Shown in pieces: positions 1 to 64,000 of a DNA stretch of 64,000 nucleotides. Each line of letters begins with the position of its first letter. Positions within the stretch are counted from its first letter, which is position 1. Source of the DNA: a virus; IMG/VR virus record IMGVR_UViG_3300045919_000305, positions 1 through 64,000 of that record; one strand, 5' to 3'. Below the pieces are notes generated by a model. That model saw nothing but the letters and a program-made list of their open reading frames with translations. It was not told where the DNA came from and ran no database searches. The position numbers were made by a program, and so were the translations under genes.

Positions 1-117
1 TGTATGCGGTTCTTAACGATACCGTTAGACGACCCTTTAAGAGCGTATTCCTATGTGAACTCGTTGATACCACCACTTTTAGACACCTGTAAAGATAAAC
101 TACCACTGGAGAAATGA
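1..117 (+). CDS. 3' end of an ORF that starts upstream of the window (partial)
   Basis: Frame 1 is open from the window edge to TGA 115-117; next start codon follows at 119. Confidence 0.3.
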   Translation, partial: CMRFLTIPLDDPLRAYSYVNSLIPPLLDTCKDKLPLEK

Positions 118-118
118 T

Positions 119-238
119 ATGCACGAAATTTGGGATACCTTTAAACACGGCGTGGAAATCTTTGCGCTGGTCTACTTTACCTTGCTTATGATCGGCCGTT
201 ACCGCGCCGTTAAAGCTATGCGCAAGGGAGACGATTGA
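119..238 (+). CDS. small hydrophobic protein (39 aa)
   Basis: ATG 119 preceded by GGAG (106-109); MHEIWDTFKHGVEIFALVYFTLLMIG... has one hydrophobic segment; below the ORF-track size cut-off. Confidence 0.35.
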   Translation: MHEIWDTFKHGVEIFALVYFTLLMIGRYRAVKAMRKGDD

Positions 239-244
239 TCGGCT

Positions 245-553
245 ATGAAAGAAATTACCGTAGAGCAGTATCTGGTCAGTGAATTTAAGCGCTTCTTCCC
301 TGACGGGCAAATCCACAAGTATGAAATTCGGCGGGGAGAACCTGACCGCATTTTGCTATTACCAAAAGGCGTTTGTATGTTCGTTGAAACAAAACGCCCC
401 GGTGAAGATTTGCGAAAGGCTCAAGTACGGGCTTTTAAGCGGTTAAAGCTTTTAGGGTTTGAATGCCACATGTGCGATACGAAAAGCAAAGTCGATTTAT
501 TGATCAACTACATAGGGATGAAATTCTATGCTGCTAACAATGTTCTCTTTTAA
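245..553 (+). CDS. VRR-NUC family (PD-(D/E)XK) nuclease
   Basis: GEPDRILLLPKGVCMFVETKRPGEDLRKAQ...LGFECHMC matches the G-x-PD ... E-x-K ... Q core of VRR-NUC domains. Confidence 0.75.
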   Translation: MKEITVEQYLVSEFKRFFPDGQIHKYEIRRGEPDRILLLPKGVCMFVETKRPGEDLRKAQVRAFKRLKLLGFECHMCDTKSKVDLLINYIGMKFYAANNVLF

Positions 554-618
554 TTACCAATTTGATGCCTTCGTATCGATAGGCGTAACCGCTTACCTTA
601 TTTTGAGATTTGCCTACC

Positions 619-783
619 GTGGTAAGAGAAGAACTCGTTAAGAAAACAACTAAGAAATGCCCTCAATGCGGAAACGAGAATTTAGGGCATTTCACGTCGC
701 TTAATAAAAAATACTGTGCGGCCAAAGATTGCCACATCTGGATTGATTGGTTTTTAGATCCTGGGCAGAAAAAGCTATTGTAA
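619..783 (+). CDS. small zinc-ribbon protein (54 aa), tentative
   Basis: GTG 619 (or TTG 610) to TAA 781-783; contains CPQC ... CAAKDC; fills an otherwise empty 300-nt gap. Confidence 0.3.
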   Translation: MVREELVKKTTKKCPQCGNENLGHFTSLNKKYCAAKDCHIWIDWFLDPGQKKLL

Positions 784-795
784 ATAGCAAATGTC

Positions 796-824
796 ATGCG
801 TTTGTCACACGCATAGTGTATAAT
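796..824 (+). promoter_or_regulatory. inverted repeat ATGCGT-N7-ACGCAT abutting a perfect TATAAT box upstream of the 863 gene
   Basis: ATGCGT 796-801 / ACGCAT 809-814; TATAAT 819-824, 39 nt before ATG 863; no good -35 at 17-nt spacing. Confidence 0.3.
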
Positions 825-862
825 AAAGGCTTTAAAATCAACTATCCTCTGGAGCCCCTAAA

Positions 863-1918
863 ATGCTGTCCGCCCACTTCGATTTGCCCTCTTGTCTTTT
901 CGTTACTAAACTACGGCACCAATACAGTACACCCACTGGAGTTGATGGGTACGCAAAAGAACTAGCCTCGGGATTGTTTAATTCGGCGAACTTCGTTTCA
1001 GAAATGTTGGTTAGATCAGGTATTAAATCTGAGACAGTAGCCGTTATTGACAACAACAGTATCGAGAAAGAAGTAGTTCGGGTTAACCCAACTCACGTTT
1101 TTATCGAAGCCCTGTGGGTCGTGCCAGAAAAAATTGAATTGTTGGCCAAGTTATATCCCGACGTTATGTGGATTATCCGCATACACAGTAATACCCCATT
1201 CATTGCTAACGAAGGGGTAGCTATTGAGTGGATGAAAGGCTATTACGCTATCCAAACAGGTAACGTGTTGGTAGCACCTAACTCCCCACTGATGATCCAA
1301 GACTTATTAGCTATTAAGGCGTCAGTGGGTAAAACGCTGCTATTACCTAACTACTATGAGTTCACAACTGAACACGCGCCGAAGGTGATCAACAACAGTG
1401 AAGTCCATGTCGGCTGTTTCGGCGCCGTGCGACCATTAAAAAACCAACTGGTTCAAGCGATGGCGGCTATACGCTTCGCCGATACTATCGGTAAAACGTT
1501 GGTGTTCCATTTAAACAGCGCCCGCATAGAACAACGCGGCAACAATGTATTGAAGAATATCCGCGCTTTGTTTGTCGATAGTGGGCATACCTTGATGGAA
1601 CACGACTGGCTTGAGCGCAAAGATTTCTTAGCTTTGATCCGCCAAATGGACGTTTGTTTGCAGGTATCTTTGACCGAAACGTTCAATATTACGGCAGCGG
1701 ATTCTGTTAACGAGCTGGTACCCGTTATCGTCAGCAAAGATATAAGCTGGCTGGAACCTTCCCGATATGCGGATACCTCTTCCTCCGATTCCATACTCGA
1801 TAAGTTAATGGAGCTTTATGCCAGTGATAAAGCGGCTATCGTTAAAAAGAATTGGCTAGACTTGCACCGATATAACGTCAACTCAATGGGTAAGTGGTTG
1901 AATTTCCTAGTAGGCTAA
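863..1918 (+). CDS. GT-B fold (group-1-like) glycosyltransferase, tentative
   Basis: GGAG 8 nt upstream of ATG. C-terminal half VHVGCFGAVRPLKN...LQVSLTETFNITAADSVNELVPVIVS resembles the E-x-F-x(6)-E/D ... G-x-PVI-x-S segment of GT1/GT4 enzymes. Confidence 0.4.
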   Translation: MLSAHFDLPSCLFVTKLRHQYSTPTGVDGYAKELASGLFNSANFVSEMLVRSGIKSETVAVIDNNSIEKEVVRVNPTHVFIEALWVVPEKIELLAKLYPDVMWIIRIHSNTPFIANEGVAIEWMKGYYAIQTGNVLVAPNSPLMIQDLLAIKASVGKTLLLPNYYEFTTEHAPKVINNSEVHVGCFGAVRPLKNQLVQAMAAIRFADTIGKTLVFHLNSARIEQRGNNVLKNIRALFVDSGHTLMEHDWLERKDFLALIRQMDVCLQVSLTETFNITAADSVNELVPVIVSKDISWLEPSRYADTSSSDSILDKLMELYASDKAAIVKKNWLDLHRYNVNSMGKWLNFLVG

Positions 1919-1956
1919 ATTTCTACTATACTTAGGGTTTTTAGCTGGGGAATCTT

Positions 1957-3135
1957 ATGACTGACGAAACCACGTACTTAGCGGACTTATCGTCCGCTAT
2001 CGCCGCTATTGAGCGGAACAACGGGAACCAGTCGGCAGCCGCGCGTGAATTAGGGATTGGTCGTACCACGTTGCGGTATAGGGCAACGGCTGCCGCTTTA
2101 CGTGGCTTGGATACGGCGGCGAATAAACTAGAGACGCTACACGGGAAATCCCCTGACGGTGTTGTTAACTTCCCGTTACCAAACCCCCTTGTTCTCAAGG
2201 GGGCTTCTTTTTTACAAAGGACAGGAAATCCAGACGTTCCGATAATTTGGCATAAAACCAAAGTAGATCAGGAACTTGCCTTCGCCGCGATGCAGGACTA
2301 TTTAGCGGAGTTGTGTAAGGAGTTACCCAGCTACCCGCCAACGGAGTTAGCGGGGATATGTAACGAAGATTTGCTGAGCCTATACATCATTACTGATTTG
2401 CATATAGGTTCCCGTAGTTGGGCACCAGAATGCGGTAAGTCGTGGGATATTAAAGTGATGCGTAAGGTACTCTTTGAGGGTATCGACTATCTTATTTCCC
2501 GATCTCCACCGTCCAAATACTGTTATATCGGGCAGTTAGGGGATTTCTTGGATCACAGCGGCATCGATGCTAAAACACCGCGCAGCGGGCACATATTGGA
2601 CACGGATAGCCGGTTACAAAAGATGATCAACGTCGCAGTAGACGTTTTATTGCTAACCGTAAAAAAGTGCTTGGAAAAACATGAGATTGTTTACTTATTG
2701 TGCATCAACGGTAATCACGATGAAGGCGGAAGCGCAGAATGGATCCAGGCTTTACTACCTAAAGTGTATGCTAATGAGCCACGCGTTAAAATTATCCGAA
2801 GCTCTAACCAGTACCCTGTTTATGAATTTGGGAGTAATATGCTTGGCTTTTGCCACGGGGATTTAGCGAAGGCCGGTGAATTGGCTCAAGTTTATGCAGA
2901 CCTGTATAGTGGGATCTGGGGGCGAACGAAGCATCGGGAAATTCACCGGGGGCATCGGCATTTTTACGAATCGATTTACAAACATGGTTGTACCTTAACC
3001 CAACACCCAACTATCTGTGCAAAAAATGCGTATAGCGCTCGAAATTTTCCAGGATCTCCGAATCAGGAATTGATCAGCTATACCTACCACAGAGAACGCG
3101 GGAAGATTTCAGCGACTCATTACAAGCCTGAATAA
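1957..3135 (+). CDS. HTH domain fused to calcineurin-like metallophosphoesterase
   Basis: N-terminal NQSAAARELGIGRTTLRYR helix-turn-helix; then the ordered motifs ITDLHIG, LGDFLDH, INGNHDEG, GFCHGD, HRGHRH. Confidence 0.7.
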   Translation: MTDETTYLADLSSAIAAIERNNGNQSAAARELGIGRTTLRYRATAAALRGLDTAANKLETLHGKSPDGVVNFPLPNPLVLKGASFLQRTGNPDVPIIWHKTKVDQELAFAAMQDYLAELCKELPSYPPTELAGICNEDLLSLYIITDLHIGSRSWAPECGKSWDIKVMRKVLFEGIDYLISRSPPSKYCYIGQLGDFLDHSGIDAKTPRSGHILDTDSRLQKMINVAVDVLLLTVKKCLEKHEIVYLLCINGNHDEGGSAEWIQALLPKVYANEPRVKIIRSSNQYPVYEFGSNMLGFCHGDLAKAGELAQVYADLYSGIWGRTKHREIHRGHRHFYESIYKHGCTLTQHPTICAKNAYSARNFPGSPNQELISYTYHRERGKISATHYKPE

Positions 3136-3155
3136 CGCTTAAACTGGGGAATAAA

Positions 3156-3413
3156 ATGTCTTACCAAATACCTGACAAAGATATTTCGCGCGAAAGTTTA
3201 ATAACACAATTTCACTGTGCGAAATGCGGTGGGATTCTCCAAATTGCGGTGAACGATGGCGGCTACAAACTGGCTTCCGACACTGCGAGGGACGATAACG
3301 TTACCGGTGCTTTGAAAGCGGTGAACCGTATTTTAATACACCCTTGCAAGAAATGTTACAACGAGGCAGTACGACCCTTGGAGCTAATCCGAGAGGCTTT
3401 AAAAAATATTTAA
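3156..3413 (+). CDS. small zinc-ribbon protein
   Basis: CAKCGG ... CKKC pair; GGGGA upstream of ATG. Confidence 0.55.
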   Translation: MSYQIPDKDISRESLITQFHCAKCGGILQIAVNDGGYKLASDTARDDNVTGALKAVNRILIHPCKKCYNEAVRPLELIREALKNI

Positions 3414-3504
3414 CCTATTTTGCGAGCTAGGCTTAGCGGCCAAAAGCAGTCTGAACACCTGTTGCTCGCAATCCTCTTTGTTCAATAACCTAAATGTTCG
3501 GTAG

Positions 3505-4446
3505 GTGAAAATGTATAAAATCCTCCAAGGGGACTGTTTAGCGTCCCTAAAAACCCTTTCTGATGCCAGCGTAAACGCTTGTATTACATCCCCCCCGTAT
3601 TATGGCTTACGAGATTATGGAGTAGAGGGACAAGCTGGGCTAGAAGCTACGCCCGAAGAATACGTAGCCAATATGGTTAAGGTTTTTCGGGAAGTTAAGC
3701 GGTGCCTAAAAGACGACGGAACTTTGTGGCTTAACATCGGGGATAGCTATGCAGGAAGCGGAAAAGGGCAATGGAACGGAGGTTCGGCCGACCCTAAAAA
3801 CCCCAAGACACAAGGTATGCCTCTGGAGATACAACGCCCTGCAACGCTAGGTTTAAAATCGAAAGACCTTATCGGAATACCTTGGATGCTGGCTTTTGCT
3901 TTACGTGCTGACGGTTGGTACTTGCGTCAAGATATTATCTGGCATAAGCCCAACCCTATGCCGGAGAGCGTTAAAGACCGCTGTACGAAAGCGCACGAGT
4001 ATATTTTCTTACTGAGTAAGAGTCAGAAATATTATTATGATGCTGATGCGATAGCAGAGCCAGCGAAATGGGAGAGGTGGGGTGATCAAACCGAGAATAA
4101 AAAATCACAAGGGAACGCTGGCCGATTAGGGGGTAAAACCATAGCTGAACTACCCATAAAAGACACTAAAAACAAGCGTTCCGTTTGGACGGTAATCCCA
4201 AAAAACTATAAGGGGGCGCATTTTGCGGTGTTCCCTCCAGAACTAATAGAACCTTGCGTACTGGCCTCTTGCCCTGAAAATGGGGTCATCATAGACCCAT
4301 TTGGTGGAAGCGGCACCACAGCAGGCGTAGCGATCAAACACGGGCGGAAAAGCGTTCTATGTGAGTTAAACCCTGAATACTGCGCGATAATGCCGTCACG
4401 AATAAAAGCTATTAGCGGTTACGATATGGAGGATGATTTCATTTGA
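3505..4446 (+). CDS. DNA methyltransferase, beta-class (N4-cytosine or N6-adenine)
   Basis: Catalytic ITSPPYYGLRDY near the N-terminus and AdoMet motif IIDPFGGSGTT near the C-terminus. SPPY favours N4C but does not prove it. Alternative start ATG 3511. Confidence 0.9.
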   Translation: MKMYKILQGDCLASLKTLSDASVNACITSPPYYGLRDYGVEGQAGLEATPEEYVANMVKVFREVKRCLKDDGTLWLNIGDSYAGSGKGQWNGGSADPKNPKTQGMPLEIQRPATLGLKSKDLIGIPWMLAFALRADGWYLRQDIIWHKPNPMPESVKDRCTKAHEYIFLLSKSQKYYYDADAIAEPAKWERWGDQTENKKSQGNAGRLGGKTIAELPIKDTKNKRSVWTVIPKNYKGAHFAVFPPELIEPCVLASCPENGVIIDPFGGSGTTAGVAIKHGRKSVLCELNPEYCAIMPSRIKAISGYDMEDDFI

Positions 4447-5870
4447 TCGCTAAGCTTTTCATTCCTCGTTCATATCAAGCTGCTGGCACAAACTTCATTC
4501 TTGATAACCCCCGTTGTAATCTGCAAGTCGATATGGGATTAGGGAAGACAATTATGGTACTGAATGCTTTAGATATCCTCTATACCTGCGGAGAGTACCA
4601 GCCTACGCTTATCTTGGCGCCGTTACGGGTTGCTCGGACAACATGGAGCGCCGAACTAGCTAAATGGAATCATCTATCAGGGTTAGAGATTTCACCCATT
4701 GTCGGCACGCCAGAGCAACGTATAGCAGCTTTAAAACGCGACGTGCCAGTTTACACGATTAATTATGAAAATATCGTTTGGTTAACTAAATATTTGAAAG
4801 GTGCATGGCCGTTCCGGACAATAATCGCCGATGAATCGACGAAGATAAAAAGCCATCGCGTTCACTGGCAGACTAATAAGCAAGGAACTACCTATCTGTG
4901 CCATTCGCCAAGTTGTGGAGAACGTACTAAAGCTTTAACGCACCTCGCTTGGAAAAAGACACGACGCTGGGTAAACCTTACCGGAACACCGGCTCCGAAT
5001 TCATTGGGGGACCTTTGGGGACAAAACTGGTTCATCGACCAAGGGGCGTCATTAGGCTCTTCCTACTCAGCCTTCGAAGACCGCTGGTTCAAAACTGATT
5101 ACAACGGTTACGATAAAGTCATGCTGCCGCACGCTGAAAAAGAAATCCGTGCGGCTATTGCACCCACGACTTTCACGTTACGCGCCGAAGATTACTTAGA
5201 TCTGGGCGAAGAAATCGTGAATACGATTTACGTGGATCTTCCGCCAAAAGCTCGTAAGCATTACGACGAAATGGAGAAAGATCTCTACACGATCATAAAG
5301 GCAGGCGAAGTCGAAGCGTTTACTGCGGCTACCAAGAGCATGAAATGCCACCAACTCGCCAATGGCGCTTTGTATCACGATGACAAAGGAACCTGGGAAG
5401 CGATTCACGATGAAAAGCTGGACGCTTTGAGAGACGTGATCGAAGAAGCTGGCGGGATGCCGGTTATTGTTTGTTATAAATTCAAAAGCGATCTCGCACG
5501 ATTAAAAAAAGCCTTCCCACAGGGGAAAGCACTTGACACACGACAAGAAACGGAGGATAATTTTAAGTCTGGAAAGATTCCTATTTTATTTATCCATCCG
5601 GATAGCGCAGGTCACGGTATCGATTATATGCAACACGTAACCAACATTATGTGTTTCTTTTCCGTCGATTGGAATGCCGAAACCCGCGATCAGGTTATCG
5701 CTCGAATAGGTAAAGTAAGGCAATTTCAAGCCGGTCTTAATCGACCGGTTTTTATCCACCAGATTATCACTCGCAATTCGGTGGACGAGATCATTTTGAG
5801 AAGACTGGGGACAAAAATGACGGTACAAGAAGCTTTGAAGGAAGGGCTTGCGCGTAGGGGGCTTAAATGA
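4443..5870 (+). CDS. SNF2-family helicase/translocase
   Basis: Motif I DMGLGKT, motif II IIADESTKIK, C-terminal helicase lobe (LFIHPDSAGHGIDY, QVIARIGKVRQ); TTG start overlaps the methyltransferase stop. Confidence 0.85.
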   Translation: MIAKLFIPRSYQAAGTNFILDNPRCNLQVDMGLGKTIMVLNALDILYTCGEYQPTLILAPLRVARTTWSAELAKWNHLSGLEISPIVGTPEQRIAALKRDVPVYTINYENIVWLTKYLKGAWPFRTIIADESTKIKSHRVHWQTNKQGTTYLCHSPSCGERTKALTHLAWKKTRRWVNLTGTPAPNSLGDLWGQNWFIDQGASLGSSYSAFEDRWFKTDYNGYDKVMLPHAEKEIRAAIAPTTFTLRAEDYLDLGEEIVNTIYVDLPPKARKHYDEMEKDLYTIIKAGEVEAFTAATKSMKCHQLANGALYHDDKGTWEAIHDEKLDALRDVIEEAGGMPVIVCYKFKSDLARLKKAFPQGKALDTRQETEDNFKSGKIPILFIHPDSAGHGIDYMQHVTNIMCFFSVDWNAETRDQVIARIGKVRQFQAGLNRPVFIHQIITRNSVDEIILRRLGTKMTVQEALKEGLARRGLK

Positions 5871-6091
5871 ACGGTAAAGCCAGTAAACGACTGCGCTTAG
5901 CAGTTTTGAAAACTTTAGATGCTGGTATTAAACAGAAAATTGGTATGTGTTCTTATGCCCTGACATTGAAACGCCTCAAACGCGAATATCGAGAAATGCC
6001 CTACCATCGACGTTTTGTTTTTAAAGGGCTACGGCATTTTACGCATCGTGAAACGCTAGAACAAGAACGGGCTAGAAGAGGGTTGAAATAA
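5867..6091 (+). CDS. small basic protein
   Basis: ATGA overlap with the upstream stop; ends in ARRGLK like the SNF2 protein. Confidence 0.55.
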   Translation: MNGKASKRLRLAVLKTLDAGIKQKIGMCSYALTLKRLKREYREMPYHRRFVFKGLRHFTHRETLEQERARRGLK

Positions 6092-6387
6092 TGGCGATTA
6101 CAGATCCTAAAGAAATGCGTAAGATCCTAAATAGTGTAGCGTTTAACGATCGTATTGGTTTGGATGGTGAGCGACTTTCTCCAGAAGAAACGCTATCCAC
6201 AAGTACGTTAATCTGGAGTACACGAAATGCCGCCCATTTCGCAGGATTATCCGGTGAAGACCACATGACGATGCTTGCGTATCTAGCGCTGAAAGAGTTG
6301 GAAGCGGCGCGTAAGCAAATAGGGAAATTACTTGTAGGGCAGCCTACGGTTTATGTCTTACCTGTAGGCACGGAGTTGATAAAATGA
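6091..6387 (+). CDS. hypothetical protein
   Basis: TAATG overlap with the upstream gene; ATGA overlap with the downstream gene. Confidence 0.55.
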   Translation: MAITDPKEMRKILNSVAFNDRIGLDGERLSPEETLSTSTLIWSTRNAAHFAGLSGEDHMTMLAYLALKELEAARKQIGKLLVGQPTVYVLPVGTELIK

Positions 6388-6782
6388 AACAGGTACAAGA
6401 GTTATCCGGTGCTGAACTTGATTATTGGGTGGCTAAGGCGCAAGGCTGCTGCCCTGAAATTACTGAGGAAGAATGCTGGATAGTAAAACACAACTCGTCA
6501 ACGGCTACCCCTTTTTGGGACTCTTCAACAACAGCAAGTTGGGAAACACGTAGTACAAAGGGCATTAGGTACCAACCAAGTCAAGACTGGTTTGATGGCG
6601 GCCCACTAATCGAGCGTTTTGAGGTGTCTATCCACTTAGAGGAAGTGCCTGAGCCGCCACTGTGGTCGGCTTACATAGACGGAAATCCGTATCGCAGTGG
6701 CGGGACTACCCCATTACAAGCGACAATGCGGGCTATTTTACTTTCCCAATTTGGAGAAGAAGTTTCGGAGCTAGTAAAATGA
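6384..6782 (+). CDS. DUF2591-like phage protein
   Basis: N-terminal LSGAELDYWVAKAQG and later YQPSQDWFDGGPLIERF ... TPLQATMRAILLSQFGEEV follow the pattern I associate with DUF2591 phage proteins. Confidence 0.6.
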   Translation: MKQVQELSGAELDYWVAKAQGCCPEITEEECWIVKHNSSTATPFWDSSTTASWETRSTKGIRYQPSQDWFDGGPLIERFEVSIHLEEVPEPPLWSAYIDGNPYRSGGTTPLQATMRAILLSQFGEEVSELVK

Positions 6783-6994
6783 TGCAGTATGCCCTCTTCA
6801 CTGAACTCGTGCGGCCGGGAATGATAAACCCTATGCACGAAGCGAATTACCCAGGATATAGGCGATTGCCGCACCCTATAGTGGATGAGTATATCGTTTT
6901 TCCAATTAACCAGCCGTTTTCGATCCGGTGTGCAGCCGTATTGGTCGGTAATGTTGTCATCGCCGTTAGAGATTTTAGGAAAATAGAAGAATGA
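6779..6994 (+). CDS. hypothetical protein (71 aa)
   Basis: ATG 6779 overlaps TGA 6780-6782 (ATGA); the longer track ORF from 6662 would overlap the previous gene. Confidence 0.5.
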   Translation: MMQYALFTELVRPGMINPMHEANYPGYRRLPHPIVDEYIVFPINQPFSIRCAAVLVGNVVIAVRDFRKIEE

Positions 6995-7809
6995 ACAAAA
7001 AACAAACTTTGATTTTGTACCACGCAGATTGTTTAGATGGTTTTGGTGCGGCCTACGCTGCGTGGAGGTATTTTGGTGATAAAGCTGAATACGTCCCTGT
7101 TAATTACGGGCAGAGACCTCCGGAAGTTGTAGGGAAGGACGTTTTTATCCTGGATTTTAGTTACCAAAGGGATACCCTAGCCGAAATGAAAAACGAGGCT
7201 AATCGCATTTTGGTGTTAGACCACCATAAGACTGCGGAAGCCGATTTAAAAGGGCTTGATTTCGCGGTATTCGACATGGAAAGGTCGGGTTGCGTTATGG
7301 CTTGGGATTATTTTTTTGACTCCAGAACCCGCCCTTTTGGTTTAGAACTCATTCAGGATCGCGACCTTTGGCGGTTTAATTTCTCACAAACAAAAGCGTT
7401 TAACGAAGCTTTGCGGAATTTAGTGCCCAGAGCGTTTAATGACTGGCACGAGCACCTTGACGTTTTAGGAGCACGCATACTTGCGGATAGGGGGAAGGAC
7501 TTGTTAGCGGTTTTTAATGCGGATATTAATTCTTTAATTAAAAGGGCGCATAGAGCTTCTCTGGGCGACGTAGCTATGATCGTTTGTAACGCCCCGCCAA
7601 AATACGCCTCGGAATTAGGCAATTTAATGGCGACGCGAACCGAATTACCCGCGGCTGTCTACTCTTTTAATGGGGCGACTGGGCAATTCGACTACTCACT
7701 TAGATCAGTTGGGGAATTCGACGTGTCCGAGTTAGCTAAAGAATTCGGAGGTGGGGGGCATAAGAACGCCGCTGGTTTTTCATTGAGCTATTGTGCTTTC
7801 GATTTATGA
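6991..7809 (+). CDS. DHH/DHHA1-family phosphoesterase
   Basis: HADCLDGFGAA, VLDHHKT and C-terminal GGGGHKNAAGF are the DHH and DHHA1 signature motifs in canonical order. Confidence 0.8.
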   Translation: MNKKQTLILYHADCLDGFGAAYAAWRYFGDKAEYVPVNYGQRPPEVVGKDVFILDFSYQRDTLAEMKNEANRILVLDHHKTAEADLKGLDFAVFDMERSGCVMAWDYFFDSRTRPFGLELIQDRDLWRFNFSQTKAFNEALRNLVPRAFNDWHEHLDVLGARILADRGKDLLAVFNADINSLIKRAHRASLGDVAMIVCNAPPKYASELGNLMATRTELPAAVYSFNGATGQFDYSLRSVGEFDVSELAKEFGGGGHKNAAGFSLSYCAFDL

Positions 7810-8255
7810 AAATAGATAAAAAAATAGTCGGCTACAAAGTCGCTTCTCCCACAGACGCCGTAGAACCACCTAAAGAAACTATGCACGAAGCGGTAGAGCG
7901 GCCAGAGCATCTTCGGGGTAGCACATACAAATTAAAAACGCCATTGTCTGATCACGCTTTGTACTTAACGGTTAACGACGTGGTTTTAAACGAGGGGACC
8001 GACCACGAAGCGCTTCACCCTTATGAGGTATTTATAAACTCGAAGGAAATGGATTATTACCAGTGGGTGACAGCGTTAACGCGCGTAATCTCGGCGGTAT
8101 TTCGGAAAGGTGGCGACGTGAAGTTTTTAATAGAAGAGCTGAAGACAGTAGCCGACCCTAAAGGGGGGTTTTGGTATAAAGGTAAACAAGTCGGATCTTT
8201 AGTCGCTTTAATAGGCGCGACTATCGAGACACATTTAGAGAGGAACGCGAAATGA
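7806..8255 (+). CDS. stand-alone TSCPD-domain protein (ribonucleotide-reductase C-terminal-like)
   Basis: ERPEHLRGSTYKLKTP...LYLTVND...PYEVFINSKE...ALTRVISAVFRKGG follows the TSCPD pattern seen at the C-terminus of class II RNRs; ATG 7806 overlaps the DHH stop. Confidence 0.65.
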   Translation: MKIDKKIVGYKVASPTDAVEPPKETMHEAVERPEHLRGSTYKLKTPLSDHALYLTVNDVVLNEGTDHEALHPYEVFINSKEMDYYQWVTALTRVISAVFRKGGDVKFLIEELKTVADPKGGFWYKGKQVGSLVALIGATIETHLERNAK

Positions 8256-8509
8256 TACACAAACTTAAATTGTACCCTCCTTATTTCCAAGCGACCCTAG
8301 AGGGGCGGAAAATCTTTGAGATTCGGGATAATTCAGAACGCGGGTTTCAGGCAGGGGATAGCGTTCTTTTTGAAGAGTATGAAAAAGGGATAGTAAACGG
8401 GAGCTTTACAGGAAGAAAGCTAACTGCGGATATTGGTTACGTCTGTAATTATGCACAACACGCTTCGAATGTAGTCTTCTCGTTGGTTAACATCAAGGAG
8501 GTAAAATGA
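8252..8509 (+). CDS. DUF3850 / ASCH-like protein
   Basis: HKLKLYPPYFQATLEGRKIFEIRDNSERGFQAGDSVLFEEY ... FTGRKL matches the DUF3850 pattern. Confidence 0.7.
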   Translation: MIHKLKLYPPYFQATLEGRKIFEIRDNSERGFQAGDSVLFEEYEKGIVNGSFTGRKLTADIGYVCNYAQHASNVVFSLVNIKEVK

Positions 8510-8769
8510 GTGGAATGAGCGAAGCAGTTACTTTTGGCGACTTATTCAGCCATGAAAACCCAGTAATTAAAGATTTTCTGAATATCTTTAATGCCTATGT
8601 GAAAGATATCGGCGGCACGGAGAAAATGGCCAGCCACGATGTGCCGGTTACTGTGCGTATTTCCTGCATGAACAACGATAAAATGTATGTTTTAACCGGG
8701 ATGTCAATGGATCGCTTTACGTGCGGCTGTGAATCTGGAATTACTCTGGAAATAAAGGAGGAAGAATGA
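8506..8769 (+). CDS. hypothetical protein
   Basis: ATGA-coupled on both sides. Confidence 0.55.
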   Translation: MSGMSEAVTFGDLFSHENPVIKDFLNIFNAYVKDIGGTEKMASHDVPVTVRISCMNNDKMYVLTGMSMDRFTCGCESGITLEIKEEE

Positions 8770-8963
8770 ATTTCGCAACCTACGCGGATATGATATCGGC
8801 TTTACTAGCCGGTAAAACGATAGTGAATACGAACAGCGAGTATCCTGACTACCTAAAGCTCGTTAATGGTGAAGTGTACGGTAAGACGCCAGCATTATTT
8901 TCTGACGATATTTGGCGCAAATACCCTGAACCGAATACTTATTTTTGCTGGAGAATAGCATGA
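8766..8963 (+). CDS. hypothetical protein
   Basis: ATGA-coupled on both sides. Confidence 0.5.
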   Translation: MNFATYADMISALLAGKTIVNTNSEYPDYLKLVNGEVYGKTPALFSDDIWRKYPEPNTYFCWRIA

Positions 8964-9286
8964 AGCCGCTTAAAATTTATATAGGCTATGATTCTGAACT
9001 CGGTTCTGAAGAAGCCGCTGTTTTAATCTTCGCCCACAATTCAAAAGAAGCCAGGAAGCTCGGCTGGGAAGAAATGAAGCAGCTACACGGCACCGCTTGG
9101 ACAGACATGGCGGTACTGGTATTGCGTCGGAACACAGTAGCTTTGTCTCAAAATGCGGATCCAGTAAAATTAGCGGCTGGCGAAGCGCACGTTATCGTTC
9201 ACATGGACGTTTGCCCTAAGTGTTACCTGTTTGGGGAAGACGGCATCGATGAAAACGATTTATGCGGGTATTGCGGAGATCGGTAA
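8960..9286 (+). CDS. hypothetical protein with C-terminal CxxC...CxxC
   Basis: ATG 8960 overlaps TGA 8961-8963, GGAG 7 nt upstream; ends ...VCPKCYLFGEDGIDENDLCGYCGDR. Confidence 0.55.
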   Translation: MKPLKIYIGYDSELGSEEAAVLIFAHNSKEARKLGWEEMKQLHGTAWTDMAVLVLRRNTVALSQNADPVKLAAGEAHVIVHMDVCPKCYLFGEDGIDENDLCGYCGDR

Positions 9287-9539
9287 TGGCGGATTCTACT
9301 TGGGATGACCTACGAAAACACGTATGGCATAAAGAAAACCGACTTAGAGCGGGGGGTGCGTTCGTGAGCCGCCCCTTCTCGTGCTTGTTGATCCGGAAGT
9401 GTGGGGAGAACTACTTATGAGCCCTGAAAGTCGATACCATCTTGCAGCCAACGAACCCCCTAAATTCTATGGCTACCCTATCTATATGGTAACAACACGG
9501 GGCTTCGGTATGCGCGTAGTGGAGGATAATTGTGTCTAA
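9286..9539 (+). pseudogene. 84-aa-class ORF split by a frameshift in a G6 run
   Basis: Frame 1 (ATG 9286) stops at 9418-9420. Frame 0 is open from 9348 through the G6 run (9351-9356) to TAA 9537-9539 and reads naturally (PPLLVLVDPEVWGELL...). Confidence 0.4.
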
Positions 9540-9657
9540 AAAATCGCGCGAAACGTTCATGGAATACTTCGTTTATGGTGGTTTATCGGCTATTGGTGTT
9601 CTTCTTTTAATCTGGACAGCCACGTTGATGTGGAAATATTTCTATGTCGCTAACTAA
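9532..9657 (+). CDS. small membrane protein (41 aa)
   Basis: GTG 9532 six nt after GGAGG; one clear hydrophobic helix (YGGLSAIGVLLLIWTATLMW). Confidence 0.4.
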   Translation: MSKKSRETFMEYFVYGGLSAIGVLLLIWTATLMWKYFYVAN

Positions 9658-9877
9658 CCAGATCCTGAACCTGCCGCCGGCTAAATTAACCGAGTTGCAC
9701 AATACATTGATAGAAACGGGCGTAGCTTTTGAGTTGGGTGGCGATCATCGGGAAGTGTTGCGCAGGGCGCGTAATCGCTACCAAACAGGGCTCATGCACC
9801 GGGTCTACACCCGGTTAATCGTAGCTAAAAAAGAAGAAATCGACGCTATGTTGAAGCACTTAGTAAATAGCACTTGA
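9644..9877 (+). CDS. hypothetical protein
   Basis: ORF in operon register; ends just inside the -35 of the next promoter. Confidence 0.5.
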   Translation: MSLTNQILNLPPAKLTELHNTLIETGVAFELGGDHREVLRRARNRYQTGLMHRVYTRLIVAKKEEIDAMLKHLVNST

Positions 9878-9902
9878 CACACTAAACGGAAGCCTGTAAA
9901 AT
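9874..9902 (+). promoter_or_regulatory. sigma70-type promoter
   Basis: TTGACA (9874-9879), 17-nt spacer, TAAAAT (9897-9902); followed by GGAG and ATG 9933. Confidence 0.6.
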
Positions 9903-9932
9903 AGTTCCTGTAGTTTGGTTCTGGAGAAAAAA

Positions 9933-10283
9933 ATGTTGGAAAAAGTAGCGTTATGCGATTGTATAGGTAAGACCTTAAAATATGCCGATCTCGAAGATGA
10001 GTACGGTATCTTCACTTTTACAGATGGTACTTTCACAATTCTCCGCGCTACGGCACCCTACGAAGATGCTTGTGAAATTAACATATGTAACGATTACGAA
10101 GACTACGTGATGGATTGCTATTTCTCCGCTGCTGGAATCGCTTCGGAAGAAGAATTAGCTTTAGCTAGGCAAGAAAGGATTCGCATGGCGGCTGAAACAC
10201 TAGAACGGATGGTAAAGGAAAGAGAGTTAAGGGAATACGAGCGCCTTAAAGCGATATACGAAACTAAGATTCAATCCGAGTAG
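9933..10283 (+). CDS. hypothetical acidic/coiled-coil protein
   Basis: ATG 9933 six nt after GGAG (track start TTG 9915 lacks an RBS). Confidence 0.55.
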   Translation: MLEKVALCDCIGKTLKYADLEDEYGIFTFTDGTFTILRATAPYEDACEINICNDYEDYVMDCYFSAAGIASEEELALARQERIRMAAETLERMVKERELREYERLKAIYETKIQSE

Positions 10284-10513
10284 GGCGTATCCCTAACCCC
10301 GAAGTCAGGCAGAGGTGTGGGGATTGTGAAAAACACTGCCAGTAATCGCCGGTATCCTCTCTTTGAGGCTTCCTTTGCGGGTGAGATTACCGAGTTGTTC
10401 ACGAGACGAACAGCTAATCCTAACTTAGTGTTTTGGCCCTTACTGGTAATAGGGTTTAAAACAGTAAGCGGTTGTGCACGAAGTATAACTCAAACCCGGA
10501 TTGGTTTGCCTGC

Positions 10514-10582
10514 TTACTTTATTTTAGAAAGCCCTCCCGAGTCAACAAATGGGAAGTGGCGGACGAGGGTTTTCTAAAGTAG
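10514..10582 (+). repeat. long hairpin A (conserved outer stem TTACTTTATTTTAGAAA / TTTCTAAAGTAG)
   Basis: Outer arms plus inner stem GCCCTC/GAGGGT; preceded by small hairpin CAAACC-CGGAT-GGTTTG. Confidence 0.7.
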
Positions 10583-10700
10583 CGATGTGGAAAGTAGACA
10601 CATGGCGTATAGAGGGCAATAGGCACACGCGGTCTTACCTTTATTGGCGGTGGATAATCCGGCTGTAGGGACACCCACTAGACCCCGGGTGACGACGGGG

Positions 10701-10777
10701 CTACTTTATTTTAGAAAAAGTTGCGGGACGGCTGCAAGCTATCCATTACTACAGCCCCGCAGCTTTTTCTAAAGTAG
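10701..10777 (+). repeat. long hairpin B (same outer stem, different self-complementary interior)
   Basis: CTACTTTATTTTAGAAAAAGTTGCGGG..GCTG / CAGCCCCGCAGCTTTTTCTAAAGTAG; preceded by small hairpin CCCCG-N8-CGGGG. Confidence 0.7.
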
Positions 10778-10942
10778 TCAAAGAGCTTTTAGCGACGACT
10801 GCACCAGGGGTTTGACGTGCAGGGCTTAGGGTATTGGAAAAGGCTTAATGTGGGCGTACCGGGCTCCCCGACGGTTGGAAACCACAGCGTGTTACCGTTA
10901 ACCTTATAATGGCAAGAATCCTGGCTACTTTACTAAATACCG

Positions 10943-10966
10943 CCGATCTCAAAAGATCGGTTTTTT
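10943..10966 (+). terminator. rho-independent terminator
   Basis: CCGATCT-CAAA-AGATCGG followed by TTTTTT. Confidence 0.7.
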
Positions 10967-11007
10967 AACGACCGCGATCCGTCGGCTTCGGATAGTTTAG
11001 AGGAAAT

Positions 11008-11565
11008 ATGAAAATGAAAAGAATATTATTATCATGCGTTTTGTTACTTGCAAGTATGTCTATATATGCTACACCGGAAACATTAACCTTAAACCCACCA
11101 CTAAACAATAAAATATTTGCAGCTTCTGGCTCAATTGTTGGAACCGGTTTAATAGATTCTTATATATTGGAGTGCCCTTTAGCAACATCAACAGGAATAC
11201 GAATTGTTCCTGCTGTGACACTGCTAGATTTAAATTCTGCATATGTGCCAACAAATTTGTCTGTTTCAGTTTCTGGCTCGCTTGGAAAATTCAGCACAAT
11301 CAGAACTACCGGGTATTCTACGCTAGCATCGGCAGCAGTAACTACTTCCGGAACTGCTATAGTGACTGTTAGCAAAACAGGTGCGGACGTTTTATACTCA
11401 TTAGTGTTTAAATGTAAAACAAACCCAACCGCCGCACAAATTGCAGCAGGAGCTATCGCCGGAACATTGACTGCATTAGAACTAATGCCAGCTAATAACG
11501 GAACCCCAATAGACAAAACAAAAGGCCATGTATTGACTCAATTTAAGCAAGATTCTGCGGAGTAA
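11008..11565 (+). CDS. exported protein (signal peptide), unknown function
   Basis: MKMKRILLSCVLLLASMSIYA/TPE signal peptide; GAGG upstream; beta-rich Thr/Ser/Ala mature part with two Cys. Confidence 0.7.
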   Translation: MKMKRILLSCVLLLASMSIYATPETLTLNPPLNNKIFAASGSIVGTGLIDSYILECPLATSTGIRIVPAVTLLDLNSAYVPTNLSVSVSGSLGKFSTIRTTGYSTLASAAVTTSGTAIVTVSKTGADVLYSLVFKCKTNPTAAQIAAGAIAGTLTALELMPANNGTPIDKTKGHVLTQFKQDSAE

Positions 11566-11570
11566 TAGTA

Positions 11571-13523
11571 ATGAAAAATTTATTATCGTTATTATTATTT
11601 TTATGGGGGTCTGCTTTATTAGCTGCACCTTGTCAAATAACTTTTACACCAAGGTCGCAGTATGGGTATACCCCGCAATATATGTCAGATCAGTTAACCG
11701 CCGCTGGATGGACTGTTCTAGGTGTTAGTGCCCCAATATTAAATGGCACTGTTGAGTACCGTAATGTAACCGCTACACGTTCAGACTTTACTTACACCTA
11801 TAGTGGCGTTACTTATAACATGTGCCAATTGCTTAATCGTTGGGATATAGCCCCGGCAAGCGAAAGACAGGCATTAGATGACGCAATAGGAACTTACCTA
11901 AACTTTACGATGCCGATAGGAGTTACAGTTGATAGAGTTAGTTATGATTTGGGATCTGATGGTGCTGAATCGCAAAATTATGTAGCTTATGCGGATTTTA
12001 TCAATAATGAAAGTAATGAGTGGGTCACTAATCCAGCAAAATTCGGATATACGCTTAAGGATTATCATAGTAATAATGGTCTTGCTGCATCAGCTACAGA
12101 AACATTGACTTACATTGATACGTCTGACGCGCATACCGTTGACTATCCATTTAGTATTTTCGGTCATTTGTTGATACCAACAGCCCTTGACCCAGCTACT
12201 CTTGATTTTTTCAGAAATTTTCTTCCAAGTGCAACTCATGCGAGTCAAATGATCGCATTAAGTTTACAGGTCGAAGGCTTAAAGATTTATAATAAAGCCG
12301 TAAGATATGACTACGGTAATACGCTTACTTCTATGGGTGAAAGTGTTGATGCCTCACGAGTAAAGCCTGCCGTTATGGTATTGGGGTTTTATCCTAAAGG
12401 TGATGCTGATACCCAAGCAGCAATTAACATTAAGGAAAATAAACTTAATGCTTCCCAGGTTGTCGTGGTTGAACCCGCAAGGAATCAGATACTTAAAACT
12501 TATGCAGGTGGAAGTAAGTGTGTTATAGGTAATGTTTATATACCGCCAAAAGATTTAATAGTGCATAAAACTCATGCTGCTTGTTTCACACAAGCTGAAT
12601 ACTTTGCGTCTAATGCTAATGCAATTCCTTACGTAGATTATTGGCCTATAACTCAAGCTTATATAGACGAGCTTAACAATGGTGATTATTTTGCCCATGC
12701 TGGAGGCGACAATCCAAAGTCTTTAACGGTGGGTTTTATATCTCCTTGGGATGGCACACTAGGAAACTATCCTGATCCAAGAGTTGACTTTGTATGTAAC
12801 TTTGGTTCTTTTTCTGCATCTTCATCAAGTCTTTGCGCTGGAGCAGTAGGTGCACTGGCAACGGTTATAGTTAAAGAGAATCCTAGCTGGACAGCCCAAT
12901 GTGTAATTGATGCGTTTATTGGAGGTACTAAGCAATTCAACAGGACATCTTCAAAAAGTGCTGGCGTTGGGTATGGAGTTTTTAACGCGGATGCTGTTAT
13001 TAACTACTCAGCTCAAAGGAAGAATGATTGCGGTACTAACGGTCTAATTGATGCAGACGGCGTTGAGCTTGGCGCTTTTGCCGAAGCTTACCCACAAAAC
13101 GCTACGAGCTTATACGGGATACCTAATCAGCAATTGTTTGGGGCTTACCCTTATAACTTCGCCAGCACATTAAGCAATAGCTACAACCAAGCTATATCTA
13201 ACGGTTGTACAGGACAGGGAAGCGTTGCTAAAGTTTGGAGACGTAGACTGGACCCCATAACCAATACTTATATTTATGAAGTTGGAACAGTTAGCGATGT
13301 AATTACTTGGCCAGGTAGTTATATTGAATGTGACGACTCGCCACAAGGAAGGCCAACAGCTAGGCATTTTAGTATCTTTTATAATAAATCCCAAATAACG
13401 GATGCTAACGGGTGTAACATTCGATATAAATCGCTATATGGGCAATGCAGTAATTCGGTTAACGTAAGAATGGGCGACCCTTCTTACCGTGCTACAAATT
13501 TTTATCACGGAAAATTGCTTTAA
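11571..13523 (+). CDS. exported 650-aa protein, unknown function
   Basis: MKNLLSLLLFLWGSALLA/AP signal peptide; starts 6 nt after the previous stop; many Cys; AT-rich codon usage. Confidence 0.7.
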   Translation: MKNLLSLLLFLWGSALLAAPCQITFTPRSQYGYTPQYMSDQLTAAGWTVLGVSAPILNGTVEYRNVTATRSDFTYTYSGVTYNMCQLLNRWDIAPASERQALDDAIGTYLNFTMPIGVTVDRVSYDLGSDGAESQNYVAYADFINNESNEWVTNPAKFGYTLKDYHSNNGLAASATETLTYIDTSDAHTVDYPFSIFGHLLIPTALDPATLDFFRNFLPSATHASQMIALSLQVEGLKIYNKAVRYDYGNTLTSMGESVDASRVKPAVMVLGFYPKGDADTQAAINIKENKLNASQVVVVEPARNQILKTYAGGSKCVIGNVYIPPKDLIVHKTHAACFTQAEYFASNANAIPYVDYWPITQAYIDELNNGDYFAHAGGDNPKSLTVGFISPWDGTLGNYPDPRVDFVCNFGSFSASSSSLCAGAVGALATVIVKENPSWTAQCVIDAFIGGTKQFNRTSSKSAGVGYGVFNADAVINYSAQRKNDCGTNGLIDADGVELGAFAEAYPQNATSLYGIPNQQLFGAYPYNFASTLSNSYNQAISNGCTGQGSVAKVWRRRLDPITNTYIYEVGTVSDVITWPGSYIECDDSPQGRPTARHFSIFYNKSQITDANGCNIRYKSLYGQCSNSVNVRMGDPSYRATNFYHGKLL

Positions 13524-13531
13524 TTAAACCC

Positions 13532-13562
13532 AGCGCCAAGGATGGCGCTATTTAACTTTTTT
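13532..13562 (+). terminator. rho-independent terminator
   Basis: AGCGCCA-AGGA-TGGCGCT then ATTTAACTTTTTT. Confidence 0.6.
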
Positions 13563-13593
13563 ATCCTCACTAACCCTAAAACTGGACACCGCT

Positions 13594-14124
13594 ATGAAAA
13601 GAGTAATTTTAACCGCTGTACCTTTATTGTTAAACGCTTGCGCCTATAATTCCACTATGGGAGTTAATGACCGTTTCCAGGTAGCTTCGACGGCCAGCTT
13701 CTTTGCGCCTTCTGTAACTACGGTAATCGATACACAAAACCCTAATGCCTTACCCCCCACCTTCGCCGGCCCGTCCATAGTCGGACAAGTTGCCAACGCA
13801 GCCGGTACAGTAGCCGCCGGCGCGTTTATTGGTAATGGTCTTAGCAAGAACCACGGCACCAGTGTTAATCAAAGCGGTGGCGGAGCCGTTGCGACAGCAA
13901 AGGGGGGCAGCTCTTCAGCCCTCGGAGTAGGCGGTCAGGGCGGCGCTGGCGGGAACGGAGGGAATGCGTTGAGTGAGGCTTACAGTAATAGCCATTCATC
14001 GGTGCGGTCGAATATGGAATCCGTTAACACCAATATTAACGCAAACGAAAACATCAATAGTAGTTCAAGTAGTTCTCCCCCTACCCAGAGCGGTAATGGT
14101 GAAGGCCACAGTTCTGACAATTAA
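13594..14124 (+). CDS. lipoprotein with Gly/Asn/Ser-rich low-complexity region
   Basis: MKRVILTAVPLLLNAC: signal peptide ending in a lipobox-like LNAC; mature part has GGGAVATAKGGSSSALGVGGQGGAGGNGGN and an Asn/Ser-rich tail. Confidence 0.65.
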   Translation: MKRVILTAVPLLLNACAYNSTMGVNDRFQVASTASFFAPSVTTVIDTQNPNALPPTFAGPSIVGQVANAAGTVAAGAFIGNGLSKNHGTSVNQSGGGAVATAKGGSSSALGVGGQGGAGGNGGNALSEAYSNSHSSVRSNMESVNTNINANENINSSSSSSPPTQSGNGEGHSSDN

Positions 14125-14146
14125 AACGTAATACCTATAAACCTAT

Positions 14147-14183
14147 CCTAGAGTGTAGCTTATCTAAAATGTTATACTCTAGG
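14147..14183 (+). promoter_or_regulatory. 8-bp inverted repeat between the lipoprotein gene and the 607-aa gene
   Basis: CCTAGAGT (14147-14154) / ACTCTAGG (14176-14183); overlaps a TATACT box; no U-tract. Confidence 0.3.
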
Positions 14184-14211
14184 GTCTTCAACTTTAAAAC
14201 CTGAGATACCT

Positions 14212-16035
14212 ATGCGAAAAATAAGCCTAACCCTTTTATGCCTGTCTTTAGCTGTATTATTACAGCCCGAAGCCAAGGCGACTGTTTACGGCCCGGTAGA
14301 GAACTTCGATGTTACCAATACCACAGGGCAAGATGCGCACGGCTTCGAAATCGAAGCGAGAGACGTACATAAATCCGATATTTCATCAATCTTTGGCGAT
14401 CCCAGCCGCTTTGGTTTGGATCAAGTAGAGCGTTACGATGCGCCTATCGTTACTGATTTTACTGATGCTACCGGATTCGGGGTGCGTATACGCTATGCTG
14501 CGGCATTTAACGGTGTTTGGTCTGCTACTACCCCAAGTGGGCAGTTACCCTATAGCCCGGCGGATTCCTGCTGGAAATACGGTGATCCTAACTACAACAC
14601 GACAACTTATCCCTGTGATCATTTTGGAGTAAGCTTTAACGTTGCTCCAACGACCGTAAAGTATTCATGGTTGGTTGAGCAGACGCCGGGTGCATTAACT
14701 CCGACTGGTGTTTACGTGCCAAGTCCAGTATTCAATATTGTGACCCCAGCACAGGTAATACCCCCCGCTGTTGTAGGCAATCCCCCCATCGTTATAGCAC
14801 CTCCGGTAATACAAGTTCAATTACCCGCACCGGAATTACCCCCAGCGGCACAGTTCGGAACCCCTTTCTGGGTTAAGGTAAAATCTACTTGCCTGAATAA
14901 TAACATCGGTGTAGAAGCCCTCGTGAAAGACGGTAAAGATATGGCCGTTATGGAGACTGAGACAGAATGGCAGATATTTCAAGAAGATGTGGGCAACCCA
15001 GCCTCAAAATTCCTGGATATGACGGCTACCAAGCTGCACAATTGCCCGGCTGGTGAAGCCTACACAATTGACGTATTCGAATACGCGGGCTTACTGACGG
15101 CTGAAGGTCAAATAGACCTACAAGGTGCTTCTGATACCCCCGTAATAGATCCACCCACGTTAGGTAAATGGCTGGGCGCAAACAATGTCGGTATTAACTA
15201 TGCAGGCGGTGTGCCTGATGTATTGGGCGGAGTAGTTGCACCGTTACCAACACCAGCTCCTACGCCTTCTCCGACACCGGCACCTGTGGCTCAAGCGTGT
15301 TCAGGCACTGACGAAGTAATCACTAGTACCGCCGGCGCAGCGAGAAACAGCAACATCGCTTTATTTGACGGAACCCTTATCGCGGCTCCTTATATTGGCA
15401 CGGCCAGTAACTTAGTCGCTATTCCAGCGGCGGGAGTAGCCTACGCTTTTAACGGGGTAGCCTTTGGTACGTTCAACGCCGGTGATTTGATCACTTACAG
15501 TGGGTCTTATGGCGCGGCATTGAATGCTAACGGAACGCCAATGTGGTGTATCCCTGCCGCCGTAACTGTGACAGCAGCTATCGCCCCAACGCCTGTGCCA
15601 ACGCCTGTGCCAACGCCTGTGCCAACGCCTGTGCCAACGCCTGTGCCAACACCTGTGCCAACACCTGTGCCAACACCTGTGCCAACACCTGTGCCAACAC
15701 CTGTGCCAACACCTGTGCCAACGCCTGTGCCAACACCTGTGCCAACACCTGTGCCAACACCTGTGCCAACGCCTGTGCCAACGCCTGTGCCAACACCAGT
15801 AGGTTGTGCGCTAGGAACAGGTAAAGTATCCTCACCGAATGCTAAAGCAACAGCAGTTGCAGGTAATGTGATTACCGTTGCCGGTAAGCAATACACAGTG
15901 GCTGATTGTGCGGTTATTAACTACAAAGGCCATGCGAAGTCAATCGCTGTAGGGTTTAGTGTTGAAGTGAAAGCCGGTTATGCTCTAAACGGCGTCACTT
16001 ATGCTACTAAGCTAACCGTTGATGACGGCAAGTAA
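14212..16035 (+). CDS. exported modular protein with PT-rich linkers
   Basis: [25 protein letters not shown] signal peptide. About 330-aa N-domain, [15 protein letters not shown] linker, about 100-aa two-Cys domain, (PTPV)18, about 78-aa two-Cys C-domain. Confidence 0.75.
15586..15801 (+). repeat. 18 tandem copies of a 12-bp unit CCAAC[G/A]CCTGTG (PTPV)
   Basis: Counted directly; copies differ only at the Thr wobble base (G5 A6 G1 A3 G2) plus a degenerate last copy CCAACACCAGTA. Confidence 0.95.
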
Positions 16036-16054
16036 AGCCATCGATTACAAAACT

Positions 16055-16081
16055 GAAAGGCGCTATTAGCGCCTTTCTTTT
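16055..16081. terminator. bidirectional rho-independent terminator between convergent units
   Basis: GAAAGGCGCT-ATT-AGCGCCTTTC followed by TTTT on + ; CAGTTTTG follows on the - strand. Confidence 0.75.
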
Positions 16082-16108
16082 CCTCTGGAGAATAGAAAGG
16101 GCAAACGA

Positions 16109-16252
16109 ATGTGGTATAAATTAACCCCTAAAGCGGGGTGTCTTATTTGTTTTGCCGCAATGGGCATCAGCGCATTCAATAGCCGTTGGGAGTCTCTAGT
16201 TATAGCCTCAAGCTTATTAATCGTCTACGCGATTATGGTTAAAATTACTTAA
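16109..16252 (+). CDS. small membrane protein (47 aa), tentative
   Basis: ATG 16109 after AAAGGG; MWYKLTPKAGCLICFAAMGISAF...LLIVYAIMV; lies downstream of the terminator. Confidence 0.25.
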   Translation: MWYKLTPKAGCLICFAAMGISAFNSRWESLVIASSLLIVYAIMVKIT

Positions 16253-16255
16253 AAC

Positions 16256-19200
16256 CTAATCCCCATTCTCGTCCCGCAATCGGTTCTGCTCATAGAGGTA
16301 CGTTAATCTAGGATTCACAGCGTACCCTCTAATCCCTTTTTCCTGCTTGTTTTTAGCCGTTCTAACCACCGATTTGTGGATGCTTTCATAAGTAACCGGC
16401 CAAGTTGGGTGTTTAGCCTGCCAACGCGCCAACTCTTCTTGAGGGACGGGTTCGCCGTTTGCGATCGCTTTTTGAACTTTGTTAACCAGTTTTTGCCGCG
16501 CATCGGAGATCGCAGCTTCCGCGGCTTTGTTATACCCGCGTTCAGCGTACAGCACTTCCATATTAGAGCTGCCCAATCCGATCGCTTGGAATAGCACTTC
16601 CATAGCGGAGGCGTCTTTCAGTTGCTCACCGTTCATGCTTTCGTAACCGTGTTGCGCTAAGCGGATAGCTTTCAGCCCGTCGCCCAAAGCTTTAGGCGTT
16701 GCACTCTCTACGCCGCGTAGTACTTCACCATCGGCCATCATTTTTGCACCGTCAGCGATCTTTTTAATCATACCGCCGAATGGTCCAGCCACTTGAGATA
16801 AGTATTCGGTAGCTGCGTCTTTGCCTTCCAGATCCTTCAAAGGCTCTTGGAAGAAGACATTGCTCAAGTTCATACGGGATGCCAAGTTAACAGGCGTTAA
16901 AGCGTTGCCCAGACCCTTGATCATCGCGGTAGCAAACGTTTCACCGCCCAACTCAGTTAACCCTACCCGTAATTCTTTTTCAATGTCCCACGGCTCATCA
17001 TCGTCGGATGCTGCATTGCCAATTACATTGATTACCATCGAGATTGCGCCCATCAACGGCATACCGAATAAACCAGCCGCCGCACCTTGCATGGCGAAGA
17101 GCGCCATTAACGATCTAGCCGCATTTTGTGCAGTTTCTTTGGCTTCCGCTTTGGCCGCTTTCTCTTCGTCCGTGGTTTCTGGCATTTTTTTCCAGCCTGA
17201 GAACGCATCTGCAGCGGTTTTCCCCCACAGATAAAGCATCGCCTGTGGGTACTTTTTATACTGCATGACCACACCGGCTACCGGTCCTCGGAAGATCCGA
17301 GCCGCGTTTTCAGTCGAGTAGTCCCCGTGTGCATCGTTGTTGACTTTACGAGCGTAATCCATAGCCGCTAAATGGTTGTTGATATCGCCTTGTAACGCTA
17401 AATCATAAGCCGCCATCAGGGTAATTTCACGGTTCATACGCTCGCCGTGGTGGAACATCCAGCCCATTTTTTTGTTAAATTCTTGCAATCGTCCGCCGTA
17501 ATCTTCCCCCTCACGGCCAATACCTAACACATCGAAGAAGTTGGTTCGAGAAACGTCCCCTTCTTCTTTGAAGTTTCGCAGGGCAGATAGCCTACTCCCT
17601 ATTCTATCCATTTCCGCCCGATCGCCGTTATGCGCTTGCAGGTAATCCAACCGCTGCCGCATGATAGTAGAGATCGACGAGTTGCCGTCTTCGTCACGGT
17701 AAAGGTACTCACCATTCGCGTCTTTTTTGTTAATTCCGATAACTGCCTTTAGGAATTCGTTACGTGTTTTGCCAAAAGCCTTAGCCGTTTCCTTAACGCC
17801 GTATTTTCCAGCAGTAATGGGCATGGCTACCACAGGGGTTTGGAATAAGTTCACTAAACCACTGGATAAACCAAAACCCATTGTCATAACGAAATCGAAC
17901 TGACGAATAGCCGAAGCGATTTGGTCCATACCCGTACTCGGCGTGTTTACCATCGCGTTGTAGGTTTTGGTTAATTCCTGCAAAACGTTGGCCGCTTTTT
18001 CCCGATCTTTAGGGGGGATTAATTTAGCCGCTTCGAGTGCTTGCGTGTTTTTGTCCTCAACTCGGTGCAGCGACTCCAGCACGTCCTCTGACGCACCGAA
18101 CTTGCGGCGTAGTTTGATAGCTTCTTCGTAGACTTGTTTCTCTTTCAGGTCGTCGGTTTCCGCCAATAGAGTTTCTAAGGCGTCCTCTTCGTTCAGTTCG
18201 TCCCAATTTGCTTGCAGCATGGCCGCAGCTTTAGTTTCGGCATCAACCTGATCGCGTAAAGAAGTTCTCGAAGCGATATCCAGCGCGCGTCTACCTTCGA
18301 CCAAGACTTGTGCCATTTCACGGCCCTCGGTCATGTTAGCAAGCTGAGAAGCGCCGTGGTGGATGGTATTGGCGAAAGCCCGCATCGCATCTTCATCGAA
18401 CCCTAATGTACCTTTACGGTGCATGGAGTTGTGACGCACGGATATGTCCGGCAAAGTAGCCAGATACATTTGGTGGATCTCGTCTTGCAGCGCTTTGGAA
18501 ATATCCGGAGCGATATCGGCACCCGCTATTTTAGAGTGGATATCCTTCAAGAAGTTATCAGATACCGCGTCACCTATTTGCGAGTTCTGGATATCACTCA
18601 GTGAAGTGCCTTGATCGTTTTCGTTGACCGTGCCGCCGTCTTTGATAAAAGCTTTTAACGCTCTGTCCCTAGCGGGAGTCGAACTGTAGGTTAGAAACCA
18701 CTTCTCGCCTTGCGCATCTTTGCCGTAAAACCAATGATCTCCATACCGTTTTAATGGCGCGTAATACCAGGACAACGATTGCGATTCGAACTTAGACCGA
18801 AGCTGAGCGATCAACGCCGCGCCGGTTTGAGCATCCAAGATAGACTCTTCGATTCGGTTTTCTAAAGCCTCTAGGCGCTGGTTGAATATCTCAGTGTGAA
18901 GCGCATAAGTACCCGCGTAAATGTCTTTAACCGAAGGGTGTTGGGCAAATAGCGTTTCGTAAGCCGGTCTTAAATGTGCGTAAGCCTGACGGCGTAAAAT
19001 GTTTGAATCTTTCCAGCCGTTGCTTGCGCGGATTTGTGTTTGCTTTTGATCAATCTCGCGTAATTTTGCCAAAAACTGCGCCGCCTTATCTTGCGAAGCA
19101 AACGTCGCTGAGTTCTTGTCAGAGAATAACGCGCCGGCGCTTTCTGCAGCCGCTTTGATGTAGCTTCGGCTCTGACCGTTAAATTCGGTCATTGAATAGG

Positions 19201-22200
19201 CTTTAAACCCGCTTGGGGTCGGCTCTACACCTAACCAATCTTTCGACACGTTGATATCTCGCAAGGTAGATTGCTGCATCAAGCGACCAGTTTCTTTGCG
19301 GGCAGGTACCGGCAAGGCTTTCCATTTGATCGAGGTCAACTGGTTTGCTTTGTGTAAATAAGGATCCACCATCGCGCGACGGCGTTGCATCGCTTCTTCG
19401 TAAGCTTTCAGCCCCGGCAGATATTTTTTAGCAATTTCTATAATCTGCCGAACAGACAGCACGGCCAATTTTTCTTTAGCCACAGTGTTTGAGAAGTCTT
19501 CAAAAGCGTTCAGCATTTCGACTGTAGTGGCTCGTGCTGCACCTTCTGGTAACTGCTCCACCGCTTCCCGGATACTGGTAGGGGCGCTAAACATCGGCAT
19601 CCCTTCTGAAAGTATTTTGGCTTTCATTTCGGGCGTGATGATCAGGGCAGGTTGGGACTTAAAACCTTTCTCTTCCAGTTCATATATTGATGAGCGCGCA
19701 TCAGCAGCGGCATCGTAATTCGGAAAATTACCAGATTTTCGGGTTTCCGTTTTCTTATCCGCTAAGTAGTAATCCCCAACCCCGTTAGATGTAGGCCCTT
19801 CCGCCAGAATGGTTATTTCTGGCCCCATACTTCCGGTAGATTTCACCCAACTGGATTTTATCTTCCCACCCATCTTCCGCGCAATCTCATTCGCCGCTTG
19901 GGTAATGAGTGCGGGTTTACCTTGAGCGTTTAAGCCGTTTTCATCGCCATACATAGCTTGCGTCCAATCACCGCCGACTTTTAGATCAAGGCCCGATAAC
20001 TCTTTGGCCACTGGTGAAACTTCACCCTCTGCTTCAAAACCTACCGATTCTTCAGTGCTCTGGCCCTCGTCGTTAAGTATCTTATCCGCTACCCCTTTGC
20101 CCAGGTACTCTTCGAGTTGTTCGGGTGTTTGATTAAATCGGGCGTCTCTATCGTTATCGTTTTTATCAAAGATAACGATATCAAATTTACCATCACGATT
20201 CACATACCGGATTCGATTAATGTGTTGGGATAAATCGTACCGATCCGCTTGTTGATCACCCGTTGTCCACGCTACCGAATCACTGCCGTTATCAATCGCT
20301 TGGCTGATGGCCTTTTTCATTAACAAAGAGATATAGGCGTTCGTTGCCTTGTTATTTGAATCCGTGACGAAGGGTGCGGGAGGAACACCGAACTCGGGCA
20401 ACCGTTCCAACCTTCGTATCTCATCTTGGATAACGACCCTTTCGGTTTGCAGCGTATCGAATTCCTCGTCCACATCATCGGGAAACCTGAGCGCCAATTC
20501 GCGTACACGCTTGTGTAATTCTTGATTTCTATTTTTCAACTCGACGAGCTTCAGCTCTTCGGTATTCGTTAAGGGGCGATTAAACCCCGATTTCCGTCCC
20601 GCTTGACTTCGTTGCGACTGCACTTCTTCAAGGAACAAGACTTTATTACCGTTCGCATCAATTCGGGTATTGTGTCGAATCCAGCCAATTTGCTTTCCTT
20701 GCCCAACATCACCAAAATGCGTTGTATCGTGTTGGTTATGGGGTTCTGTAGTCGGAATTGTAACGACGAGTTCTCGGTAATCTGTGCCGCCGGGTAGGGT
20801 AAGTTGCGCGGAATTGTGCTTGGCTTCTGTAAATTCCGCATTTGTAGATACGTTGTGAAATTCATCGATAGCATCGAGCCATTTTTTCGCTTGCCCTTGA
20901 AACTTTTCTGGGAGGTCATACGACTCTAAATCCCCGTCCTCCAAAGCGTAATACAGGTCATCATCAAAATATTCTTTACCGTGTATCTGTAACGGTAGAT
21001 TTTCTTTTCTAATTCCGTCAAAAAGTTCTTTCGCATACCCATCGGCTTCCGCTTTGAGCGCTTGCTTCCGCTCTTCTGGAGAAATCCCACCCAACATCAC
21101 ATCCTCAACCTTCACGCCATTAGCGTCCAGAAATTCACTAACTTGTGCCCGTGTAACTTTACCAGAAAGCGAATCTAACCAATCGGTAATCCCCGACCAG
21201 TAAATTTCATCTTTCTTTACGTCAAATCTAGGCGCGTTGGCTACCAGCCAGACTTTAACTTGTTGCGCATTGCCGAATACCTTTTCCGGTGCCTTTTCAA
21301 TCGCTTTGCTTAAAGCAGAATAGAAGCGCGGTGCGGGTTCTGAAGTTTGCGCACTAAACATCGGTGCTGCTTCAATATCCGCAGCACTAAAAGGGCTAGA
21401 TTGGATTCCACGACCTGTTCGCCCCTCGGTTTCTTCCGCAGTCCGTTGACCTTCCCAAAGCGGCACCCCACCCCAACGTTTAGTATTGAGTGCAGGCACA
21501 ATTGAAACTACAGAATAAACTTGGCCGCCGTTTAAAGCGTCTTTCTGCTTGCTGACAATTAAAGCTTGTTGTAGCCTTGAAGATCGGAACACATAGTGCC
21601 CTCGGTCTTGGAATATTTGATCAAAGCCTTTAGCAATTGAGGAAACGTGACGTGCGTAATTTTCCGCAACTTCGCCGGTGTAGCCCGGAACCATCCGGCG
21701 GTCGCCTTCCCGTACCGCGTTATCGTGAATGTGCGTAATGCCAAAACCTTTATGCTCGGCAGTCGCTTTACCGACGCGTAATTTAATCGGTAAACGCTCA
21801 ACGCCTTTAGCTACGGCACTAGCCGGAGTCATGGCGATAGCACCGTTCATATTGCCTTCGTAAGCTGGTGTTTCAGGAACGATGAAATCTTCAACCGATT
21901 TACGGATACCGTGCAGACGACGGGACTCCATGACTTCACTATTAAATTCGCGTGGGGCGTTTAAATCCGTTTTTATTGCGGATTGCAGACTCGCTTTTAG
22001 CAAATCGTGTAAATCGTTTTCCGTCATGGTACCCGCGATAAAGCTGCGGCCTAATCCATGAGCGACCAAGAATGATTTGATTTGGGATAATAGGCGTTTA
22101 AACCAACCCGCTTGCGGTGCGTATTCACCTAATTTAGCGATAACTTCCGCGATAAACGGCTCGCTACCTTCGCCCATGTGCGCATAAGGTTTGTTGCCAT

Positions 22201-25200
22201 TGGCGTCAGTGCCATTCAGCACTTTATTCCATGTCAGATTAGCCAGCGATCCGGGGATCTTGGCTTGATTAGTGATTTGGTTTTGCAGCGCTTGGTAGGC
22301 TTTCGTGCCCAGCATCCGACGAAGGTTGAAATGCTCCCCGATCTCGTGCAGAACTACAGCATTCAATCGTTTTTTGGGGATCGCGTTAATATCAAGAAAC
22401 GCCTTCCCCTTTAAATAAACTGCTTCTGCAGCCGAATATTTTTCCGGATTGACTGGCCAGCCTTCTTTGCCTTGGGTGAAATTCAGCACGCCGCTTTCTA
22501 CTAAACGGGCTAACCCTGGGCCGTACGCTTCGCCTAAATGCGCGATCGCTTCTTCAGGTGAGTTAAAACGGTCGTTTAGTTGTTGCTGAACGTCCGGTTC
22601 TTTAAGTAACGCTTCCGCTATTTTGGATTGCGTTGTCTCAACAGGCCCTGCGTTAGTAGTTGTTGCTCCAGCTCCGCCTCTTTTTCGTCGTGGTGCCTTT
22701 TCAGCTCTAGGAGGCGCTTGCGGTGCTGCCCCATTATCCTCGCTGGTTGGTCGGCTAACTCCGACATCCCCAGCCGTTCCAGTCTCGTTTCGTCTGACAT
22801 ACTCTTCGCCTCGTTTACCAGCGTCAAGTTCCCGGCTGGATCGTTCAAAAATAGTGGATAGCTCTGTTCCGGGTATTATAGGGCTTTGGCCTAGGTAAAG
22901 GCCAACTCCATTTGGCTTTTCAGCTCCAGGCTTAGATTTCGGGTGCGCTATTTGGTCTAAACCCGTTTGTTTAGTGTATTCCGCGACGCGTTGCTTAGCA
23001 TTCTGCATCGCTTGGTTTATAGACGCATCTGACCCACCAGTGATCACCGCACTCAGCTCATCGCCGCCATGCCGTATTAATACCGCGTTGCTACCGGCTT
23101 TCTGCATTTCGTCGGCAAAAATGTCACTAATGTCGCGGAATACCGGATTCGCTATCGCGTGGTTGTTGTTAAAATGCGAGTTCAAACCACCTAAATTAGC
23201 AATATCCGCATCGACAAAGTGAGCCGTTTCGCCGGTATCCGCAACGTGTTTCATCACCGCTTCAATGGTGGGTTCCTTATCGTGCGGTAAATGGAAACCC
23301 GTAACAGCGTCCATGTCTTCTTTAGGAACGATTTTTTCTAGTGCCGCTTCATCCGTAAGCCCCGCATCACGGGCAAGCTGCCGGCGTTCCGCTACCCGCT
23401 TTTCGCTAGGTGACATGAAATCCGTCTGCCTGCGATCTTGAGGGGAGCGTTCGGTTATTTCTTGCCCTTCTTGCGATGGTTGTTCTTGCGGGGTTGCGTT
23501 CTGGCTTTGGTCATTTAGTTGCTCTGGTTGTAGTGAGGATGTTTCGGATGGTGCTTGTTCAATATTCCCGTTCCCTTGTCCGCTTGGTTCCACTCCGCTG
23601 CTGTCGATTGTGGGATTTCCACCCGCTTTGCGAATTCCGGGTTGTGCGCTGCCGCCGCCATCAGACGGGCTTGGGCTGGACTCTTGGAGGGCGTTTTGGT
23701 TCTCCGTTAATTGCGCTCGGCGTTCACGCTCGGCGGTAATTAGTTGTTTCTGTTCGCTAGTTGCGGCCCGCTGACGGAATAAATTAGTTAGCGCAGCATC
23801 GTCCAAAGTCTGTATGGTAGTTTGGAAAGCTTCAGATTGCGGTTGGGTAATTCCGGCATCTAGGGCGGCGTTGGCTGCCCTGTTCAAAACACCATCGGGT
23901 GCAGCGGCTAACTGCTCTTTAATGGGGGCAGCGGCAGCCTCTGACGCCGCTTGTATTTGCTCTTCAGGCGTCGGTGGTGTTCTGGAAGCGATGTGCATTT
24001 CCATTGCGTCCAACACGGTTTGGGCCGAATCCCCAGGTTTAGTCGGGATTTCCAATTTCGCGGCAGCATCGGCTAATCGTTTAGTAACGACTTGACCTAA
24101 TCCAACAGAACTATACGCTTTCTTATAGTTATCTATAAAGTTTTGACTTTCATCAAGAACGGCTTGCTCGTGCTCGTCCGGAGGCTGAAAACCCTGTTCT
24201 TCTTGGGCGCCCGGTAATACTTCCGCCGCCGGTGTTTCTGATTCTTGCGGCATATAATCCGCCAACATCGTATCGATATCCGCAGGTTCTGCAGGCAAGT
24301 TACGTTGCTGCTCAATGATCGCTTGTTCTTCAGGGGTTGTTTCAGGCGTTACGGGTTGCGCATGGGTTAAAGCGCCTGTCGGTGCGCCCATACCAAAACC
24401 AGCTACCGCGCCAAGGGCTGCGGCATTGCCTACCCCTTCCATCGCATCTTTACCCAAAGCGACGTTAGAAGCCGCCTGTTCTTGGCCGGATTGCGCAGTT
24501 TCTTGTGCTGCTTCGACTCCGCCCCCTTCCAAAGCTCGGCGTGCGGCGTTCTTAGTAGTCGGTGCAATGGCGTTTTGGCCGCCGATTAGCGCGGTGTTTA
24601 CGTCCCCGACGCCTAATTTATTGGCTATTTTTCCGAAACCGCCCGTAATTGCGCCCGTTGCGGCACCGCTTCCCGCTAAAATTGCGGTCTGCTCCGGGGT
24701 TAATAAACCGTTTTCCGTTTGTTGCCGCACTTGTTCGACGTTTTGCCCTGCCGTTACGCCACCTTCGCCAATTGCGCCAGCGGCTAGGGGACTCAATGCG
24801 GGCGCCGCTTTCATCACGCCTTTAGCAATGCCCGCACCGCCTAACATACTCGGTGCGGATTCTAAAATCGTGTGGCCAGCAACGGAGGGGTTTTCTGCGA
24901 CGGCTTTTAGTGTAGGGACAAAACCCTCAGCATTTTGAACGTTTTCAAAAGCTTGTTTCTGTGCGGGGGAATAATTTTCGGAAAGAATATCTTTAGCGCG
25001 TTTAAAATCGACCCCATTTTCTTGCAACGCTTTACCAACACGTCCGCCGGTAGGGATATCCGCTAAACCGACTGCGGTTTCTGGAACTCCAATAGCGCCT
25101 TTGAGTGCGGTAATCCCAACGTCTTTGGCACGATCCCCGAAGGATGTTTCAGGGGCAGGTTGCTCGGGTTTCGGTAAGTAATCCGCCAAAATCGTATCAA

Positions 25201-25270
25201 CATCAGGGGCTTGATCTTTTGGCATATAATCAGCCAACATAGAATCGATATCTGGTGCGGTATCCGCCAT
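16256..25270 (-). CDS. 3004-aa polyvalent-type virion/ejection protein
   Basis: Single uninterrupted 9-kb ORF ending the late operon. Gly/Ala-rich hydrophobic N-region, GGDEF-like module (aa about 652-800), PLKRYG (PLxRFG-type) motif at nt 18740-18757, hydrophobic segments near the C-terminus. Confidence 0.7.
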   Translation of the reverse strand: MADTAPDIDSMLADYMPKDQAPDVDTILADYLPKPEQPAPETSFGDRAKDVGITALKGAIGVPETAVGLADIPTGGRVGKALQENGVDFKRAKDILSENYSPAQKQAFENVQNAEGFVPTLKAVAENPSVAGHTILESAPSMLGGAGIAKGVMKAAPALSPLAAGAIGEGGVTAGQNVEQVRQQTENGLLTPEQTAILAGSGAATGAITGGFGKIANKLGVGDVNTALIGGQNAIAPTTKNAARRALEGGGVEAAQETAQSGQEQAASNVALGKDAMEGVGNAAALGAVAGFGMGAPTGALTHAQPVTPETTPEEQAIIEQQRNLPAEPADIDTMLADYMPQESETPAAEVLPGAQEEQGFQPPDEHEQAVLDESQNFIDNYKKAYSSVGLGQVVTKRLADAAAKLEIPTKPGDSAQTVLDAMEMHIASRTPPTPEEQIQAASEAAAAPIKEQLAAAPDGVLNRAANAALDAGITQPQSEAFQTTIQTLDDAALTNLFRQRAATSEQKQLITAERERRAQLTENQNALQESSPSPSDGGGSAQPGIRKAGGNPTIDSSGVEPSGQGNGNIEQAPSETSSLQPEQLNDQSQNATPQEQPSQEGQEITERSPQDRRQTDFMSPSEKRVAERRQLARDAGLTDEAALEKIVPKEDMDAVTGFHLPHDKEPTIEAVMKHVADTGETAHFVDADIANLGGLNSHFNNNHAIANPVFRDISDIFADEMQKAGSNAVLIRHGGDELSAVITGGSDASINQAMQNAKQRVAEYTKQTGLDQIAHPKSKPGAEKPNGVGLYLGQSPIIPGTELSTIFERSSRELDAGKRGEEYVRRNETGTAGDVGVSRPTSEDNGAAPQAPPRAEKAPRRKRGGAGATTTNAGPVETTQSKIAEALLKEPDVQQQLNDRFNSPEEAIAHLGEAYGPGLARLVESGVLNFTQGKEGWPVNPEKYSAAEAVYLKGKAFLDINAIPKKRLNAVVLHEIGEHFNLRRMLGTKAYQALQNQITNQAKIPGSLANLTWNKVLNGTDANGNKPYAHMGEGSEPFIAEVIAKLGEYAPQAGWFKRLLSQIKSFLVAHGLGRSFIAGTMTENDLHDLLKASLQSAIKTDLNAPREFNSEVMESRRLHGIRKSVEDFIVPETPAYEGNMNGAIAMTPASAVAKGVERLPIKLRVGKATAEHKGFGITHIHDNAVREGDRRMVPGYTGEVAENYARHVSSIAKGFDQIFQDRGHYVFRSSRLQQALIVSKQKDALNGGQVYSVVSIVPALNTKRWGGVPLWEGQRTAEETEGRTGRGIQSSPFSAADIEAAPMFSAQTSEPAPRFYSALSKAIEKAPEKVFGNAQQVKVWLVANAPRFDVKKDEIYWSGITDWLDSLSGKVTRAQVSEFLDANGVKVEDVMLGGISPEERKQALKAEADGYAKELFDGIRKENLPLQIHGKEYFDDDLYYALEDGDLESYDLPEKFQGQAKKWLDAIDEFHNVSTNAEFTEAKHNSAQLTLPGGTDYRELVVTIPTTEPHNQHDTTHFGDVGQGKQIGWIRHNTRIDANGNKVLFLEEVQSQRSQAGRKSGFNRPLTNTEELKLVELKNRNQELHKRVRELALRFPDDVDEEFDTLQTERVVIQDEIRRLERLPEFGVPPAPFVTDSNNKATNAYISLLMKKAISQAIDNGSDSVAWTTGDQQADRYDLSQHINRIRYVNRDGKFDIVIFDKNDNDRDARFNQTPEQLEEYLGKGVADKILNDEGQSTEESVGFEAEGEVSPVAKELSGLDLKVGGDWTQAMYGDENGLNAQGKPALITQAANEIARKMGGKIKSSWVKSTGSMGPEITILAEGPTSNGVGDYYLADKKTETRKSGNFPNYDAAADARSSIYELEEKGFKSQPALIITPEMKAKILSEGMPMFSAPTSIREAVEQLPEGAARATTVEMLNAFEDFSNTVAKEKLAVLSVRQIIEIAKKYLPGLKAYEEAMQRRRAMVDPYLHKANQLTSIKWKALPVPARKETGRLMQQSTLRDINVSKDWLGVEPTPSGFKAYSMTEFNGQSRSYIKAAAESAGALFSDKNSATFASQDKAAQFLAKLREIDQKQTQIRASNGWKDSNILRRQAYAHLRPAYETLFAQHPSVKDIYAGTYALHTEIFNQRLEALENRIEESILDAQTGAALIAQLRSKFESQSLSWYYAPLKRYGDHWFYGKDAQGEKWFLTYSSTPARDRALKAFIKDGGTVNENDQGTSLSDIQNSQIGDAVSDNFLKDIHSKIAGADIAPDISKALQDEIHQMYLATLPDISVRHNSMHRKGTLGFDEDAMRAFANTIHHGASQLANMTEGREMAQVLVEGRRALDIASRTSLRDQVDAETKAAAMLQANWDELNEEDALETLLAETDDLKEKQVYEEAIKLRRKFGASEDVLESLHRVEDKNTQALEAAKLIPPKDREKAANVLQELTKTYNAMVNTPSTGMDQIASAIRQFDFVMTMGFGLSSGLVNLFQTPVVAMPITAGKYGVKETAKAFGKTRNEFLKAVIGINKKDANGEYLYRDEDGNSSISTIMRQRLDYLQAHNGDRAEMDRIGSRLSALRNFKEEGDVSRTNFFDVLGIGREGEDYGGRLQEFNKKMGWMFHHGERMNREITLMAAYDLALQGDINNHLAAMDYARKVNNDAHGDYSTENAARIFRGPVAGVVMQYKKYPQAMLYLWGKTAADAFSGWKKMPETTDEEKAAKAEAKETAQNAARSLMALFAMQGAAAGLFGMPLMGAISMVINVIGNAASDDDEPWDIEKELRVGLTELGGETFATAMIKGLGNALTPVNLASRMNLSNVFFQEPLKDLEGKDAATEYLSQVAGPFGGMIKKIADGAKMMADGEVLRGVESATPKALGDGLKAIRLAQHGYESMNGEQLKDASAMEVLFQAIGLGSSNMEVLYAERGYNKAAEAAISDARQKLVNKVQKAIANGEPVPQEELARWQAKHPTWPVTYESIHKSVVRTAKNKQEKGIRGYAVNPRLTYLYEQNRLRDENGD

Positions 25271-25300
25271 GTACTTTCCTTTGGGTGGGGTTATTCTGAC

Positions 25301-25308
25301 ATTATAGC
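25301..25308 (-). promoter_or_regulatory. GCTATAAT box upstream of the 3004-aa gene
   Basis: Minus strand GGCTATAAT-N14-ACCCAAAGGAAAGTACATG in the 46-nt intergenic gap. Confidence 0.35.
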
Positions 25309-25316
25309 CTATGCCG

Positions 25317-27662
25317 CTATTGCTGGATAGATCCTAAATCAAATGGCGCTTCAGGATGCTTAGCATTAAAGGCCGCGACTGCGCTCTGCTTCCATTCCGG
25401 TGAACGGTTAGGGTCCTGCATGGCTGCGGTTAACGCTTGCGTCCGAACTTGTCGAGCCTGCGCGTCGGCTGCGGGGTTTAATTCCTGCCCTGTGCGTTGA
25501 TCAAAGGTGTGAGCTTCGCTTCGGGTGCCTAACAACGGGTTAGCCGGATCAATAGGGACTTGCAGGATCTTGGTCACGTTATTTGTTTTTTGCGCCAATT
25601 CTTGTTTTTTCAAGTCGCGATCCGCTTCGTCTTTTTGACGGTCATAGGCGGCTTTAGATTCACCTGATTTCATGGTGTGCTCAAGCTGCTTGTTTTGGAA
25701 ATCAGCTTGCTGTTTGCTTTGTATCAGGTGAGCGCGGATACCTAACAGCTCTTTAGCGGCGTTCTGACGGCGTTTCGCGTTGCCAAATTGGGAAGGTGTC
25801 ATGTCGCCAGTAGCCCCGCCATTCAAAGCGATATCCTGAAGTCTATCAATCTCCGAGGGTTGTGTCGGCTTTCCGTCCCCGTACTTAGCCGTTTGCGCGG
25901 CAGTATTGGCCGCGTCTCTTGCGAAACGAGCTTCTTTTTCTGGGTTACTTAAACCACCAGAGGCCACCATTGCGTTAACGCGTTTAATTCCCGCGGTATT
26001 GCCCGATTTAATGTAACTTCCACCGCCCAAATTCGCGTAATTAGAATCGTTTGGCATCAAGGTTTGGCCACCGGGCTGTTCCGCAGGTATAGCGGGAGTT
26101 TGTGGCGCTGGTTTTTGTTCTGCGGCGGGTGCTTCAGCCGGTGCGGGTGCTTCAGCGGGAGGCGCTACGGTAGCCGCTCGGGTAATAGGTGGGGCCTCTG
26201 GGTGTAGGGCATCGTAAGCCGCTCCACCTAGTGCGGTTCCTGTGATATTAGCGTTCTCTAAAAACCGATTTCCGGCTGCGGCAAAAGGCTTGGCGATTGC
26301 GTCGGTCACTTTATGGATACCGCCCCGAATAGGTGCTGCGATTGCTTCCCGTATCGGGTTAACGCCGCCGGAAGCCAGTACCTTCGCCGCTTGCTGGTCG
26401 CCATGCGCCGCTCGAACTTTTAAATATTCATCTTCCTGTTTAGGCTCTGTAGCGATATTGGCAAGCTCTGTTGCGCCGCCTAAAGCGCCTAAAGGCTTGG
26501 CCACAGCGCCGACTAAACTCTTACCTGCAGTCGCCGCCAATCGTCCAGTCGTTGCCGCGCCAGATTTAAGGTTATTTAGCGCCTCGGTTCCTGACATGCT
26601 GCCTTCTGCAAAAGACCCTGCAGGCTGTGCGGCTGGCGCTACGGGTTCGTGAGCGGCCATCGAGAACTCTGCGGGCGCATTTTGGGGCGCTAAAGATAAA
26701 CCCGACATGGGCTCATACCCAGGTTTCATATTCGGCGCTTCGATGGGCGCTCTAGGCGGGTTTTTGATCGCGTGTTCTGCTTGGGATAAATTTTGTATGC
26801 CAGGAACCGTGCCCTTTCCGGAAGTGCCCACCGTGTCGTAGTTTTGAGCTGCTAACTCTTCCGCGCTCGGCGTAAAGCTGCCCACATTGGCCCTAGTACC
26901 GCCAGTAATTTTAGGTGCTGGCGCGGCTGGGGTTTTGTCAAAACCTCCAGTTAACTTCTCCGGGTTCATCTTTTGGCCTGCGATTTCGTCTTCCGTTGGG
27001 ACAAAGCCCCCGTTAGCGAAACCCTGCAGATCCGTGTTTTCCAACATGGAGATATTACCGACTTGACTGGGCATAGAGTTTTGAAACATCTTAGCTTGCT
27101 GGTCAGCATCGGTTTGGCCAGTAGCGGACCGCATCGCGAAAATCCCGCCTTTCACTTTACCGCCGTCTTGAAAACCCTGCAATTGTCCCCCTCCGAATTG
27201 GTTGTTTTTTAGGGGTGCCGTGGATCCGACAAAGCCTGTATCTAAGCTGCCTATGGAAGACGTGTCGTAAACGGGTTTAACCGCCGCGCCGATAGCGGAT
27301 TGCGAGCCGTTATCACCCATGATTTGTTTAGCCGTATTATAGGAATTGTCAAACTCAACGGGAGCGACCGGCTTAGGCGCGCCGATACTGCCGGAATCCG
27401 TGCTTAACGTTGGTGCTGAATTCAGACTGAAAGGCGCACTTCCTGGCGTCTGTCTGTCAGAGAAGGAGTTCCCGTTTCGATAAATGCCCGATACCGAACC
27501 GCCGTTTTGATAGCCTTGGACTGAATTTCTCATCTTTAAACCTGCTTGGTTCGCTTTCATTAATTTATCGCCGCCAACCAGATTAACGGCCTCACGATTC
27601 ATGACAATCTCGCCTGGGGTTAGCATTGCGGGTACAGTATCAGTTGGGCCGGGTTTTGGCAT
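25317..27662 (-). CDS. virion internal/ejection protein candidate (781 aa)
   Basis: N-terminal TDTVPAMLTPGEIVMNREAV; three QG[YF]xxGG motifs; long Ala/Pro/Gly-rich low-complexity stretches; position next to the giant gene. Confidence 0.5.
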   Translation of the reverse strand: MPKPGPTDTVPAMLTPGEIVMNREAVNLVGGDKLMKANQAGLKMRNSVQGYQNGGSVSGIYRNGNSFSDRQTPGSAPFSLNSAPTLSTDSGSIGAPKPVAPVEFDNSYNTAKQIMGDNGSQSAIGAAVKPVYDTSSIGSLDTGFVGSTAPLKNNQFGGGQLQGFQDGGKVKGGIFAMRSATGQTDADQQAKMFQNSMPSQVGNISMLENTDLQGFANGGFVPTEDEIAGQKMNPEKLTGGFDKTPAAPAPKITGGTRANVGSFTPSAEELAAQNYDTVGTSGKGTVPGIQNLSQAEHAIKNPPRAPIEAPNMKPGYEPMSGLSLAPQNAPAEFSMAAHEPVAPAAQPAGSFAEGSMSGTEALNNLKSGAATTGRLAATAGKSLVGAVAKPLGALGGATELANIATEPKQEDEYLKVRAAHGDQQAAKVLASGGVNPIREAIAAPIRGGIHKVTDAIAKPFAAAGNRFLENANITGTALGGAAYDALHPEAPPITRAATVAPPAEAPAPAEAPAAEQKPAPQTPAIPAEQPGGQTLMPNDSNYANLGGGSYIKSGNTAGIKRVNAMVASGGLSNPEKEARFARDAANTAAQTAKYGDGKPTQPSEIDRLQDIALNGGATGDMTPSQFGNAKRRQNAAKELLGIRAHLIQSKQQADFQNKQLEHTMKSGESKAAYDRQKDEADRDLKKQELAQKTNNVTKILQVPIDPANPLLGTRSEAHTFDQRTGQELNPAADAQARQVRTQALTAAMQDPNRSPEWKQSAVAAFNAKHPEAPFDLGSIQQ

Positions 27663-27691
27663 GGTCGTATCTCTGGGTGTGGTTATCGGTT

Positions 27692-27699
27692 ATTATAGC
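27692..27699 (-). promoter_or_regulatory. GCTATAAT box upstream of the 781-aa gene
   Basis: Minus strand CGCTATAAT-N13-ACCCAGAGATACGACCATG. Confidence 0.35.
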
Positions 27700-27707
27700 G
27701 GATATCC

Positions 27708-29156
27708 TTAGAATTTAGTATGTGTTAGGGATACAGGCGCCCGAACTAGTCCAAAAGTAACGTCGGAGAATATATCTAACGATGGGTCTAACACCTTATA
27801 GGTATTGCTTACCGTGTTAACAACAAGGGTAAACCCAACACTAAAAACGCTCAACGACTTGAATGCGCAAATAACCAAAGTGTCTTTCAGCTCCGCATAA
27901 TTGGCGTACCCAAAGCCAAGGGCAGTCCAATCATACCCATCTGCGGGTGGTATGATTGTTCCATAAAGGTTTAGCACCGACCCATTTATGTGAAGCCGGT
28001 TAGTTTCGTTCCCTGATGAATCGGAGACGTTAACTAAGGCGATAGCAAAACGTGCAGAGAAGTAAACGGGCGACCCCCCGGATACCCCGACTGACACTTT
28101 AAGTTTTAATACCCGATTCAACAGTCCGCTTGACAACGAACACACCCAGAGCTCCCTCCCACCGATACCTAACTCCGCGTGGGTTACGGCTACGAGGGAA
28201 AAACCTAACCCCTCTTCCCGTATTTTCTGCGCAAAAGTTGTTCCACTACCCAAGCCGGAGGTATTTACAATAGACGTAGTGACCGTATTGTAATCGCTTG
28301 AAAAGGTTAATACCTTTATCTGGTCCGCTATCGGTATATGGGCTATCGCGGTAGCATCTGTAGTAAAATTTGTTACCGTGTTAACCGTGGAGACTGTAAC
28401 CCCTGTGCTAAAAAGGGTAATGTGAAATGAAGCGCGTCCTCCTAGTGAAGTGAAGCTTATCCGATCGTCTACCAACACTGTGCCCGCCGTTACTGGTGAA
28501 CCTTTTATAGCACCGTAAAACTGTAAGGTGTTTGTCTTAGTACCCACGTCCTCTACCAACAACCCTATGACGTAATCGAAGGTTGAACCCAGGGGAAATA
28601 TAGTCTTATCTGGCGCTATAAAACCCGTAGAGAGTATGGTTCCCGACGGTAACGTGGGTTGCCCCCATCGGCCCCCTATATACAGGGTAACAGTAGCCGA
28701 ACCCGAACCCGTCCATGAAATAGCTACTTTTTTTTCATCAGACCAATAAGGTCTACTTGCTATAGTGCTTGATACCGTATGGTACCCGTCCCCGGCATAA
28801 ACGGCGTCAACTTTTCGCTTGCTCAATCCTTTGTATAAAAATCGGCTTTTAAACTCATTGTATACGGGAGTGCCAATTACCGGGTAAACCCCTGCGCCAC
28901 TGCTAATATCTTCGATGGTTACGAACAGCCCCCCACTCGCCGCAGTAATATGTATCCGATTAGGCCGAGTATCCACACGAACCGTTACCTCCGTAGTCGG
29001 CGCGTAAGACGCGGTTAACGGCCCCGCTGTGCTCTGTAACATGTGCGCGAGCTGCGCTTTAGCATACCCCAACCATTGTGCCGCTAAAATAGGATCCCCC
29101 TCGAAGGTAGTAGAAGCGGCTAGGGAATCTTGCCAAAGGCGGGTATTGCGGGACAT
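27708..29156 (-). CDS. virion structural protein, unknown role (482 aa)
   Basis: One-nt TAATG overlap with the upstream gene; beta-rich Thr/Ser/Gly composition. Confidence 0.55.
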   Translation of the reverse strand: MSRNTRLWQDSLAASTTFEGDPILAAQWLGYAKAQLAHMLQSTAGPLTASYAPTTEVTVRVDTRPNRIHITAASGGLFVTIEDISSGAGVYPVIGTPVYNEFKSRFLYKGLSKRKVDAVYAGDGYHTVSSTIASRPYWSDEKKVAISWTGSGSATVTLYIGGRWGQPTLPSGTILSTGFIAPDKTIFPLGSTFDYVIGLLVEDVGTKTNTLQFYGAIKGSPVTAGTVLVDDRISFTSLGGRASFHITLFSTGVTVSTVNTVTNFTTDATAIAHIPIADQIKVLTFSSDYNTVTTSIVNTSGLGSGTTFAQKIREEGLGFSLVAVTHAELGIGGRELWVCSLSSGLLNRVLKLKVSVGVSGGSPVYFSARFAIALVNVSDSSGNETNRLHINGSVLNLYGTIIPPADGYDWTALGFGYANYAELKDTLVICAFKSLSVFSVGFTLVVNTVSNTYKVLDPSLDIFSDVTFGLVRAPVSLTHTKF

Positions 29157-31060
29157 TATGCCGTGGTAGCCAAAGATACCATACTATTAAGCGATTGAAG
29201 GGCTGCAGAGGCCATGTTACTATAACCGGACGCTATGGCCTCAGTCTTTTTCAAATCTAATTCCGTATACCCTTGTTGCAACCGGTAGAAGTTTGAAAGA
29301 GATTCGACACTCCCTTTAAACGCTTCGATTCGGGCGGTAATAAAGGCGATGTCTTTCTGCAAAGCGCCTTTATAGACTTCCAAATTTGCTTCGACGTTGG
29401 TTTTATAAACGTCCAGACCGAGTTTCTTGATCTCCGCTTCCGCTGTAAATTTTTGCAAAGCGATTTCAGCGGTTGTTTTATAAGCGTCAATCTGTGCGCT
29501 GTATTGCGTTATTTTTGCGACGTTGGTTTTAACATCCGCATCAAGGATCGTTTTTTGAACGTCCACTTGCAACGTTACGGCTTTCAATTGTGCTTCATAA
29601 ATGCTGAGTTTGGAAAGTTCCCCTTCCAGCTTTGCTTTATCCCCTTCGATGGCCGCTTTGTAGGCTTCAAAAGCTGCGACTCGCGCCCTGACACTGGTTT
29701 CAAAAACTTGTGCCCGAACAGCGTACTCTTTGATTCGCAGCTCTTCTACCGAAGCGCGTTTAGTTATGGCGTCGATGATTGCGCTGTATCGCTGAACCTG
29801 TAATTGCTGCACATCGACTTGAATCTTAGCGCCTTCGATCTGTTTAAATTCGACATCCGCGCGGAGCTTCAATGCCTCCAAGCTGACCTTATACCCCTCC
29901 AAGCCTGACAAAGCAGCTTTCAATTTGACTTCGTATTGATCGTTCAAGGCTTTCATCACGGCCAGCGCGAATTCATGGCGTGATTTTTCATGCTCAAATA
30001 CGGTGATCAGCTTATCCGTTATTTCTTTTGATAGCGTTGTAGCATTTTGAATCATCCCTAAGCCGGTCTGTGCGTACTGAACAGCTAAGCTGCGCACCTG
30101 TTGCATTTGCGTTGAGGCCAGATTCATTACGAATTGAAGGTGCTGGATCTCTGCTTTACGGCGTTCAATGTAAACGTCCGTTGATACGCCGGCCAAGGTT
30201 TTTGCACCCTCGATTCGGGCTTTGTTCAAAGCCGAAACCGTAGCGCCTGGAGGAATGATGAATCCACGTTTATCGCCCTGGGCAAAAGTTGTCGCTTCGG
30301 AGGCTTTATATTCCACCTCGGCTCGCGCTCGCGCTCTGGAATATAGGGCCGCTTCGAACTGATCGGGTAAAATGCTGTTATTCATCCCCGCTAAAATCTT
30401 TGCGTTAATCGCGTCCCGTTGGGAATAATATTCTGGTGCGTATTTCGATACCCAGCCATCCACCACATCATCGATAAACGATTTCATGATGGGCAATGCC
30501 GCATCGTATTTCGCTTTCATATAATCCGCGTAATTTGTCGGCGCCGGGATTGCTTCGGGTGTCGCTATCGGTTCGTAACTCGGTAATTGTAGTGCCGGTG
30601 GTGTTCCGATATTGATAGGAGTTATCTGCGGGATGTTAACATCCATCAGGACCGGCTTGGCCGTATTCACCAAATCGTTATAGATATCCTCGACGTGAAG
30701 ATCGGGGGCGGCTTCGTTCCAATCAGGCATAACGCTAGAGGGGAGTGTTTCAGTGAATAGCCCTGTCGTATTTATCGTCGGTGCGGTAGGTAAACCTGGG
30801 GAGGCGATTGTTGGTAAGTCAACTAGGATCGGAACCCCTGGTAACGTCCCATTAGGCGGTGTGTACGTCGGCAACGGTGTAGTATCTGCAGGCGTTGCCG
30901 TATACGCAGAAACAAAATCTGTTGGTGCTACCCCGAAGGACGTATACCCTATAGTGCCCCGTTTACCGTCTATCTCAGCTATAGCGCCCGCTGCGGCGGC
31001 TGCAAAAGTATCTGCGCGATCGACCGCAATACCCACTAATTGATCTACTGAAGCCGCCAT
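29156..31060 (-). CDS. coiled-coil virion protein (internal/ejection or tape-measure-like), 634 aa
   Basis: Pro/Thr-rich N-third, then about 350 aa of heptad-like Ala/Glu/Lys/Gln-rich sequence; coupled to both neighbours. Confidence 0.5.
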   Translation of the reverse strand: MAASVDQLVGIAVDRADTFAAAAAGAIAEIDGKRGTIGYTSFGVAPTDFVSAYTATPADTTPLPTYTPPNGTLPGVPILVDLPTIASPGLPTAPTINTTGLFTETLPSSVMPDWNEAAPDLHVEDIYNDLVNTAKPVLMDVNIPQITPINIGTPPALQLPSYEPIATPEAIPAPTNYADYMKAKYDAALPIMKSFIDDVVDGWVSKYAPEYYSQRDAINAKILAGMNNSILPDQFEAALYSRARARAEVEYKASEATTFAQGDKRGFIIPPGATVSALNKARIEGAKTLAGVSTDVYIERRKAEIQHLQFVMNLASTQMQQVRSLAVQYAQTGLGMIQNATTLSKEITDKLITVFEHEKSRHEFALAVMKALNDQYEVKLKAALSGLEGYKVSLEALKLRADVEFKQIEGAKIQVDVQQLQVQRYSAIIDAITKRASVEELRIKEYAVRAQVFETSVRARVAAFEAYKAAIEGDKAKLEGELSKLSIYEAQLKAVTLQVDVQKTILDADVKTNVAKITQYSAQIDAYKTTAEIALQKFTAEAEIKKLGLDVYKTNVEANLEVYKGALQKDIAFITARIEAFKGSVESLSNFYRLQQGYTELDLKKTEAIASGYSNMASAALQSLNSMVSLATTA

Positions 31061-32985
31061 TATTTAACCCGCCTTTGTAATTGGTCTGGTAGATATTCTA
31101 CCCCTTGCAAATGTTCTATACCTTCTATTTTAAAAGCCCAATAACGTCCCTTATTACCCCGGCCTGGATGCGCTTTTCGCCCTTTGAAAGTCGATTTTAC
31201 GCTCGGCTTATTAACTCCATCCACGATGGGTGTCACTTTATAAGTGTCGTCCCCATTGAGGTAAACGTAAGGGACATTTTTAGATTGGAAGATACCGAAA
31301 TCATCTTCCATTGTTATTATCGTTCCGTTAATAGCCGCCGTCAAATCCGTATTACCGTCCAATAAATATAGCCCATCCGATTTGACCCCATAGGATTTCC
31401 CGCCTATGGTTGCAATGTGCATAAATGGGTAATTGACGTACCGCGTAACCGCGTTATTTACCACATTCATCACCAAAGCTTCTGTATTTACCGAAGCGCT
31501 CGCAAACTGGATAACTGGAAACGTCGCGATGCCTTGTCCGGTTATCGTTAATTTCGAAAGCCCTGAAGAAAAGCCTCCGCCTATAACGGTAATCGTCGCC
31601 GGTGCTAAAGCGTAAGAGCTTAAAACCGTTCCAAACCCTCGGCCTGTTACCGTAATCGTCTCACTCGTTAACGCGGAATACCCTAAAGACGATCCGAAAC
31701 CTCGTCCGGTAACTACCGAGCCCCCGTATATTTGTGGAGAAGTCGAAATGCCTCCGCCAGATACGTTGATAACCGCTGGCGCAGAATAGCTAAAACCGAG
31801 TTGCGTCGCTAACCCGCGCCCCGTGACGGTAAATTCGTTATTAGCGAGTACCGTAATTACTGGAGTTTGTGTGAACCCCTGCCCGGTGGCTATTCCACCA
31901 CCAAATACCTGGGGTGTAGTAGAAAAGCCCCGTCCTGTTACGGTATTTGGAAAATCCGGGGTGATTGCTATTATAGGGAACGGAGTAGAAAATCCGCGTC
32001 CAGAAATGTTAACGTTAGGTACATTCAGTGCCGAATGAAACCCACGTCCTGTTGTATTAATGCTGGCGGCATTGAATAACGCTACCCCTCCTAAAAGCGA
32101 CATGGGTAAGGAAGCCGGAGTTCCTGTAAACGGGGTATTCGTCGTCGTTATGACAGTAGGAATATATCCAGAAGCTACAATACCTAACGAAGTCGGGGTA
32201 TCCGTATACGGCAATGTCGCGATACCCGCTGCTGTATTACGAGTAGGGGCGATAACCCCAGCTAACGGATTGAGGTACAGATCCCGTACTTCCGACTGGG
32301 ATAATTTCCTATTATATAGCCTTAGGTAGTCAAACGTGGTATCTGCGTTGCCTGTACCTCCTATTCTGCTAGTTGTTGGAGTGCCAACGGTAGTACCTGA
32401 TGTCGCTGCGGTCGCATATAAAACCCCATCGATGTACAAAACCCAGTCAGAAGCCGTTGTACTGTTAGGACTGTTACCTGTCAGCACGTAATTTCGGTAT
32501 TTCCCTACACCCGATGCCTGTGTAGGCATTGTCGAAGACTTTATCGGTTGTCCTGCAGTAGCAGGCGCGCGCCCCCAATAAAGAGGCCCTACCGCTTGAT
32601 CATTAGTAGCCGTTATGTGGAAATAGTCGGAAGTCCCTGCCAGCTTTAAAGTGAGCCGACCCATCGTAGTTGTGGATGTACCAGTATCTTTAGTACGCCA
32701 ACACACACTAAAGGGTTGCCCTGTAGTTAGAAAGGTTCCTGTACTTAGGTCTATAACTGCCGTTGTAGCATTTAATAGGACTTGACTACCTGTGTCCCCC
32801 GATACGTGGACGGGTGTGTTGGTATGTGCGCCTGTAATACGCCCCACTAAATCAACAGACGAAGTACCGCTAGGTTCGTTTAAAACCCAATAATTTAACA
32901 GTCCTACCGATAAGGGGTGCGCTTTATTTAAGTACGGCTTTCCAAGCGGTTTAATCCTTGTTTTTGGATTGGAGTTCAGTGCCAT
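31060..32985 (-). CDS. LamG-like (concanavalin-type) domain tail/fibre protein with [TS]G[RQG]G[FIL] repeats
   Basis: LNYWVLNEPSG ... FDYLRLYNRKLSQSEVRDLYLNP is the typical LamG_3 frame; about 11 TGRGF-type repeats at aa 311-490. Confidence 0.55.
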   Translation of the reverse strand: MALNSNPKTRIKPLGKPYLNKAHPLSVGLLNYWVLNEPSGTSSVDLVGRITGAHTNTPVHVSGDTGSQVLLNATTAVIDLSTGTFLTTGQPFSVCWRTKDTGTSTTTMGRLTLKLAGTSDYFHITATNDQAVGPLYWGRAPATAGQPIKSSTMPTQASGVGKYRNYVLTGNSPNSTTASDWVLYIDGVLYATAATSGTTVGTPTTSRIGGTGNADTTFDYLRLYNRKLSQSEVRDLYLNPLAGVIAPTRNTAAGIATLPYTDTPTSLGIVASGYIPTVITTTNTPFTGTPASLPMSLLGGVALFNAASINTTGRGFHSALNVPNVNISGRGFSTPFPIIAITPDFPNTVTGRGFSTTPQVFGGGIATGQGFTQTPVITVLANNEFTVTGRGLATQLGFSYSAPAVINVSGGGISTSPQIYGGSVVTGRGFGSSLGYSALTSETITVTGRGFGTVLSSYALAPATITVIGGGFSSGLSKLTITGQGIATFPVIQFASASVNTEALVMNVVNNAVTRYVNYPFMHIATIGGKSYGVKSDGLYLLDGNTDLTAAINGTIITMEDDFGIFQSKNVPYVYLNGDDTYKVTPIVDGVNKPSVKSTFKGRKAHPGRGNKGRYWAFKIEGIEHLQGVEYLPDQLQRRVK

Positions 32986-33491
32986 TAAATTACGCTTTGC
33001 TTAATGCCTTGGAATTGCTGACCTGCGGTATTAGAGGCGTGTAAAGCTACCCCCGTGTTTTGGCTTATGTAAATTCCCCAAAAAGGGGGGAGAACCGTTA
33101 AGCCTAACGCCGTAGCAACACTTACCGGGCCGTAATAATACGTCCTGTTTGAGGTTGTAGAATCTACAAACATCGTTGCCGCCAACCTCATAAACCCGTC
33201 CCGCATACCTGCGGATGTTAAGGTTACGGTAGCATCCGTGCCGCCAATGGTATCCAGTGAGGTAAAAGCACTGTAGCTACCCCATACATAGACGTTTATG
33301 CTCGTGTTGATCGTAGGTGTCGTGCCTACACTGACCGTCCCCATCACGAGGGCATCGACATACAAATTCGTAGTATTGTCTACCCGAGTCGATTGTCTGC
33401 CGACACTAAAATCGCTACTGCTGGCTAATGAGTTAGCCGCCAGTGCAATAGCCGTAACGCCCGCACCATAATCTACTGATATTAAAGCCAT
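32985..33491 (-). CDS. small Thr/Ala/Gly-rich structural protein
   Basis: Coupled ORF in the tail region. Confidence 0.5.
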   Translation of the reverse strand: MALISVDYGAGVTAIALAANSLASSSDFSVGRQSTRVDNTTNLYVDALVMGTVSVGTTPTINTSINVYVWGSYSAFTSLDTIGGTDATVTLTSAGMRDGFMRLAATMFVDSTTSNRTYYYGPVSVATALGLTVLPPFWGIYISQNTGVALHASNTAGQQFQGIKQSVI

Positions 33492-33558
33492 ATTACACCT
33501 ATACCTTAAAAATTACTCACGCAACCTTCGTTAGTTGTAGCAACGCTACTACCCACTG

Positions 33559-34017
33559 CTAAGTTATGCTTATCCAACCCGATGTGGGCGTATTCACTGT
33601 AAAAACGTCGGCTACCGAGTTAACTGTTGATCCTGTCGTAGCGGTGTTGAGATCTACTAACCAAAGTAACTTAGCTGTGGTAGCGTAGGTTGCTGGCGTA
33701 ACTGGCTGTATGCACACTAAATACTTTGCGGTGATCGTTACGGGGTTGCCAAAAGCGGCATTGCTTGAATTCAGCCATGTCGTTCCTGATACAAACGTAA
33801 CCGTCGGGGAGCCGACGTTAATTGGCGCGCCATTACCTGATGTGATTACGTTAGCGCCTAAATCCGCTGCCGTGGTATGTGTAGCGCCAGGAGTGTAGCC
33901 ACTAGATACCAGTATGAACATGCAGCTACCAGCGGTCGCATTGTCCCACACCCTATTTCCAGTGCCCATTAATACCGAGAGCATTTGATTATACTTGGTG
34001 ACTGTTCCGACGGCCAT
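33559..34017 (-). CDS. small Thr/Ala/Gly-rich structural protein
   Basis: ORF in the late operon; composition like the 41658 and 34030 genes. Confidence 0.5.
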   Translation of the reverse strand: MAVGTVTKYNQMLSVLMGTGNRVWDNATAGSCMFILVSSGYTPGATHTTAADLGANVITSGNGAPINVGSPTVTFVSGTTWLNSSNAAFGNPVTITAKYLVCIQPVTPATYATTAKLLWLVDLNTATTGSTVNSVADVFTVNTPTSGWISIT

Positions 34018-34029
34018 ACCCGTTTCCTA

Positions 34030-34506
34030 TTAAGAAATGTTTGTAACCGGGATACTGAAGCTTTGAATAACTCCCGTTTCCCCGATGGCGTAGGTGACTT
34101 TTGACATCTGTGCATCGCCTGATGTAACCCCTACAGAAAAATCAATACGTGGAAGTGTTGTTGAAACACCACCGGCATCTGTGGGATTACCTACAAAGCG
34201 ACCATAACCAATTGTGCCGCCCGTAGAACAAACAAAAGTCCACGCTTCGGCAGAAGCTTTATCTATGGAAGCCGCCCCACCACCGGTATCGACGACTGTG
34301 CCGAAGTTGAGGCCGTTCGTTGAAGTACCTGCTGTCCAAGCGCCACCAGCTAAGGTGGCTCGGCCTAAAAACGTGCCGGTAACTGCGGCATCCGGGCTTG
34401 CGGGTTGCGCGCCAGAATAGAAATTGATAACCCCCGCAGCTAAATCAGCCTTGACAACTGAGTTGAGGAAATCGTGAAAGACTTTGGTGGAGTATCGGAA
34501 GGCCAT
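34030..34506 (-). CDS. small Thr/Ala/Gly-rich structural protein
   Basis: ORF in the late operon. Confidence 0.5.
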   Translation of the reverse strand: MAFRYSTKVFHDFLNSVVKADLAAGVINFYSGAQPASPDAAVTGTFLGRATLAGGAWTAGTSTNGLNFGTVVDTGGGAASIDKASAEAWTFVCSTGGTIGYGRFVGNPTDAGGVSTTLPRIDFSVGVTSGDAQMSKVTYAIGETGVIQSFSIPVTNIS

Positions 34507-34538
34507 GATTTATATACCTTTTTTGGTTAAAATTAAAT

Positions 34539-35660
34539 TTAAAATTTGTTAAACGCCGTTCCCCCGGCATCGTGCAACGCCACGTAGCGCTGTATTCCGT
34601 TATTATATACCATTGCTGTCGAACAGCTAGTCCCCATTGGTAAGGAAACTTTGGTTTCTGTCAAGGGGGTAAATGGAAAAGCGCTGCAAATTCCTCGGAC
34701 AGTGTGGATCAAGAGATAGTCATTGGGGAATTCGGTATCGGGCTTACCCTGTATTTTTACAATGGGTCTGCCGGGAACAACGCCGTAATTCGCCAATTTA
34801 ATAAGCCCTTCTTCGGTCGTATACGCATAGATTTCTTTTTGCGTCGCAATAATGATACCTTGTGGGACGGCTTTTAGGACTTCAACTCGTCCGGGAATAA
34901 TAAAATAATCGGTATCGTAGTTGAACAAATGGTAGTGAAACGGTTTACTAAACCAGACTACCGAATGTTCCCCTAAATCAGCGCTCGCCCAAAGTTTTGA
35001 TTCGAAAATCTCTATTTTATCGGCGTTATCCGGTAATGGCGCGGAATTAACCTGTGGAGGGGCTATCTGATTTCCGTATTTAACGTCATAAAAAACCTCA
35101 CCGCCCGCTTCGGTCGCATAAACGTTAGTGGTGTAGCCCGCCAATGCCGTAGGAGTAATCAAAAGTTCTCCCGGTGCCGTGAGCTCTACAGTTTCGACTA
35201 GAGAAGCTCCGCCTTCTAAGCCATCGGCATTCGAATATGTATAAATAACGTTGTAAAGCCCGGCAGGTTTTGTGCCTCCGGTTATCACGATATCCGGACT
35301 GCTGACCGGAGTTGGAATCCTGAGATGCGAAACCGTTTCCCCGAAAACAGATAAGCCGTCGTTCGTAAATAACGTTCTGGAAAAATCACAAAACTCCGTA
35401 GCCGTCGTGGATGCTATCGTAATTAGGGTCAGATCGATACCTACTCTATACAAAACGCCAGAAGAAACAATGTATGTTTCACCATCGAGGGTTGTATGCG
35501 AAGTCGTAATAGGTACGGATAGCGCCGATTGAAACCCTAAGCGCTGAACGAGACCGCCCCTATTATTAACATCGACGTTGATAGCGTCCTGCAGCGCAGA
35601 CTTTTCAATATCCCTTGGGGATACGGTATTTTGAATGCCCTTAAACGCTTTGACTATCAT
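34539..35660 (-). CDS. tail structural protein (373 aa)
   Basis: Position and beta-rich sequence; function not recognisable by eye. Confidence 0.5.
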   Translation of the reverse strand: MIVKAFKGIQNTVSPRDIEKSALQDAINVDVNNRGGLVQRLGFQSALSVPITTSHTTLDGETYIVSSGVLYRVGIDLTLITIASTTATEFCDFSRTLFTNDGLSVFGETVSHLRIPTPVSSPDIVITGGTKPAGLYNVIYTYSNADGLEGGASLVETVELTAPGELLITPTALAGYTTNVYATEAGGEVFYDVKYGNQIAPPQVNSAPLPDNADKIEIFESKLWASADLGEHSVVWFSKPFHYHLFNYDTDYFIIPGRVEVLKAVPQGIIIATQKEIYAYTTEEGLIKLANYGVVPGRPIVKIQGKPDTEFPNDYLLIHTVRGICSAFPFTPLTETKVSLPMGTSCSTAMVYNNGIQRYVALHDAGGTAFNKF

Positions 35661-35757
35661 CCAAATCCTCTTCTGACACTTCTTCCTCAGACATGCGTTC
35701 TTCAGACCACTGTAAAAAATCGTCGGGGTCTAAGGGGTCAAAACCATCAATGATCAT
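35641..35757 (-). CDS. small acidic protein (38 aa), tentative
   Basis: ATG overlaps the stop of the 35754 gene (ATGA) and its end overlaps the start of the 34539 gene; MIIDGFDPLDPDDFLQWSEERMSEEEVSEEDLDDSQSV. Confidence 0.35.
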   Translation of the reverse strand: MIIDGFDPLDPDDFLQWSEERMSEEEVSEEDLDDSQSV

Positions 35758-36257
35758 CGTTCGGCTACCTTAAACGCTAAAGTAACATCGTCGGCTTCGC
35801 CGTTACTTTTCACTATGTGGTTTGTTATCGAGAATGTTAATACCCCGACCGGAACCGCTGAGATAGTGACTTGCGTTGAAGTCGCTGTGAAAGACGTGCC
35901 TGTTAAAGTAACAGTATCTGTTGCGACCCATGTTGAAGACGTAACAGATTCTGTAGGCGGTATAAGATTATAAGCCACGGCTTCCCAAACGATACCGTTA
36001 TCCGTGACGGTAGCACCTACGGCTGTGGGCCAAACGGGTTCCGTAGCGCCGGACTTTCCGGGATTAGTTGCTTTGAAATAGAGTCCGGTAAATACCGTAG
36101 GCACTACGATATCGTAATCGTCAGTAGCGCGAGAGTAGTAAACTGTCGCCGCGATCCAAGTATTAGGGCGATAGATAATACCCATCGTTCGGATACTATC
36201 CTTATCGTGGTAGCCCGGAATTTTGAAAGGCCCTTTGGCGGTAGCAGAGTATATCAA
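35754..36257 (-). CDS. structural protein with GxSGxxEPxWP motif domain
   Basis: LYFKATNPGKSGATEPVWPTAVGATVTDNGIVWEAV; same motif as the 42355 and 42744 genes. Confidence 0.55.
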   Translation of the reverse strand: MIYSATAKGPFKIPGYHDKDSIRTMGIIYRPNTWIAATVYYSRATDDYDIVVPTVFTGLYFKATNPGKSGATEPVWPTAVGATVTDNGIVWEAVAYNLIPPTESVTSSTWVATDTVTLTGTSFTATSTQVTISAVPVGVLTFSITNHIVKSNGEADDVTLAFKVAER

Positions 36258-36266
36258 AGGTATCTC

Positions 36267-38699
36267 CTACGAAATTATCAGGTTGTTCTTCTTTTCAATT
36301 ATAACAGAAGAACTCAGTTTCTGATAGATTACTGTTTTTGCTTTACTTTCACAAATAATTTTATTCGTTTTCGCTTCAATAATAACCCATTCCACAGATT
36401 CCGTCCCGCTGGGGATAATCAACGTACCCGCGAATAGTGTAACGGTTCGTCCTTGAAGCGGTACAGAGAGTGCAGTTACTGTTGTTCCGGCAGAACCCGT
36501 GCTTTGTAAACCCGCCAATAACGGAGCTATTGCCGCCTTAATCGCGCCGATATTTAGCGCCGATGTTGATCCACTTAGGCTATTGCTAATTGCAGACTGA
36601 ATTACGCCTTGTACTGTTGCAAGGGCTGTTCCAGTTAAGGCCCGTGTTACGTCAGGGGAAGCATAGGAAACAGAACCTTGCCCAGACGTAATAACTGAAC
36701 CTGATAGGATACCAGTTAGGCTTGATTTCAGCGCACCGCTGAAGCTCGTTACTAATGAGCCAGTTAAAGCCTGCGAGATAGCCGATTGTAGCGTTCCTGC
36801 AGCACTGGTCGAAGCGATTCCTGTTAACGTTTGCGTCGATGAGGACGACATCGTTAATGTACCCGCAGAACCCGTCATTGAGGAACCGGTTAACTGAATG
36901 ACCGTTCCTGAAGTCGCGGTTACTGTTCCTGCTTGTGCGGCGGATGAGGCACCTAATAAGAAAGCTGTAGAATTCGCGAGTACTGTTCCGGAAGCCGTTG
37001 TTATCGCGATTCCAGCTAAGGTGCTGGATAGCGATGGCGCTACCGAACCTATTTGACCCGTCGATGCGCTTCCGGTTAAGGATACCGTCGAATTCGGGGT
37101 TAGTGTTCCCGCTTGAGTAGCAGAACCGGATCCGATTAAGCCGTAAGTAATGGCCGGTTTTAACGTTCCCGCTGAACTGGTGGTCGAAACTCCGGTTAAT
37201 GCAAAGGTTTGGTCAGATCCTGCGGATACTGAACCAGCGGCTGAGTTTACTGCAGAACCAGTTAAAGCGTCACTTATGTTGGCTACTACCGTTCCGGCAG
37301 CACTCGTAACCGCTGAACCCGTTAATGCAACCGTCTGATCACTACTCGTCGTTACCGTTCCAGCAGAACCGGTAATCGCTGTGCCGGAAAGCGTATCGTT
37401 TATATTGGGTACGACAGTTCCTGCTGATCCTGTAGAACTTGAACCCGTTAACGAAACTGATGAGGCCCTGGAAACAGTTCCCGCAGCCGAAGTTATCGCG
37501 GATCCGGATAAAGCGTCGCTTATGTTCGCGATGAGAGTTCCAGCAGATCCTGTAGAGCTTACGCCTGTTAACGCGAATGTCTGGTTCGCACCCGCTGATA
37601 CCGTGCCCGCGGCAGAAGTTATCGCTGAACCGGTTGTTGGCGGCGTTACATTGGCGATTACCCCTACATTCGCAGAGAAATTAAATATCGTGTTCGTGGA
37701 GAACGCGTTTAGTACACTAAAGTCGGTACTAACGGAAAACGGCGGCGTAACCGAAGTGCTAACCGCTGCGGCTGACCCTGTTAATCCTGTGGAAGTATTA
37801 GCTGTTACTGAACCTGCGGAGCCGGTAGTAGCAGAGCCTGTTAAAGCGTCTGAAATAGCTGGAGTTAGCGTTCCTGCTGAAAGAGCCGAGCTTGAGCCTG
37901 TTAGCGCCAGAGATATATCGCTACTCGTCGTTACTGAGCCTTGTCCTGATGTTACCGCTGTACCCGAAAGCGTATCGTTTATATTGGATACGACGGTACC
38001 CGCAGATCCAGTAGAAGCAGATCCAGTTAAAGCGCTAGAAATAGCCGAAGATATTATTCCGGCGGATCCAGTGGAAGCGGATCCTGTTAACGCGTCACTT
38101 ATGTTCGAGACTATCGTTCCAGCGGAAAGCGTTGAAGCTGAGCCTGTCAGAGCTACCGTTGTATCGTTACTTGTCGTTACCGTACCCGCTGCGGCACTTA
38201 TAGCGGATCCCGTTAACGCGTCACTTATGTTCGCGACTACTGTTCCAGCCGCTCCAGTAGAAGCAGAACCCGTTAGGGCATCACTTATGTTCGAGACTAT
38301 CGTTCCAGCCGCTCCAGTAGAAGCGGATCCAGTTAAAGCGTCACTTATATTCGCGGTAAGCGTTCCCGCTGAAAGCGTGGAACTCGCGCCAGTTAAAGAT
38401 AAGGTAACGTCACCTCCGCCACCGGGCGCCGTAACAGTACCCGCAGCAAAAGCTGTGGCTAAGCCGACTAATGGCGGTGTTACATTAGCGATAATCCCGA
38501 TGTTAGGGGCGAAATTAAATATCGTATCCGTCGAGTACGAATTCGGGACGGTGAAATCGGTACTGACAGAGAATGGGGTAAGCGTAGACGTGCTTACAGT
38601 AGCAGAAACGCCGGTTAGAGATTTTGTTACATCACCGGCTACTGGAGCCGACGATATCGCGCTTATCGGCGCTTCTGATATCGAATTTAGCCCCAGCAT
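36267..38699 (-). CDS. highly repetitive fibre-like protein (810 aa)
   Basis: About 30 copies of an about 20-aa unit (xALTGSASTGSAGTVVSNISD) arranged in two super-repeats, each led by FSVSTDF...NFxxNxGxIANVTPP. Confidence 0.65.
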   Translation of the reverse strand: MLGLNSISEAPISAISSAPVAGDVTKSLTGVSATVSTSTLTPFSVSTDFTVPNSYSTDTIFNFAPNIGIIANVTPPLVGLATAFAAGTVTAPGGGGDVTLSLTGASSTLSAGTLTANISDALTGSASTGAAGTIVSNISDALTGSASTGAAGTVVANISDALTGSAISAAAGTVTTSNDTTVALTGSASTLSAGTIVSNISDALTGSASTGSAGIISSAISSALTGSASTGSAGTVVSNINDTLSGTAVTSGQGSVTTSSDISLALTGSSSALSAGTLTPAISDALTGSATTGSAGSVTANTSTGLTGSAAAVSTSVTPPFSVSTDFSVLNAFSTNTIFNFSANVGVIANVTPPTTGSAITSAAGTVSAGANQTFALTGVSSTGSAGTLIANISDALSGSAITSAAGTVSRASSVSLTGSSSTGSAGTVVPNINDTLSGTAITGSAGTVTTSSDQTVALTGSAVTSAAGTVVANISDALTGSAVNSAAGSVSAGSDQTFALTGVSTTSSAGTLKPAITYGLIGSGSATQAGTLTPNSTVSLTGSASTGQIGSVAPSLSSTLAGIAITTASGTVLANSTAFLLGASSAAQAGTVTATSGTVIQLTGSSMTGSAGTLTMSSSSTQTLTGIASTSAAGTLQSAISQALTGSLVTSFSGALKSSLTGILSGSVITSGQGSVSYASPDVTRALTGTALATVQGVIQSAISNSLSGSTSALNIGAIKAAIAPLLAGLQSTGSAGTTVTALSVPLQGRTVTLFAGTLIIPSGTESVEWVIIEAKTNKIICESKAKTVIYQKLSSSVIIEKKNNLIIS

Positions 38700-38737
38700 G
38701 GCTTTACCTTACGCTTTAATAAACGTGATAGTGTAGT

Positions 38738-39556
38738 TTAACGAACCCGACGCGCGAATATAGTACCGAAAGCGCTCAGAGTGCTTACAGTGAAAGTCGC
38801 ATTACATACTAAAAACACCGCCGCTGTCGAAGCTTGGTTAACTCTAATCATTGGTACGGGAAACGATATCGGACTTGCCGAGCCCGGAACCGTGGCGGGT
38901 TCTACGACTTGGCCTAGCGTACCCGCAGTACCCAATGTACCCGTTGTAGATGATAATCCAAAGTTTAGAAGCGTAATGCTGGTGGTTGCTGCGGGCAAAT
39001 AGCTTATATTCGCCCAGACGTCCCAATCACCCGCTGTTAAAGATAATCCTGCGGTTATCACGTTTACAGAAGTTGCTGTGGTTAAAGTTGTACCGGGGGT
39101 TGCAATGGTAGCAGTTAAATATTCACCAATGGCCCCAGCGTTAGCATTATTCACCGCTGTGGTTCCAACAATTCCGGCGGTCTGGTTTATTGTCATTGCC
39201 CCTGTATTTACGTTCTGGGTAAAGCTCAACGTAAATACAGGAAGAATCCCCCTGTTAGCCGTAGGAGCTCCGAAATACCGCAGCGTGTCATCTTCACACC
39301 AACAAATTAACGAGCAAGCTCCTGGGTCATCCCTACCCATAAAAGCGCCTTGCTCAGTGATTGCCACATTATGTGACCAATATTTCATAACAAGCTGGTT
39401 CCCAGCGAGTATGAATATTGGGCTGTTTTTATTGACTGCTGAACAAGAACCCTCCCTAAAATAAGATGTATCCTGGCTTAAGACTTCCTGATCACCATCC
39501 AATAACCGGGTTAGTATCCGGCGATCACCGACGACTGGGGAGTTGAATAAGTCCAT
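38738..39556 (-). CDS. tail/fibre-associated protein (272 aa)
   Basis: ORF in the late operon; Thr/Ala-rich C-terminal half. Confidence 0.5.
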   Translation of the reverse strand: MDLFNSPVVGDRRILTRLLDGDQEVLSQDTSYFREGSCSAVNKNSPIFILAGNQLVMKYWSHNVAITEQGAFMGRDDPGACSLICWCEDDTLRYFGAPTANRGILPVFTLSFTQNVNTGAMTINQTAGIVGTTAVNNANAGAIGEYLTATIATPGTTLTTATSVNVITAGLSLTAGDWDVWANISYLPAATTSITLLNFGLSSTTGTLGTAGTLGQVVEPATVPGSASPISFPVPMIRVNQASTAAVFLVCNATFTVSTLSAFGTIFARRVR

Positions 39557-40002
39557 TATAGAAGCGCCCCAACAGCTACGACATCAAGGGCCGTGGTCGC
39601 GGCAGTAGTCGTAATAGAAGTCGAAATATACATTGACCATGCTGCCGGTAGGACTAAACCCGTATAGGTTTGGAAAATCTGAAAACTAGCTACCGTAGTG
39701 CTGGGTGTCACCGCAGTAATTAACAGCTCATCGAAGGGCCACCCTGTCGTTCCATCGCTTAGCCATACCGTAACTGTCTGGGCTACCGTTGCGGCTACAA
39801 AAGACGATGACGAGCCTTTCACGTAAATACGATCAATCCTCACCCCGTTTGTTGTGGTTGGTACGAGCTGGAAAATACTCGCACCCGCTAAGGAAGCAAC
39901 TGCCGTGGGCGCGCGTGTTGTGCAGGCGGTAACAGCAGCTAACGATGCAGCGACCGCATAGGGCGCCTGTGGGGTGATTACTGAATTGGGTGTTACGGCC
40001 AT
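39556..40002 (-). CDS. small Thr/Ala-rich structural protein
   Basis: Coupled ORF. Confidence 0.5.
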   Translation of the reverse strand: MAVTPNSVITPQAPYAVAASLAAVTACTTRAPTAVASLAGASIFQLVPTTTNGVRIDRIYVKGSSSSFVAATVAQTVTVWLSDGTTGWPFDELLITAVTPSTTVASFQIFQTYTGLVLPAAWSMYISTSITTTAATTALDVVAVGALL

Positions 40003-40200
40003 TTAGATGCCTCCGAAGGCTGCTTGAATGTTGGTTATAGCTTGAGCGGCTAGATAAGCCGATGATCCAGAATCGTAAATTATTTTTTCTGTGCCTGTTG
40101 AATCGACGCGGGCAATAGCTCCCGCTTTAGGGTAAAGCTTTTGCTGCCCCGAAGATTGCACACCAGGATTTGTTTGTTCAACTAATGTGAGAGTGCTCAT
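40003..40200 (-). CDS. hypothetical protein (65 aa)
   Basis: Coupled ORF. Confidence 0.45.
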   Translation of the reverse strand: MSTLTLVEQTNPGVQSSGQQKLYPKAGAIARVDSTGTEKIIYDSGSSAYLAAQAITNIQAAFGGI

Positions 40201-40628
40201 AATACGGCGATATCCCCTAATGCGGTTATGGTGCCTAATATAGTTAAATTCGTCGATGAAATCAATTTTCTATTTGCTAATACTACCACCGCATCCAATG
40301 TCCCAACTACGGAGGAAACAGTAGTGAAGTCAACTTCGTCTGCTGGGATCGTACAAAATACGGTTGCTGATGCGCCAGTTAACGAGATTAAGGCATTTGA
40401 GTTAGTCGATGTCAGTACATAATCTCTGGAGAGCGTAGAGGGCGCACCGATTGTTAATGTTCCGTATCCGACTTCCCAAGCAACTCCATTGAGTACGCAA
40501 TATCCGACCTGAGTTCCCGTAGGGAAACTCGTATCGTATGATGCGAATCCAGAAACTGCACCGGCTAAGGATATCGTTCCTGTGCCAGCAGTAGTAGTGG
40601 TTTCCTGGACTCGATCATTGAAGTTCAT
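40197..40628 (-). CDS. small Thr/Gly-rich structural protein
   Basis: Coupled ORF. Confidence 0.5.
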   Translation of the reverse strand: MNFNDRVQETTTTAGTGTISLAGAVSGFASYDTSFPTGTQVGYCVLNGVAWEVGYGTLTIGAPSTLSRDYVLTSTNSNALISLTGASATVFCTIPADEVDFTTVSSVVGTLDAVVVLANRKLISSTNLTILGTITALGDIAVL

Positions 40629-41585
40629 TTATGCCTTTTGGTTACTCAGGTAGCCTTTAGTCGTAAAAGCTATCTCTACGGGGACACCTTTATTTAATCG
40701 GTTCCCTAATGTTTTCCTGCCGATCCCTAATTCTTTTTCCCATGCTGATAAAGGAAGTGTCTTTCCTTGGAAAGTATACCTTACTTCTGGCACTAAGCTA
40801 TCAGCAGTTGAAAAAGCTTTTTCAATTGGCATCCCGCCGTATAACCTTTTTATTAAAGTAGGTCTTTTAATCCCTAACTCATCAGCCCAAGCCTGTACCG
40901 ATTGCGTCTTCCCCTTATACTCGTATAGCCCTTTGACGATAGCGGCTCGCTTCTCGGAATCCACCGGTTTATTCCTCGGTTTTGGATTCTCAATAACTCG
41001 TGGTGCGTAACTCAAATACTTATCCGTATTAAAGGCGATTTCTATCGGCACGCCCCGCTGTAATCTTTTCAGTAATGTGACACGGCCTATCCCTAGTTCT
41101 TCGCTCCAATCGGTGAGTGTTTGTGCCTTCCCTTTGTACTCATGCCTAACGTTATTCCGTTTGTTAAGGTTTTGCTCTTTCATAGTCGCCCATCGGCAGT
41201 TCTCTTTGTAATAGCCTAGATCGTTGTTTATGCGATCTATCGTTCCTCGGTCTGGACAAACACCCATATCTTCCAGGAAGTTTACGAAGAATTCCCAGCG
41301 TTCACAGTAATTAATTCCCCGCCCTATATAGTTTTTTGAATTTGATCTACTAGGGTTATTACACCGGGTCTTCATGTTAACCCAAGCTGAATACGTCCTT
41401 GTGGGAACACCTTCCGGTTTATGCCCGTGCTTTAAGTTTCTATCACCTATCGCCCTGCGCCGTAAGCACCCACAGGATTTGGTGTGCCCTACAGTTACGT
41501 TACTACGGTACAGTTCTACTTCGGCGCCACAATCGCATTTGTAAACAGCTTTTATCGTGTCAATATCTCGTATCTTAATTAACAT
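40629..41585 (-). CDS. HNH-family homing-endonuclease-like protein with three HTH repeats
   Basis: CDCG...CGC zinc knuckle, TYSAWVNMKTRCNNP...YIGRGINYCERW, IDRINNDLGYYKENCRWATMKEQNLNKR. Then three copies of KGKxQTLxxWxxELGIxRxTLxKRLxxGxPxExAF. Confidence 0.65.
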   Translation of the reverse strand: MLIKIRDIDTIKAVYKCDCGAEVELYRSNVTVGHTKSCGCLRRRAIGDRNLKHGHKPEGVPTRTYSAWVNMKTRCNNPSRSNSKNYIGRGINYCERWEFFVNFLEDMGVCPDRGTIDRINNDLGYYKENCRWATMKEQNLNKRNNVRHEYKGKAQTLTDWSEELGIGRVTLLKRLQRGVPIEIAFNTDKYLSYAPRVIENPKPRNKPVDSEKRAAIVKGLYEYKGKTQSVQAWADELGIKRPTLIKRLYGGMPIEKAFSTADSLVPEVRYTFQGKTLPLSAWEKELGIGRKTLGNRLNKGVPVEIAFTTKGYLSNQKA

Positions 41586-41588
41586 ATT

Positions 41589-41619
41589 AAGTCTCCAGTT
41601 CTTTCAGTTAAGGAGACTT
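41589..41619 (-). promoter_or_regulatory. 8-bp hairpin sequestering the endonuclease Shine-Dalgarno
   Basis: Minus strand AAGTCTCC-N15-GGAGACTT-AAT-ATG; the GGAG of the 3' arm is the only SD. Confidence 0.55.
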
Positions 41620-41648
41620 ATTATGCCACATACATTACTGCTAGTCAA
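41620..41648 (-). promoter_or_regulatory. sigma70-type promoter for the endonuclease gene
   Basis: Minus strand TTGACT (41648-41643), 17-nt spacer, CATAAT (41625-41620), directly abutting the hairpin 5' arm. Confidence 0.55.
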
Positions 41649-41657
41649 TAAGAAAAT

Positions 41658-42116
41658 TCACGCTAAACGAATCAGCGCGTTTGTCGAATCATTCGTTGGT
41701 TGAGATAATGTAAAGTTGCCCGCCGTTATTGTAGTCGCACCGAATGTAAAAACAGCGACTGCGTTCTTACCCGCAGACGTATCGTTGTAGATCGTCAAGC
41801 AGTCGAAAGAAGTCGATAACGTTACGGTCGTCCAGACCAGTGACGCACTCGGCGTCCAGAAAGCGGTAGTACCTGTAGATGTCGGCGCAGTCGCATTCGT
41901 AACGGCTGTACCGGTCGCTGTATAACCGGTACCAGAAACCTCATTCGTCGCTGAGTACGCTGTGGTAGCCGCGCCCTGGGATCCGGACGCTAAATACAAT
42001 GCGCCTTTAAAAGAATCTTTGGTAGTCGCACCGCGTACGACAGAAGTGCCAAAGGCGTGAAGACCGTTTAAAAGGTCTACTTTGAATGAAGTACAAATAC
42101 TCTGGACGTTTGCCAT
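41658..42116 (-). CDS. small Thr/Ala/Gly-rich structural protein
   Basis: ORF in the late operon. Confidence 0.5.
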   Translation of the reverse strand: MANVQSICTSFKVDLLNGLHAFGTSVVRGATTKDSFKGALYLASGSQGAATTAYSATNEVSGTGYTATGTAVTNATAPTSTGTTAFWTPSASLVWTTVTLSTSFDCLTIYNDTSAGKNAVAVFTFGATTITAGNFTLSQPTNDSTNALIRLA

Positions 42117-42140
42117 CTCATTGATTCCTATACATATTTT

Positions 42141-42353
42141 TTAAAATGAAGCCTGCTCACTGAACAGATCTAACGGTTTTTTGTTGTAAACGTGCGTGCT
42201 GGATTTAACCAACTCATCATCCAAATGGTAATTCTCAGTAAAAGACATAAAATCCTCGTGGTCTATCCAGCCGGATTCATACCGCAAATCGCTTATCGGT
42301 AGGTTTCCTTTGCTTGTCCAGATTAAAGGTACTTCTTGTTCTGCTTGAGCCAT
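42141..42353 (-). CDS. hypothetical protein (70 aa)
   Basis: ORF in the late operon. Confidence 0.45.
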   Translation of the reverse strand: MAQAEQEVPLIWTSKGNLPISDLRYESGWIDHEDFMSFTENYHLDDELVKSSTHVYNKKPLDLFSEQASF

Positions 42354-42354
42354 G

Positions 42355-42744
42355 CTAAATCACCATTATCTTCGTTATCGGGTTTACCAGTCGGTCAACA
42401 AACGTCCACACGACGGAATTATCTGCTATTGTACCAGAAGATATCCAAAAAGGTTCAACAGTATTTGTGGTGCCCGCTGTAGTACAAACATAAAGGTATC
42501 CAGCAGACGCGATATCTGTCGGAACGACAAAATCCCCTACTACCGCTACTTTCCCTGCAGACCAGACATAATCTATCTTTGGGGTAATCGAGACTAAAGC
42601 GGCGCCTGTTTGTGTTGTCGTCAAGGAATACGTTGTTCCTGTCGAAGTCGTTGTTCCCGCGCTGGAATTATCGGAACACATCGCCGCAGATACCCGCCAA
42701 GTTGTGATGCCTGAAGTTTCAGAAATGTTACCGGATATCGCCAT
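42355..42744 (-). CDS. stand-alone copy of the GxxGxxEPxW receptor-type domain
   Basis: Colinear with the last about 115 aa of the 42744 gene (TWxxxAxxCxDNxxAG...GDFVxPT...YxCTTAGTT...P.W.SSGTxxDxSVVWTxV). Confidence 0.55.
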   Translation of the reverse strand: MAISGNISETSGITTWRVSAAMCSDNSSAGTTTSTGTTYSLTTTQTGAALVSITPKIDYVWSAGKVAVVGDFVVPTDIASAGYLYVCTTAGTTNTVEPFWISSGTIADNSVVWTFVDRLVNPITKIMVI

Positions 42745-43856
42745 CAGAACACCACTAATTTAGAAATCGGATCGACAAGGGGTGCTACATAGGTCCAAAC
42801 CACGGATCCATCTGTTACCGTACCGGAAGACGGCCACGTTGGTTGCGCGCCGCCCGTTGTACCGGCAGTCGTGCAGGTGTACAAATTCGGAGTAGCCGTT
42901 AAATTAGTCGGGATTACAAAATCGCCTATAGTGGCGGCACGCGTTGCTGTCCATGAATAGTTTATTTTCGGCGCACAAGTAACAATGGCAGGACCCTTTA
43001 CAGATTCGGGTAAGGTGAAAGTAGCCCCTGTCGTTGAGGTAACTCCAGCATTAACGTTATCATTACAGCGCGATGCGGTTATCGCCCACGTAGTAACAGG
43101 TAGTGACTCCACTAAAGAACCAAAATAGTAGGCTAGGTTTACTGCAGCCGTAATTGAGATTGTTCGCCTCGGTGTGGCTAGTTGAAACGGATTGGCTAAT
43201 AATAGCTTAACCTCAGTATCGGATAACGCCCTGTTCCACGCCGCCGCCCAAAATATCGAACCGTTTAGCCCTTGAGCGCCCCCTTTGAACTCACCCATTC
43301 TAAGGAATAAGTTACTGCTGTTATTGGCCCCCGACTGTGCCGCTGTGGTTGATTTACCGGGTGTATCGATAGCCAGCACGCCAGCTTTTGATATGCGCCC
43401 GACTATTGGCTTTATGGTATCGTTGGAGGTAGAAGTAAGTGTGCAAGTAGTTGCTGTGCCACCGACAAAACCGATAAGGTCTATCCCGTTGGTGGTATTA
43501 AACCTAAACTGAAAACAACGATTGCCGCCCCCTAAAGCTGCGCCGCTAAAGTTATCGTCATCCCACACGTTTTGAAAAGCGGATACTGAACCCCTTGCAA
43601 CCACTAATAGGGTTAATTCCGATGTTGGTGTTATGCCGTAATCGGTATTAATCCCTGACGTTCCATTATTGGAAATACCCTTATAGTATTCAGTGGCATT
43701 TGTAAAATTGCCGATTTTTACTCCCGGTATCCCATTGACTAGATTAGTCTGAGTAATGCCGTCAAATAAGATCTGCAGCCCGCGGGTTAATGGGCTTGCC
43801 CAATCAACCCGCGTTAAAAATTGGGGTTGCGACCTTAACGGTGAGGTAGATGACAC
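42744..43856 (-). CDS. LamG-like domain tail fibre/spike protein
   Basis: GSIFWAAAWNRALSDTEVKLLLANPFQL LamG frame plus the C-terminal domain shared with the 42355 gene. Confidence 0.55.
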   Translation of the reverse strand: MSSTSPLRSQPQFLTRVDWASPLTRGLQILFDGITQTNLVNGIPGVKIGNFTNATEYYKGISNNGTSGINTDYGITPTSELTLLVVARGSVSAFQNVWDDDNFSGAALGGGNRCFQFRFNTTNGIDLIGFVGGTATTCTLTSTSNDTIKPIVGRISKAGVLAIDTPGKSTTAAQSGANNSSNLFLRMGEFKGGAQGLNGSIFWAAAWNRALSDTEVKLLLANPFQLATPRRTISITAAVNLAYYFGSLVESLPVTTWAITASRCNDNVNAGVTSTTGATFTLPESVKGPAIVTCAPKINYSWTATRAATIGDFVIPTNLTATPNLYTCTTAGTTGGAQPTWPSSGTVTDGSVVWTYVAPLVDPISKLVVF

Positions 43857-44243
43857 TTAAGCTATGCCTGTAACAGTTGTACAGTACGCCTCGACTGTAA
43901 CGGATTGCCCCGTATTACCTGTGAATTCTATTTCGAGGCTCATGATTTCAGGGCCGAACGGAAAACTAAATTCGGATATGGCGTTGTTAGTTATCCCGCT
44001 ACCAACTGAGTAGATAGTTTTCCAATCAACACCCGCGGATGCTGCCGCTGGCATTGTTGCATTGTGGGCAACCAATACGTTTGCAGTACATTGGATCGTC
44101 GGACCCGTAGCGCCATTGGTCAATTTAAATGTTAAGTTTCCACCCAATGCGGTTTGTAAATCGATCCGACCGCGTGTCGTTGACCCCGCGGTATTGGCCG
44201 CCGATGCAACGACTGTTGTTGCCGTCTTGGTTGCCGCTGCCAT
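43857..44243 (-). CDS. small Thr/Ala-rich structural protein
   Basis: Coupled ORF. Confidence 0.5.
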   Translation of the reverse strand: MAAATKTATTVVASAANTAGSTTRGRIDLQTALGGNLTFKLTNGATGPTIQCTANVLVAHNATMPAAASAGVDWKTIYSVGSGITNNAISEFSFPFGPEIMSLEIEFTGNTGQSVTVEAYCTTVTGIA

Positions 44244-44818
44244 TACAGACCCCTTGTCCCGTTATCGTTCCAAACGATGCCCGACACTTGTTGAACAGTG
44301 ATTGTGCCTTCGAATACCAAATCGCCGGGTGCAACCGTGGTGCCGGTGCCTGTTGCAAACAAAGCCTCTACTCTGTTTGCTGCTCGTTGGATTACTAATT
44401 GTACCGCGGGCCATCCACCTGCCCGTGACGCTCCCGACGCCCCTGAAGGTATGCCTACCAACGCGTCTTGTAGGCCCGCTTGGATGTTGTGCTTTCCCGT
44501 CGATACGAGCCCAGACCCATTTAGCGTCAGTAATACCCAAAGGTTGTCGCGCTTCAGGGCACATTGAGCGACCCAGTTAATGAAATCCTGCCCAGCCCCT
44601 GCCGCCGGGTTGCCGGGCGTGTAATTGGCCCATGTAATTGCATCTGATATGTCACTAGCCGCTGTGGTAGTCTTCCAGACGTTGAATGCAGACGCTGCGT
44701 TCATACGATCGGTAATAACCTGTATGTCGGGTTGTGCTTTAGCCAACTCCGCAGTCAATCCTGCATCTACTGACATGGCTGTTTTGACGATCGCGAGTTG
44801 TGCTGTGGTAAGATTCAT
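44243..44818 (-). CDS. structural protein (191 aa)
   Basis: Coupled ORF. Confidence 0.5.
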   Translation of the reverse strand: MNLTTAQLAIVKTAMSVDAGLTAELAKAQPDIQVITDRMNAASAFNVWKTTTAASDISDAITWANYTPGNPAAGAGQDFINWVAQCALKRDNLWVLLTLNGSGLVSTGKHNIQAGLQDALVGIPSGASGASRAGGWPAVQLVIQRAANRVEALFATGTGTTVAPGDLVFEGTITVQQVSGIVWNDNGTRGL

Positions 44819-44835
44819 GTGGGTGCCTTGTTAGT

Positions 44836-45351
44836 TTACGTTTTCGGGCGGGGGTTTTGTGAAGTCCCCGGTTCGTTAATCATTGCTTTCTCTAACTCGA
44901 AGAGCCTATCCCCGTGGTCGTCCGTCGTTTTCTCTAAAGCGCTTATCCGATCAAAGGATTTCTCTACAGCGATGAATTTCCAAAAGGCTCCTATGCTAAA
45001 AGCCAGCGCCGCACCTGAGAATAAAGTCACTAATCGAGATAGTAGGCCGTTCCTTCCGGCTTGTGTGGCCCTTAGTATATCATCTTGACTGACACGTGCC
45101 AAAAAAGCGTTTTCATGCTCCCCCATCCGTTTTTCGTGTTGCTTTAAAATATCCGTAATAGACTGGCTGTCTCGCCTAGCCTGCTCATTCTGCTGGTGTA
45201 GTGTTTTAGAAATCTCTCTGAGCTCTTCATACATTCGTAAAAACACACCTATGGTTTCTTTCCCTTCCTCTGTCGTGACGTTTCGTAACATTTGATCAAT
45301 GTCTTCTCGAATGGCGTCCGTACTTCTTTTATTGTGTGTTTGCTCCGTCAT
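44836..45351 (-). CDS. coiled-coil protein with one C-proximal transmembrane segment
   Basis: LVTLFSGAALAFSIGAFWKFIAV hydrophobic helix; start overlaps the spanin gene end. Confidence 0.5.
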   Translation of the reverse strand: MTEQTHNKRSTDAIREDIDQMLRNVTTEEGKETIGVFLRMYEELREISKTLHQQNEQARRDSQSITDILKQHEKRMGEHENAFLARVSQDDILRATQAGRNGLLSRLVTLFSGAALAFSIGAFWKFIAVEKSFDRISALEKTTDDHGDRLFELEKAMINEPGTSQNPRPKT

Positions 45352-45914
45352 TTCTTTAGCCCCTCTACGCGATCAGCATACGCATTAACTTGGTCGATCA
45401 TTGAGGTAAAATCGTCACGGCATTGCTCCCTGCCTACAACTACTTGGGAGGCGTCACTGAACTTCCGTAAAAGAAACTCTGAAAGTCGTCCAGAAAGTTC
45501 GGGATGCTCTTCTTCGCTTCCTCCGTCTGCCGGTTGCGAAGGTACGCCGGGTACTGCAGGCGTAGGGGTTTGGCAGCTACGACGTTGCAATCGGCCTGGG
45601 TCGCGCAGCCCATTAGTAGCAGCACGTTGACGGAGATCATGCTCCAGATTGTTAATTTTTTGAACGGCTTCATTTTTATCGGCCTCATGTTGTTGAGTCG
45701 TATTAAAAAGCGCGTCCTTAAGATTCGACGCTTCGGTTTCCAATTTAGTTTTTAAAATAGCGGCATCACGAACTTGTTCAGCCTGTTTTGCTTCCCATTT
45801 ATTGTTGATAAACGTGGAGGTAATATGTACCGTAGCGCCAGTATAGATAACCAGCACAGCTATCTCTATGGCTAAACGGTATTGTGGGGGAATCAAAAGC
45901 CCTAAAAAACCCAT
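45348..45914 (-). CDS. i-spanin (Rz-like)
   Basis: N-terminal TM (LAIEIAVLVIYTGATVHI), periplasmic coiled-coil region, contains an embedded lipoprotein ORF in another frame, sits near the endolysin. Confidence 0.7.
   Translation of the reverse strand: MGFLGLLIPPQYRLAIEIAVLVIYTGATVHITSTFINNKWEAKQAEQVRDAAILKTKLETEASNLKDALFNTTQQHEADKNEAVQKINNLEHDLRQRAATNGLRDPGRLQRRSCQTPTPAVPGVPSQPADGGSEEEHPELSGRLSEFLLRKFSDASQVVVGREQCRDDFTSMIDQVNAYADRVEGLKK
45440..45688 (-). CDS. o-spanin (Rz1-like lipoprotein) embedded in the i-spanin gene
   Basis: MRPIKMKPFKKLTIWSMISVNVLLLMGC: lipobox LMGC; short Pro-containing mature part; entirely inside 45348-45914 in a different frame (start 45688 or 45673). Confidence 0.65.
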   Translation of the reverse strand: MRPIKMKPFKKLTIWSMISVNVLLLMGCATQADCNVVAAKPLRLQYPAYLRNRQTEEAKKSIPNFLDDFQSFFYGSSVTPPK

Positions 45915-45916
45915 TG

Positions 45917-46111
45917 CTATTCTCTGATTTGATCTTTAAAAGAACTGCCCAATTTCTTAAGCTCCGCCGGTGGCTGTTCAAACCAATAATCAACATCCGT
46001 TCCTAAGCCTTCCAAGAGGGCGATTAATCCCTGCTGATAATACCCCGTGTTAAAGGTATTAAAAGGGTTTGGGTTGCCATTTAACTCATTCGGTATTGTG
46101 ATCATGTGCAT
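45917..46111 (-). CDS. hypothetical protein (64 aa)
   Basis: ORF between the endolysin and the spanins. Confidence 0.45.
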   Translation of the reverse strand: MHMITIPNELNGNPNPFNTFNTGYYQQGLIALLEGLGTDVDYWFEQPPAELKKLGSSFKDQIRE

Positions 46112-46391
46112 CTCCGAGGGTATAGTATTTTAACGTGGGGCTACCGGTAGCATCTACACGCATAAATCTTATTCTAGTATAGCCTTCATTTTTGGCGACC
46201 TCTAAAATATTTTTAAAATCGCGTGGCGTGATCGGTCTTACTAACCCTTTCAGCTCCCCTAATCCGTCCCCTATGGGGTCTAACACCACAGCATTACTGT
46301 AGGGGGGATACTGTTTGTGAGTGTCTTCGGTTGCAATAAAACGCAATAAAACGGCTCCTTCCTGCAATTTTTCTACGGTACACCTTTTCAT
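46086..46391 (-). CDS. hypothetical protein (101 aa)
   Basis: ORF between the endolysin and the spanins. Confidence 0.5.
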   Translation of the reverse strand: MKRCTVEKLQEGAVLLRFIATEDTHKQYPPYSNAVVLDPIGDGLGELKGLVRPITPRDFKNILEVAKNEGYTRIRFMRVDATGSPTLKYYTLGDAHDHNTE

Positions 46392-46522
46392 GCCTTAGTG
46401 TTCCGGCTGCAAAGTGTTCAGAAAAGCGATCAAGGAGATCACATCCTCTACCGAAGCCCGAACGTCTAGGGGGCCAGCCAGATACTCTCGTACCTTGGAT
46501 ACTGTTTCTGCATCTGTAGGTA

Positions 46523-47071
46523 TCACGCTAAAGCCCTCAACAAAGCTTCGTATCGCGCTTGGCGTTCTTCTAAGCCGTTTGTACCGCCATTTATGCGCCG
46601 TGTTATCAACTGGAAACGTTTTTCATCGGCTAAGGTGTTCAAATCGTGATCCTGCCAAAAAACACCGGCTACGCGAAAAGCGACTTCGGGTGTTAAGGCC
46701 AGATCCGGATTAACTTCTAAAGGGAGTTTTAAAATGTTCCCATATTTCTTGTAATTACCACGTCCAGTTAACTGTATACCGCCACGGCCACGGAACCGTT
46801 TGCCGTCACCTGGGTGGGTGTTTCCCAATTCTGCGGCTTTCTCAGAAGGGGGCTCATAAGCCGCTTGCGCGCCTTTCCCATCCCATAGCTCTCTTAAAAA
46901 TTGGAAATCCAAAGTTTCATGTGCCACTTGCGCTAAAAAAGCCGCTACTCGTAGCTTAGTGTTGATCTCAAATTCGTCCATAGCCGCTTGAATAAACGGC
47001 AAATAGGTATTAATAGGTGCTTTTCTAGCCGCAGGTATAGCGGTCAGTAACTGTTCTTTAGTAATCCTCAT
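46523..47071 (-). CDS. endolysin, glycoside hydrolase family 19 (chitinase-like)
   Basis: AAFLAQVAHETLDF ... LGNTHPGDGKRFRGRGGIQLTGRGNYKKYG ... RRINGGTNGLEERQ are the GH19 lysin signature blocks. Confidence 0.85.
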   Translation of the reverse strand: MRITKEQLLTAIPAARKAPINTYLPFIQAAMDEFEINTKLRVAAFLAQVAHETLDFQFLRELWDGKGAQAAYEPPSEKAAELGNTHPGDGKRFRGRGGIQLTGRGNYKKYGNILKLPLEVNPDLALTPEVAFRVAGVFWQDHDLNTLADEKRFQLITRRINGGTNGLEERQARYEALLRALA

Positions 47072-47258
47072 GTATCACCTCGGTTCCTTCTTCTATAAAC
47101 TTAATATCGTCCCAATTATCAGGTATTTCAGGGCTTTCCGCCTCGATTAATCGTGAGACTACTTTACGCGCCATAGACTCAGTGTCCGCGTCTACAGTAA
47201 ATAGCCCTTTATATGAGTGCATTCCTTGGTACATAAACCGAACATGAAACCTTTTCAC
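47058..47258 (-). CDS. hypothetical protein (66 aa)
   Basis: Overlaps both the holin and endolysin genes by a few nt. Confidence 0.5.
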   Translation of the reverse strand: MKRFHVRFMYQGMHSYKGLFTVDADTESMARKVVSRLIEAESPEIPDNWDDIKFIEEGTEVIHEDY

Positions 47259-47575
47259 GATTTGTGGGGGTCAGGCTGGTCTACCGACACTTGGTCAGAC
47301 GCTTTGTTGTATTTATTGTCGAAGCCGTACCCAACGCCAAGGGCCATCCCCACTTCCGCGAAGGTGGGGTACCACTCGTTTTTATGTAGCATTGCTATCC
47401 CGAAGCACGTTACCACAATACCACTCAACGCTTTCATGGTTGCGATGTGCTCTTCAAACAGGTACTGCCGAAGGGTACACGAGGTAGTCATGTGGTCATA
47501 CCGCTTTTCATGATAGTGGTACAACATGCCTAGAAAAGCGAGGGTGAAAACCTCAGAAAAAATAGCAAACTGCAT
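47255..47575 (-). CDS. holin candidate (three hydrophobic segments)
   Basis: FAIFSEVFTLAFLGMLYHY, ALSGIVVTCFGIAMLH, PTFAEVGMALGVGYGF plus a charged C-tail; two genes upstream of the endolysin. Confidence 0.5.
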   Translation of the reverse strand: MQFAIFSEVFTLAFLGMLYHYHEKRYDHMTTSCTLRQYLFEEHIATMKALSGIVVTCFGIAMLHKNEWYPTFAEVGMALGVGYGFDNKYNKASDQVSVDQPDPHKS

Positions 47576-47599
47576 AAAAATCCCCTTGGGTAAGTGTTA

Positions 47600-47607
47600 A
47601 TTATAGC
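47600..47607 (-). promoter_or_regulatory. GCTATAAT box upstream of the lysis cassette
   Basis: Minus strand CTAAAGTAGGCTATAAT-N8-ACCCAAGGGGATTTTTATG. Confidence 0.35.
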
Positions 47608-47612
47608 CTACT

Positions 47613-47834
47613 TTAGTAATTGTCAAACCGTCCGGATAATAAATCATGCTTAAATTGCTCTACCATGAGTAACAGTTCTGCTTTATTTGAAGTACTTGAG
47701 GCAACCCAATCGTCCCCGTCCGGGCAAGAACCTAAGACTAAAACGCAATTCAATTCTCCCTTAGCCCCTTCTAAGACGCTATCTGGGTCTATGTCGTTTC
47801 GTGTGTAACCTGGGAATTGAACGATTTCAGCCAT
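47613..47834 (-). CDS. hypothetical protein (73 aa)
   Basis: ORF in the late operon. Confidence 0.5.
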   Translation of the reverse strand: MAEIVQFPGYTRNDIDPDSVLEGAKGELNCVLVLGSCPDGDDWVASSTSNKAELLLMVEQFKHDLLSGRFDNY

Positions 47835-47835
47835 G

Positions 47836-48531
47836 TTACCCTACCGTCATGTCTAAAGGCACATCTGTTTGCCGCTCACGGATCACTACCGCAGGCAGCC
47901 GGGGGCCAAAACGCTCTTCGAAAAGGGCGAATTCTTTTTCTGATTTCTTTTCATTAAACGTATCGGTATCGCGTTTTAAGTAAGCTAAGGCTGCGATTCC
48001 GTAAATGAGGTCGGGATGCCAAATTTCATCAATTTCAGGAACGTCGCCGTCAGATTCCAATAAAACCGGAAGTCTTCGCACGTCCATGTATGCGGTATCC
48101 GCTTTAGTCGGTGTTCCGATAAAGGTAATTGACCGAACAAAAATGCCCGTATCGTCGCCGCTGCCCGCTTGAGTTTGATCCAAAGCGTAAGCATACGGCG
48201 TTCCTGTATAAACGGGTCGGCCAGAATAATACTGTTCGTTCCGGCGGAAGCTGGTACGTTGTAAAGTAATTTGGGGCTGTGATCCGAGGTATACCGATTT
48301 AACGTCGAGGTATCCACTAGGGAGGGCGTATTTGGCCTTCCACGTCAGATCAACATTTTGTACAAAGGGGACTGGGATATCGTCTTGAACGACCAAATTG
48401 GCGCGGATGCACGCATCGCGAACCGTGTCGTTAATGTAATCCAATAATTCGATATCCGACCATAGATAATCAGGTACTAAGTCATCGAGTCTGGATCGTG
48501 CTCTGCGGCGGATATCAGCGAGTGTTAACAC
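47836..48531 (-). CDS. head-tail adaptor/connector candidate
   Basis: N-terminus LTLADIRRRARSRLDDLVPDYLWSDIELLDYINDT resembles gp6-type head-tail connector proteins; GTG start. Confidence 0.45.
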   Translation of the reverse strand: MLTLADIRRRARSRLDDLVPDYLWSDIELLDYINDTVRDACIRANLVVQDDIPVPFVQNVDLTWKAKYALPSGYLDVKSVYLGSQPQITLQRTSFRRNEQYYSGRPVYTGTPYAYALDQTQAGSGDDTGIFVRSITFIGTPTKADTAYMDVRRLPVLLESDGDVPEIDEIWHPDLIYGIAALAYLKRDTDTFNEKKSEKEFALFEERFGPRLPAVVIRERQTDVPLDMTVG

Positions 48532-48551
48532 AGGATTCCCTAGGTCAGTTT

Positions 48552-48586
48552 AAAAAGAACCCTGAAGCGGCCTAAACCGATCAGGG
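48552..48586 (-). terminator. rho-independent terminator
   Basis: Minus strand CCCTGATCGG-TTTAGG-CCGCTTCAGGG followed by TTCTTTTT. Confidence 0.5.
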
Positions 48587-48601
48587 GCGTGTTTCAAACT
48601 A

Positions 48602-48997
48602 TTATATGCTATCCTCAGCATCTTTAACGACTTTTACTTTTTTCGCTGCGGCGGCTTCCGCTGTGGCCTGGGCTACCGCGTCTTTTATCGCTTGAGCTTG
48701 AGCTGCGGCTGCGTCTTCAGCTACCTTTGCTTCAGCGGCTGCTTGCTCCGCGGCAAGTGCTTCTGCGGCGGCTGCTTGCTCCGCGGCGAGTGCTTCTGCG
48801 GCTGCGGCTGCGGCTGCTTTCTCTGCTTCCCACTCTTCCGCCTGTTCTTTAGTAAACGAAAAGTTACCCTGCTTGTCTTTAAAAACTTCTACCCCTTCAC
48901 GAGTGAAGGCGAAACCGTTTTGAAAAAAGAAAGGCTCGTGGTCTTCTACTAAGCCGTGCGCGTGATCATACGGCGCTTCTCTGTTTAACTCTGCCAT
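48602..48997 (-). CDS. Ala-rich head-associated protein (131 aa)
   Basis: Contains a 2 x 33-bp tandem duplication (AAEALAAEQAA); ORF in the head module. Confidence 0.5.
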   Translation of the reverse strand: MAELNREAPYDHAHGLVEDHEPFFFQNGFAFTREGVEVFKDKQGNFSFTKEQAEEWEAEKAAAAAAAEALAAEQAAAAEALAAEQAAAEAKVAEDAAAAQAQAIKDAVAQATAEAAAAKKVKVVKDAEDSI

Positions 48998-48998
48998 G

Positions 48999-49238
48999 TT
49001 AATTCCCCAGTCTGTTTTGTGATCGTACTTTGGTCATGTATCGGGTTTCTTCGGTTTCGTATCGTTCGCCGTGCCCATAATCCGTACCTACGGAGGTATC
49101 ATACCACAGGGACGAGCCTGTAGGCCCTGAAGCATTGCCCTCACAAATATATCCGGTTTGCAACGGATCATCAGCCGGCACCGTGGTATCTTCGCCTTCA
49201 GGATACCCGATGATCGCGTTTACCATGATGCCGCTCAT
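48999..49238 (-). CDS. hypothetical protein (79 aa)
   Basis: Coupled ORF. Confidence 0.5.
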   Translation of the reverse strand: MSGIMVNAIIGYPEGEDTTVPADDPLQTGYICEGNASGPTGSSLWYDTSVGTDYGHGERYETEETRYMTKVRSQNRLGN

Positions 49239-49240
49239 AA

Positions 49241-49495
49241 TTAGTACCGAATTTTGAAAGTCTTGCCCGGAATATCCGATTTCAAAGGCTCGTCAATAGA
49301 TTCTTGACGAAACACATTGTTGTTCGTTTGTTGTTGGCTCTGTACAGCGCCTCGAACTAAACTCTCGACTTCGCTCAAACCGTTTTCGACACCTGCTTTC
49401 AGTCCGGATTTAGGGAATGAACGCGTATCGCGCATGTCGTTTTCTTTCTCAACGTCAAAATCATGTACGTTGTCTCTTCCTGCATAACTGCCCAT
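49241..49495 (-). CDS. hypothetical protein (84 aa)
   Basis: GGAGA upstream of ATG. Confidence 0.5.
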   Translation of the reverse strand: MGSYAGRDNVHDFDVEKENDMRDTRSFPKSGLKAGVENGLSEVESLVRGAVQSQQQTNNNVFRQESIDEPLKSDIPGKTFKIRY

Positions 49496-49525
49496 AGCAA
49501 TCTCCGGAGTAAATTATAAAAGTTT

Positions 49526-49547
49526 GTGAAGCTCGTTAAAGCTTCAC
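49526..49547 (-). terminator. hairpin/terminator after the 151-aa gene
   Basis: Minus strand GTGAAGC-N8-GCTTCAC then AAACTTTTATAATTT. Confidence 0.45.
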
Positions 49548-49560
49548 GATGTCTGGTATT

Positions 49561-50016
49561 TTAGAACCAAGCCAGTGTTACGTCAACAATGGCTGCACCA
49601 GCCGGAGTACCGACGCCTGCAGTCATTGTGATGGATACCGGACCTAGTGCTTCGATAGCCGCAGGGTACGGTGCCGTAACTGCCGCAGGGTTAGCTGTTC
49701 CAGTCAAATCCAAAGTACCAACTATCGGGTTTGTACCTTTGATGAACTGTGAACCCCAGCCCAATACAGTACCCGCCTGTGAAGGCGATGCTGCGGTGCC
49801 GAAAGTCAATACGCCGGCTGCTGACGGATTGGACGGTACGCCAACTGCGATGTTCGCAGGGGTAGTTGTACCGACGAAGTTGGTGGTGACTGAAGCGTTA
49901 ATGTCGATTAAACGGCATTGGGTCGCGCCAGGAGGTACTGCCACAGTCCATGCAGCGGTTGTGGCGCCAGCTACGGTACGGGTGTACGTTTGAAATCTTG
50001 GGTTTTGGTATGACAT
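49561..50016 (-). CDS. capsid-associated (decoration-like) protein candidate
   Basis: Directly downstream of the major capsid gene, bracketed by hairpins; Thr/Ala/Gly/Pro-rich beta-protein. Confidence 0.45.
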   Translation of the reverse strand: MSYQNPRFQTYTRTVAGATTAAWTVAVPPGATQCRLIDINASVTTNFVGTTTPANIAVGVPSNPSAAGVLTFGTAASPSQAGTVLGWGSQFIKGTNPIVGTLDLTGTANPAAVTAPYPAAIEALGPVSITMTAGVGTPAGAAIVDVTLAWF

Positions 50017-50049
50017 ATAAGTGTCCTCTATTTGAAATCTATTTTGGTG

Positions 50050-50075
50050 AAGCCCGCATTATTAAGTGCGGGCTT
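50050..50075 (-). other. 9-bp GC-rich hairpin after the major capsid gene (no U-tract)
   Basis: AAGCCCGCA-N8-TGCGGGCTT. Confidence 0.6.
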
Positions 50076-50093
50076 GTATCCATTTTGTCCGTT

Positions 50094-51104
50094 TTAAGCG
50101 GCGCTGTCCCATTTGATCACGCGGCTGTCAGCAGCATTCGGATGGCTTAATCCGAAACCTTCCAGCGCGTACCAAGCGATACCACGGCCACGGCCGTAAT
50201 CGTCTGGGATCTTACCGCGAATTTCTTCAGGGATTGCAATACCTTCAGCAACAGTGTCGGCGCCCATGAAGAAGATCCAGTCAGATTTCGCGTTGTTCCA
50301 CACATCGGCAGTACCGGTTTGTGGGTTGAACGTGGTGGAATCTGCTGCACCGCCTGCAGGAATGTGGGTTTGTTCGATAAAGCGGATACCGCGATAGCGA
50401 CCAATTTCACCATTCTTGATTTGGGCAAGACCGGTTTCGGTATAGGTTTGGATGCCTTCCAAATCAGACTTCAACTGGACGAAAGTAGACGGACGGGCTA
50501 CCGCTAAGTAGTCGCCGGCTTCATACGCAGGGATACCGCGTTCTTTCATCAGAGTTGAGATCGGTTCGACGTGGCCTTTGCCGAAAGCAACGTTGTTCGT
50601 TACCGTGGCCGTGCCGTTCGTAACCAACGTGTCCAATGCGGTAGCGCTGGTGCCTGACAAAGCTGAAACGCGAAGTGGGGTTTGGTTGAACTGCGCCCAA
50701 GCCGCAACGTCGAAGGTTTCCGCAACGTCGATTTTCAACAGCTTACGGATAATTTCTTTGATAGGTTGCTCAGACAAGTCGTCCAATTTACCAGTGTAAG
50801 GAACTGCTTGACCGTACTCGGTCATGGTGCCTGAGTATTGTGCAACTTTGAAACCTGATTCTGGCATTCTTTCAGTTTCGTCCAACGCACGGCCTTTAAC
50901 AGACAGTTTGTTATAAACGTTCCAGTACCATTTTTCACCGCGTGATTTGCCAACTAAGGGTTTACCGTCCGCGTCGTTTTCTCTCACGTCACAAAGCTGG
51001 CGCCATTTTACAACGGGCAAATTTTGCAAACGTAAATAATCGGACAGGTTGGGTGCCCACATGTATCCGCCTTCATCGGCTACTGACCAGATTTGACCGC
51101 TCAT
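50094..51104 (-). CDS. major capsid protein (HK97 fold, N4-gp56-like family)
   Basis: Position after the scaffold gene. KWRQLCDV ... GKSRGEKWYWNVYNKLSVKGRALDETERMPESGF ... TEYGQAVPYTGKLDDLSEQP resembles the N4-type capsid family as I remember it. Confidence 0.8.
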   Translation of the reverse strand: MSGQIWSVADEGGYMWAPNLSDYLRLQNLPVVKWRQLCDVRENDADGKPLVGKSRGEKWYWNVYNKLSVKGRALDETERMPESGFKVAQYSGTMTEYGQAVPYTGKLDDLSEQPIKEIIRKLLKIDVAETFDVAAWAQFNQTPLRVSALSGTSATALDTLVTNGTATVTNNVAFGKGHVEPISTLMKERGIPAYEAGDYLAVARPSTFVQLKSDLEGIQTYTETGLAQIKNGEIGRYRGIRFIEQTHIPAGGAADSTTFNPQTGTADVWNNAKSDWIFFMGADTVAEGIAIPEEIRGKIPDDYGRGRGIAWYALEGFGLSHPNAADSRVIKWDSAA

Positions 51105-51127
51105 ATTTTTCTACCTACTTGTTTCGT

Positions 51128-51141
51128 GGGGCTTTCGCCCC
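51128..51141 (-). other. GGGGC-GAAA-GCCCC tetraloop hairpin in the capsid gene leader
   Basis: Minus strand GGGGCGAAAGCCCC 24 nt upstream of the capsid ATG; second hairpin CCGCC-N4-GGCGG at 51155-51168. Confidence 0.6.
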
Positions 51142-51183
51142 GTTTGGTTTATAGCCGCCGACTGGCGGAGTTTAATAAAGCTC

Positions 51184-52338
51184 TTATGCTTGACCGCGTT
51201 TTTCTTTCATGAGCTGAATCGCGTCAGATCGTGTCGGAGTTTTTGGCGGAGGCGTTTCTTCTTTTCGTGCATTAGCGCTAGGCAACGTCACGATCTTCCG
51301 TTTGTTGGCCATGCGGTCTTCCATTGGGGGTACAATATCCGCCGGCGGAGTTTCTTCCGCTTTAGTTTCCATCGGTGCAGTTTCTTCCGCAGGCGGTGGG
51401 ACTTCTTCAGGTGGAGCTTCGGCTGCCGGAGCTTCAGCTTCTGGCGCAGCCGCTTCAGGTGGGGCTGCCGCTGCCGGCGCTTCTGGGTACAAATCCGCTA
51501 CCGCTTTTTGTAAAGCCTCAGTAGCTGACATGCCTTCTTGCCGGTACACGTCTGATAACGCCATCACTTTGTTAGCCGGTAAGCCGTCTTCACCCAATTC
51601 AGGATGTTTGGCCACCAATGCGTCTGCCGCGTCTGCGTAAGCTTGCGCTTCTTGCTCCGCTTGAGCCGTGCTTTTGGCGCGGTGTGAGTTCTCGGCAAAA
51701 CGGTGTTCCTGAAGTTTTTTGTACAAATCTTTCGCTTGCACCATATCACCGAAGGCCATTGCCTCGTGGTACTTGTCTATCAGCTCGTCGTGTGATTCGC
51801 CTTCTGGTGGCACATAATCCCCGACTGCGCTCATCTTTTGTTGGTGCTGCGGCTCTTTCGCTTCTTCTTTAGCGAACTGCTCTACCGCTCCGGAATCTTT
51901 GTGCTCCGGCTCTTTCATTTCTTCTTCAGCGAATTTTTCAACAGCGGTTTCAGGCTCTTCGGTTTTTTCACCCGGTTCGTCTGGTGCCGGAGCGGTTTCC
52001 GCTTCGCCTTCACTCTCGCCTTCCGGTTTGTCACCAGTTACGGCTTCTAATTCTTTGTGGGCTTCGGCAGCAATTCCACCTTCTGCGGGAACTTCGCCAC
52101 CGTCAGCAAAACCTTTTGGCTCTTCAACGGATGTGTTTTCGTCTATCGCAGGAACGGTGTCCCCTTTATCGCCGTCATCGTTCATGCCTTCGTTCATAGG
52201 CTTTCCAGCATTAACGTTTGAGCTGCGTTTGCCAGCACGTAAACGAGCTTTATTGTTCTCGTCTTTTAAGTAATCTTTTTCCGGCTTTGGTGCGGTAGCG
52301 CTATCGCCTTCGTCTTTAATTTTTTCGTCTTCGTTCAT
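51184..52338 (-). CDS. scaffolding protein
   Basis: Very acidic Glu/Ala/Pro/Lys-rich 384-aa protein between the portal and capsid genes. Confidence 0.6.
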   Translation of the reverse strand: MNEDEKIKDEGDSATAPKPEKDYLKDENNKARLRAGKRSSNVNAGKPMNEGMNDDGDKGDTVPAIDENTSVEEPKGFADGGEVPAEGGIAAEAHKELEAVTGDKPEGESEGEAETAPAPDEPGEKTEEPETAVEKFAEEEMKEPEHKDSGAVEQFAKEEAKEPQHQQKMSAVGDYVPPEGESHDELIDKYHEAMAFGDMVQAKDLYKKLQEHRFAENSHRAKSTAQAEQEAQAYADAADALVAKHPELGEDGLPANKVMALSDVYRQEGMSATEALQKAVADLYPEAPAAAAPPEAAAPEAEAPAAEAPPEEVPPPAEETAPMETKAEETPPADIVPPMEDRMANKRKIVTLPSANARKEETPPPKTPTRSDAIQLMKEKRGQA

Positions 52339-52427
52339 AATTAGGGTCCCGATTTCGAGAAGGGTTAATACACAACACCACGGTTACTATAATTCAATAT
52401 CATGAGTATAGTCCGTGTGTCAACATT

Positions 52428-52919
52428 TCAAATAAAATTTTCATCTTCCGCGTCGATCTGGTCTTGCTTCTCTTTCGCACGACGTTTGATCAAAGCTTGC
52501 TTCAGTTCTTCGGGCAGGTTCTTTATTTCCTGTTTTAAATATTTTGACTGTCTAAACGTCATTCGAGCGCTTAAAGGACTCGTCATCATTTCGCCGGTAA
52601 ACCGATGCGGGTATACCTTCTGTTTTTTCAGCGTGGTCCTTATAGTCCCCGCGTGGGTTAGGTAAAAATCCCGCCCGTTGGCCAGCTCAAAAAATATCAA
52701 GGCGCAGAAAGCATCGAAAAAGTAAGCCGTTTCTGCGTTTGTAAAACCCGTCATCGCGCTAATGATGGCAACCGATTCTTTACGCTCCAGCTTTCCGTAA
52801 GCACTAGGCTCTTTCAGCCATGTAGTTCGCTTGGTAGACCAATGCGCCTTCGGTTTTTTAATTCGCTTCGGGCGTTCCTCGGGCGCGGGCTCTAATTCCG
52901 GTACAAAAAACTCGTCCAT
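52428..52919 (-). CDS. HU/IHF-fold DNA-binding protein with basic N-terminal extension
   Basis: GFTNAETAYFFDAFCALIFFELANGRDFYLTHAGTIRT...YPHRFTGEMMTSPLSARMTFRQSKYLKQEI aligns by eye with HU (..GD.V.L.GFGTF....R.GRNP.TGE.I.I.A..V..F..GK.LK..V). Confidence 0.55.
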   Translation of the reverse strand: MDEFFVPELEPAPEERPKRIKKPKAHWSTKRTTWLKEPSAYGKLERKESVAIISAMTGFTNAETAYFFDAFCALIFFELANGRDFYLTHAGTIRTTLKKQKVYPHRFTGEMMTSPLSARMTFRQSKYLKQEIKNLPEELKQALIKRRAKEKQDQIDAEDENFI

Positions 52920-52922
52920 AAG

Positions 52923-53225
52923 TTAACGCGCTGCTTCTTCTTGTAAAATAATCTCTTCTGCGGCTTTCCCTTCGGCAATTGCCTCATCCAGCCACTGTAA
53001 AAACATATCCGGGATTCGCGCTTTCCATTGAAGCTGCGTAATCGCCCCGTGAGCGGTCGGGTTTACCGTTACCAGCTCTTCTAACGCTGTTACCCGGCAT
53101 TGATGAGCGCGTTCAATCAGATATTGGCCGATTTTATCGTGAGTTACGAAGTGTTCAGCGTCCAAACCCAGTGATACGGCGCGCATACTCGGATCGTTAA
53201 CGTATTTTCCTGCTAAATCGACCAT
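52923..53225 (-). CDS. hypothetical protein (100 aa)
   Basis: Coupled to the portal gene. Confidence 0.5.
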   Translation of the reverse strand: MVDLAGKYVNDPSMRAVSLGLDAEHFVTHDKIGQYLIERAHQCRVTALEELVTVNPTAHGAITQLQWKARIPDMFLQWLDEAIAEGKAAEEIILQEEAAR

Positions 53226-53226
53226 T

Positions 53227-55668
53227 TTAATCTCCAGTAGTCGGTGTTTCTATACCTTTTCGGATGCCCAGTGAGCCGGTACCCGGTTTTGGCGCTAAAT
53301 TAGGGTGTGTATTGGCCACCGGAGTACTTTGAGCCACTTCAGGGGCTACTTCTTGGGGTATTTCAGGTTGCGGGGCCGCCTGTGGCGTAACCGCTTGCAC
53401 TACAGGGGCAGCATTATGGTCTACAAACCCCGCAGATTTCAATATCTCGTCACTAACCGGCGCAATTCCTGGGTTTTGGGCAACCACCGCCGCTGTTTGA
53501 GTGGCTTCGAAGGTCGCTGTAACGTTTGCTGTCACCTTATCGGCCGTCGTTTTCTCAGTTTGCGCTACAATTAAGCCTATTTTTGCCTGCATTTCTTGCA
53601 TACTGGCCTGCATTTTCTGATTTTCGAGCGCCAAACGATGATTCTCGATTTGCAATTTGCCTTGCTCGATTTCCAGTTTTCCTTGGTCGTTTTGCGCTTT
53701 TGCCTGCATTTGTGCCTGCGCGAGCTGCTGAGCAGGGTCCATCGGAGGGTTTTTCTTCATTTCTTCCACTTTCGCGAAGTCGAAGAAGCGCGTGCCGTTA
53801 TCGAAGCCTGCCGCGCCAAATATTTCCTTGGCGATTTCGTCCCCTCGGATCGCGGCACCGGCGTCCGGTACCAAACTGACCGTGGTAGCCACTGCACTTT
53901 GGATCCGTTGCATCCGTTGTGTCGGACTGACCGCTCCCATACCGACGTTAACCGATACGGAAAACGTGTAATTAAAGTACTGTGGCAAAATGCGGAGTAG
54001 CTTCGCTTTCTTAGCGGCGACTGTTAAAGCCACAGCATCGGTTTCGTACATCGCTTCCAATTGTACCAATTGCCGCAATACCGGTTCTATCCAAGTTTCT
54101 GTAAAGGTACGCAACTCCATTTCCCGAACCTGATTCGCCGCCTCATTCATCAAGTTCATGCCAGTCGCAGTTTCGTGCAACTTCCGGTTTGAATTGACGG
54201 TAGAGCCGGTAGTAGATCCGGATAGGTCGTCCATTGCCAAAGACAGACGGTCCATTTCCTGATAGCTGGATGCTGTTACATCTTGCGTAGGTAAAGGCTC
54301 TACGTGGTTGTTCAGAGGCCCCGGTGCACTGATACCGATCAAGCCGCCCGGAACGTTTCTGCTTAAAGCCCGCACGTCCACTTGGTTGCCTTGGCGATAT
54401 AAGTATCGACGGTTTAGAACCTGCCGAACATTGTCATAGCGTTGGTTGTTCAGCTCATTGACCGCTTTTTGTAAGCCGGTGGTCAGCTCAACTGGGCTGC
54501 TTGGGTACGGACGATCCGTTTCGATCTCCATTTTACCAAGGATGTAATCCCGCTTACCGCCCGCCCACGGAATGACTTGGGATAAGGGGACCGGATCCGA
54601 CAACAGCATGTTAACGCCAACCGTGTAATACAACCAGTCGATACCGTCATACCGGACAATGTTACGATGGATCCAAACGATACGAAATTCGTCTACCGTC
54701 TCCATCATGTTCGACTTCGGGTCCAAACGCCGTGAACCCGAGCGGGCCCTGCGCGTGGTATCAAGGTTGTCGCGGTTTCCGCCGGATATCAATTGGCCAA
54801 CGCCTAGGTTTTTCCAAGCCGGTTCGCCGTTTTTCGCCTCGCGGTTACTACGCAGTTTCATTTCTGTTAAAACGTCCCCTACAAACATCGGCATGAGCTC
54901 GATCAGGTAAGGGGACGAATTTGCAGGATCTAACCAATCGGCGGCAGGGGAGATCCTTATATTCTCAACTGGCACTACACGCACGTTCGGTTTGTCCTGT
55001 AAAACTCGGGTTTCGTAAATTTCAGTAATCTCGCCGGTTTCTTGGTTCTCTTCCCGCCCGACTAAGACTTCCATTTCTTTAAAGTCCCACGATTGGTGAG
55101 AAGCGATCGTTCCTAAAACGGAAGTTTCGGCGATGGCGCCTAGAACGAGTTGATACCAAGGGATTGTTTGCGAAAGCCGGTAATTAACCAAAGCCTTCAT
55201 GAGTTCTGCCGCGTCGCGTTGCTCCGAGTTGTCGGAGTCTTCGGCTTCTATGGCCACTACGTCTGAGCTGGTAAAGTAGGCGGCTGCGGCTGCGGCTTGT
55301 ATCGCACGGACTAAGGTGCGTGACTTTGGCCAAAAATAATTGGCCCGGTGTTTGTTAGTTTCCGAAAGTATCGGGGAATCGGGTGCGTGCTCAGATCGGT
55401 AATGTGCAAAGTTCCGCGCCCAGATTGCCCGTTGATTGACCTGTAGCCAAGACTCGCTGGATTCATACGCGTTACGCGCCATGCGAACCCAATCAGTCAT
55501 CTGCCCCTGGGACGTTGAATCCCCTTGCTCGGTTTTGGGTTGGTCGGCTTGCTTATTGCCTTGGCCCATCCTGTCAACAGAGTTTACGATCGGTGCAGAA
55601 ACAGCGGATGAAGGGCGGTAATCGCCACCTGCTAAAGACGGCTGAGGGTCAAGTGGAGCTAACAACAT
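53227..55668 (-). CDS. portal protein
   Basis: 813 aa, between the terminase and scaffold/capsid genes; C-terminal coiled coil. Confidence 0.75.
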   Translation of the reverse strand: MLLAPLDPQPSLAGGDYRPSSAVSAPIVNSVDRMGQGNKQADQPKTEQGDSTSQGQMTDWVRMARNAYESSESWLQVNQRAIWARNFAHYRSEHAPDSPILSETNKHRANYFWPKSRTLVRAIQAAAAAAYFTSSDVVAIEAEDSDNSEQRDAAELMKALVNYRLSQTIPWYQLVLGAIAETSVLGTIASHQSWDFKEMEVLVGREENQETGEITEIYETRVLQDKPNVRVVPVENIRISPAADWLDPANSSPYLIELMPMFVGDVLTEMKLRSNREAKNGEPAWKNLGVGQLISGGNRDNLDTTRRARSGSRRLDPKSNMMETVDEFRIVWIHRNIVRYDGIDWLYYTVGVNMLLSDPVPLSQVIPWAGGKRDYILGKMEIETDRPYPSSPVELTTGLQKAVNELNNQRYDNVRQVLNRRYLYRQGNQVDVRALSRNVPGGLIGISAPGPLNNHVEPLPTQDVTASSYQEMDRLSLAMDDLSGSTTGSTVNSNRKLHETATGMNLMNEAANQVREMELRTFTETWIEPVLRQLVQLEAMYETDAVALTVAAKKAKLLRILPQYFNYTFSVSVNVGMGAVSPTQRMQRIQSAVATTVSLVPDAGAAIRGDEIAKEIFGAAGFDNGTRFFDFAKVEEMKKNPPMDPAQQLAQAQMQAKAQNDQGKLEIEQGKLQIENHRLALENQKMQASMQEMQAKIGLIVAQTEKTTADKVTANVTATFEATQTAAVVAQNPGIAPVSDEILKSAGFVDHNAAPVVQAVTPQAAPQPEIPQEVAPEVAQSTPVANTHPNLAPKPGTGSLGIRKGIETPTTGD

Positions 55669-55678
55669 GGGCTATTCT

Positions 55679-56125
55679 CTATAAATTGTTAAACTGTTCC
55701 TTCACCTTGCTATAACCCGGATTTATTTCTGGCATTGCAGCACTGTCTGGAACAATTAGGCCGGCTGGCGTCCGTTTCAAGCCGTGTACTTCATCATGCC
55801 GGTTTCGGGTTCTGGATAAACCTAACGCTTCCAGAAATTCTCCCCCTGCCCGCATAATGCAAAACATTCTATCCCGATCCATATCGGTGTATTTCACTAA
55901 ATATACCACATCTGTTGGTACATCTTGCAAACGAATGATCAAAGCGCCGAGGACTCCGTTAACTGTTTCTGTCCATTCAAGGCCCCATTGCCAGCCCGGA
56001 TAGTGCCGTTTTAGGATCGCCATCGCCTCATTAGCGATTATTTTTTGCTCCGGTAGCCAGTCTTTCGGCATCGATTCAACGACGGGATCTTTCTCGTGTT
56101 GGACTTTTGATAGGTCTAGGGTCAT
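55679..56125 (-). CDS. hypothetical protein (148 aa)
   Basis: ORF in the packaging module. Confidence 0.5.
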   Translation of the reverse strand: MTLDLSKVQHEKDPVVESMPKDWLPEQKIIANEAMAILKRHYPGWQWGLEWTETVNGVLGALIIRLQDVPTDVVYLVKYTDMDRDRMFCIMRAGGEFLEALGLSRTRNRHDEVHGLKRTPAGLIVPDSAAMPEINPGYSKVKEQFNNL

Positions 56126-56147
56126 GGTTTCTCCAGTTAAGTTTAGT

Positions 56148-56420
56148 CTACAAACAAATTTCGTGCGCTTCGGTAGGCCCGTCGTGTATAGGGTCTACCA
56201 CTTGTCGCCAATGTGCGGGGCTTAACACTTGAACTGGTAGTCCTTCGGCTGCTAGAACTTCCCCTACCACGGCGCCGATTCCGTTAGCTGCCAAGTAAAT
56301 CCTTCGTGGGCGGCAATCGTGGCAGGCCAAATAATCCCGAATTATATTAAACGCACACCGGTCAACGGATAACGTATCCGTAGGTTGGTGCTCTAAATTG
56401 ATTTGCCAGAAAACGGACAT
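56148..56420 (-). CDS. hypothetical protein (90 aa)
   Basis: ORF in the packaging module. Confidence 0.5.
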   Translation of the reverse strand: MSVFWQINLEHQPTDTLSVDRCAFNIIRDYLACHDCRPRRIYLAANGIGAVVGEVLAAEGLPVQVLSPAHWRQVVDPIHDGPTEAHEICL

Positions 56421-56429
56421 GCGCGTGAC

Positions 56430-56672
56430 CTATGGGTTTTGAGAAATTAAATCAGGGTCAGGCAAGTGAGTGGTGTGCCCGCCTGACACTAATACCGGCT
56501 TGTCGTAAACTCCATTCGGCTGCATGTTGCTCCAAAAAGTTTTACGGTTGTTGCCAAACATGTACGTCGGATACGGTTCCTCGGGTCCTCTACGCGCCAA
56601 CTCGAGCAGTGTTTCATACTCGATGACCGTTTCAGTAACGGGGAACCACGGGGGTTGAGGAATCGTAGCCAT
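56430..56672 (-). CDS. hypothetical protein (80 aa)
   Basis: ORF in the packaging module. Confidence 0.5.
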   Translation of the reverse strand: MATIPQPPWFPVTETVIEYETLLELARRGPEEPYPTYMFGNNRKTFWSNMQPNGVYDKPVLVSGGHTTHLPDPDLISQNP

Positions 56673-56729
56673 ATCAGGTTATCCAGTAAATTTTTTCTTT
56701 TATACCACAGATAAGGGTTTAGTCCAAAA

Positions 56730-56939
56730 TCATCGATTACTTTCAAAAATGTGTTGCTCGGCTAATTTAACTAGCCAAAGCGCGTCTTTCAACCCCATCT
56801 TACTTGACCGCGTGAAAAACATACCTTCTTTATCGTAGCCGATAATTAAAACGTCTTGTAATTCCCGGTGCAAAGTATCTTGTAACGCCTGCTCCACGGT
56901 AAAATTCGCGGAGGCTTCTAATCGTATTACTTTACTCAT
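56730..56939 (-). CDS. hypothetical protein (69 aa)
   Basis: ORF in the packaging module. Confidence 0.5.
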   Translation of the reverse strand: MSKVIRLEASANFTVEQALQDTLHRELQDVLIIGYDKEGMFFTRSSKMGLKDALWLVKLAEQHIFESNR

Positions 56940-56941
56940 TT

Positions 56942-58633
56942 TTAAAACCCTAAATTCGGCACTTCAAAAAAACTATCGCCGAACTCATTGCCAAACGGTC
57001 CGCCTTGCCCACCCACTGCAGAGAAGAACCCCGCCGCTTTTGCTTGAGCGGCTTGCAAGAATGCGTCGGCGCCATTACTTTCTGGCCCGTGGCGTGGGGT
57101 TTCGCGCCAGCGTCCGAGCCGTGGATCCCACGTTTTACGGTACGCTTCCAGCCGCTTAATGCCCAACTCACAGTGCTTTTGATCAAACACACACTGTGTG
57201 AGCATAATACGGCCTTGCTGGATCGCCATAATCTTGTCCGGCGTCTTGGGCACTAGCCAAAACCGCCAGTGCGGTGCCGCGCTTTGGAACATTTCCTCCG
57301 GCGTCAGGTTTCGGTCTTGCCCTTGCCGCCTGTGGTTTGCGTCGTGCGGCAAGTAAACATATTCCAAGGTGTAGTTTAATTTGTCCGCCTCTCTCACGAA
57401 GTAAGAAAACGGTTCGCCGCTCGCCTCGATGTAATTGATCACGGCGTAATAGGTTCGGCGGGGCTGGATAAACCACATCGCCATTTCGTCCCCTTGGCCG
57501 ATATCACAGAACACGGATACAGGGAACATCGGGTCGTATGGGCAAAGTCCAATCCGTTTATCCTTACGGATTTGACTGAACTGGTCTTTAAAATACGCGC
57601 CTTCCATTGACACGGCGAAGGCTTCGTCAGGGGTAGAAGGCATTTCAGCCCACATCAATTCCTGATCACCCGAATAAGTCACGTCTCGGTACTTCACATA
57701 CCAAGCCCGTTGACTTGCCGTCAGCTCTCTGCCGATTTTTATTTCCAGATCAATAAAGTAATGTTCGTCTCGGGCAGAGATAATAACCGTACCCGGCGGC
57801 ATGACGTACGCCGGATCTTCCCACCAACCGAAGAAATGAAACTTGAAGTCCAATTTCCACAGCTCTTCTCCAGAATCCTGCATATTTCGTGCAGTCTGGA
57901 CAAGGTTGAAAAACTCCCCTTCCTGCCCTTCTGCGGTAGACTCGACGAAAATCAATCCGTCTTCCGGCACCGCCGTTATCGATCCGGTAATAATTTCCCG
58001 TGCTTTGCCGGGATCTTTCGCCGCTATCTTTCCGAATTCAGAAATGTGCAAAAACGTCGGCGTGGTTCCCCGTGCCGAAGTGCGCACTTCCACGCGGCTG
58101 CTGTTCTTAAACGCGATGCTGCTTTTCGAAGCCGTGCCTTCGAGTGAAGTCGGCTCCGCCAGTTTAAATATTTCCGGCAAGTTGTCGTAAGCGAATTTAA
58201 ACACGTCCCTGAAAATTGCTTCCGCAATCTCTCTGTCCTGCGCAATCACCACACAACTTTCGTTAGGGGAGAAAAGCGCCGTGTCCAGCATGAAGATCTG
58301 AATGAACGTTGAAAAGCCCATTTTCCGAGCTTTCAGGATTACGTTACGTGTGTGAAAGTTTCGTAAGAGCTTTATTTGTGCCACGTTCGGCTTGAACGTG
58401 ATCACCCGTTTCTTCTTGTCAACGATCTTGTACAGGTGCGACATTCGCCATACAGGGTCGCCCATGTTTTCGGCTAAGTCGTCAACAGTAAAATCAAAAT
58501 GGCTGAGGTCAATCTTTGGCTTAGGCAGCGGCTGGGTCTGCGGTTCCTGCAGAGTAGTCGTGCCTGTGGGTCGGCCTTTCTTTTTGGGCGCGGATACCGT
58601 GGAGTGAATCGAATTCGCTTTATAACTACTCAT
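56942..58633 (-). CDS. terL: terminase large subunit
   Basis: VILKARKMGFSTFIQIFMLD ATPase start typical of T7/N4-type TerL, 563 aa, follows the small subunit gene. Confidence 0.85.
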   Translation of the reverse strand: MSSYKANSIHSTVSAPKKKGRPTGTTTLQEPQTQPLPKPKIDLSHFDFTVDDLAENMGDPVWRMSHLYKIVDKKKRVITFKPNVAQIKLLRNFHTRNVILKARKMGFSTFIQIFMLDTALFSPNESCVVIAQDREIAEAIFRDVFKFAYDNLPEIFKLAEPTSLEGTASKSSIAFKNSSRVEVRTSARGTTPTFLHISEFGKIAAKDPGKAREIITGSITAVPEDGLIFVESTAEGQEGEFFNLVQTARNMQDSGEELWKLDFKFHFFGWWEDPAYVMPPGTVIISARDEHYFIDLEIKIGRELTASQRAWYVKYRDVTYSGDQELMWAEMPSTPDEAFAVSMEGAYFKDQFSQIRKDKRIGLCPYDPMFPVSVFCDIGQGDEMAMWFIQPRRTYYAVINYIEASGEPFSYFVREADKLNYTLEYVYLPHDANHRRQGQDRNLTPEEMFQSAAPHWRFWLVPKTPDKIMAIQQGRIMLTQCVFDQKHCELGIKRLEAYRKTWDPRLGRWRETPRHGPESNGADAFLQAAQAKAAGFFSAVGGQGGPFGNEFGDSFFEVPNLGF

Positions 58634-58857
58634 TCAATGGGTATTCCCGGTAGTCCGAGATTAATGAGCGCTTGATCGAGCCCGCAGTGGCACGCTTGGT
58701 GAAAGCGGCAGCGCCAAGACTCGTGCCGGGTAAACTCTTCGATGAATTCTTCCAGTTGCGTATTTCGCGCTCGGGCTTCTTCCAATTGCGTCATGATTTC
58801 CCGCACGTTAAATACATGCACAAGTTGCGGCGCTTCGGGTGGGTATGGGTCGCTCAT
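58630..58857 (-). CDS. hypothetical protein (75 aa)
   Basis: ATGA-type coupling to both terminase genes. Confidence 0.5.
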   Translation of the reverse strand: MSDPYPPEAPQLVHVFNVREIMTQLEEARARNTQLEEFIEEFTRHESWRCRFHQACHCGLDQALINLGLPGIPIE

Positions 58858-59537
58858 ATGAAATCTTCATCCTCTTCATCAAGTTGCGCTTGGGTAAGTT
58901 CTTGAGTCAATTCCTCTGTGAACTCCGCATACTCGGCATCTTCGATTGATTGAGCCGTTTCCGGCATCGACTTCCCTTCCAGGGCAGGCCGTAAAACTTT
59001 CCCCTGTAGTGCAAGTAACAATTGTGACAAAGTGTCCCCTGTCTCCATTGTCTGCGTCGATTGGGTCTTCTCCGCCCAGCCGTGGTTGTTCTTCAAATCA
59101 AAAATAACCCCTGACGTTTGCGTTCCGCCCTTCAACAACAACTCGTTTTTCCATTCTTCTACGCGGGTGCGTGCCACTTCCACGACGTGTGCGTAATCGT
59201 CCCCTTTGTCCTCATACGCTTTCAACGACTTGGTGCTTTTAAAACCCAGCGCTAAAGCAAGGCCGGCGAGTGTGGGCGGGCGTTTCTCTTCTTCGATGCG
59301 AATAAAGTAAGCGTCGATAGCGAACTCCATTGCTTCCGCCGATTGATACATGGGGTAAAAACCTAGTTGCGCTTTATATGCCGGAGAGTCTTTCATCCCT
59401 GGGCCTCCAATCGTTCGTACCTTGGGGCGTAACCCTGTGTCCTTCGCGCTCACTTTCTTCCGTGGCGGTGGGAACATGTGGAGGTCTTCGCCGGTCTTTT
59501 TGTTCTTGCTGTAAAATTCAGATCTGAAATCACTCAT
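58854..59537 (-). CDS. terS: terminase small subunit
   Basis: PPTLAGLALALGFKSTKSLKAYE ... GVIFDLKNNHGWAEK is the small-terminase pattern; ATG 59537 preferred over the TTG 59597 track start, which coincides with a -35 box. Confidence 0.7.
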   Translation of the reverse strand: MSDFRSEFYSKNKKTGEDLHMFPPPRKKVSAKDTGLRPKVRTIGGPGMKDSPAYKAQLGFYPMYQSAEAMEFAIDAYFIRIEEEKRPPTLAGLALALGFKSTKSLKAYEDKGDDYAHVVEVARTRVEEWKNELLLKGGTQTSGVIFDLKNNHGWAEKTQSTQTMETGDTLSQLLLALQGKVLRPALEGKSMPETAQSIEDAEYAEFTEELTQELTQAQLDEEDEDFI

Positions 59538-59568
59538 ATGCTTGGACGTGGACGGACAAGTTAATTTC

Positions 59569-59597
59569 AGGATAGAGCAACCGCTCGGCTTTGTCAA
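59569..59597 (-). promoter_or_regulatory. sigma70-type promoter in front of the late/packaging operon
   Basis: Minus strand TTGACA (59597-59592), 17-nt spacer, TATCCT (59574-59569). Confidence 0.45.
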
Positions 59598-59608
59598 GAT
59601 TGGGGAAA

Positions 59609-59683
59609 TGGTCGGAATAGCAGGATTCGAACTGGCGATCCTTGCTCTACCGAGCCGCTATCACCAAACTGAGCTACATTCCG
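59609..59683 (-). tRNA. tRNA-like element, non-canonical (possibly a scrambled or pseudo tRNA)
   Basis: 7-bp acceptor stem CGGAATG/TATTCCG with encoded ACCA, D-arm-like GCTCAGTTTGG, T-loop GTTCGAATCC. I could not fold a 7-nt anticodon loop arm, and the T-stem has two mismatches. Confidence 0.45.
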
Positions 59684-59893
59684 AAACGTTTTGAAAAATA
59701 ACCCTCCCACGACGAACCTGGAGAAATCCGACGAAGGAGGGGTGGCAAGTACGTCCGGCTCAAGGACACCACGGTTTAAGAATAGCTGACTGAGGGCCTT
59801 TTGGCAAAAATATTTTTTATATTTTTTCAGAAAGCTTTATACGGAAAGAGGGGTGGGGTTGATATCCGTAAGTTTTACGGGGCGTACGGGTTG

Positions 59894-59957
59894 CGGGTTT
59901 CTTTTCTCACTAAGCTAATAGCAGGTTTCGGGTTTCTTTTCTCACTAAGCTAATAGC
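59894..59957. repeat. tandem direct repeat, 2 x 29 identical nt at 35-bp period
   Basis: CGGGTTTCTTTTCTCACTAAGCTAATAGC at 59894-59922 and 59929-59957. Confidence 0.9.
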
Positions 59958-60131
59958 TGATAGCATGTGACCTACTGCTCTCAAAAAACTTTTTGCAATA
60001 TTTCTGGGGGATGCCAGGGGTAGTCAGTGCTCAAACGGCTGGTAGAAAGCCGATGGTAGTACCCACCTATCCCCACCCTCATAAAATCAAACTCGTCCGT
60101 GAAACGGACTCCTTATTCAAAATCTAATAAA

Positions 60132-60728
60132 CTACTTCCTTATTCGAGCGAAGCGAGTCGATTTATTTTTGCGTTTAGCTGCCAGTTCTTTGCCGGTCAT
60201 TGTTCCCTTATTCAATGTCCCCTTCTCTATTGCACAGTTAAGCCTTTCAATCTCGCCGTTTTCGGTCCATGTATCCAAAATTTCCCCCTTATAAGCGGAT
60301 AGTTTTTCGCTGTATGCGCTTTTTCTTAGCTTTTCGACCATACTGGCCGCGGTCCGCTCTTCTTTTTCCGGTACGTTCGGAGCCGTTTCGCCGTTTCGCT
60401 TGGTTTTCTTGCTATTTGCTATTAGCCAATTGATAAAAGCGTGTAGTTGTTCCCTACCTTTTGGTGTTTTCTTCTCGGTTTGGCTGTTTAACGCCTTTTT
60501 AAATAAGTTCATCGCTACCGGCGCGGCGGGGATTTTCCAAATAGAGACGGAAGCGCCATTTTTAGCCCGTTTTATTTCTGTTTTGATCCAGCAATCAGCA
60601 AAACCACGGAGTTTATAAGCCTGGATAAGCGCGCGTCGTGTCTTCCAATCATGCGTAAAGATGAAAGCTAACCGATAGGCGCGCTTTTTAGGCTCTTTTT
60701 TAACGGTTGAATACTTTATAGTTGCCAT
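60132..60728 (-). CDS. basic 198-aa protein, unknown function
   Basis: Lys/Arg-rich; isolated minus-strand gene facing the repeat-rich control region; weak hairpin GTCCG-N5-CGGAC downstream. Confidence 0.55.
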   Translation of the reverse strand: MATIKYSTVKKEPKKRAYRLAFIFTHDWKTRRALIQAYKLRGFADCWIKTEIKRAKNGASVSIWKIPAAPVAMNLFKKALNSQTEKKTPKGREQLHAFINWLIANSKKTKRNGETAPNVPEKEERTAASMVEKLRKSAYSEKLSAYKGEILDTWTENGEIERLNCAIEKGTLNKGTMTGKELAAKRKNKSTRFARIRK

Positions 60729-60866
60729 TTTTAAGAAGAAAAAAGGGAAGCCGGAGCCCTAAAACAATGAAACTTCAACGCTAAACTATACCATTAAAAC
60801 GGTAATCGTTTTAAGAAAGCGTAAAAAACACACGCGCGGAACGCTAAAAGAAAATAGAAAAGAGCT

Positions 60867-60982
60867 ACTCGCAAAAAATACGACTACTCAAAACACCTTA
60901 AAACTAACTCGCAAAATTTGCGACTAGCTACACGATAATAAAAAAGACTGCCAAGTGTACTAACTCGCAAAAAATACGGCTA
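60867..60982. repeat. three 20-bp direct repeats ACTCGCAAAA[AA/TT]T[A/G]CG[A/G]CTA
   Basis: Copies at 60867-60886, 60907-60926 (contains palindrome TCGCAAA-A-TTTGCGA), 60963-60982. Confidence 0.85.
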
Positions 60983-61023
60983 CAAATAGCCTTAATTTTG
61001 CCAAGTCAACGAGTTTGAGCGCG

Positions 61024-61445
61024 CTGTCCTTGGGTCTGTCCTTGGGTTGTCCTGCACTGGTGGACACAAAAAACCGTCATAAGTCTTTGTTTTTCTTTCT
61101 TTATTTTTACTGTCCATGACTGTCCATAGAATATAAAGACATTATACATATATAGAAAAATAAGAAGAATATAAACAATAGGCCATATATAGCAATTGAC
61201 ATATGTATAGGCCACATTAATACACACATAGTATAAATATATTAGTTGTAAGTATATCAATTTTGGGGGGGGGGGGTGGACAGGGTTAAAAAAAGCCTGT
61301 TTTCCCCTTATAAATCAAGTAGTTGCAAGCTGTCCATACCTGTAGGACGGGGGGACATGGACAAAAAAAATCGCGCGTAAGTCATTGAAATATAAGAGGG
61401 TTTCGACTCGCTACTATTGTCCATGCAATTGCTACTCATGGACAA
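61024..61445. repeat. iteron-like array of TGTCC(AT) / (AT)GGACA sites around an AT-rich block
   Basis: TGTCC at 61025, 61037, 61048, 61111, 61121, 61331, 61418. GGACA at 61062, 61278, 61357-63, 61437-44. Includes the inverted pair TTGTCCATG-N11-CATGGACAA. Confidence 0.8.
61265..61276. repeat. G12 homopolymer
   Basis: Twelve consecutive G counted, directly followed by TGGACAG. Confidence 0.95.
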
Positions 61446-61534
61446 AACCCCGTTTTTTTTGCGACTTGAACCAAAAAAAGAGCAAAAAACAAGGTAAAAC
61501 CTATTGATTAAGCTAAAACAATAGAAAAAAGCAC

Positions 61535-61563
61535 TTGACATACCCCTAAAAAGGCGGATAATA
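61535..61563 (+). promoter_or_regulatory. sigma70-type promoter for the rightward early genes
   Basis: TTGACA (61535-61540), 16-nt spacer, GATAAT (61557-61562); ATG 61603 follows. Confidence 0.55.
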
Positions 61564-61602
61564 GGCCCATACTTTCAAAAACGTTAAAAAAGGGGTTAAA
61601 AA

Positions 61603-61848
61603 ATGGGCATTATTAAATTCGAACATACTGACACTTTCGGCGGCGAGTCTAACTATTCTTGGGTCCGCCGCGAAGAGCATGAAATTGACGAAAGTAAAAA
61701 GCCGCTATCAGACCGCGCTATTGTTCGCCGCGCCAAAGCGTTCGCAGGTTTTACCGGCCGCGCTTCTCGCGTTGAAAATTGCGGCGATTTTATAGCAATC
61801 TGGCCGCGTGGCTTGTGTCAGGTTTGCTTTGTTACTTTCGAATACTGA
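61603..61848 (+). CDS. hypothetical protein (81 aa)
   Basis: AGGGG RBS; first gene after the promoter. Confidence 0.55.
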   Translation: MGIIKFEHTDTFGGESNYSWVRREEHEIDESKKPLSDRAIVRRAKAFAGFTGRASRVENCGDFIAIWPRGLCQVCFVTFEY

Positions 61849-61859
61849 GGGCGGCGACT

Positions 61860-61991
61860 ATGAAAAAAGGCTATAAAAACTGCGCCAACGCGCAAAAAAC
61901 GAACCGCTGGACGCGTGCAGGCTTGCCGGTCGCGTGGCTAGTGGTAGCTTTCACAATAGCGCTCGTGTTACTTGGCGCGCTTAGTTCTTAA
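61860..61991 (+). CDS. small membrane protein (43 aa)
   Basis: ATG 61860 after GAGGG; LPVAWLVVAFTIALVLLGAL helix. Confidence 0.4.
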   Translation: MKKGYKNCANAQKTNRWTRAGLPVAWLVVAFTIALVLLGALSS

Positions 61992-62009
61992 CTTTACGGA
62001 GTTTAAACA

Positions 62010-62159
62010 ATGAATAATTTTGATAAATATCTAAAGATTGCAGGCTGGCTGGCAAATCGTTACACGTTCGGCGGACGTTTAGCGCTTTCGTTCGGGGACG
62101 TTCCAAGCGAATATACAAAACTTGAACGCTTAGCCGCTGAAAAATACCTAAATATTTGA
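62010..62159 (+). CDS. hypothetical protein (49 aa)
   Basis: ATG 62010 eight nt after GGAG. Confidence 0.4.
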   Translation: MNNFDKYLKIAGWLANRYTFGGRLALSFGDVPSEYTKLERLAAEKYLNI

Positions 62160-62270
62160 CCACCACGCAACAAAAAGCAATTAACCGCGGCTACCATAGC
62201 GCCTAAACATTAAAAACACCACCACGGCCACGAAAACGGCCTATTTTTAACTTTAAAGAGGATTAAAACA

Positions 62271-63083
62271 ATGGCATTATCATACAACAATAACACCGGC
62301 CGCGCTTTGAACCTGGACGAATTACACCGCCGCGCGCCGTCAATTTTCGCCGAAGAAGCAGCCGCGGACCGCTCAAAAAACTATAAATTTATCCCGACCG
62401 TCGAAGTAGTTAACGCCATGCAAGAAAACGGATTTTTCCCCGTGGCCGTATTCGAGAGCCGTGCACGCAAGGAGGAAAAATACGGCAAAACTAAGCACAT
62501 GATCCGCTTCCGCCAACATAACGGTTTTGACGAAATCGGCGAGATAAAGCCCGAGATTGTTTTATTAAACTCGCATGACGGTACAAGCTCGTACCAGTTA
62601 ACCGCGGGCCTGTATCGCCTTGTTTGTAAAAACGGCTTAATAGTGGCCGATAGTGTCCTAGATACAATCAAATGTCGTCATAGTGGCGCTAACGTGCTCG
62701 ATGATGTAATCGAGGGCTCTTTTAAAATCATTGAAGAAATGCCGAAAGTTATGGAGGATGTCGAAGAAATGCGACAAATCCAACTAACCCGGCCACAACA
62801 AGAAGTTTTCGCACGTGTGGCGGGCTCGTTACGTTGGGAAGAAAACGAAATGCCGATCGAACCGAGTCAATTATTAAGATCTTGGCGGACCGCGGACCGT
62901 TCGCCGGATCTATTCACCACTATGAACGTGGTCCAAGAGCACGTCATAAGGGGCGGCGACCGTGGGCGGAATGCGAACGGCGGCCGAACTACGACCCGAG
63001 AAGTCAAAAGTGTGGGCGAATTGAATAAATTAAACAAAGCGATCTGGACGCTGGCCGAAGAAATGAAAAAATTGGCCGCATAA
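62271..63083 (+). CDS. DUF932-family protein
   Basis: LDELHRRAPSIFAEEAA..RS.NYKFIPT..VV..M...GF.PV ... IVLLNSHDGTSSYQL.AGLYRLVCKNGLIV is the DUF932 pattern known from phage, plasmid and island leading regions. Confidence 0.75.
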   Translation: MALSYNNNTGRALNLDELHRRAPSIFAEEAAADRSKNYKFIPTVEVVNAMQENGFFPVAVFESRARKEEKYGKTKHMIRFRQHNGFDEIGEIKPEIVLLNSHDGTSSYQLTAGLYRLVCKNGLIVADSVLDTIKCRHSGANVLDDVIEGSFKIIEEMPKVMEDVEEMRQIQLTRPQQEVFARVAGSLRWEENEMPIEPSQLLRSWRTADRSPDLFTTMNVVQEHVIRGGDRGRNANGGRTTTREVKSVGELNKLNKAIWTLAEEMKKLAA

Positions 63084-63161
63084 AAACCCGAACAAATCAG
63101 GCCACGGACGGCCGAAACTGCTAACGAATTTTGTCCCCTTATCACTAACGGAGTTTTTAAA

Positions 63162-63542
63162 ATGGCCAATTTACAGCCCCCCTTTATCGACCTGAACGGC
63201 TCAAAATGGTCGCAGTCTTCGATTGATACTTACAACCGTTTTAACGAGCAAGTAGAAAAGCGCGAAAAGCTAAACAACCCAAGCGAACAAAGCAAACAGG
63301 AACTAGAATTCTACCGGGACCAACGGCACAAAACTTTTATTCAATTAGCCGAGATAGAAAAGCAAAAACGAGAAACAAAGCACATTGTTTTTAGTGTTAA
63401 AAAATACGGCGTTAGATTCCGTACATCGGACGGGCGGAACGGTGAAAACCCGTGTTATGGAAGCGACCCGGAAACGATAAAGCAAGCGATTATAAATAAC
63501 ATGTTTAGACCCGGCGAAAACTTCACGCAAGAAACAATTTGA
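63162..63542 (+). CDS. hypothetical protein (126 aa)
   Basis: ACGGAG RBS. Confidence 0.55.
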   Translation: MANLQPPFIDLNGSKWSQSSIDTYNRFNEQVEKREKLNNPSEQSKQELEFYRDQRHKTFIQLAEIEKQKRETKHIVFSVKKYGVRFRTSDGRNGENPCYGSDPETIKQAIINNMFRPGENFTQETI

Positions 63543-63597
63543 AAAACCCGAACAACTAACCCGAACTTATTTTTTAACTTTCAAAGGATTACATCAA

Positions 63598-64000
63598 ATG
63601 ATTATCACACTAGCCCAGCACGAAGCCATAATAAAACAGCTCGAACAAGGGGCGCTAAGACCGGACGAATACCGGCAAGCGTTCGCGGATACTTTAGAAA
63701 GCGCGGACGCGTTCACGGCGGAATTGAACGCACTGAAAAAAGCCGATTTAGTAGCACAGATAAACCCTTATTCACGCTTTCGAACCGAGACAAAACAAAA
63801 CATAATAGCCGAGATCGTAAGCGAAACGGAAAGCGCTTTCACATTAGGGCGGTCTATCGAATACGCTCAGATTCCGGGAACAAATAGGCACACTTTTTCC
63901 CAAGGTATTAAAAACCTAGTCGCGGCGACTACTCCAGAATTTTTAAATAGTTACGCGTTGAAAGTATCCGAAAAGCGACTAGCGGCAAAAGCTGAACGCG
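63598..64000 (+). CDS. hypothetical protein, 5' part (runs off the window)
   Basis: ATG 63598 after AAGGA; frame open to the window end. Confidence 0.5.
   Translation, partial: MIITLAQHEAIIKQLEQGALRPDEYRQAFADTLESADAFTAELNALKKADLVAQINPYSRFRTETKQNIIAEIVSETESAFTLGRSIEYAQIPGTNRHTFSQGIKNLVAATTPEFLNSYALKVSEKRLAAKAER

What the first reader, a model, noticed from the sequence alone, without database searches (positions are those of the whole stretch)
22871..23317. GGDEF-like (nucleotide cyclase / palm) module buried inside the 3004-aa virion-type protein
Residues about 652-800 of the giant ORF read DAVTGFHLPHDK ... AHFVDADIANLGGLNSHFNNNHAIANPVFRDISDIFADEM ... AVLIRHGGDELSAVITGG ... NGVGLYLGQSPI.
- This follows the order of conserved elements of GGDEF diguanylate-cyclase domains: a DxLTGLxNR-like entry, a metal-binding DxD strand, a helix, the RxGGDEF strand and a closing hydrophobic strand.
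- The signature here is GGDEL with both acidic residues kept (nt 23054-23068).
- I do not recall a cyclase-type module among the domains catalogued for phage polyvalent or ejection proteins.
- If the protein enters the cell with the DNA, it could synthesise a cyclic (di)nucleotide, or act as a palm-domain nucleotidyltransferase, in the first seconds of infection. That would allow signalling takeover, decoy or defence interference.
Basis: partly seen in the sequence, partly recalled or inferred. Interest (0 to 1): 0.8.

Follow-up and report, generated by a model that had tools for sequence, protein, structure and literature searches.

The report
GGDEF cyclase module in phage giant protein
A 3004-residue phage protein that is probably carried in the virion does contain an intact-looking GGDEF-type nucleotide cyclase module, but such modules were already catalogued in these "polyvalent" proteins in 2017, so this is a new, divergent example, not a new kind of thing.

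Summary
Residues about 645-825 of the 3004-aa ORF (window 16256-25270, minus strand) form a GGDEF-fold palm domain.

- **Sequence evidence:** the window sequence alone falls just below Pfam's threshold (21 bits against 23.8). A profile of its family matches only diguanylate cyclases among solved structures (43 of 43, best E 2.6e-8).
- **Structure evidence:** the AlphaFold model (pLDDT 95.4) hits only GGDEF domains in the Foldseek top 50 (E about 5e-11, TM about 0.7).
- **Active site:** the metal-binding Asp (D689), N697, R733-x-GGDE and K819 are all present. They are nearly invariant in 102 single-copy relatives.
- **Differences from canonical enzymes:**
  - an NLGGLN loop replaces the FK loop;
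  - Asn replaces the guanine-specifying Asp;
  - an inserted HPK motif is present;
  - there is no RxxD inhibitory site and no sensor domain.
- **Carrier protein:** it is a phage polyvalent protein (LPD39, PLxRFG tail) at the end of the late operon.

Iyer et al. 2017 list GGDEF there and propose the same functions.

The best reading is an unregulated, injected (cyclic) dinucleotide synthase, with the product unproven. Interest is moderate.

The parts
16256..25270 (-). 3004-aa giant ORF, a phage polyvalent protein that carries the module
   Evidence: ORF list and translation. An identical protein lies on a 95.6-kb JGI metagenome contig. A colinear 3099-aa ortholog is found in IMG/VR locus L011.
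22796..23338 (-). GGDEF-fold nucleotide cyclase module, aa 645-825 (single copy)
   Evidence: Family HMM 211.9 bits, one domain at 646-823. Profile against PDB returns only diguanylate cyclases. AF2 pLDDT 95.4. Foldseek top 50 are all GGDEF.
23297..23311 (-). Entry motif D654-A-V-T-G658, the counterpart of DxLTG at the start of GGDEF domains
   Evidence: D654 is conserved in 184/198, T657 in 177/198 and G658 in 165/198 family segments.
23204..23206 (-). Asp689, the predicted Mg-binding Asp of strand beta1 (aligned to the first Asp of DosC 'DVD', equivalent to PleD D327)
   Evidence: Alignment to DosC and DgcB. Asp in 100/102 single-copy relatives.
23180..23197 (-). N692-L-G-G-L-N697 loop. It replaces the canonical xFKxxN phosphate loop. 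N697 equals PleD N335 (base/sugar-edge contact).
   Evidence: N692 193/198, L693 188/198, G695 190/198, N697 191/198. Alignment register.
23147..23149 (-). Asn708, at the position of the guanine-specifying Asp (PleD D344)
   Evidence: Family has N in 139 and D in 52 of 198 segments. Register. Hypr GGDEF enzymes have Ser at this position (PMC6456294).
23057..23074 (-). R733-H-G-G-D-E738, the RxGGDE signature hairpin (followed by L739)
   Evidence: Translation. R 187/198, GG 180-192/198, D 165/198, E 167/198. In single-copy proteins D and E are each present in 100/102.
22937..22945 (-). H776-P-K778, a clade-specific conserved motif in an insertion between helix alpha3 and the last strand
   Evidence: H 166/198, K 179/198. 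Canonical DgcB has a 9-residue gap here. The motif is also present in standalone members.
22814..22816 (-). Lys819 in the last helix, counterpart of the phosphate-binding Lys (PleD K442).
   Evidence: K 158/198 overall and 93/102 in single-copy proteins. Aligned to the 'ASK' Lys of DgcB.
23339..23650 (-). Upstream linker, aa 541-644. It is rich in Q/S/E/P/G and poorly conserved. Its last ~25 residues are helical and conserved in close relatives.
   Evidence: Composition. 60% identity to the L011 ortholog against 77% for the module.
22586..22795 (-). Downstream linker, aa 826-895. It is rich in A/T/G/R/P and poorly conserved.
   Evidence: Composition. 43% identity to the L011 ortholog, dN 0.40 against 0.16 for the module.
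23690..24940 (-). N-terminal region, aa 111-527, resembling the N-terminal part of N4-like virion RNA polymerase proteins
   Evidence: phrog_2206 'virion RNA polymerase', E 1.9e-8, profile positions 205-661 of 3406.
21821..22585 (-). Module aa 896-1150 with a conserved LHEIGEH motif (aa 975-980); function unknown, possibly zincin-like
   Evidence: Conserved in the L011 and L012 giants. No PDB hit. One member gives a weak Zincin_1 hit at 0.0058.
18839..19516 (-). LPD39 (large polyvalent-protein-associated domain 39), aa 1919-2144
   Evidence: Pfam PF18858, 27.7 bits against cut-off 27, E 2.5e-6. Also present in the L012 giant at 5.3e-11.
16307..18073 (-). C-terminal PLxRFG ('tail-700') domain, aa 2400-2988, shared with DarB-like giant phage proteins
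   Evidence: NCBIfam NF032893, E 1.4e-126. phrog_30335 2.9e-97 and phrog_10089 'DarB-like antirestriction' 2e-63.

Best explanation
Residues about 645-825 are a divergent GGDEF-type nucleotidyl cyclase whose active site looks intact. It is one effector module of a phage polyvalent protein. I commit to the following mechanism.

1. The giant protein is made late and packaged, then enters the cell with the DNA (inferred).
2. The module sits between two poorly conserved, low-complexity linkers. It pairs with a second copy from another molecule (inferred).
3. Each half-site holds one purine NTP. Binding uses the glycine-rich NLGGLN loop, Lys819, Asn697 and Asn708, with Mg2+ on Asp689 and Asp737.
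4. Glu738 of the partner activates the 3'-OH.
5. Two NTPs are condensed with release of PPi into a dinucleotide. The product is most likely 3',3'-c-di-GMP or a mixed purine cyclic dinucleotide.
6. The module has no RxxD inhibitory site and no sensor domain, so the enzyme would be constitutively on and free of feedback.
7. It would flood the newly infected cell with a second messenger. This would reprogramme host behaviour or jam nucleotide-based defence.

What is shown: the fold, the homology and the conservation of the active site. What is inferred: catalysis, the product, dimerisation, packaging and the biological effect.
For: **Homology and fold**
- The family profile hits only GGDEF-domain proteins in the PDB (43 of 43).
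- The AF2 model has pLDDT 95.4 and shows the alpha-beta-alpha-alpha-beta-beta-alpha-beta-alpha order.
- The Foldseek top 50 are all GGDEF domains.

**Active site under selection**
- In 102 single-copy relatives, D689 is present in 100, each of the two Gly in 101-102, each of D737 and E738 in 100, N692 and N697 in 102, R733 in 98 and K819 in 93.
- The module is 77% identical to its L011 ortholog, against 43-60% for the flanking linkers. dN is 0.16 against 0.26-0.40.

**Nucleotide chemistry that releases PPi**
- A polyvalent-type inorganic pyrophosphatase (PF18823) lies directly next to the module in P0004, P0006, P0047, P0051, P0026 and the L012 giant.
- NUDIX domains occur in P0011 and P0012.

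**A two-domain catalytic unit**
- 48 of 150 relatives carry tandem copies.
- This fits the cross-dimer mechanism of GGDEF enzymes (PMC6456294).

**No feedback control**
- Gly726 and Ala729 occupy the positions of the RxxD Arg and Asp.

**Virion and injection context**
- The gene ends the late operon that holds terminase, portal, major head protein and head closure protein.
- The protein has a PLxRFG/DarB-like C-terminus, LPD39 and an N-terminus like that of N4 virion RNAP.
- Relatives carry ART-PolyVal, PBECR5, LPD23, LPD37 and LPD38.

**Ordinary cellular counterparts**
- Standalone members with the same signature sit downstream of ECF sigma genes in bacterial chromosomes. NCBI and JGI name them diguanylate cyclases.

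**Prior prediction**
- Iyer et al. 2017 made the same prediction for GGDEF in polyvalent proteins.
Against: - The window sequence is below the curated thresholds: PF00990 21.1 against 23.8 bits, and TIGR00254 14.4 against 37.4 bits.
- Several canonical residues differ. Gly694 stands where PleD K332 is. Asn708 replaces the guanine-specifying Asp. The second phosphate-binding Arg (PleD R446) is not conserved. Neither activity nor a c-di-GMP product can therefore be assumed.
- The window protein has only one copy and no recognisable dimerisation domain.
- 33 of 48 tandem relatives keep only one catalytically equipped copy. A symmetric c-di-GMP synthase should not tolerate this, which hints at a different product or a single transfer.
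- No virion proteomics or enzymology exists. No cultured phage or plasmid in the searched collections carries a close relative.
Confidence: 0.6

Rival explanations
1. The fold and delivery are the same, but the product is not c-di-GMP. The clade would make another nucleotide: cGAMP, c-di-AMP, a linear pppNpN, or a short oligonucleotide. That product would act as a decoy, competitor or replacement for host immune second messengers (CBASS, type III CRISPR, Panoptes-like guards).
For: - Asn stands at the Watson-Crick-face position where canonical enzymes have Asp and Hypr cGAMP synthases have Ser.
- The signature is always GGDE and never GGEE.
- 33 of 48 tandem relatives have one active and one degenerate copy. 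The degenerate copy keeps the nucleotide-contact residues (N692, N697, R733, H776, K778) but loses the metal and acid residues. This layout resembles Cas10 or heterodimeric cyclases and allows only one bond per encounter.
- Palm enzymes of this superfamily do make non-c-di-GMP immune nucleotides (mCpol 2',3'-c-di-AMP; PMC12657218).
Against: - All sequence and structure matches are to diguanylate cyclases. No Cas10 or mCpol entry is among the 43 PDB profile hits (E up to 1) or in the Foldseek top 50.
- N697, which equals the guanine-contacting PleD N335, is invariant. Asn at the corresponding site favours guanine in mCpol.
- Chromosomal standalone members look like ordinary signalling genes.
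Confidence: 0.22
2. The module is not an enzyme in this protein. It would be a nucleotide-binding or purely structural palm domain, for example a sensor of GTP or c-di-GMP, or a scaffold inside the capsid.
For: - Many GGDEF domains in bacteria are degenerate receptors.
- The window sequence scores below the curated thresholds.
- The equivalents of K332 and R446 are missing.
- Degenerate copies exist in relatives.
Against: - The window copy keeps every acidic and metal-binding residue.
- These residues are nearly invariant in single-copy proteins (100/102), which is hard to explain without catalysis.
- The usual c-di-GMP receptor site (RxxD) is absent.
- The adjacent pyrophosphatase points to a PPi-releasing reaction.
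Confidence: 0.1
3. The module is an active cyclase, but it is not injected. It would work late in the producing cell before packaging, or the giant protein is not a virion component at all.
For: Packaging is inferred only from gene position and from homology of other parts of the protein. No MPTase-PolyVal or MuF domain was detected.
Against: - The PLxRFG/DarB-like C-terminus and the N4-vRNAP-like N-terminus are typical of packaged, injected giant proteins.
- The gene lies in the late structural block on the same strand.
Confidence: 0.08

Closest known systems
GGDEF domains of phage and conjugative-element polyvalent proteins (Iyer, Burroughs, Anand, de Souza, Aravind 2017, J Bacteriol; PMC5512222)
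   Same: - A GGDEF module embedded in a giant multi-domain protein encoded with late phage genes.
- The same predicted role: an injected enzyme that makes a (cyclic) nucleotide to interfere with host signalling.
- Relatives of this module share polyvalent-protein domains named in that study: InPase, ART-PolyVal, PBECR5, LPD23/37/38/39 and a helicase-methylase dyad.
   Different: - That paper calls the domain 'not very widespread' and gives one example, Acetonema longum WP_004096050.1. I could not check whether that example belongs to this clade.
- Here the clade has 439 clusters at 50% identity.
- It has a distinct signature (NLGGLN, Asn for Asp344, an HPK insertion, no I-site).
- It shows frequent tandem active-plus-degenerate copies and recurrent adjacency to InPase.
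Canonical diguanylate cyclases (PleD, WspR, DgcB, DosC; Pfam PF00990)
   Same: The fold, the order of secondary-structure elements, the metal-binding Asp, the Asn that contacts the base, RxGG[DE]E and the phosphate-binding Lys in the last helix.
   Different: - Only 13-20% identity.
- No sensor or dimerisation domain, and no RxxD I-site.
- Gly in place of K332, Asn in place of D344, and R446 not conserved.
- A 9-residue insertion with HPK.
Hypr GGDEF enzymes (GacA/GacB, 3',3'-cGAMP synthases; PMC6456294)
   Same: The Watson-Crick-face residue is not Asp, and the signature is strictly GGDE(F) rather than GGEEF. The Geobacter Hypr GGDEF structure 6d9m is among the best structural matches (TMq 0.74).
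   Different: The residue is Asn, not Ser/Thr. There is no Rec domain. Specificity for Asn at this position is unknown.
Cas10 palm / minimal CRISPR polymerase (mCpol, Panoptes OptS; PMC12657218)
   Same: The same RRM-palm superfamily. Tandem active-plus-degenerate palm pairs in relatives recall Cas10. The setting is a phage-host conflict over nucleotide signals.
   Different: No Cas10 or mCpol entry among the 43 PDB profile hits (E up to 1) or the 50 best Foldseek matches. The full GGDE signature is kept, whereas mCpol has nearly lost it. Here the enzyme is on the phage side, not the host side.
Free-standing phage GGDEF proteins (Bacillus phage G gp350, phage SP-15 diguanylate cyclase, Bordetella phage CN1)
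   Same: Phage-encoded GGDEF fold (BFVD Foldseek E 4e-10 to 2e-4).
   Different: Those are small separate gene products with 10-18% identity. They are not modules of a virion giant protein. tblastn of this module finds nothing in 50,697 phage records.

Membership tests
GGDEF domain (Pfam PF00990 / TIGR00254) | The window sequence alone scores above the curated family threshold | tested here: not met
   PF00990 scores 20.5-21.1 bits against 23.8. TIGR00254 scores 14.4 against 37.4. These are the only domain-level hits to the stretch.
GGDEF domain (Pfam PF00990 / TIGR00254) | The family-level profile links to GGDEF and to nothing else | tested here: met
   Profile A1 gives 43 PDB hits, all GGDEF-domain proteins, best 2.6e-8, with full-length alignments to PleD and DgcB. 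22 of 31 members hit PF00990, best 5.6e-15. Most standalone members carry a precomputed PF00990 assignment.
GGDEF domain (Pfam PF00990 / TIGR00254) | RRM-like palm fold with the signature beta-hairpin | tested here: met
   AF2 pLDDT 95.4, with elements H-E-H-H-E-E-H-E-H. The Foldseek top 50 are all GGDEF, TMq 0.65-0.74.
GGDEF domain (Pfam PF00990 / TIGR00254) | Metal-binding Asp in beta1 and a GG[DE][DE] hairpin preceded by Arg | tested here: met
   D689 and R733-H-G-G-D-E738 are present. They are aligned to the DosC and DgcB equivalents and are nearly invariant in single-copy relatives.
Diguanylate cyclase (GTP-specific c-di-GMP synthase) | Guanine-specifying pair, Asn (PleD N335) and Asp (PleD D344) | tested here: not met
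   N697 is present, but position 708 is Asn. The family has N 139 / D 52 of 198.
Diguanylate cyclase (GTP-specific c-di-GMP synthase) | Phosphate and transition-state basic residues (PleD K332, K442, R446) | tested here: inconclusive
   K819, equivalent to K442, is present. Gly694 stands at the K332 position. No conserved Arg is found at the R446 position. The clade-specific H776 and K778 might substitute, but this could not be checked without model coordinates.
Diguanylate cyclase (GTP-specific c-di-GMP synthase) | Dimerisation that brings two GTP-loaded domains together | not testable with these tools
   There is a single copy in the window protein. Tandem copies in 48 of 150 relatives suggest a two-domain unit. 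No multimer prediction was available.
Diguanylate cyclase (GTP-specific c-di-GMP synthase) | Synthesis of c-di-GMP from GTP | not testable with these tools
   This needs enzymology.
Feedback-regulated DGCs (I-site) | RxxD motif five residues upstream of GGDEF | tested here: not met
   Window positions 726-729 read GSNA. Family position 726 is Gly in 165 of 198.
Phage-type polyvalent proteins (Iyer et al. 2017) | Several unrelated domains in one giant polypeptide, including polyvalent-specific LPD domains | tested here: met
   The protein combines GGDEF, LPD39 (PF18858, 27.7 against 27 bits) and PLxRFG. Modules are shuffled among relatives that carry ART-PolyVal, PBECR5, InPase and LPD23/37/38.
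Phage-type polyvalent proteins (Iyer et al. 2017) | Gene embedded among late or virion genes of a phage | tested here: met
   The same strand carries, upstream of this gene, the terminase, portal, major head protein, head closure protein and a virion structural protein. The same synteny is seen in L011.
Phage-type polyvalent proteins (Iyer et al. 2017) | Zincin-like MPTase for self-processing (the most common, but not obligatory, domain) | tested here: inconclusive
   No MPTase-PolyVal hit was found. A conserved LHEIGEH module exists, with one weak Zincin_1 hit at 0.0058 in an ortholog.
Phage-type polyvalent proteins (Iyer et al. 2017) | Packaged in the virion and delivered with the DNA | not testable with these tools
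   This is inferred from homology to DarB-like and N4-vRNAP-like regions and from gene position.
Hypr GGDEF | Ser/Thr at the D344 position | tested here: not met
   The residue is Asn708.
Cas10 palm / mCpol | Closest sequence or structure relatives are CRISPR polymerases | tested here: not met
   None appears among the 43 PDB profile hits or the 50 best Foldseek hits.

The most novel reading that the evidence does not exclude
This may be a distinct clade of GGDEF-like enzymes that is enriched in mobile elements. Its marks are the NLGGLN loop, Asn at the specificity position, the HPK insertion, no I-site, frequent active-plus-degenerate tandems and fusion to a pyrophosphatase. Its product may not be c-di-GMP. 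Phages and conjugative elements would inject it to counterfeit or out-compete host immune nucleotides in the first moments of invasion. One example would be supplying the decoy nucleotide that guard systems such as Panoptes monitor.
Probability: 0.2. Interest if true: 0.75.

Novelty: new member of a known kind. Interest (0 to 1): 0.4.

Why it matters
If the module is active and injected, a phage would deliver a ready-made second-messenger synthase with its DNA. It would change host signalling before any phage gene is expressed. That idea was published as a prediction in 2017 and, in the library searched here, has no experimental test.

This window offers a clean case to test:
- a single, compact, well-modelled domain of 181 aa;
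- an intact active site;
- no regulatory parts.

The clade features found here make the product question specific and answerable by LC-MS. These features are the Asn at the specificity position, the active-plus-degenerate tandems and the adjacent pyrophosphatase.

Tried and rejected
**Searches that found nothing or little**
- Megablast of the region and tblastn of the module found nothing in 50,697 phage records or 72,556 plasmids.
- The word-indexed protein search with the single sequence found only one homolog. The exhaustive search was needed.
- The search for related loci with the diverse alignment A1 failed for lack of a conserved stretch. With the closer set A2, the genome collection gave one weak locus and IMG/VR gave three.
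- phmmer of the whole giant protein against the PDB found nothing.
- The LHEIGEH module gave no PDB hit and only one weak Zincin_1 hit.

**Analyses that did not resolve the question**
- Single-sequence AlphaFold was useless (pLDDT 47).
- dN/dS against the L011 ortholog could not be computed for the module because dS is saturated. Only dN and identity are reported.
- The contexts of standalone relatives (L008, L009, L014, L016, L018) showed no conserved effector partner. The only pattern was an upstream ECF sigma gene in two cases.

**Readings considered and rejected**
- A chance motif match: ruled out by the profile, the model and Foldseek.
- A Thg1-like 3'-5' polymerase: the only support is a phmmer hit at E 0.32, and none appears in the profile search.
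- A Cas10/mCpol or polymerase palm: no matches.
- A second, degenerate copy in the window protein: none was found with filters off.
Full report
**1. The observation**

The window has a 3004-aa ORF on the minus strand at 16256-25270. Nucleotides 23054-23068 translate to GGDEL.

Pfam finds GGDEF (PF00990) as the only domain-level hit in this stretch. The score is E 4.3e-4 and 20.5 bits on a 210-aa fragment, and 21.1 bits on the 181-aa domain. Both are just below the curated 23.8 bits. NCBIfam TIGR00254 is also sub-threshold. A single-sequence search of the PDB gives only a weak DosC hit (0.038) and an insignificant Thg1-like hit (0.32). On its own sequence the case is therefore suggestive but not proven.

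**2. The family**

The word-indexed search found one homolog. The exhaustive HMMER scan of 1.84 billion cluster representatives found many more: 439 proteins at E<=1e-3, 298 at <=1e-10 and 55 at <=1e-30. Most are very large proteins. The median length is about 1500 aa for single-copy members, and the longest is 7849 aa.

I aligned 198 domain segments from the best 150 proteins. The conserved positions are:
- D654-x-V-T-G;
- D689;
- N692-L-G-G-L-N697;
- A707-N/D708;
- R733-x-G-G-D-E738;
- H776-P-K778;
- G788-x-G790 and G794;
- A811-D812;
- K819.

The window sequence has all of these except A811-D812, where it reads Ser-Ser.

**3. Homology to GGDEF**

- A profile of 31 diverse members (alignment A1) matches 43 distinct PDB sequences at E<=1. 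Every one is a GGDEF-domain protein. They include DosC at 2.6e-8, and DgcB, PleD, WspR, SiaD and DgcZ. The alignments to PleD 288-445 and to DgcB are end to end.
- 22 of the 31 members hit PF00990 individually, best 5.6e-15.
- With A1 as its alignment, AlphaFold2 gives pLDDT 95.4 and pTM 0.89. The model shows the GGDEF order of elements: helix 662-679, strand 683-691, helices 693-699 and 704-725, hairpin strands 728-735 and 738-744, helix 748-769, strand 790-797 and helix 804-820.
- Its 50 best Foldseek matches in the PDB are all GGDEF domains (E 5e-11 to 1e-8, TMq 0.65-0.74, probability 1.0).
- In the viral library the significant matches are annotated phage GGDEF proteins. Reverse transcriptases appear only at E>=0.01.

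The domain runs from about aa 645 to 825 (nt 22796-23338).

**4. Active-site anatomy**

I mapped residues using the HMMER alignments to DosC and DgcB.

| Window residue | Canonical counterpart | Role |
|---|---|---|
| D689 | first Asp of 'DxD' (PleD D327) | metal ligand |
| N697 | PleD N335 | base contact |
| N708 | PleD D344 | guanine specificity |
| R733-H-GGDE | RxGGEE | signature hairpin |
| K819 | PleD K442 | phosphate binding |

The differences from canonical enzymes are these:
- Gly694 lies where PleD K332 is, inside a glycine-rich NLGGLN loop.
- Position 708 is Asn, not Asp (family: N in 139 and D in 52 of 198).
- No conserved Arg matches PleD R446.
- A 9-residue insertion carries the conserved HPK motif.
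- The I-site is absent. Positions 726-729 read GSNA, and family position 726 is Gly in 165 of 198.

In 102 single-copy relatives the core residues are close to invariant: D689 in 100, each Gly in 101-102, each of D737 and E738 in 100, N692 and N697 in 102, and K819 in 93. Against the colinear ortholog in IMG/VR locus L011, the module is 77% identical (dN 0.16). The two flanking linkers are 60% and 43% identical (dN 0.26 and 0.40). dS is saturated, so no ratio can be given. This pattern is what one expects of an enzyme, not of a degenerate receptor domain.

**5. Clues from relatives**

- *Tandem copies.* 48 of the 150 best proteins carry two copies, or in a few cases three, about 75 residues apart. 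In 33 of these, one copy is catalytically equipped and the other is not. In 14 both copies are equipped. Degenerate copies keep N692, N697, R733, H776 and K778, but lose D689, D737, E738 and K819. In GGDEF enzymes the first acidic residue holds Mg2+, and the second acts across the dimer as general base for the 3'-OH of the partner's nucleotide (PMC6456294). The tandem layout therefore supports a two-domain catalytic unit. With a degenerate partner, it suggests only one bond per encounter.
- *Pyrophosphatase neighbours.* A polyvalent-type inorganic pyrophosphatase (PF18823) lies immediately next to the module in P0004, P0006, P0047, P0051 and P0026. It also does in the 4169-aa giant of locus L012, where InPase spans 630-761 and the module 816-990. 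NUDIX domains occur in P0011 and P0012. These neighbours fit a PPi-releasing nucleotide reaction.
- *Standalone members.* Proteins of 180-330 aa with the same signature exist in bacterial genomes. NCBI and JGI name them diguanylate cyclase or GGDEF proteins. Two of them sit just downstream of an ECF sigma factor, so they look like ordinary sensor-less signalling enzymes under transcriptional control.
- *A conjugative-element setting.* Another standalone member, P0001, lies with ArdC-N/MPTase-PolyVal, HipA, zeta toxin and AbiEii genes.

**6. The carrier protein and its phage**

The window comes from a 95.6-kb metagenome contig. The minus strand carries the terminase, portal, major head protein, head closure protein and virion structural proteins. 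The giant gene is the last gene of that block.

The C-terminal 600 residues are a PLxRFG 'tail-700' domain (NF032893, 1.4e-126). This domain is shared with DarB-like and other giant phage proteins (phrog_10089 at 2e-63, phrog_30335 at 2.9e-97). LPD39 lies at 1919-2144. Residues 111-527 resemble the N-terminal part of N4-like virion RNA polymerase proteins (phrog_2206, 1.9e-8).

The L011 ortholog is colinear with the same gene neighbours. The L012 giant shares five modules, including this one, and adds InPase, PBECR5, ART-PolyVal and LPD23. P0029 combines the module with a helicase-methylase dyad, LPD37 and LPD38. This is the modular, shuffled architecture of phage-type polyvalent proteins as defined by Iyer et al. 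2017. Packaging and injection are inferred from these homologies. They are not shown.

**7. What is already known**

Iyer et al. 2017 (PMC5512222) list GGDEF among the nucleotide-related domains of polyvalent proteins. They cite a prophage protein of Acetonema longum. They propose that the invading element uses the cyclic nucleotide to interfere with host responses or to act against rival elements.

A full-text search for 'polyvalent protein' plus GGDEF returned four papers, none with experiments on such a module. I could not check whether the Acetonema example belongs to the clade described here.

What this analysis adds:
- The clade is much larger than 'not very widespread' suggests.
- It has a recognisable signature.
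- It shows the tandem active-plus-degenerate pattern.
- It shows the pyrophosphatase adjacency.

**8. Most likely mechanism and rivals**

My best explanation (confidence about 0.6) is an unregulated GGDEF-type synthase that is delivered with the DNA, pairs with a second copy, and condenses two purine NTPs into a (cyclic) dinucleotide.

- I put c-di-GMP as the single most likely product. All relatives with known function make it, N697 is invariant, and chromosomal members look like ordinary cyclases.
- I give about 0.2 to a different product. The reasons are Asn708, the strict GGDE signature and the one-sided tandems. The recent finding that another minimal palm enzyme makes 2',3'-c-di-AMP decoys in phage defence (PMC12657218) shows that the superfamily can do this.
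- A non-catalytic role (about 0.1) is disfavoured by the near-invariance of the acidic residues.
- An active enzyme that is not injected (about 0.08) cannot be excluded without proteomics.

**9. Verdict**

The feature is real and the fold assignment is secure. The kind of thing is already described in the literature, so this is a new, divergent member of a known kind. Interest is moderate (0.4). It is a clean and testable case of a long-standing but untested prediction, with a specific open question about the product.

Noticed in passing
window 6991-7809 (+): The phage encodes a DHH/DHHA1 phosphoesterase (phrog_4771 at 7.7e-79; Pfam DHHA1 at 4.9e-8 and DHH at 3.2e-5) among its early and replication genes. 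Enzymes of this family degrade c-di-AMP and linear dinucleotides such as pGpG. It could be a partner or counterweight of the cyclase module, or simply a RecJ-like nuclease.
   Followed up: partly
window 25220-25252, 25172-25204 and 24248-24280 (-); aa 7-17, 23-33 and 331-341 of the giant ORF: Three copies of an 11-residue motif, D[IV]D[ST][MI]LADY[ML]P, lie in the N-terminal part of the giant protein. It may be a docking or packaging signal.
   Followed up: no
window 21821-22585 (-), motif at 22331-22348: The module at aa 896-1150 carries an LHEIGEH motif that is conserved in the L011 and L012 giants. It has no PDB or Pfam match, apart from one weak Zincin_1 hit (0.0058) in an ortholog. It could be a divergent processing peptidase.
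   Followed up: partly
relatives P0007, P0008, P0011-P0014, P0016, P0017 and others: 48 of the 150 best relatives carry tandem copies of the module. In 33 of them one copy is catalytically equipped. The other has lost the metal and acid residues but keeps N692, N697, R733, H776 and K778. The layout resembles Cas10 or heterodimeric cyclases.
   Followed up: yes
L012 9446-9841 (InPase, aa 630-761 of the 4169-aa ORF at 7559-20068); also P0004, P0006, P0047, P0051, P0026: A polyvalent-type inorganic pyrophosphatase (PF18823) sits directly next to the GGDEF-like module in six relatives, on either side of it. This suggests functional coupling through PPi removal.
   Followed up: yes
L018 7642-9717 and L009 8979-10744: Standalone 238-247-aa members of the clade lie immediately next to an ECF sigma factor gene, with an NrsF anti-sigma gene in L018. 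They appear to be sensor-less cyclases controlled at the level of transcription.
   Followed up: partly
L001 1687-10984: The standalone homolog P0001 (44% identical) lies in a conflict-gene cluster with ArdC-N/MPTase-PolyVal, an HTH-HipA pair, a zeta toxin and AbiEii. This is typical of a conjugative element.
   Followed up: no
window 40629-41585 (-): An HNH endonuclease gene (phrog_3377 at 6.9e-62) sits inside the structural gene block. It may be a homing endonuclease.
   Followed up: no
window 3505-5870 (+): A DNA methyltransferase (phrog_67 at 6.7e-81) and a helicase (phrog_62 at 1.1e-137) are encoded as adjacent separate genes. They match PHROG profiles built from much longer fused proteins. 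This recalls the methylase-helicase dyad of DarB-type polyvalent proteins.
   Followed up: no
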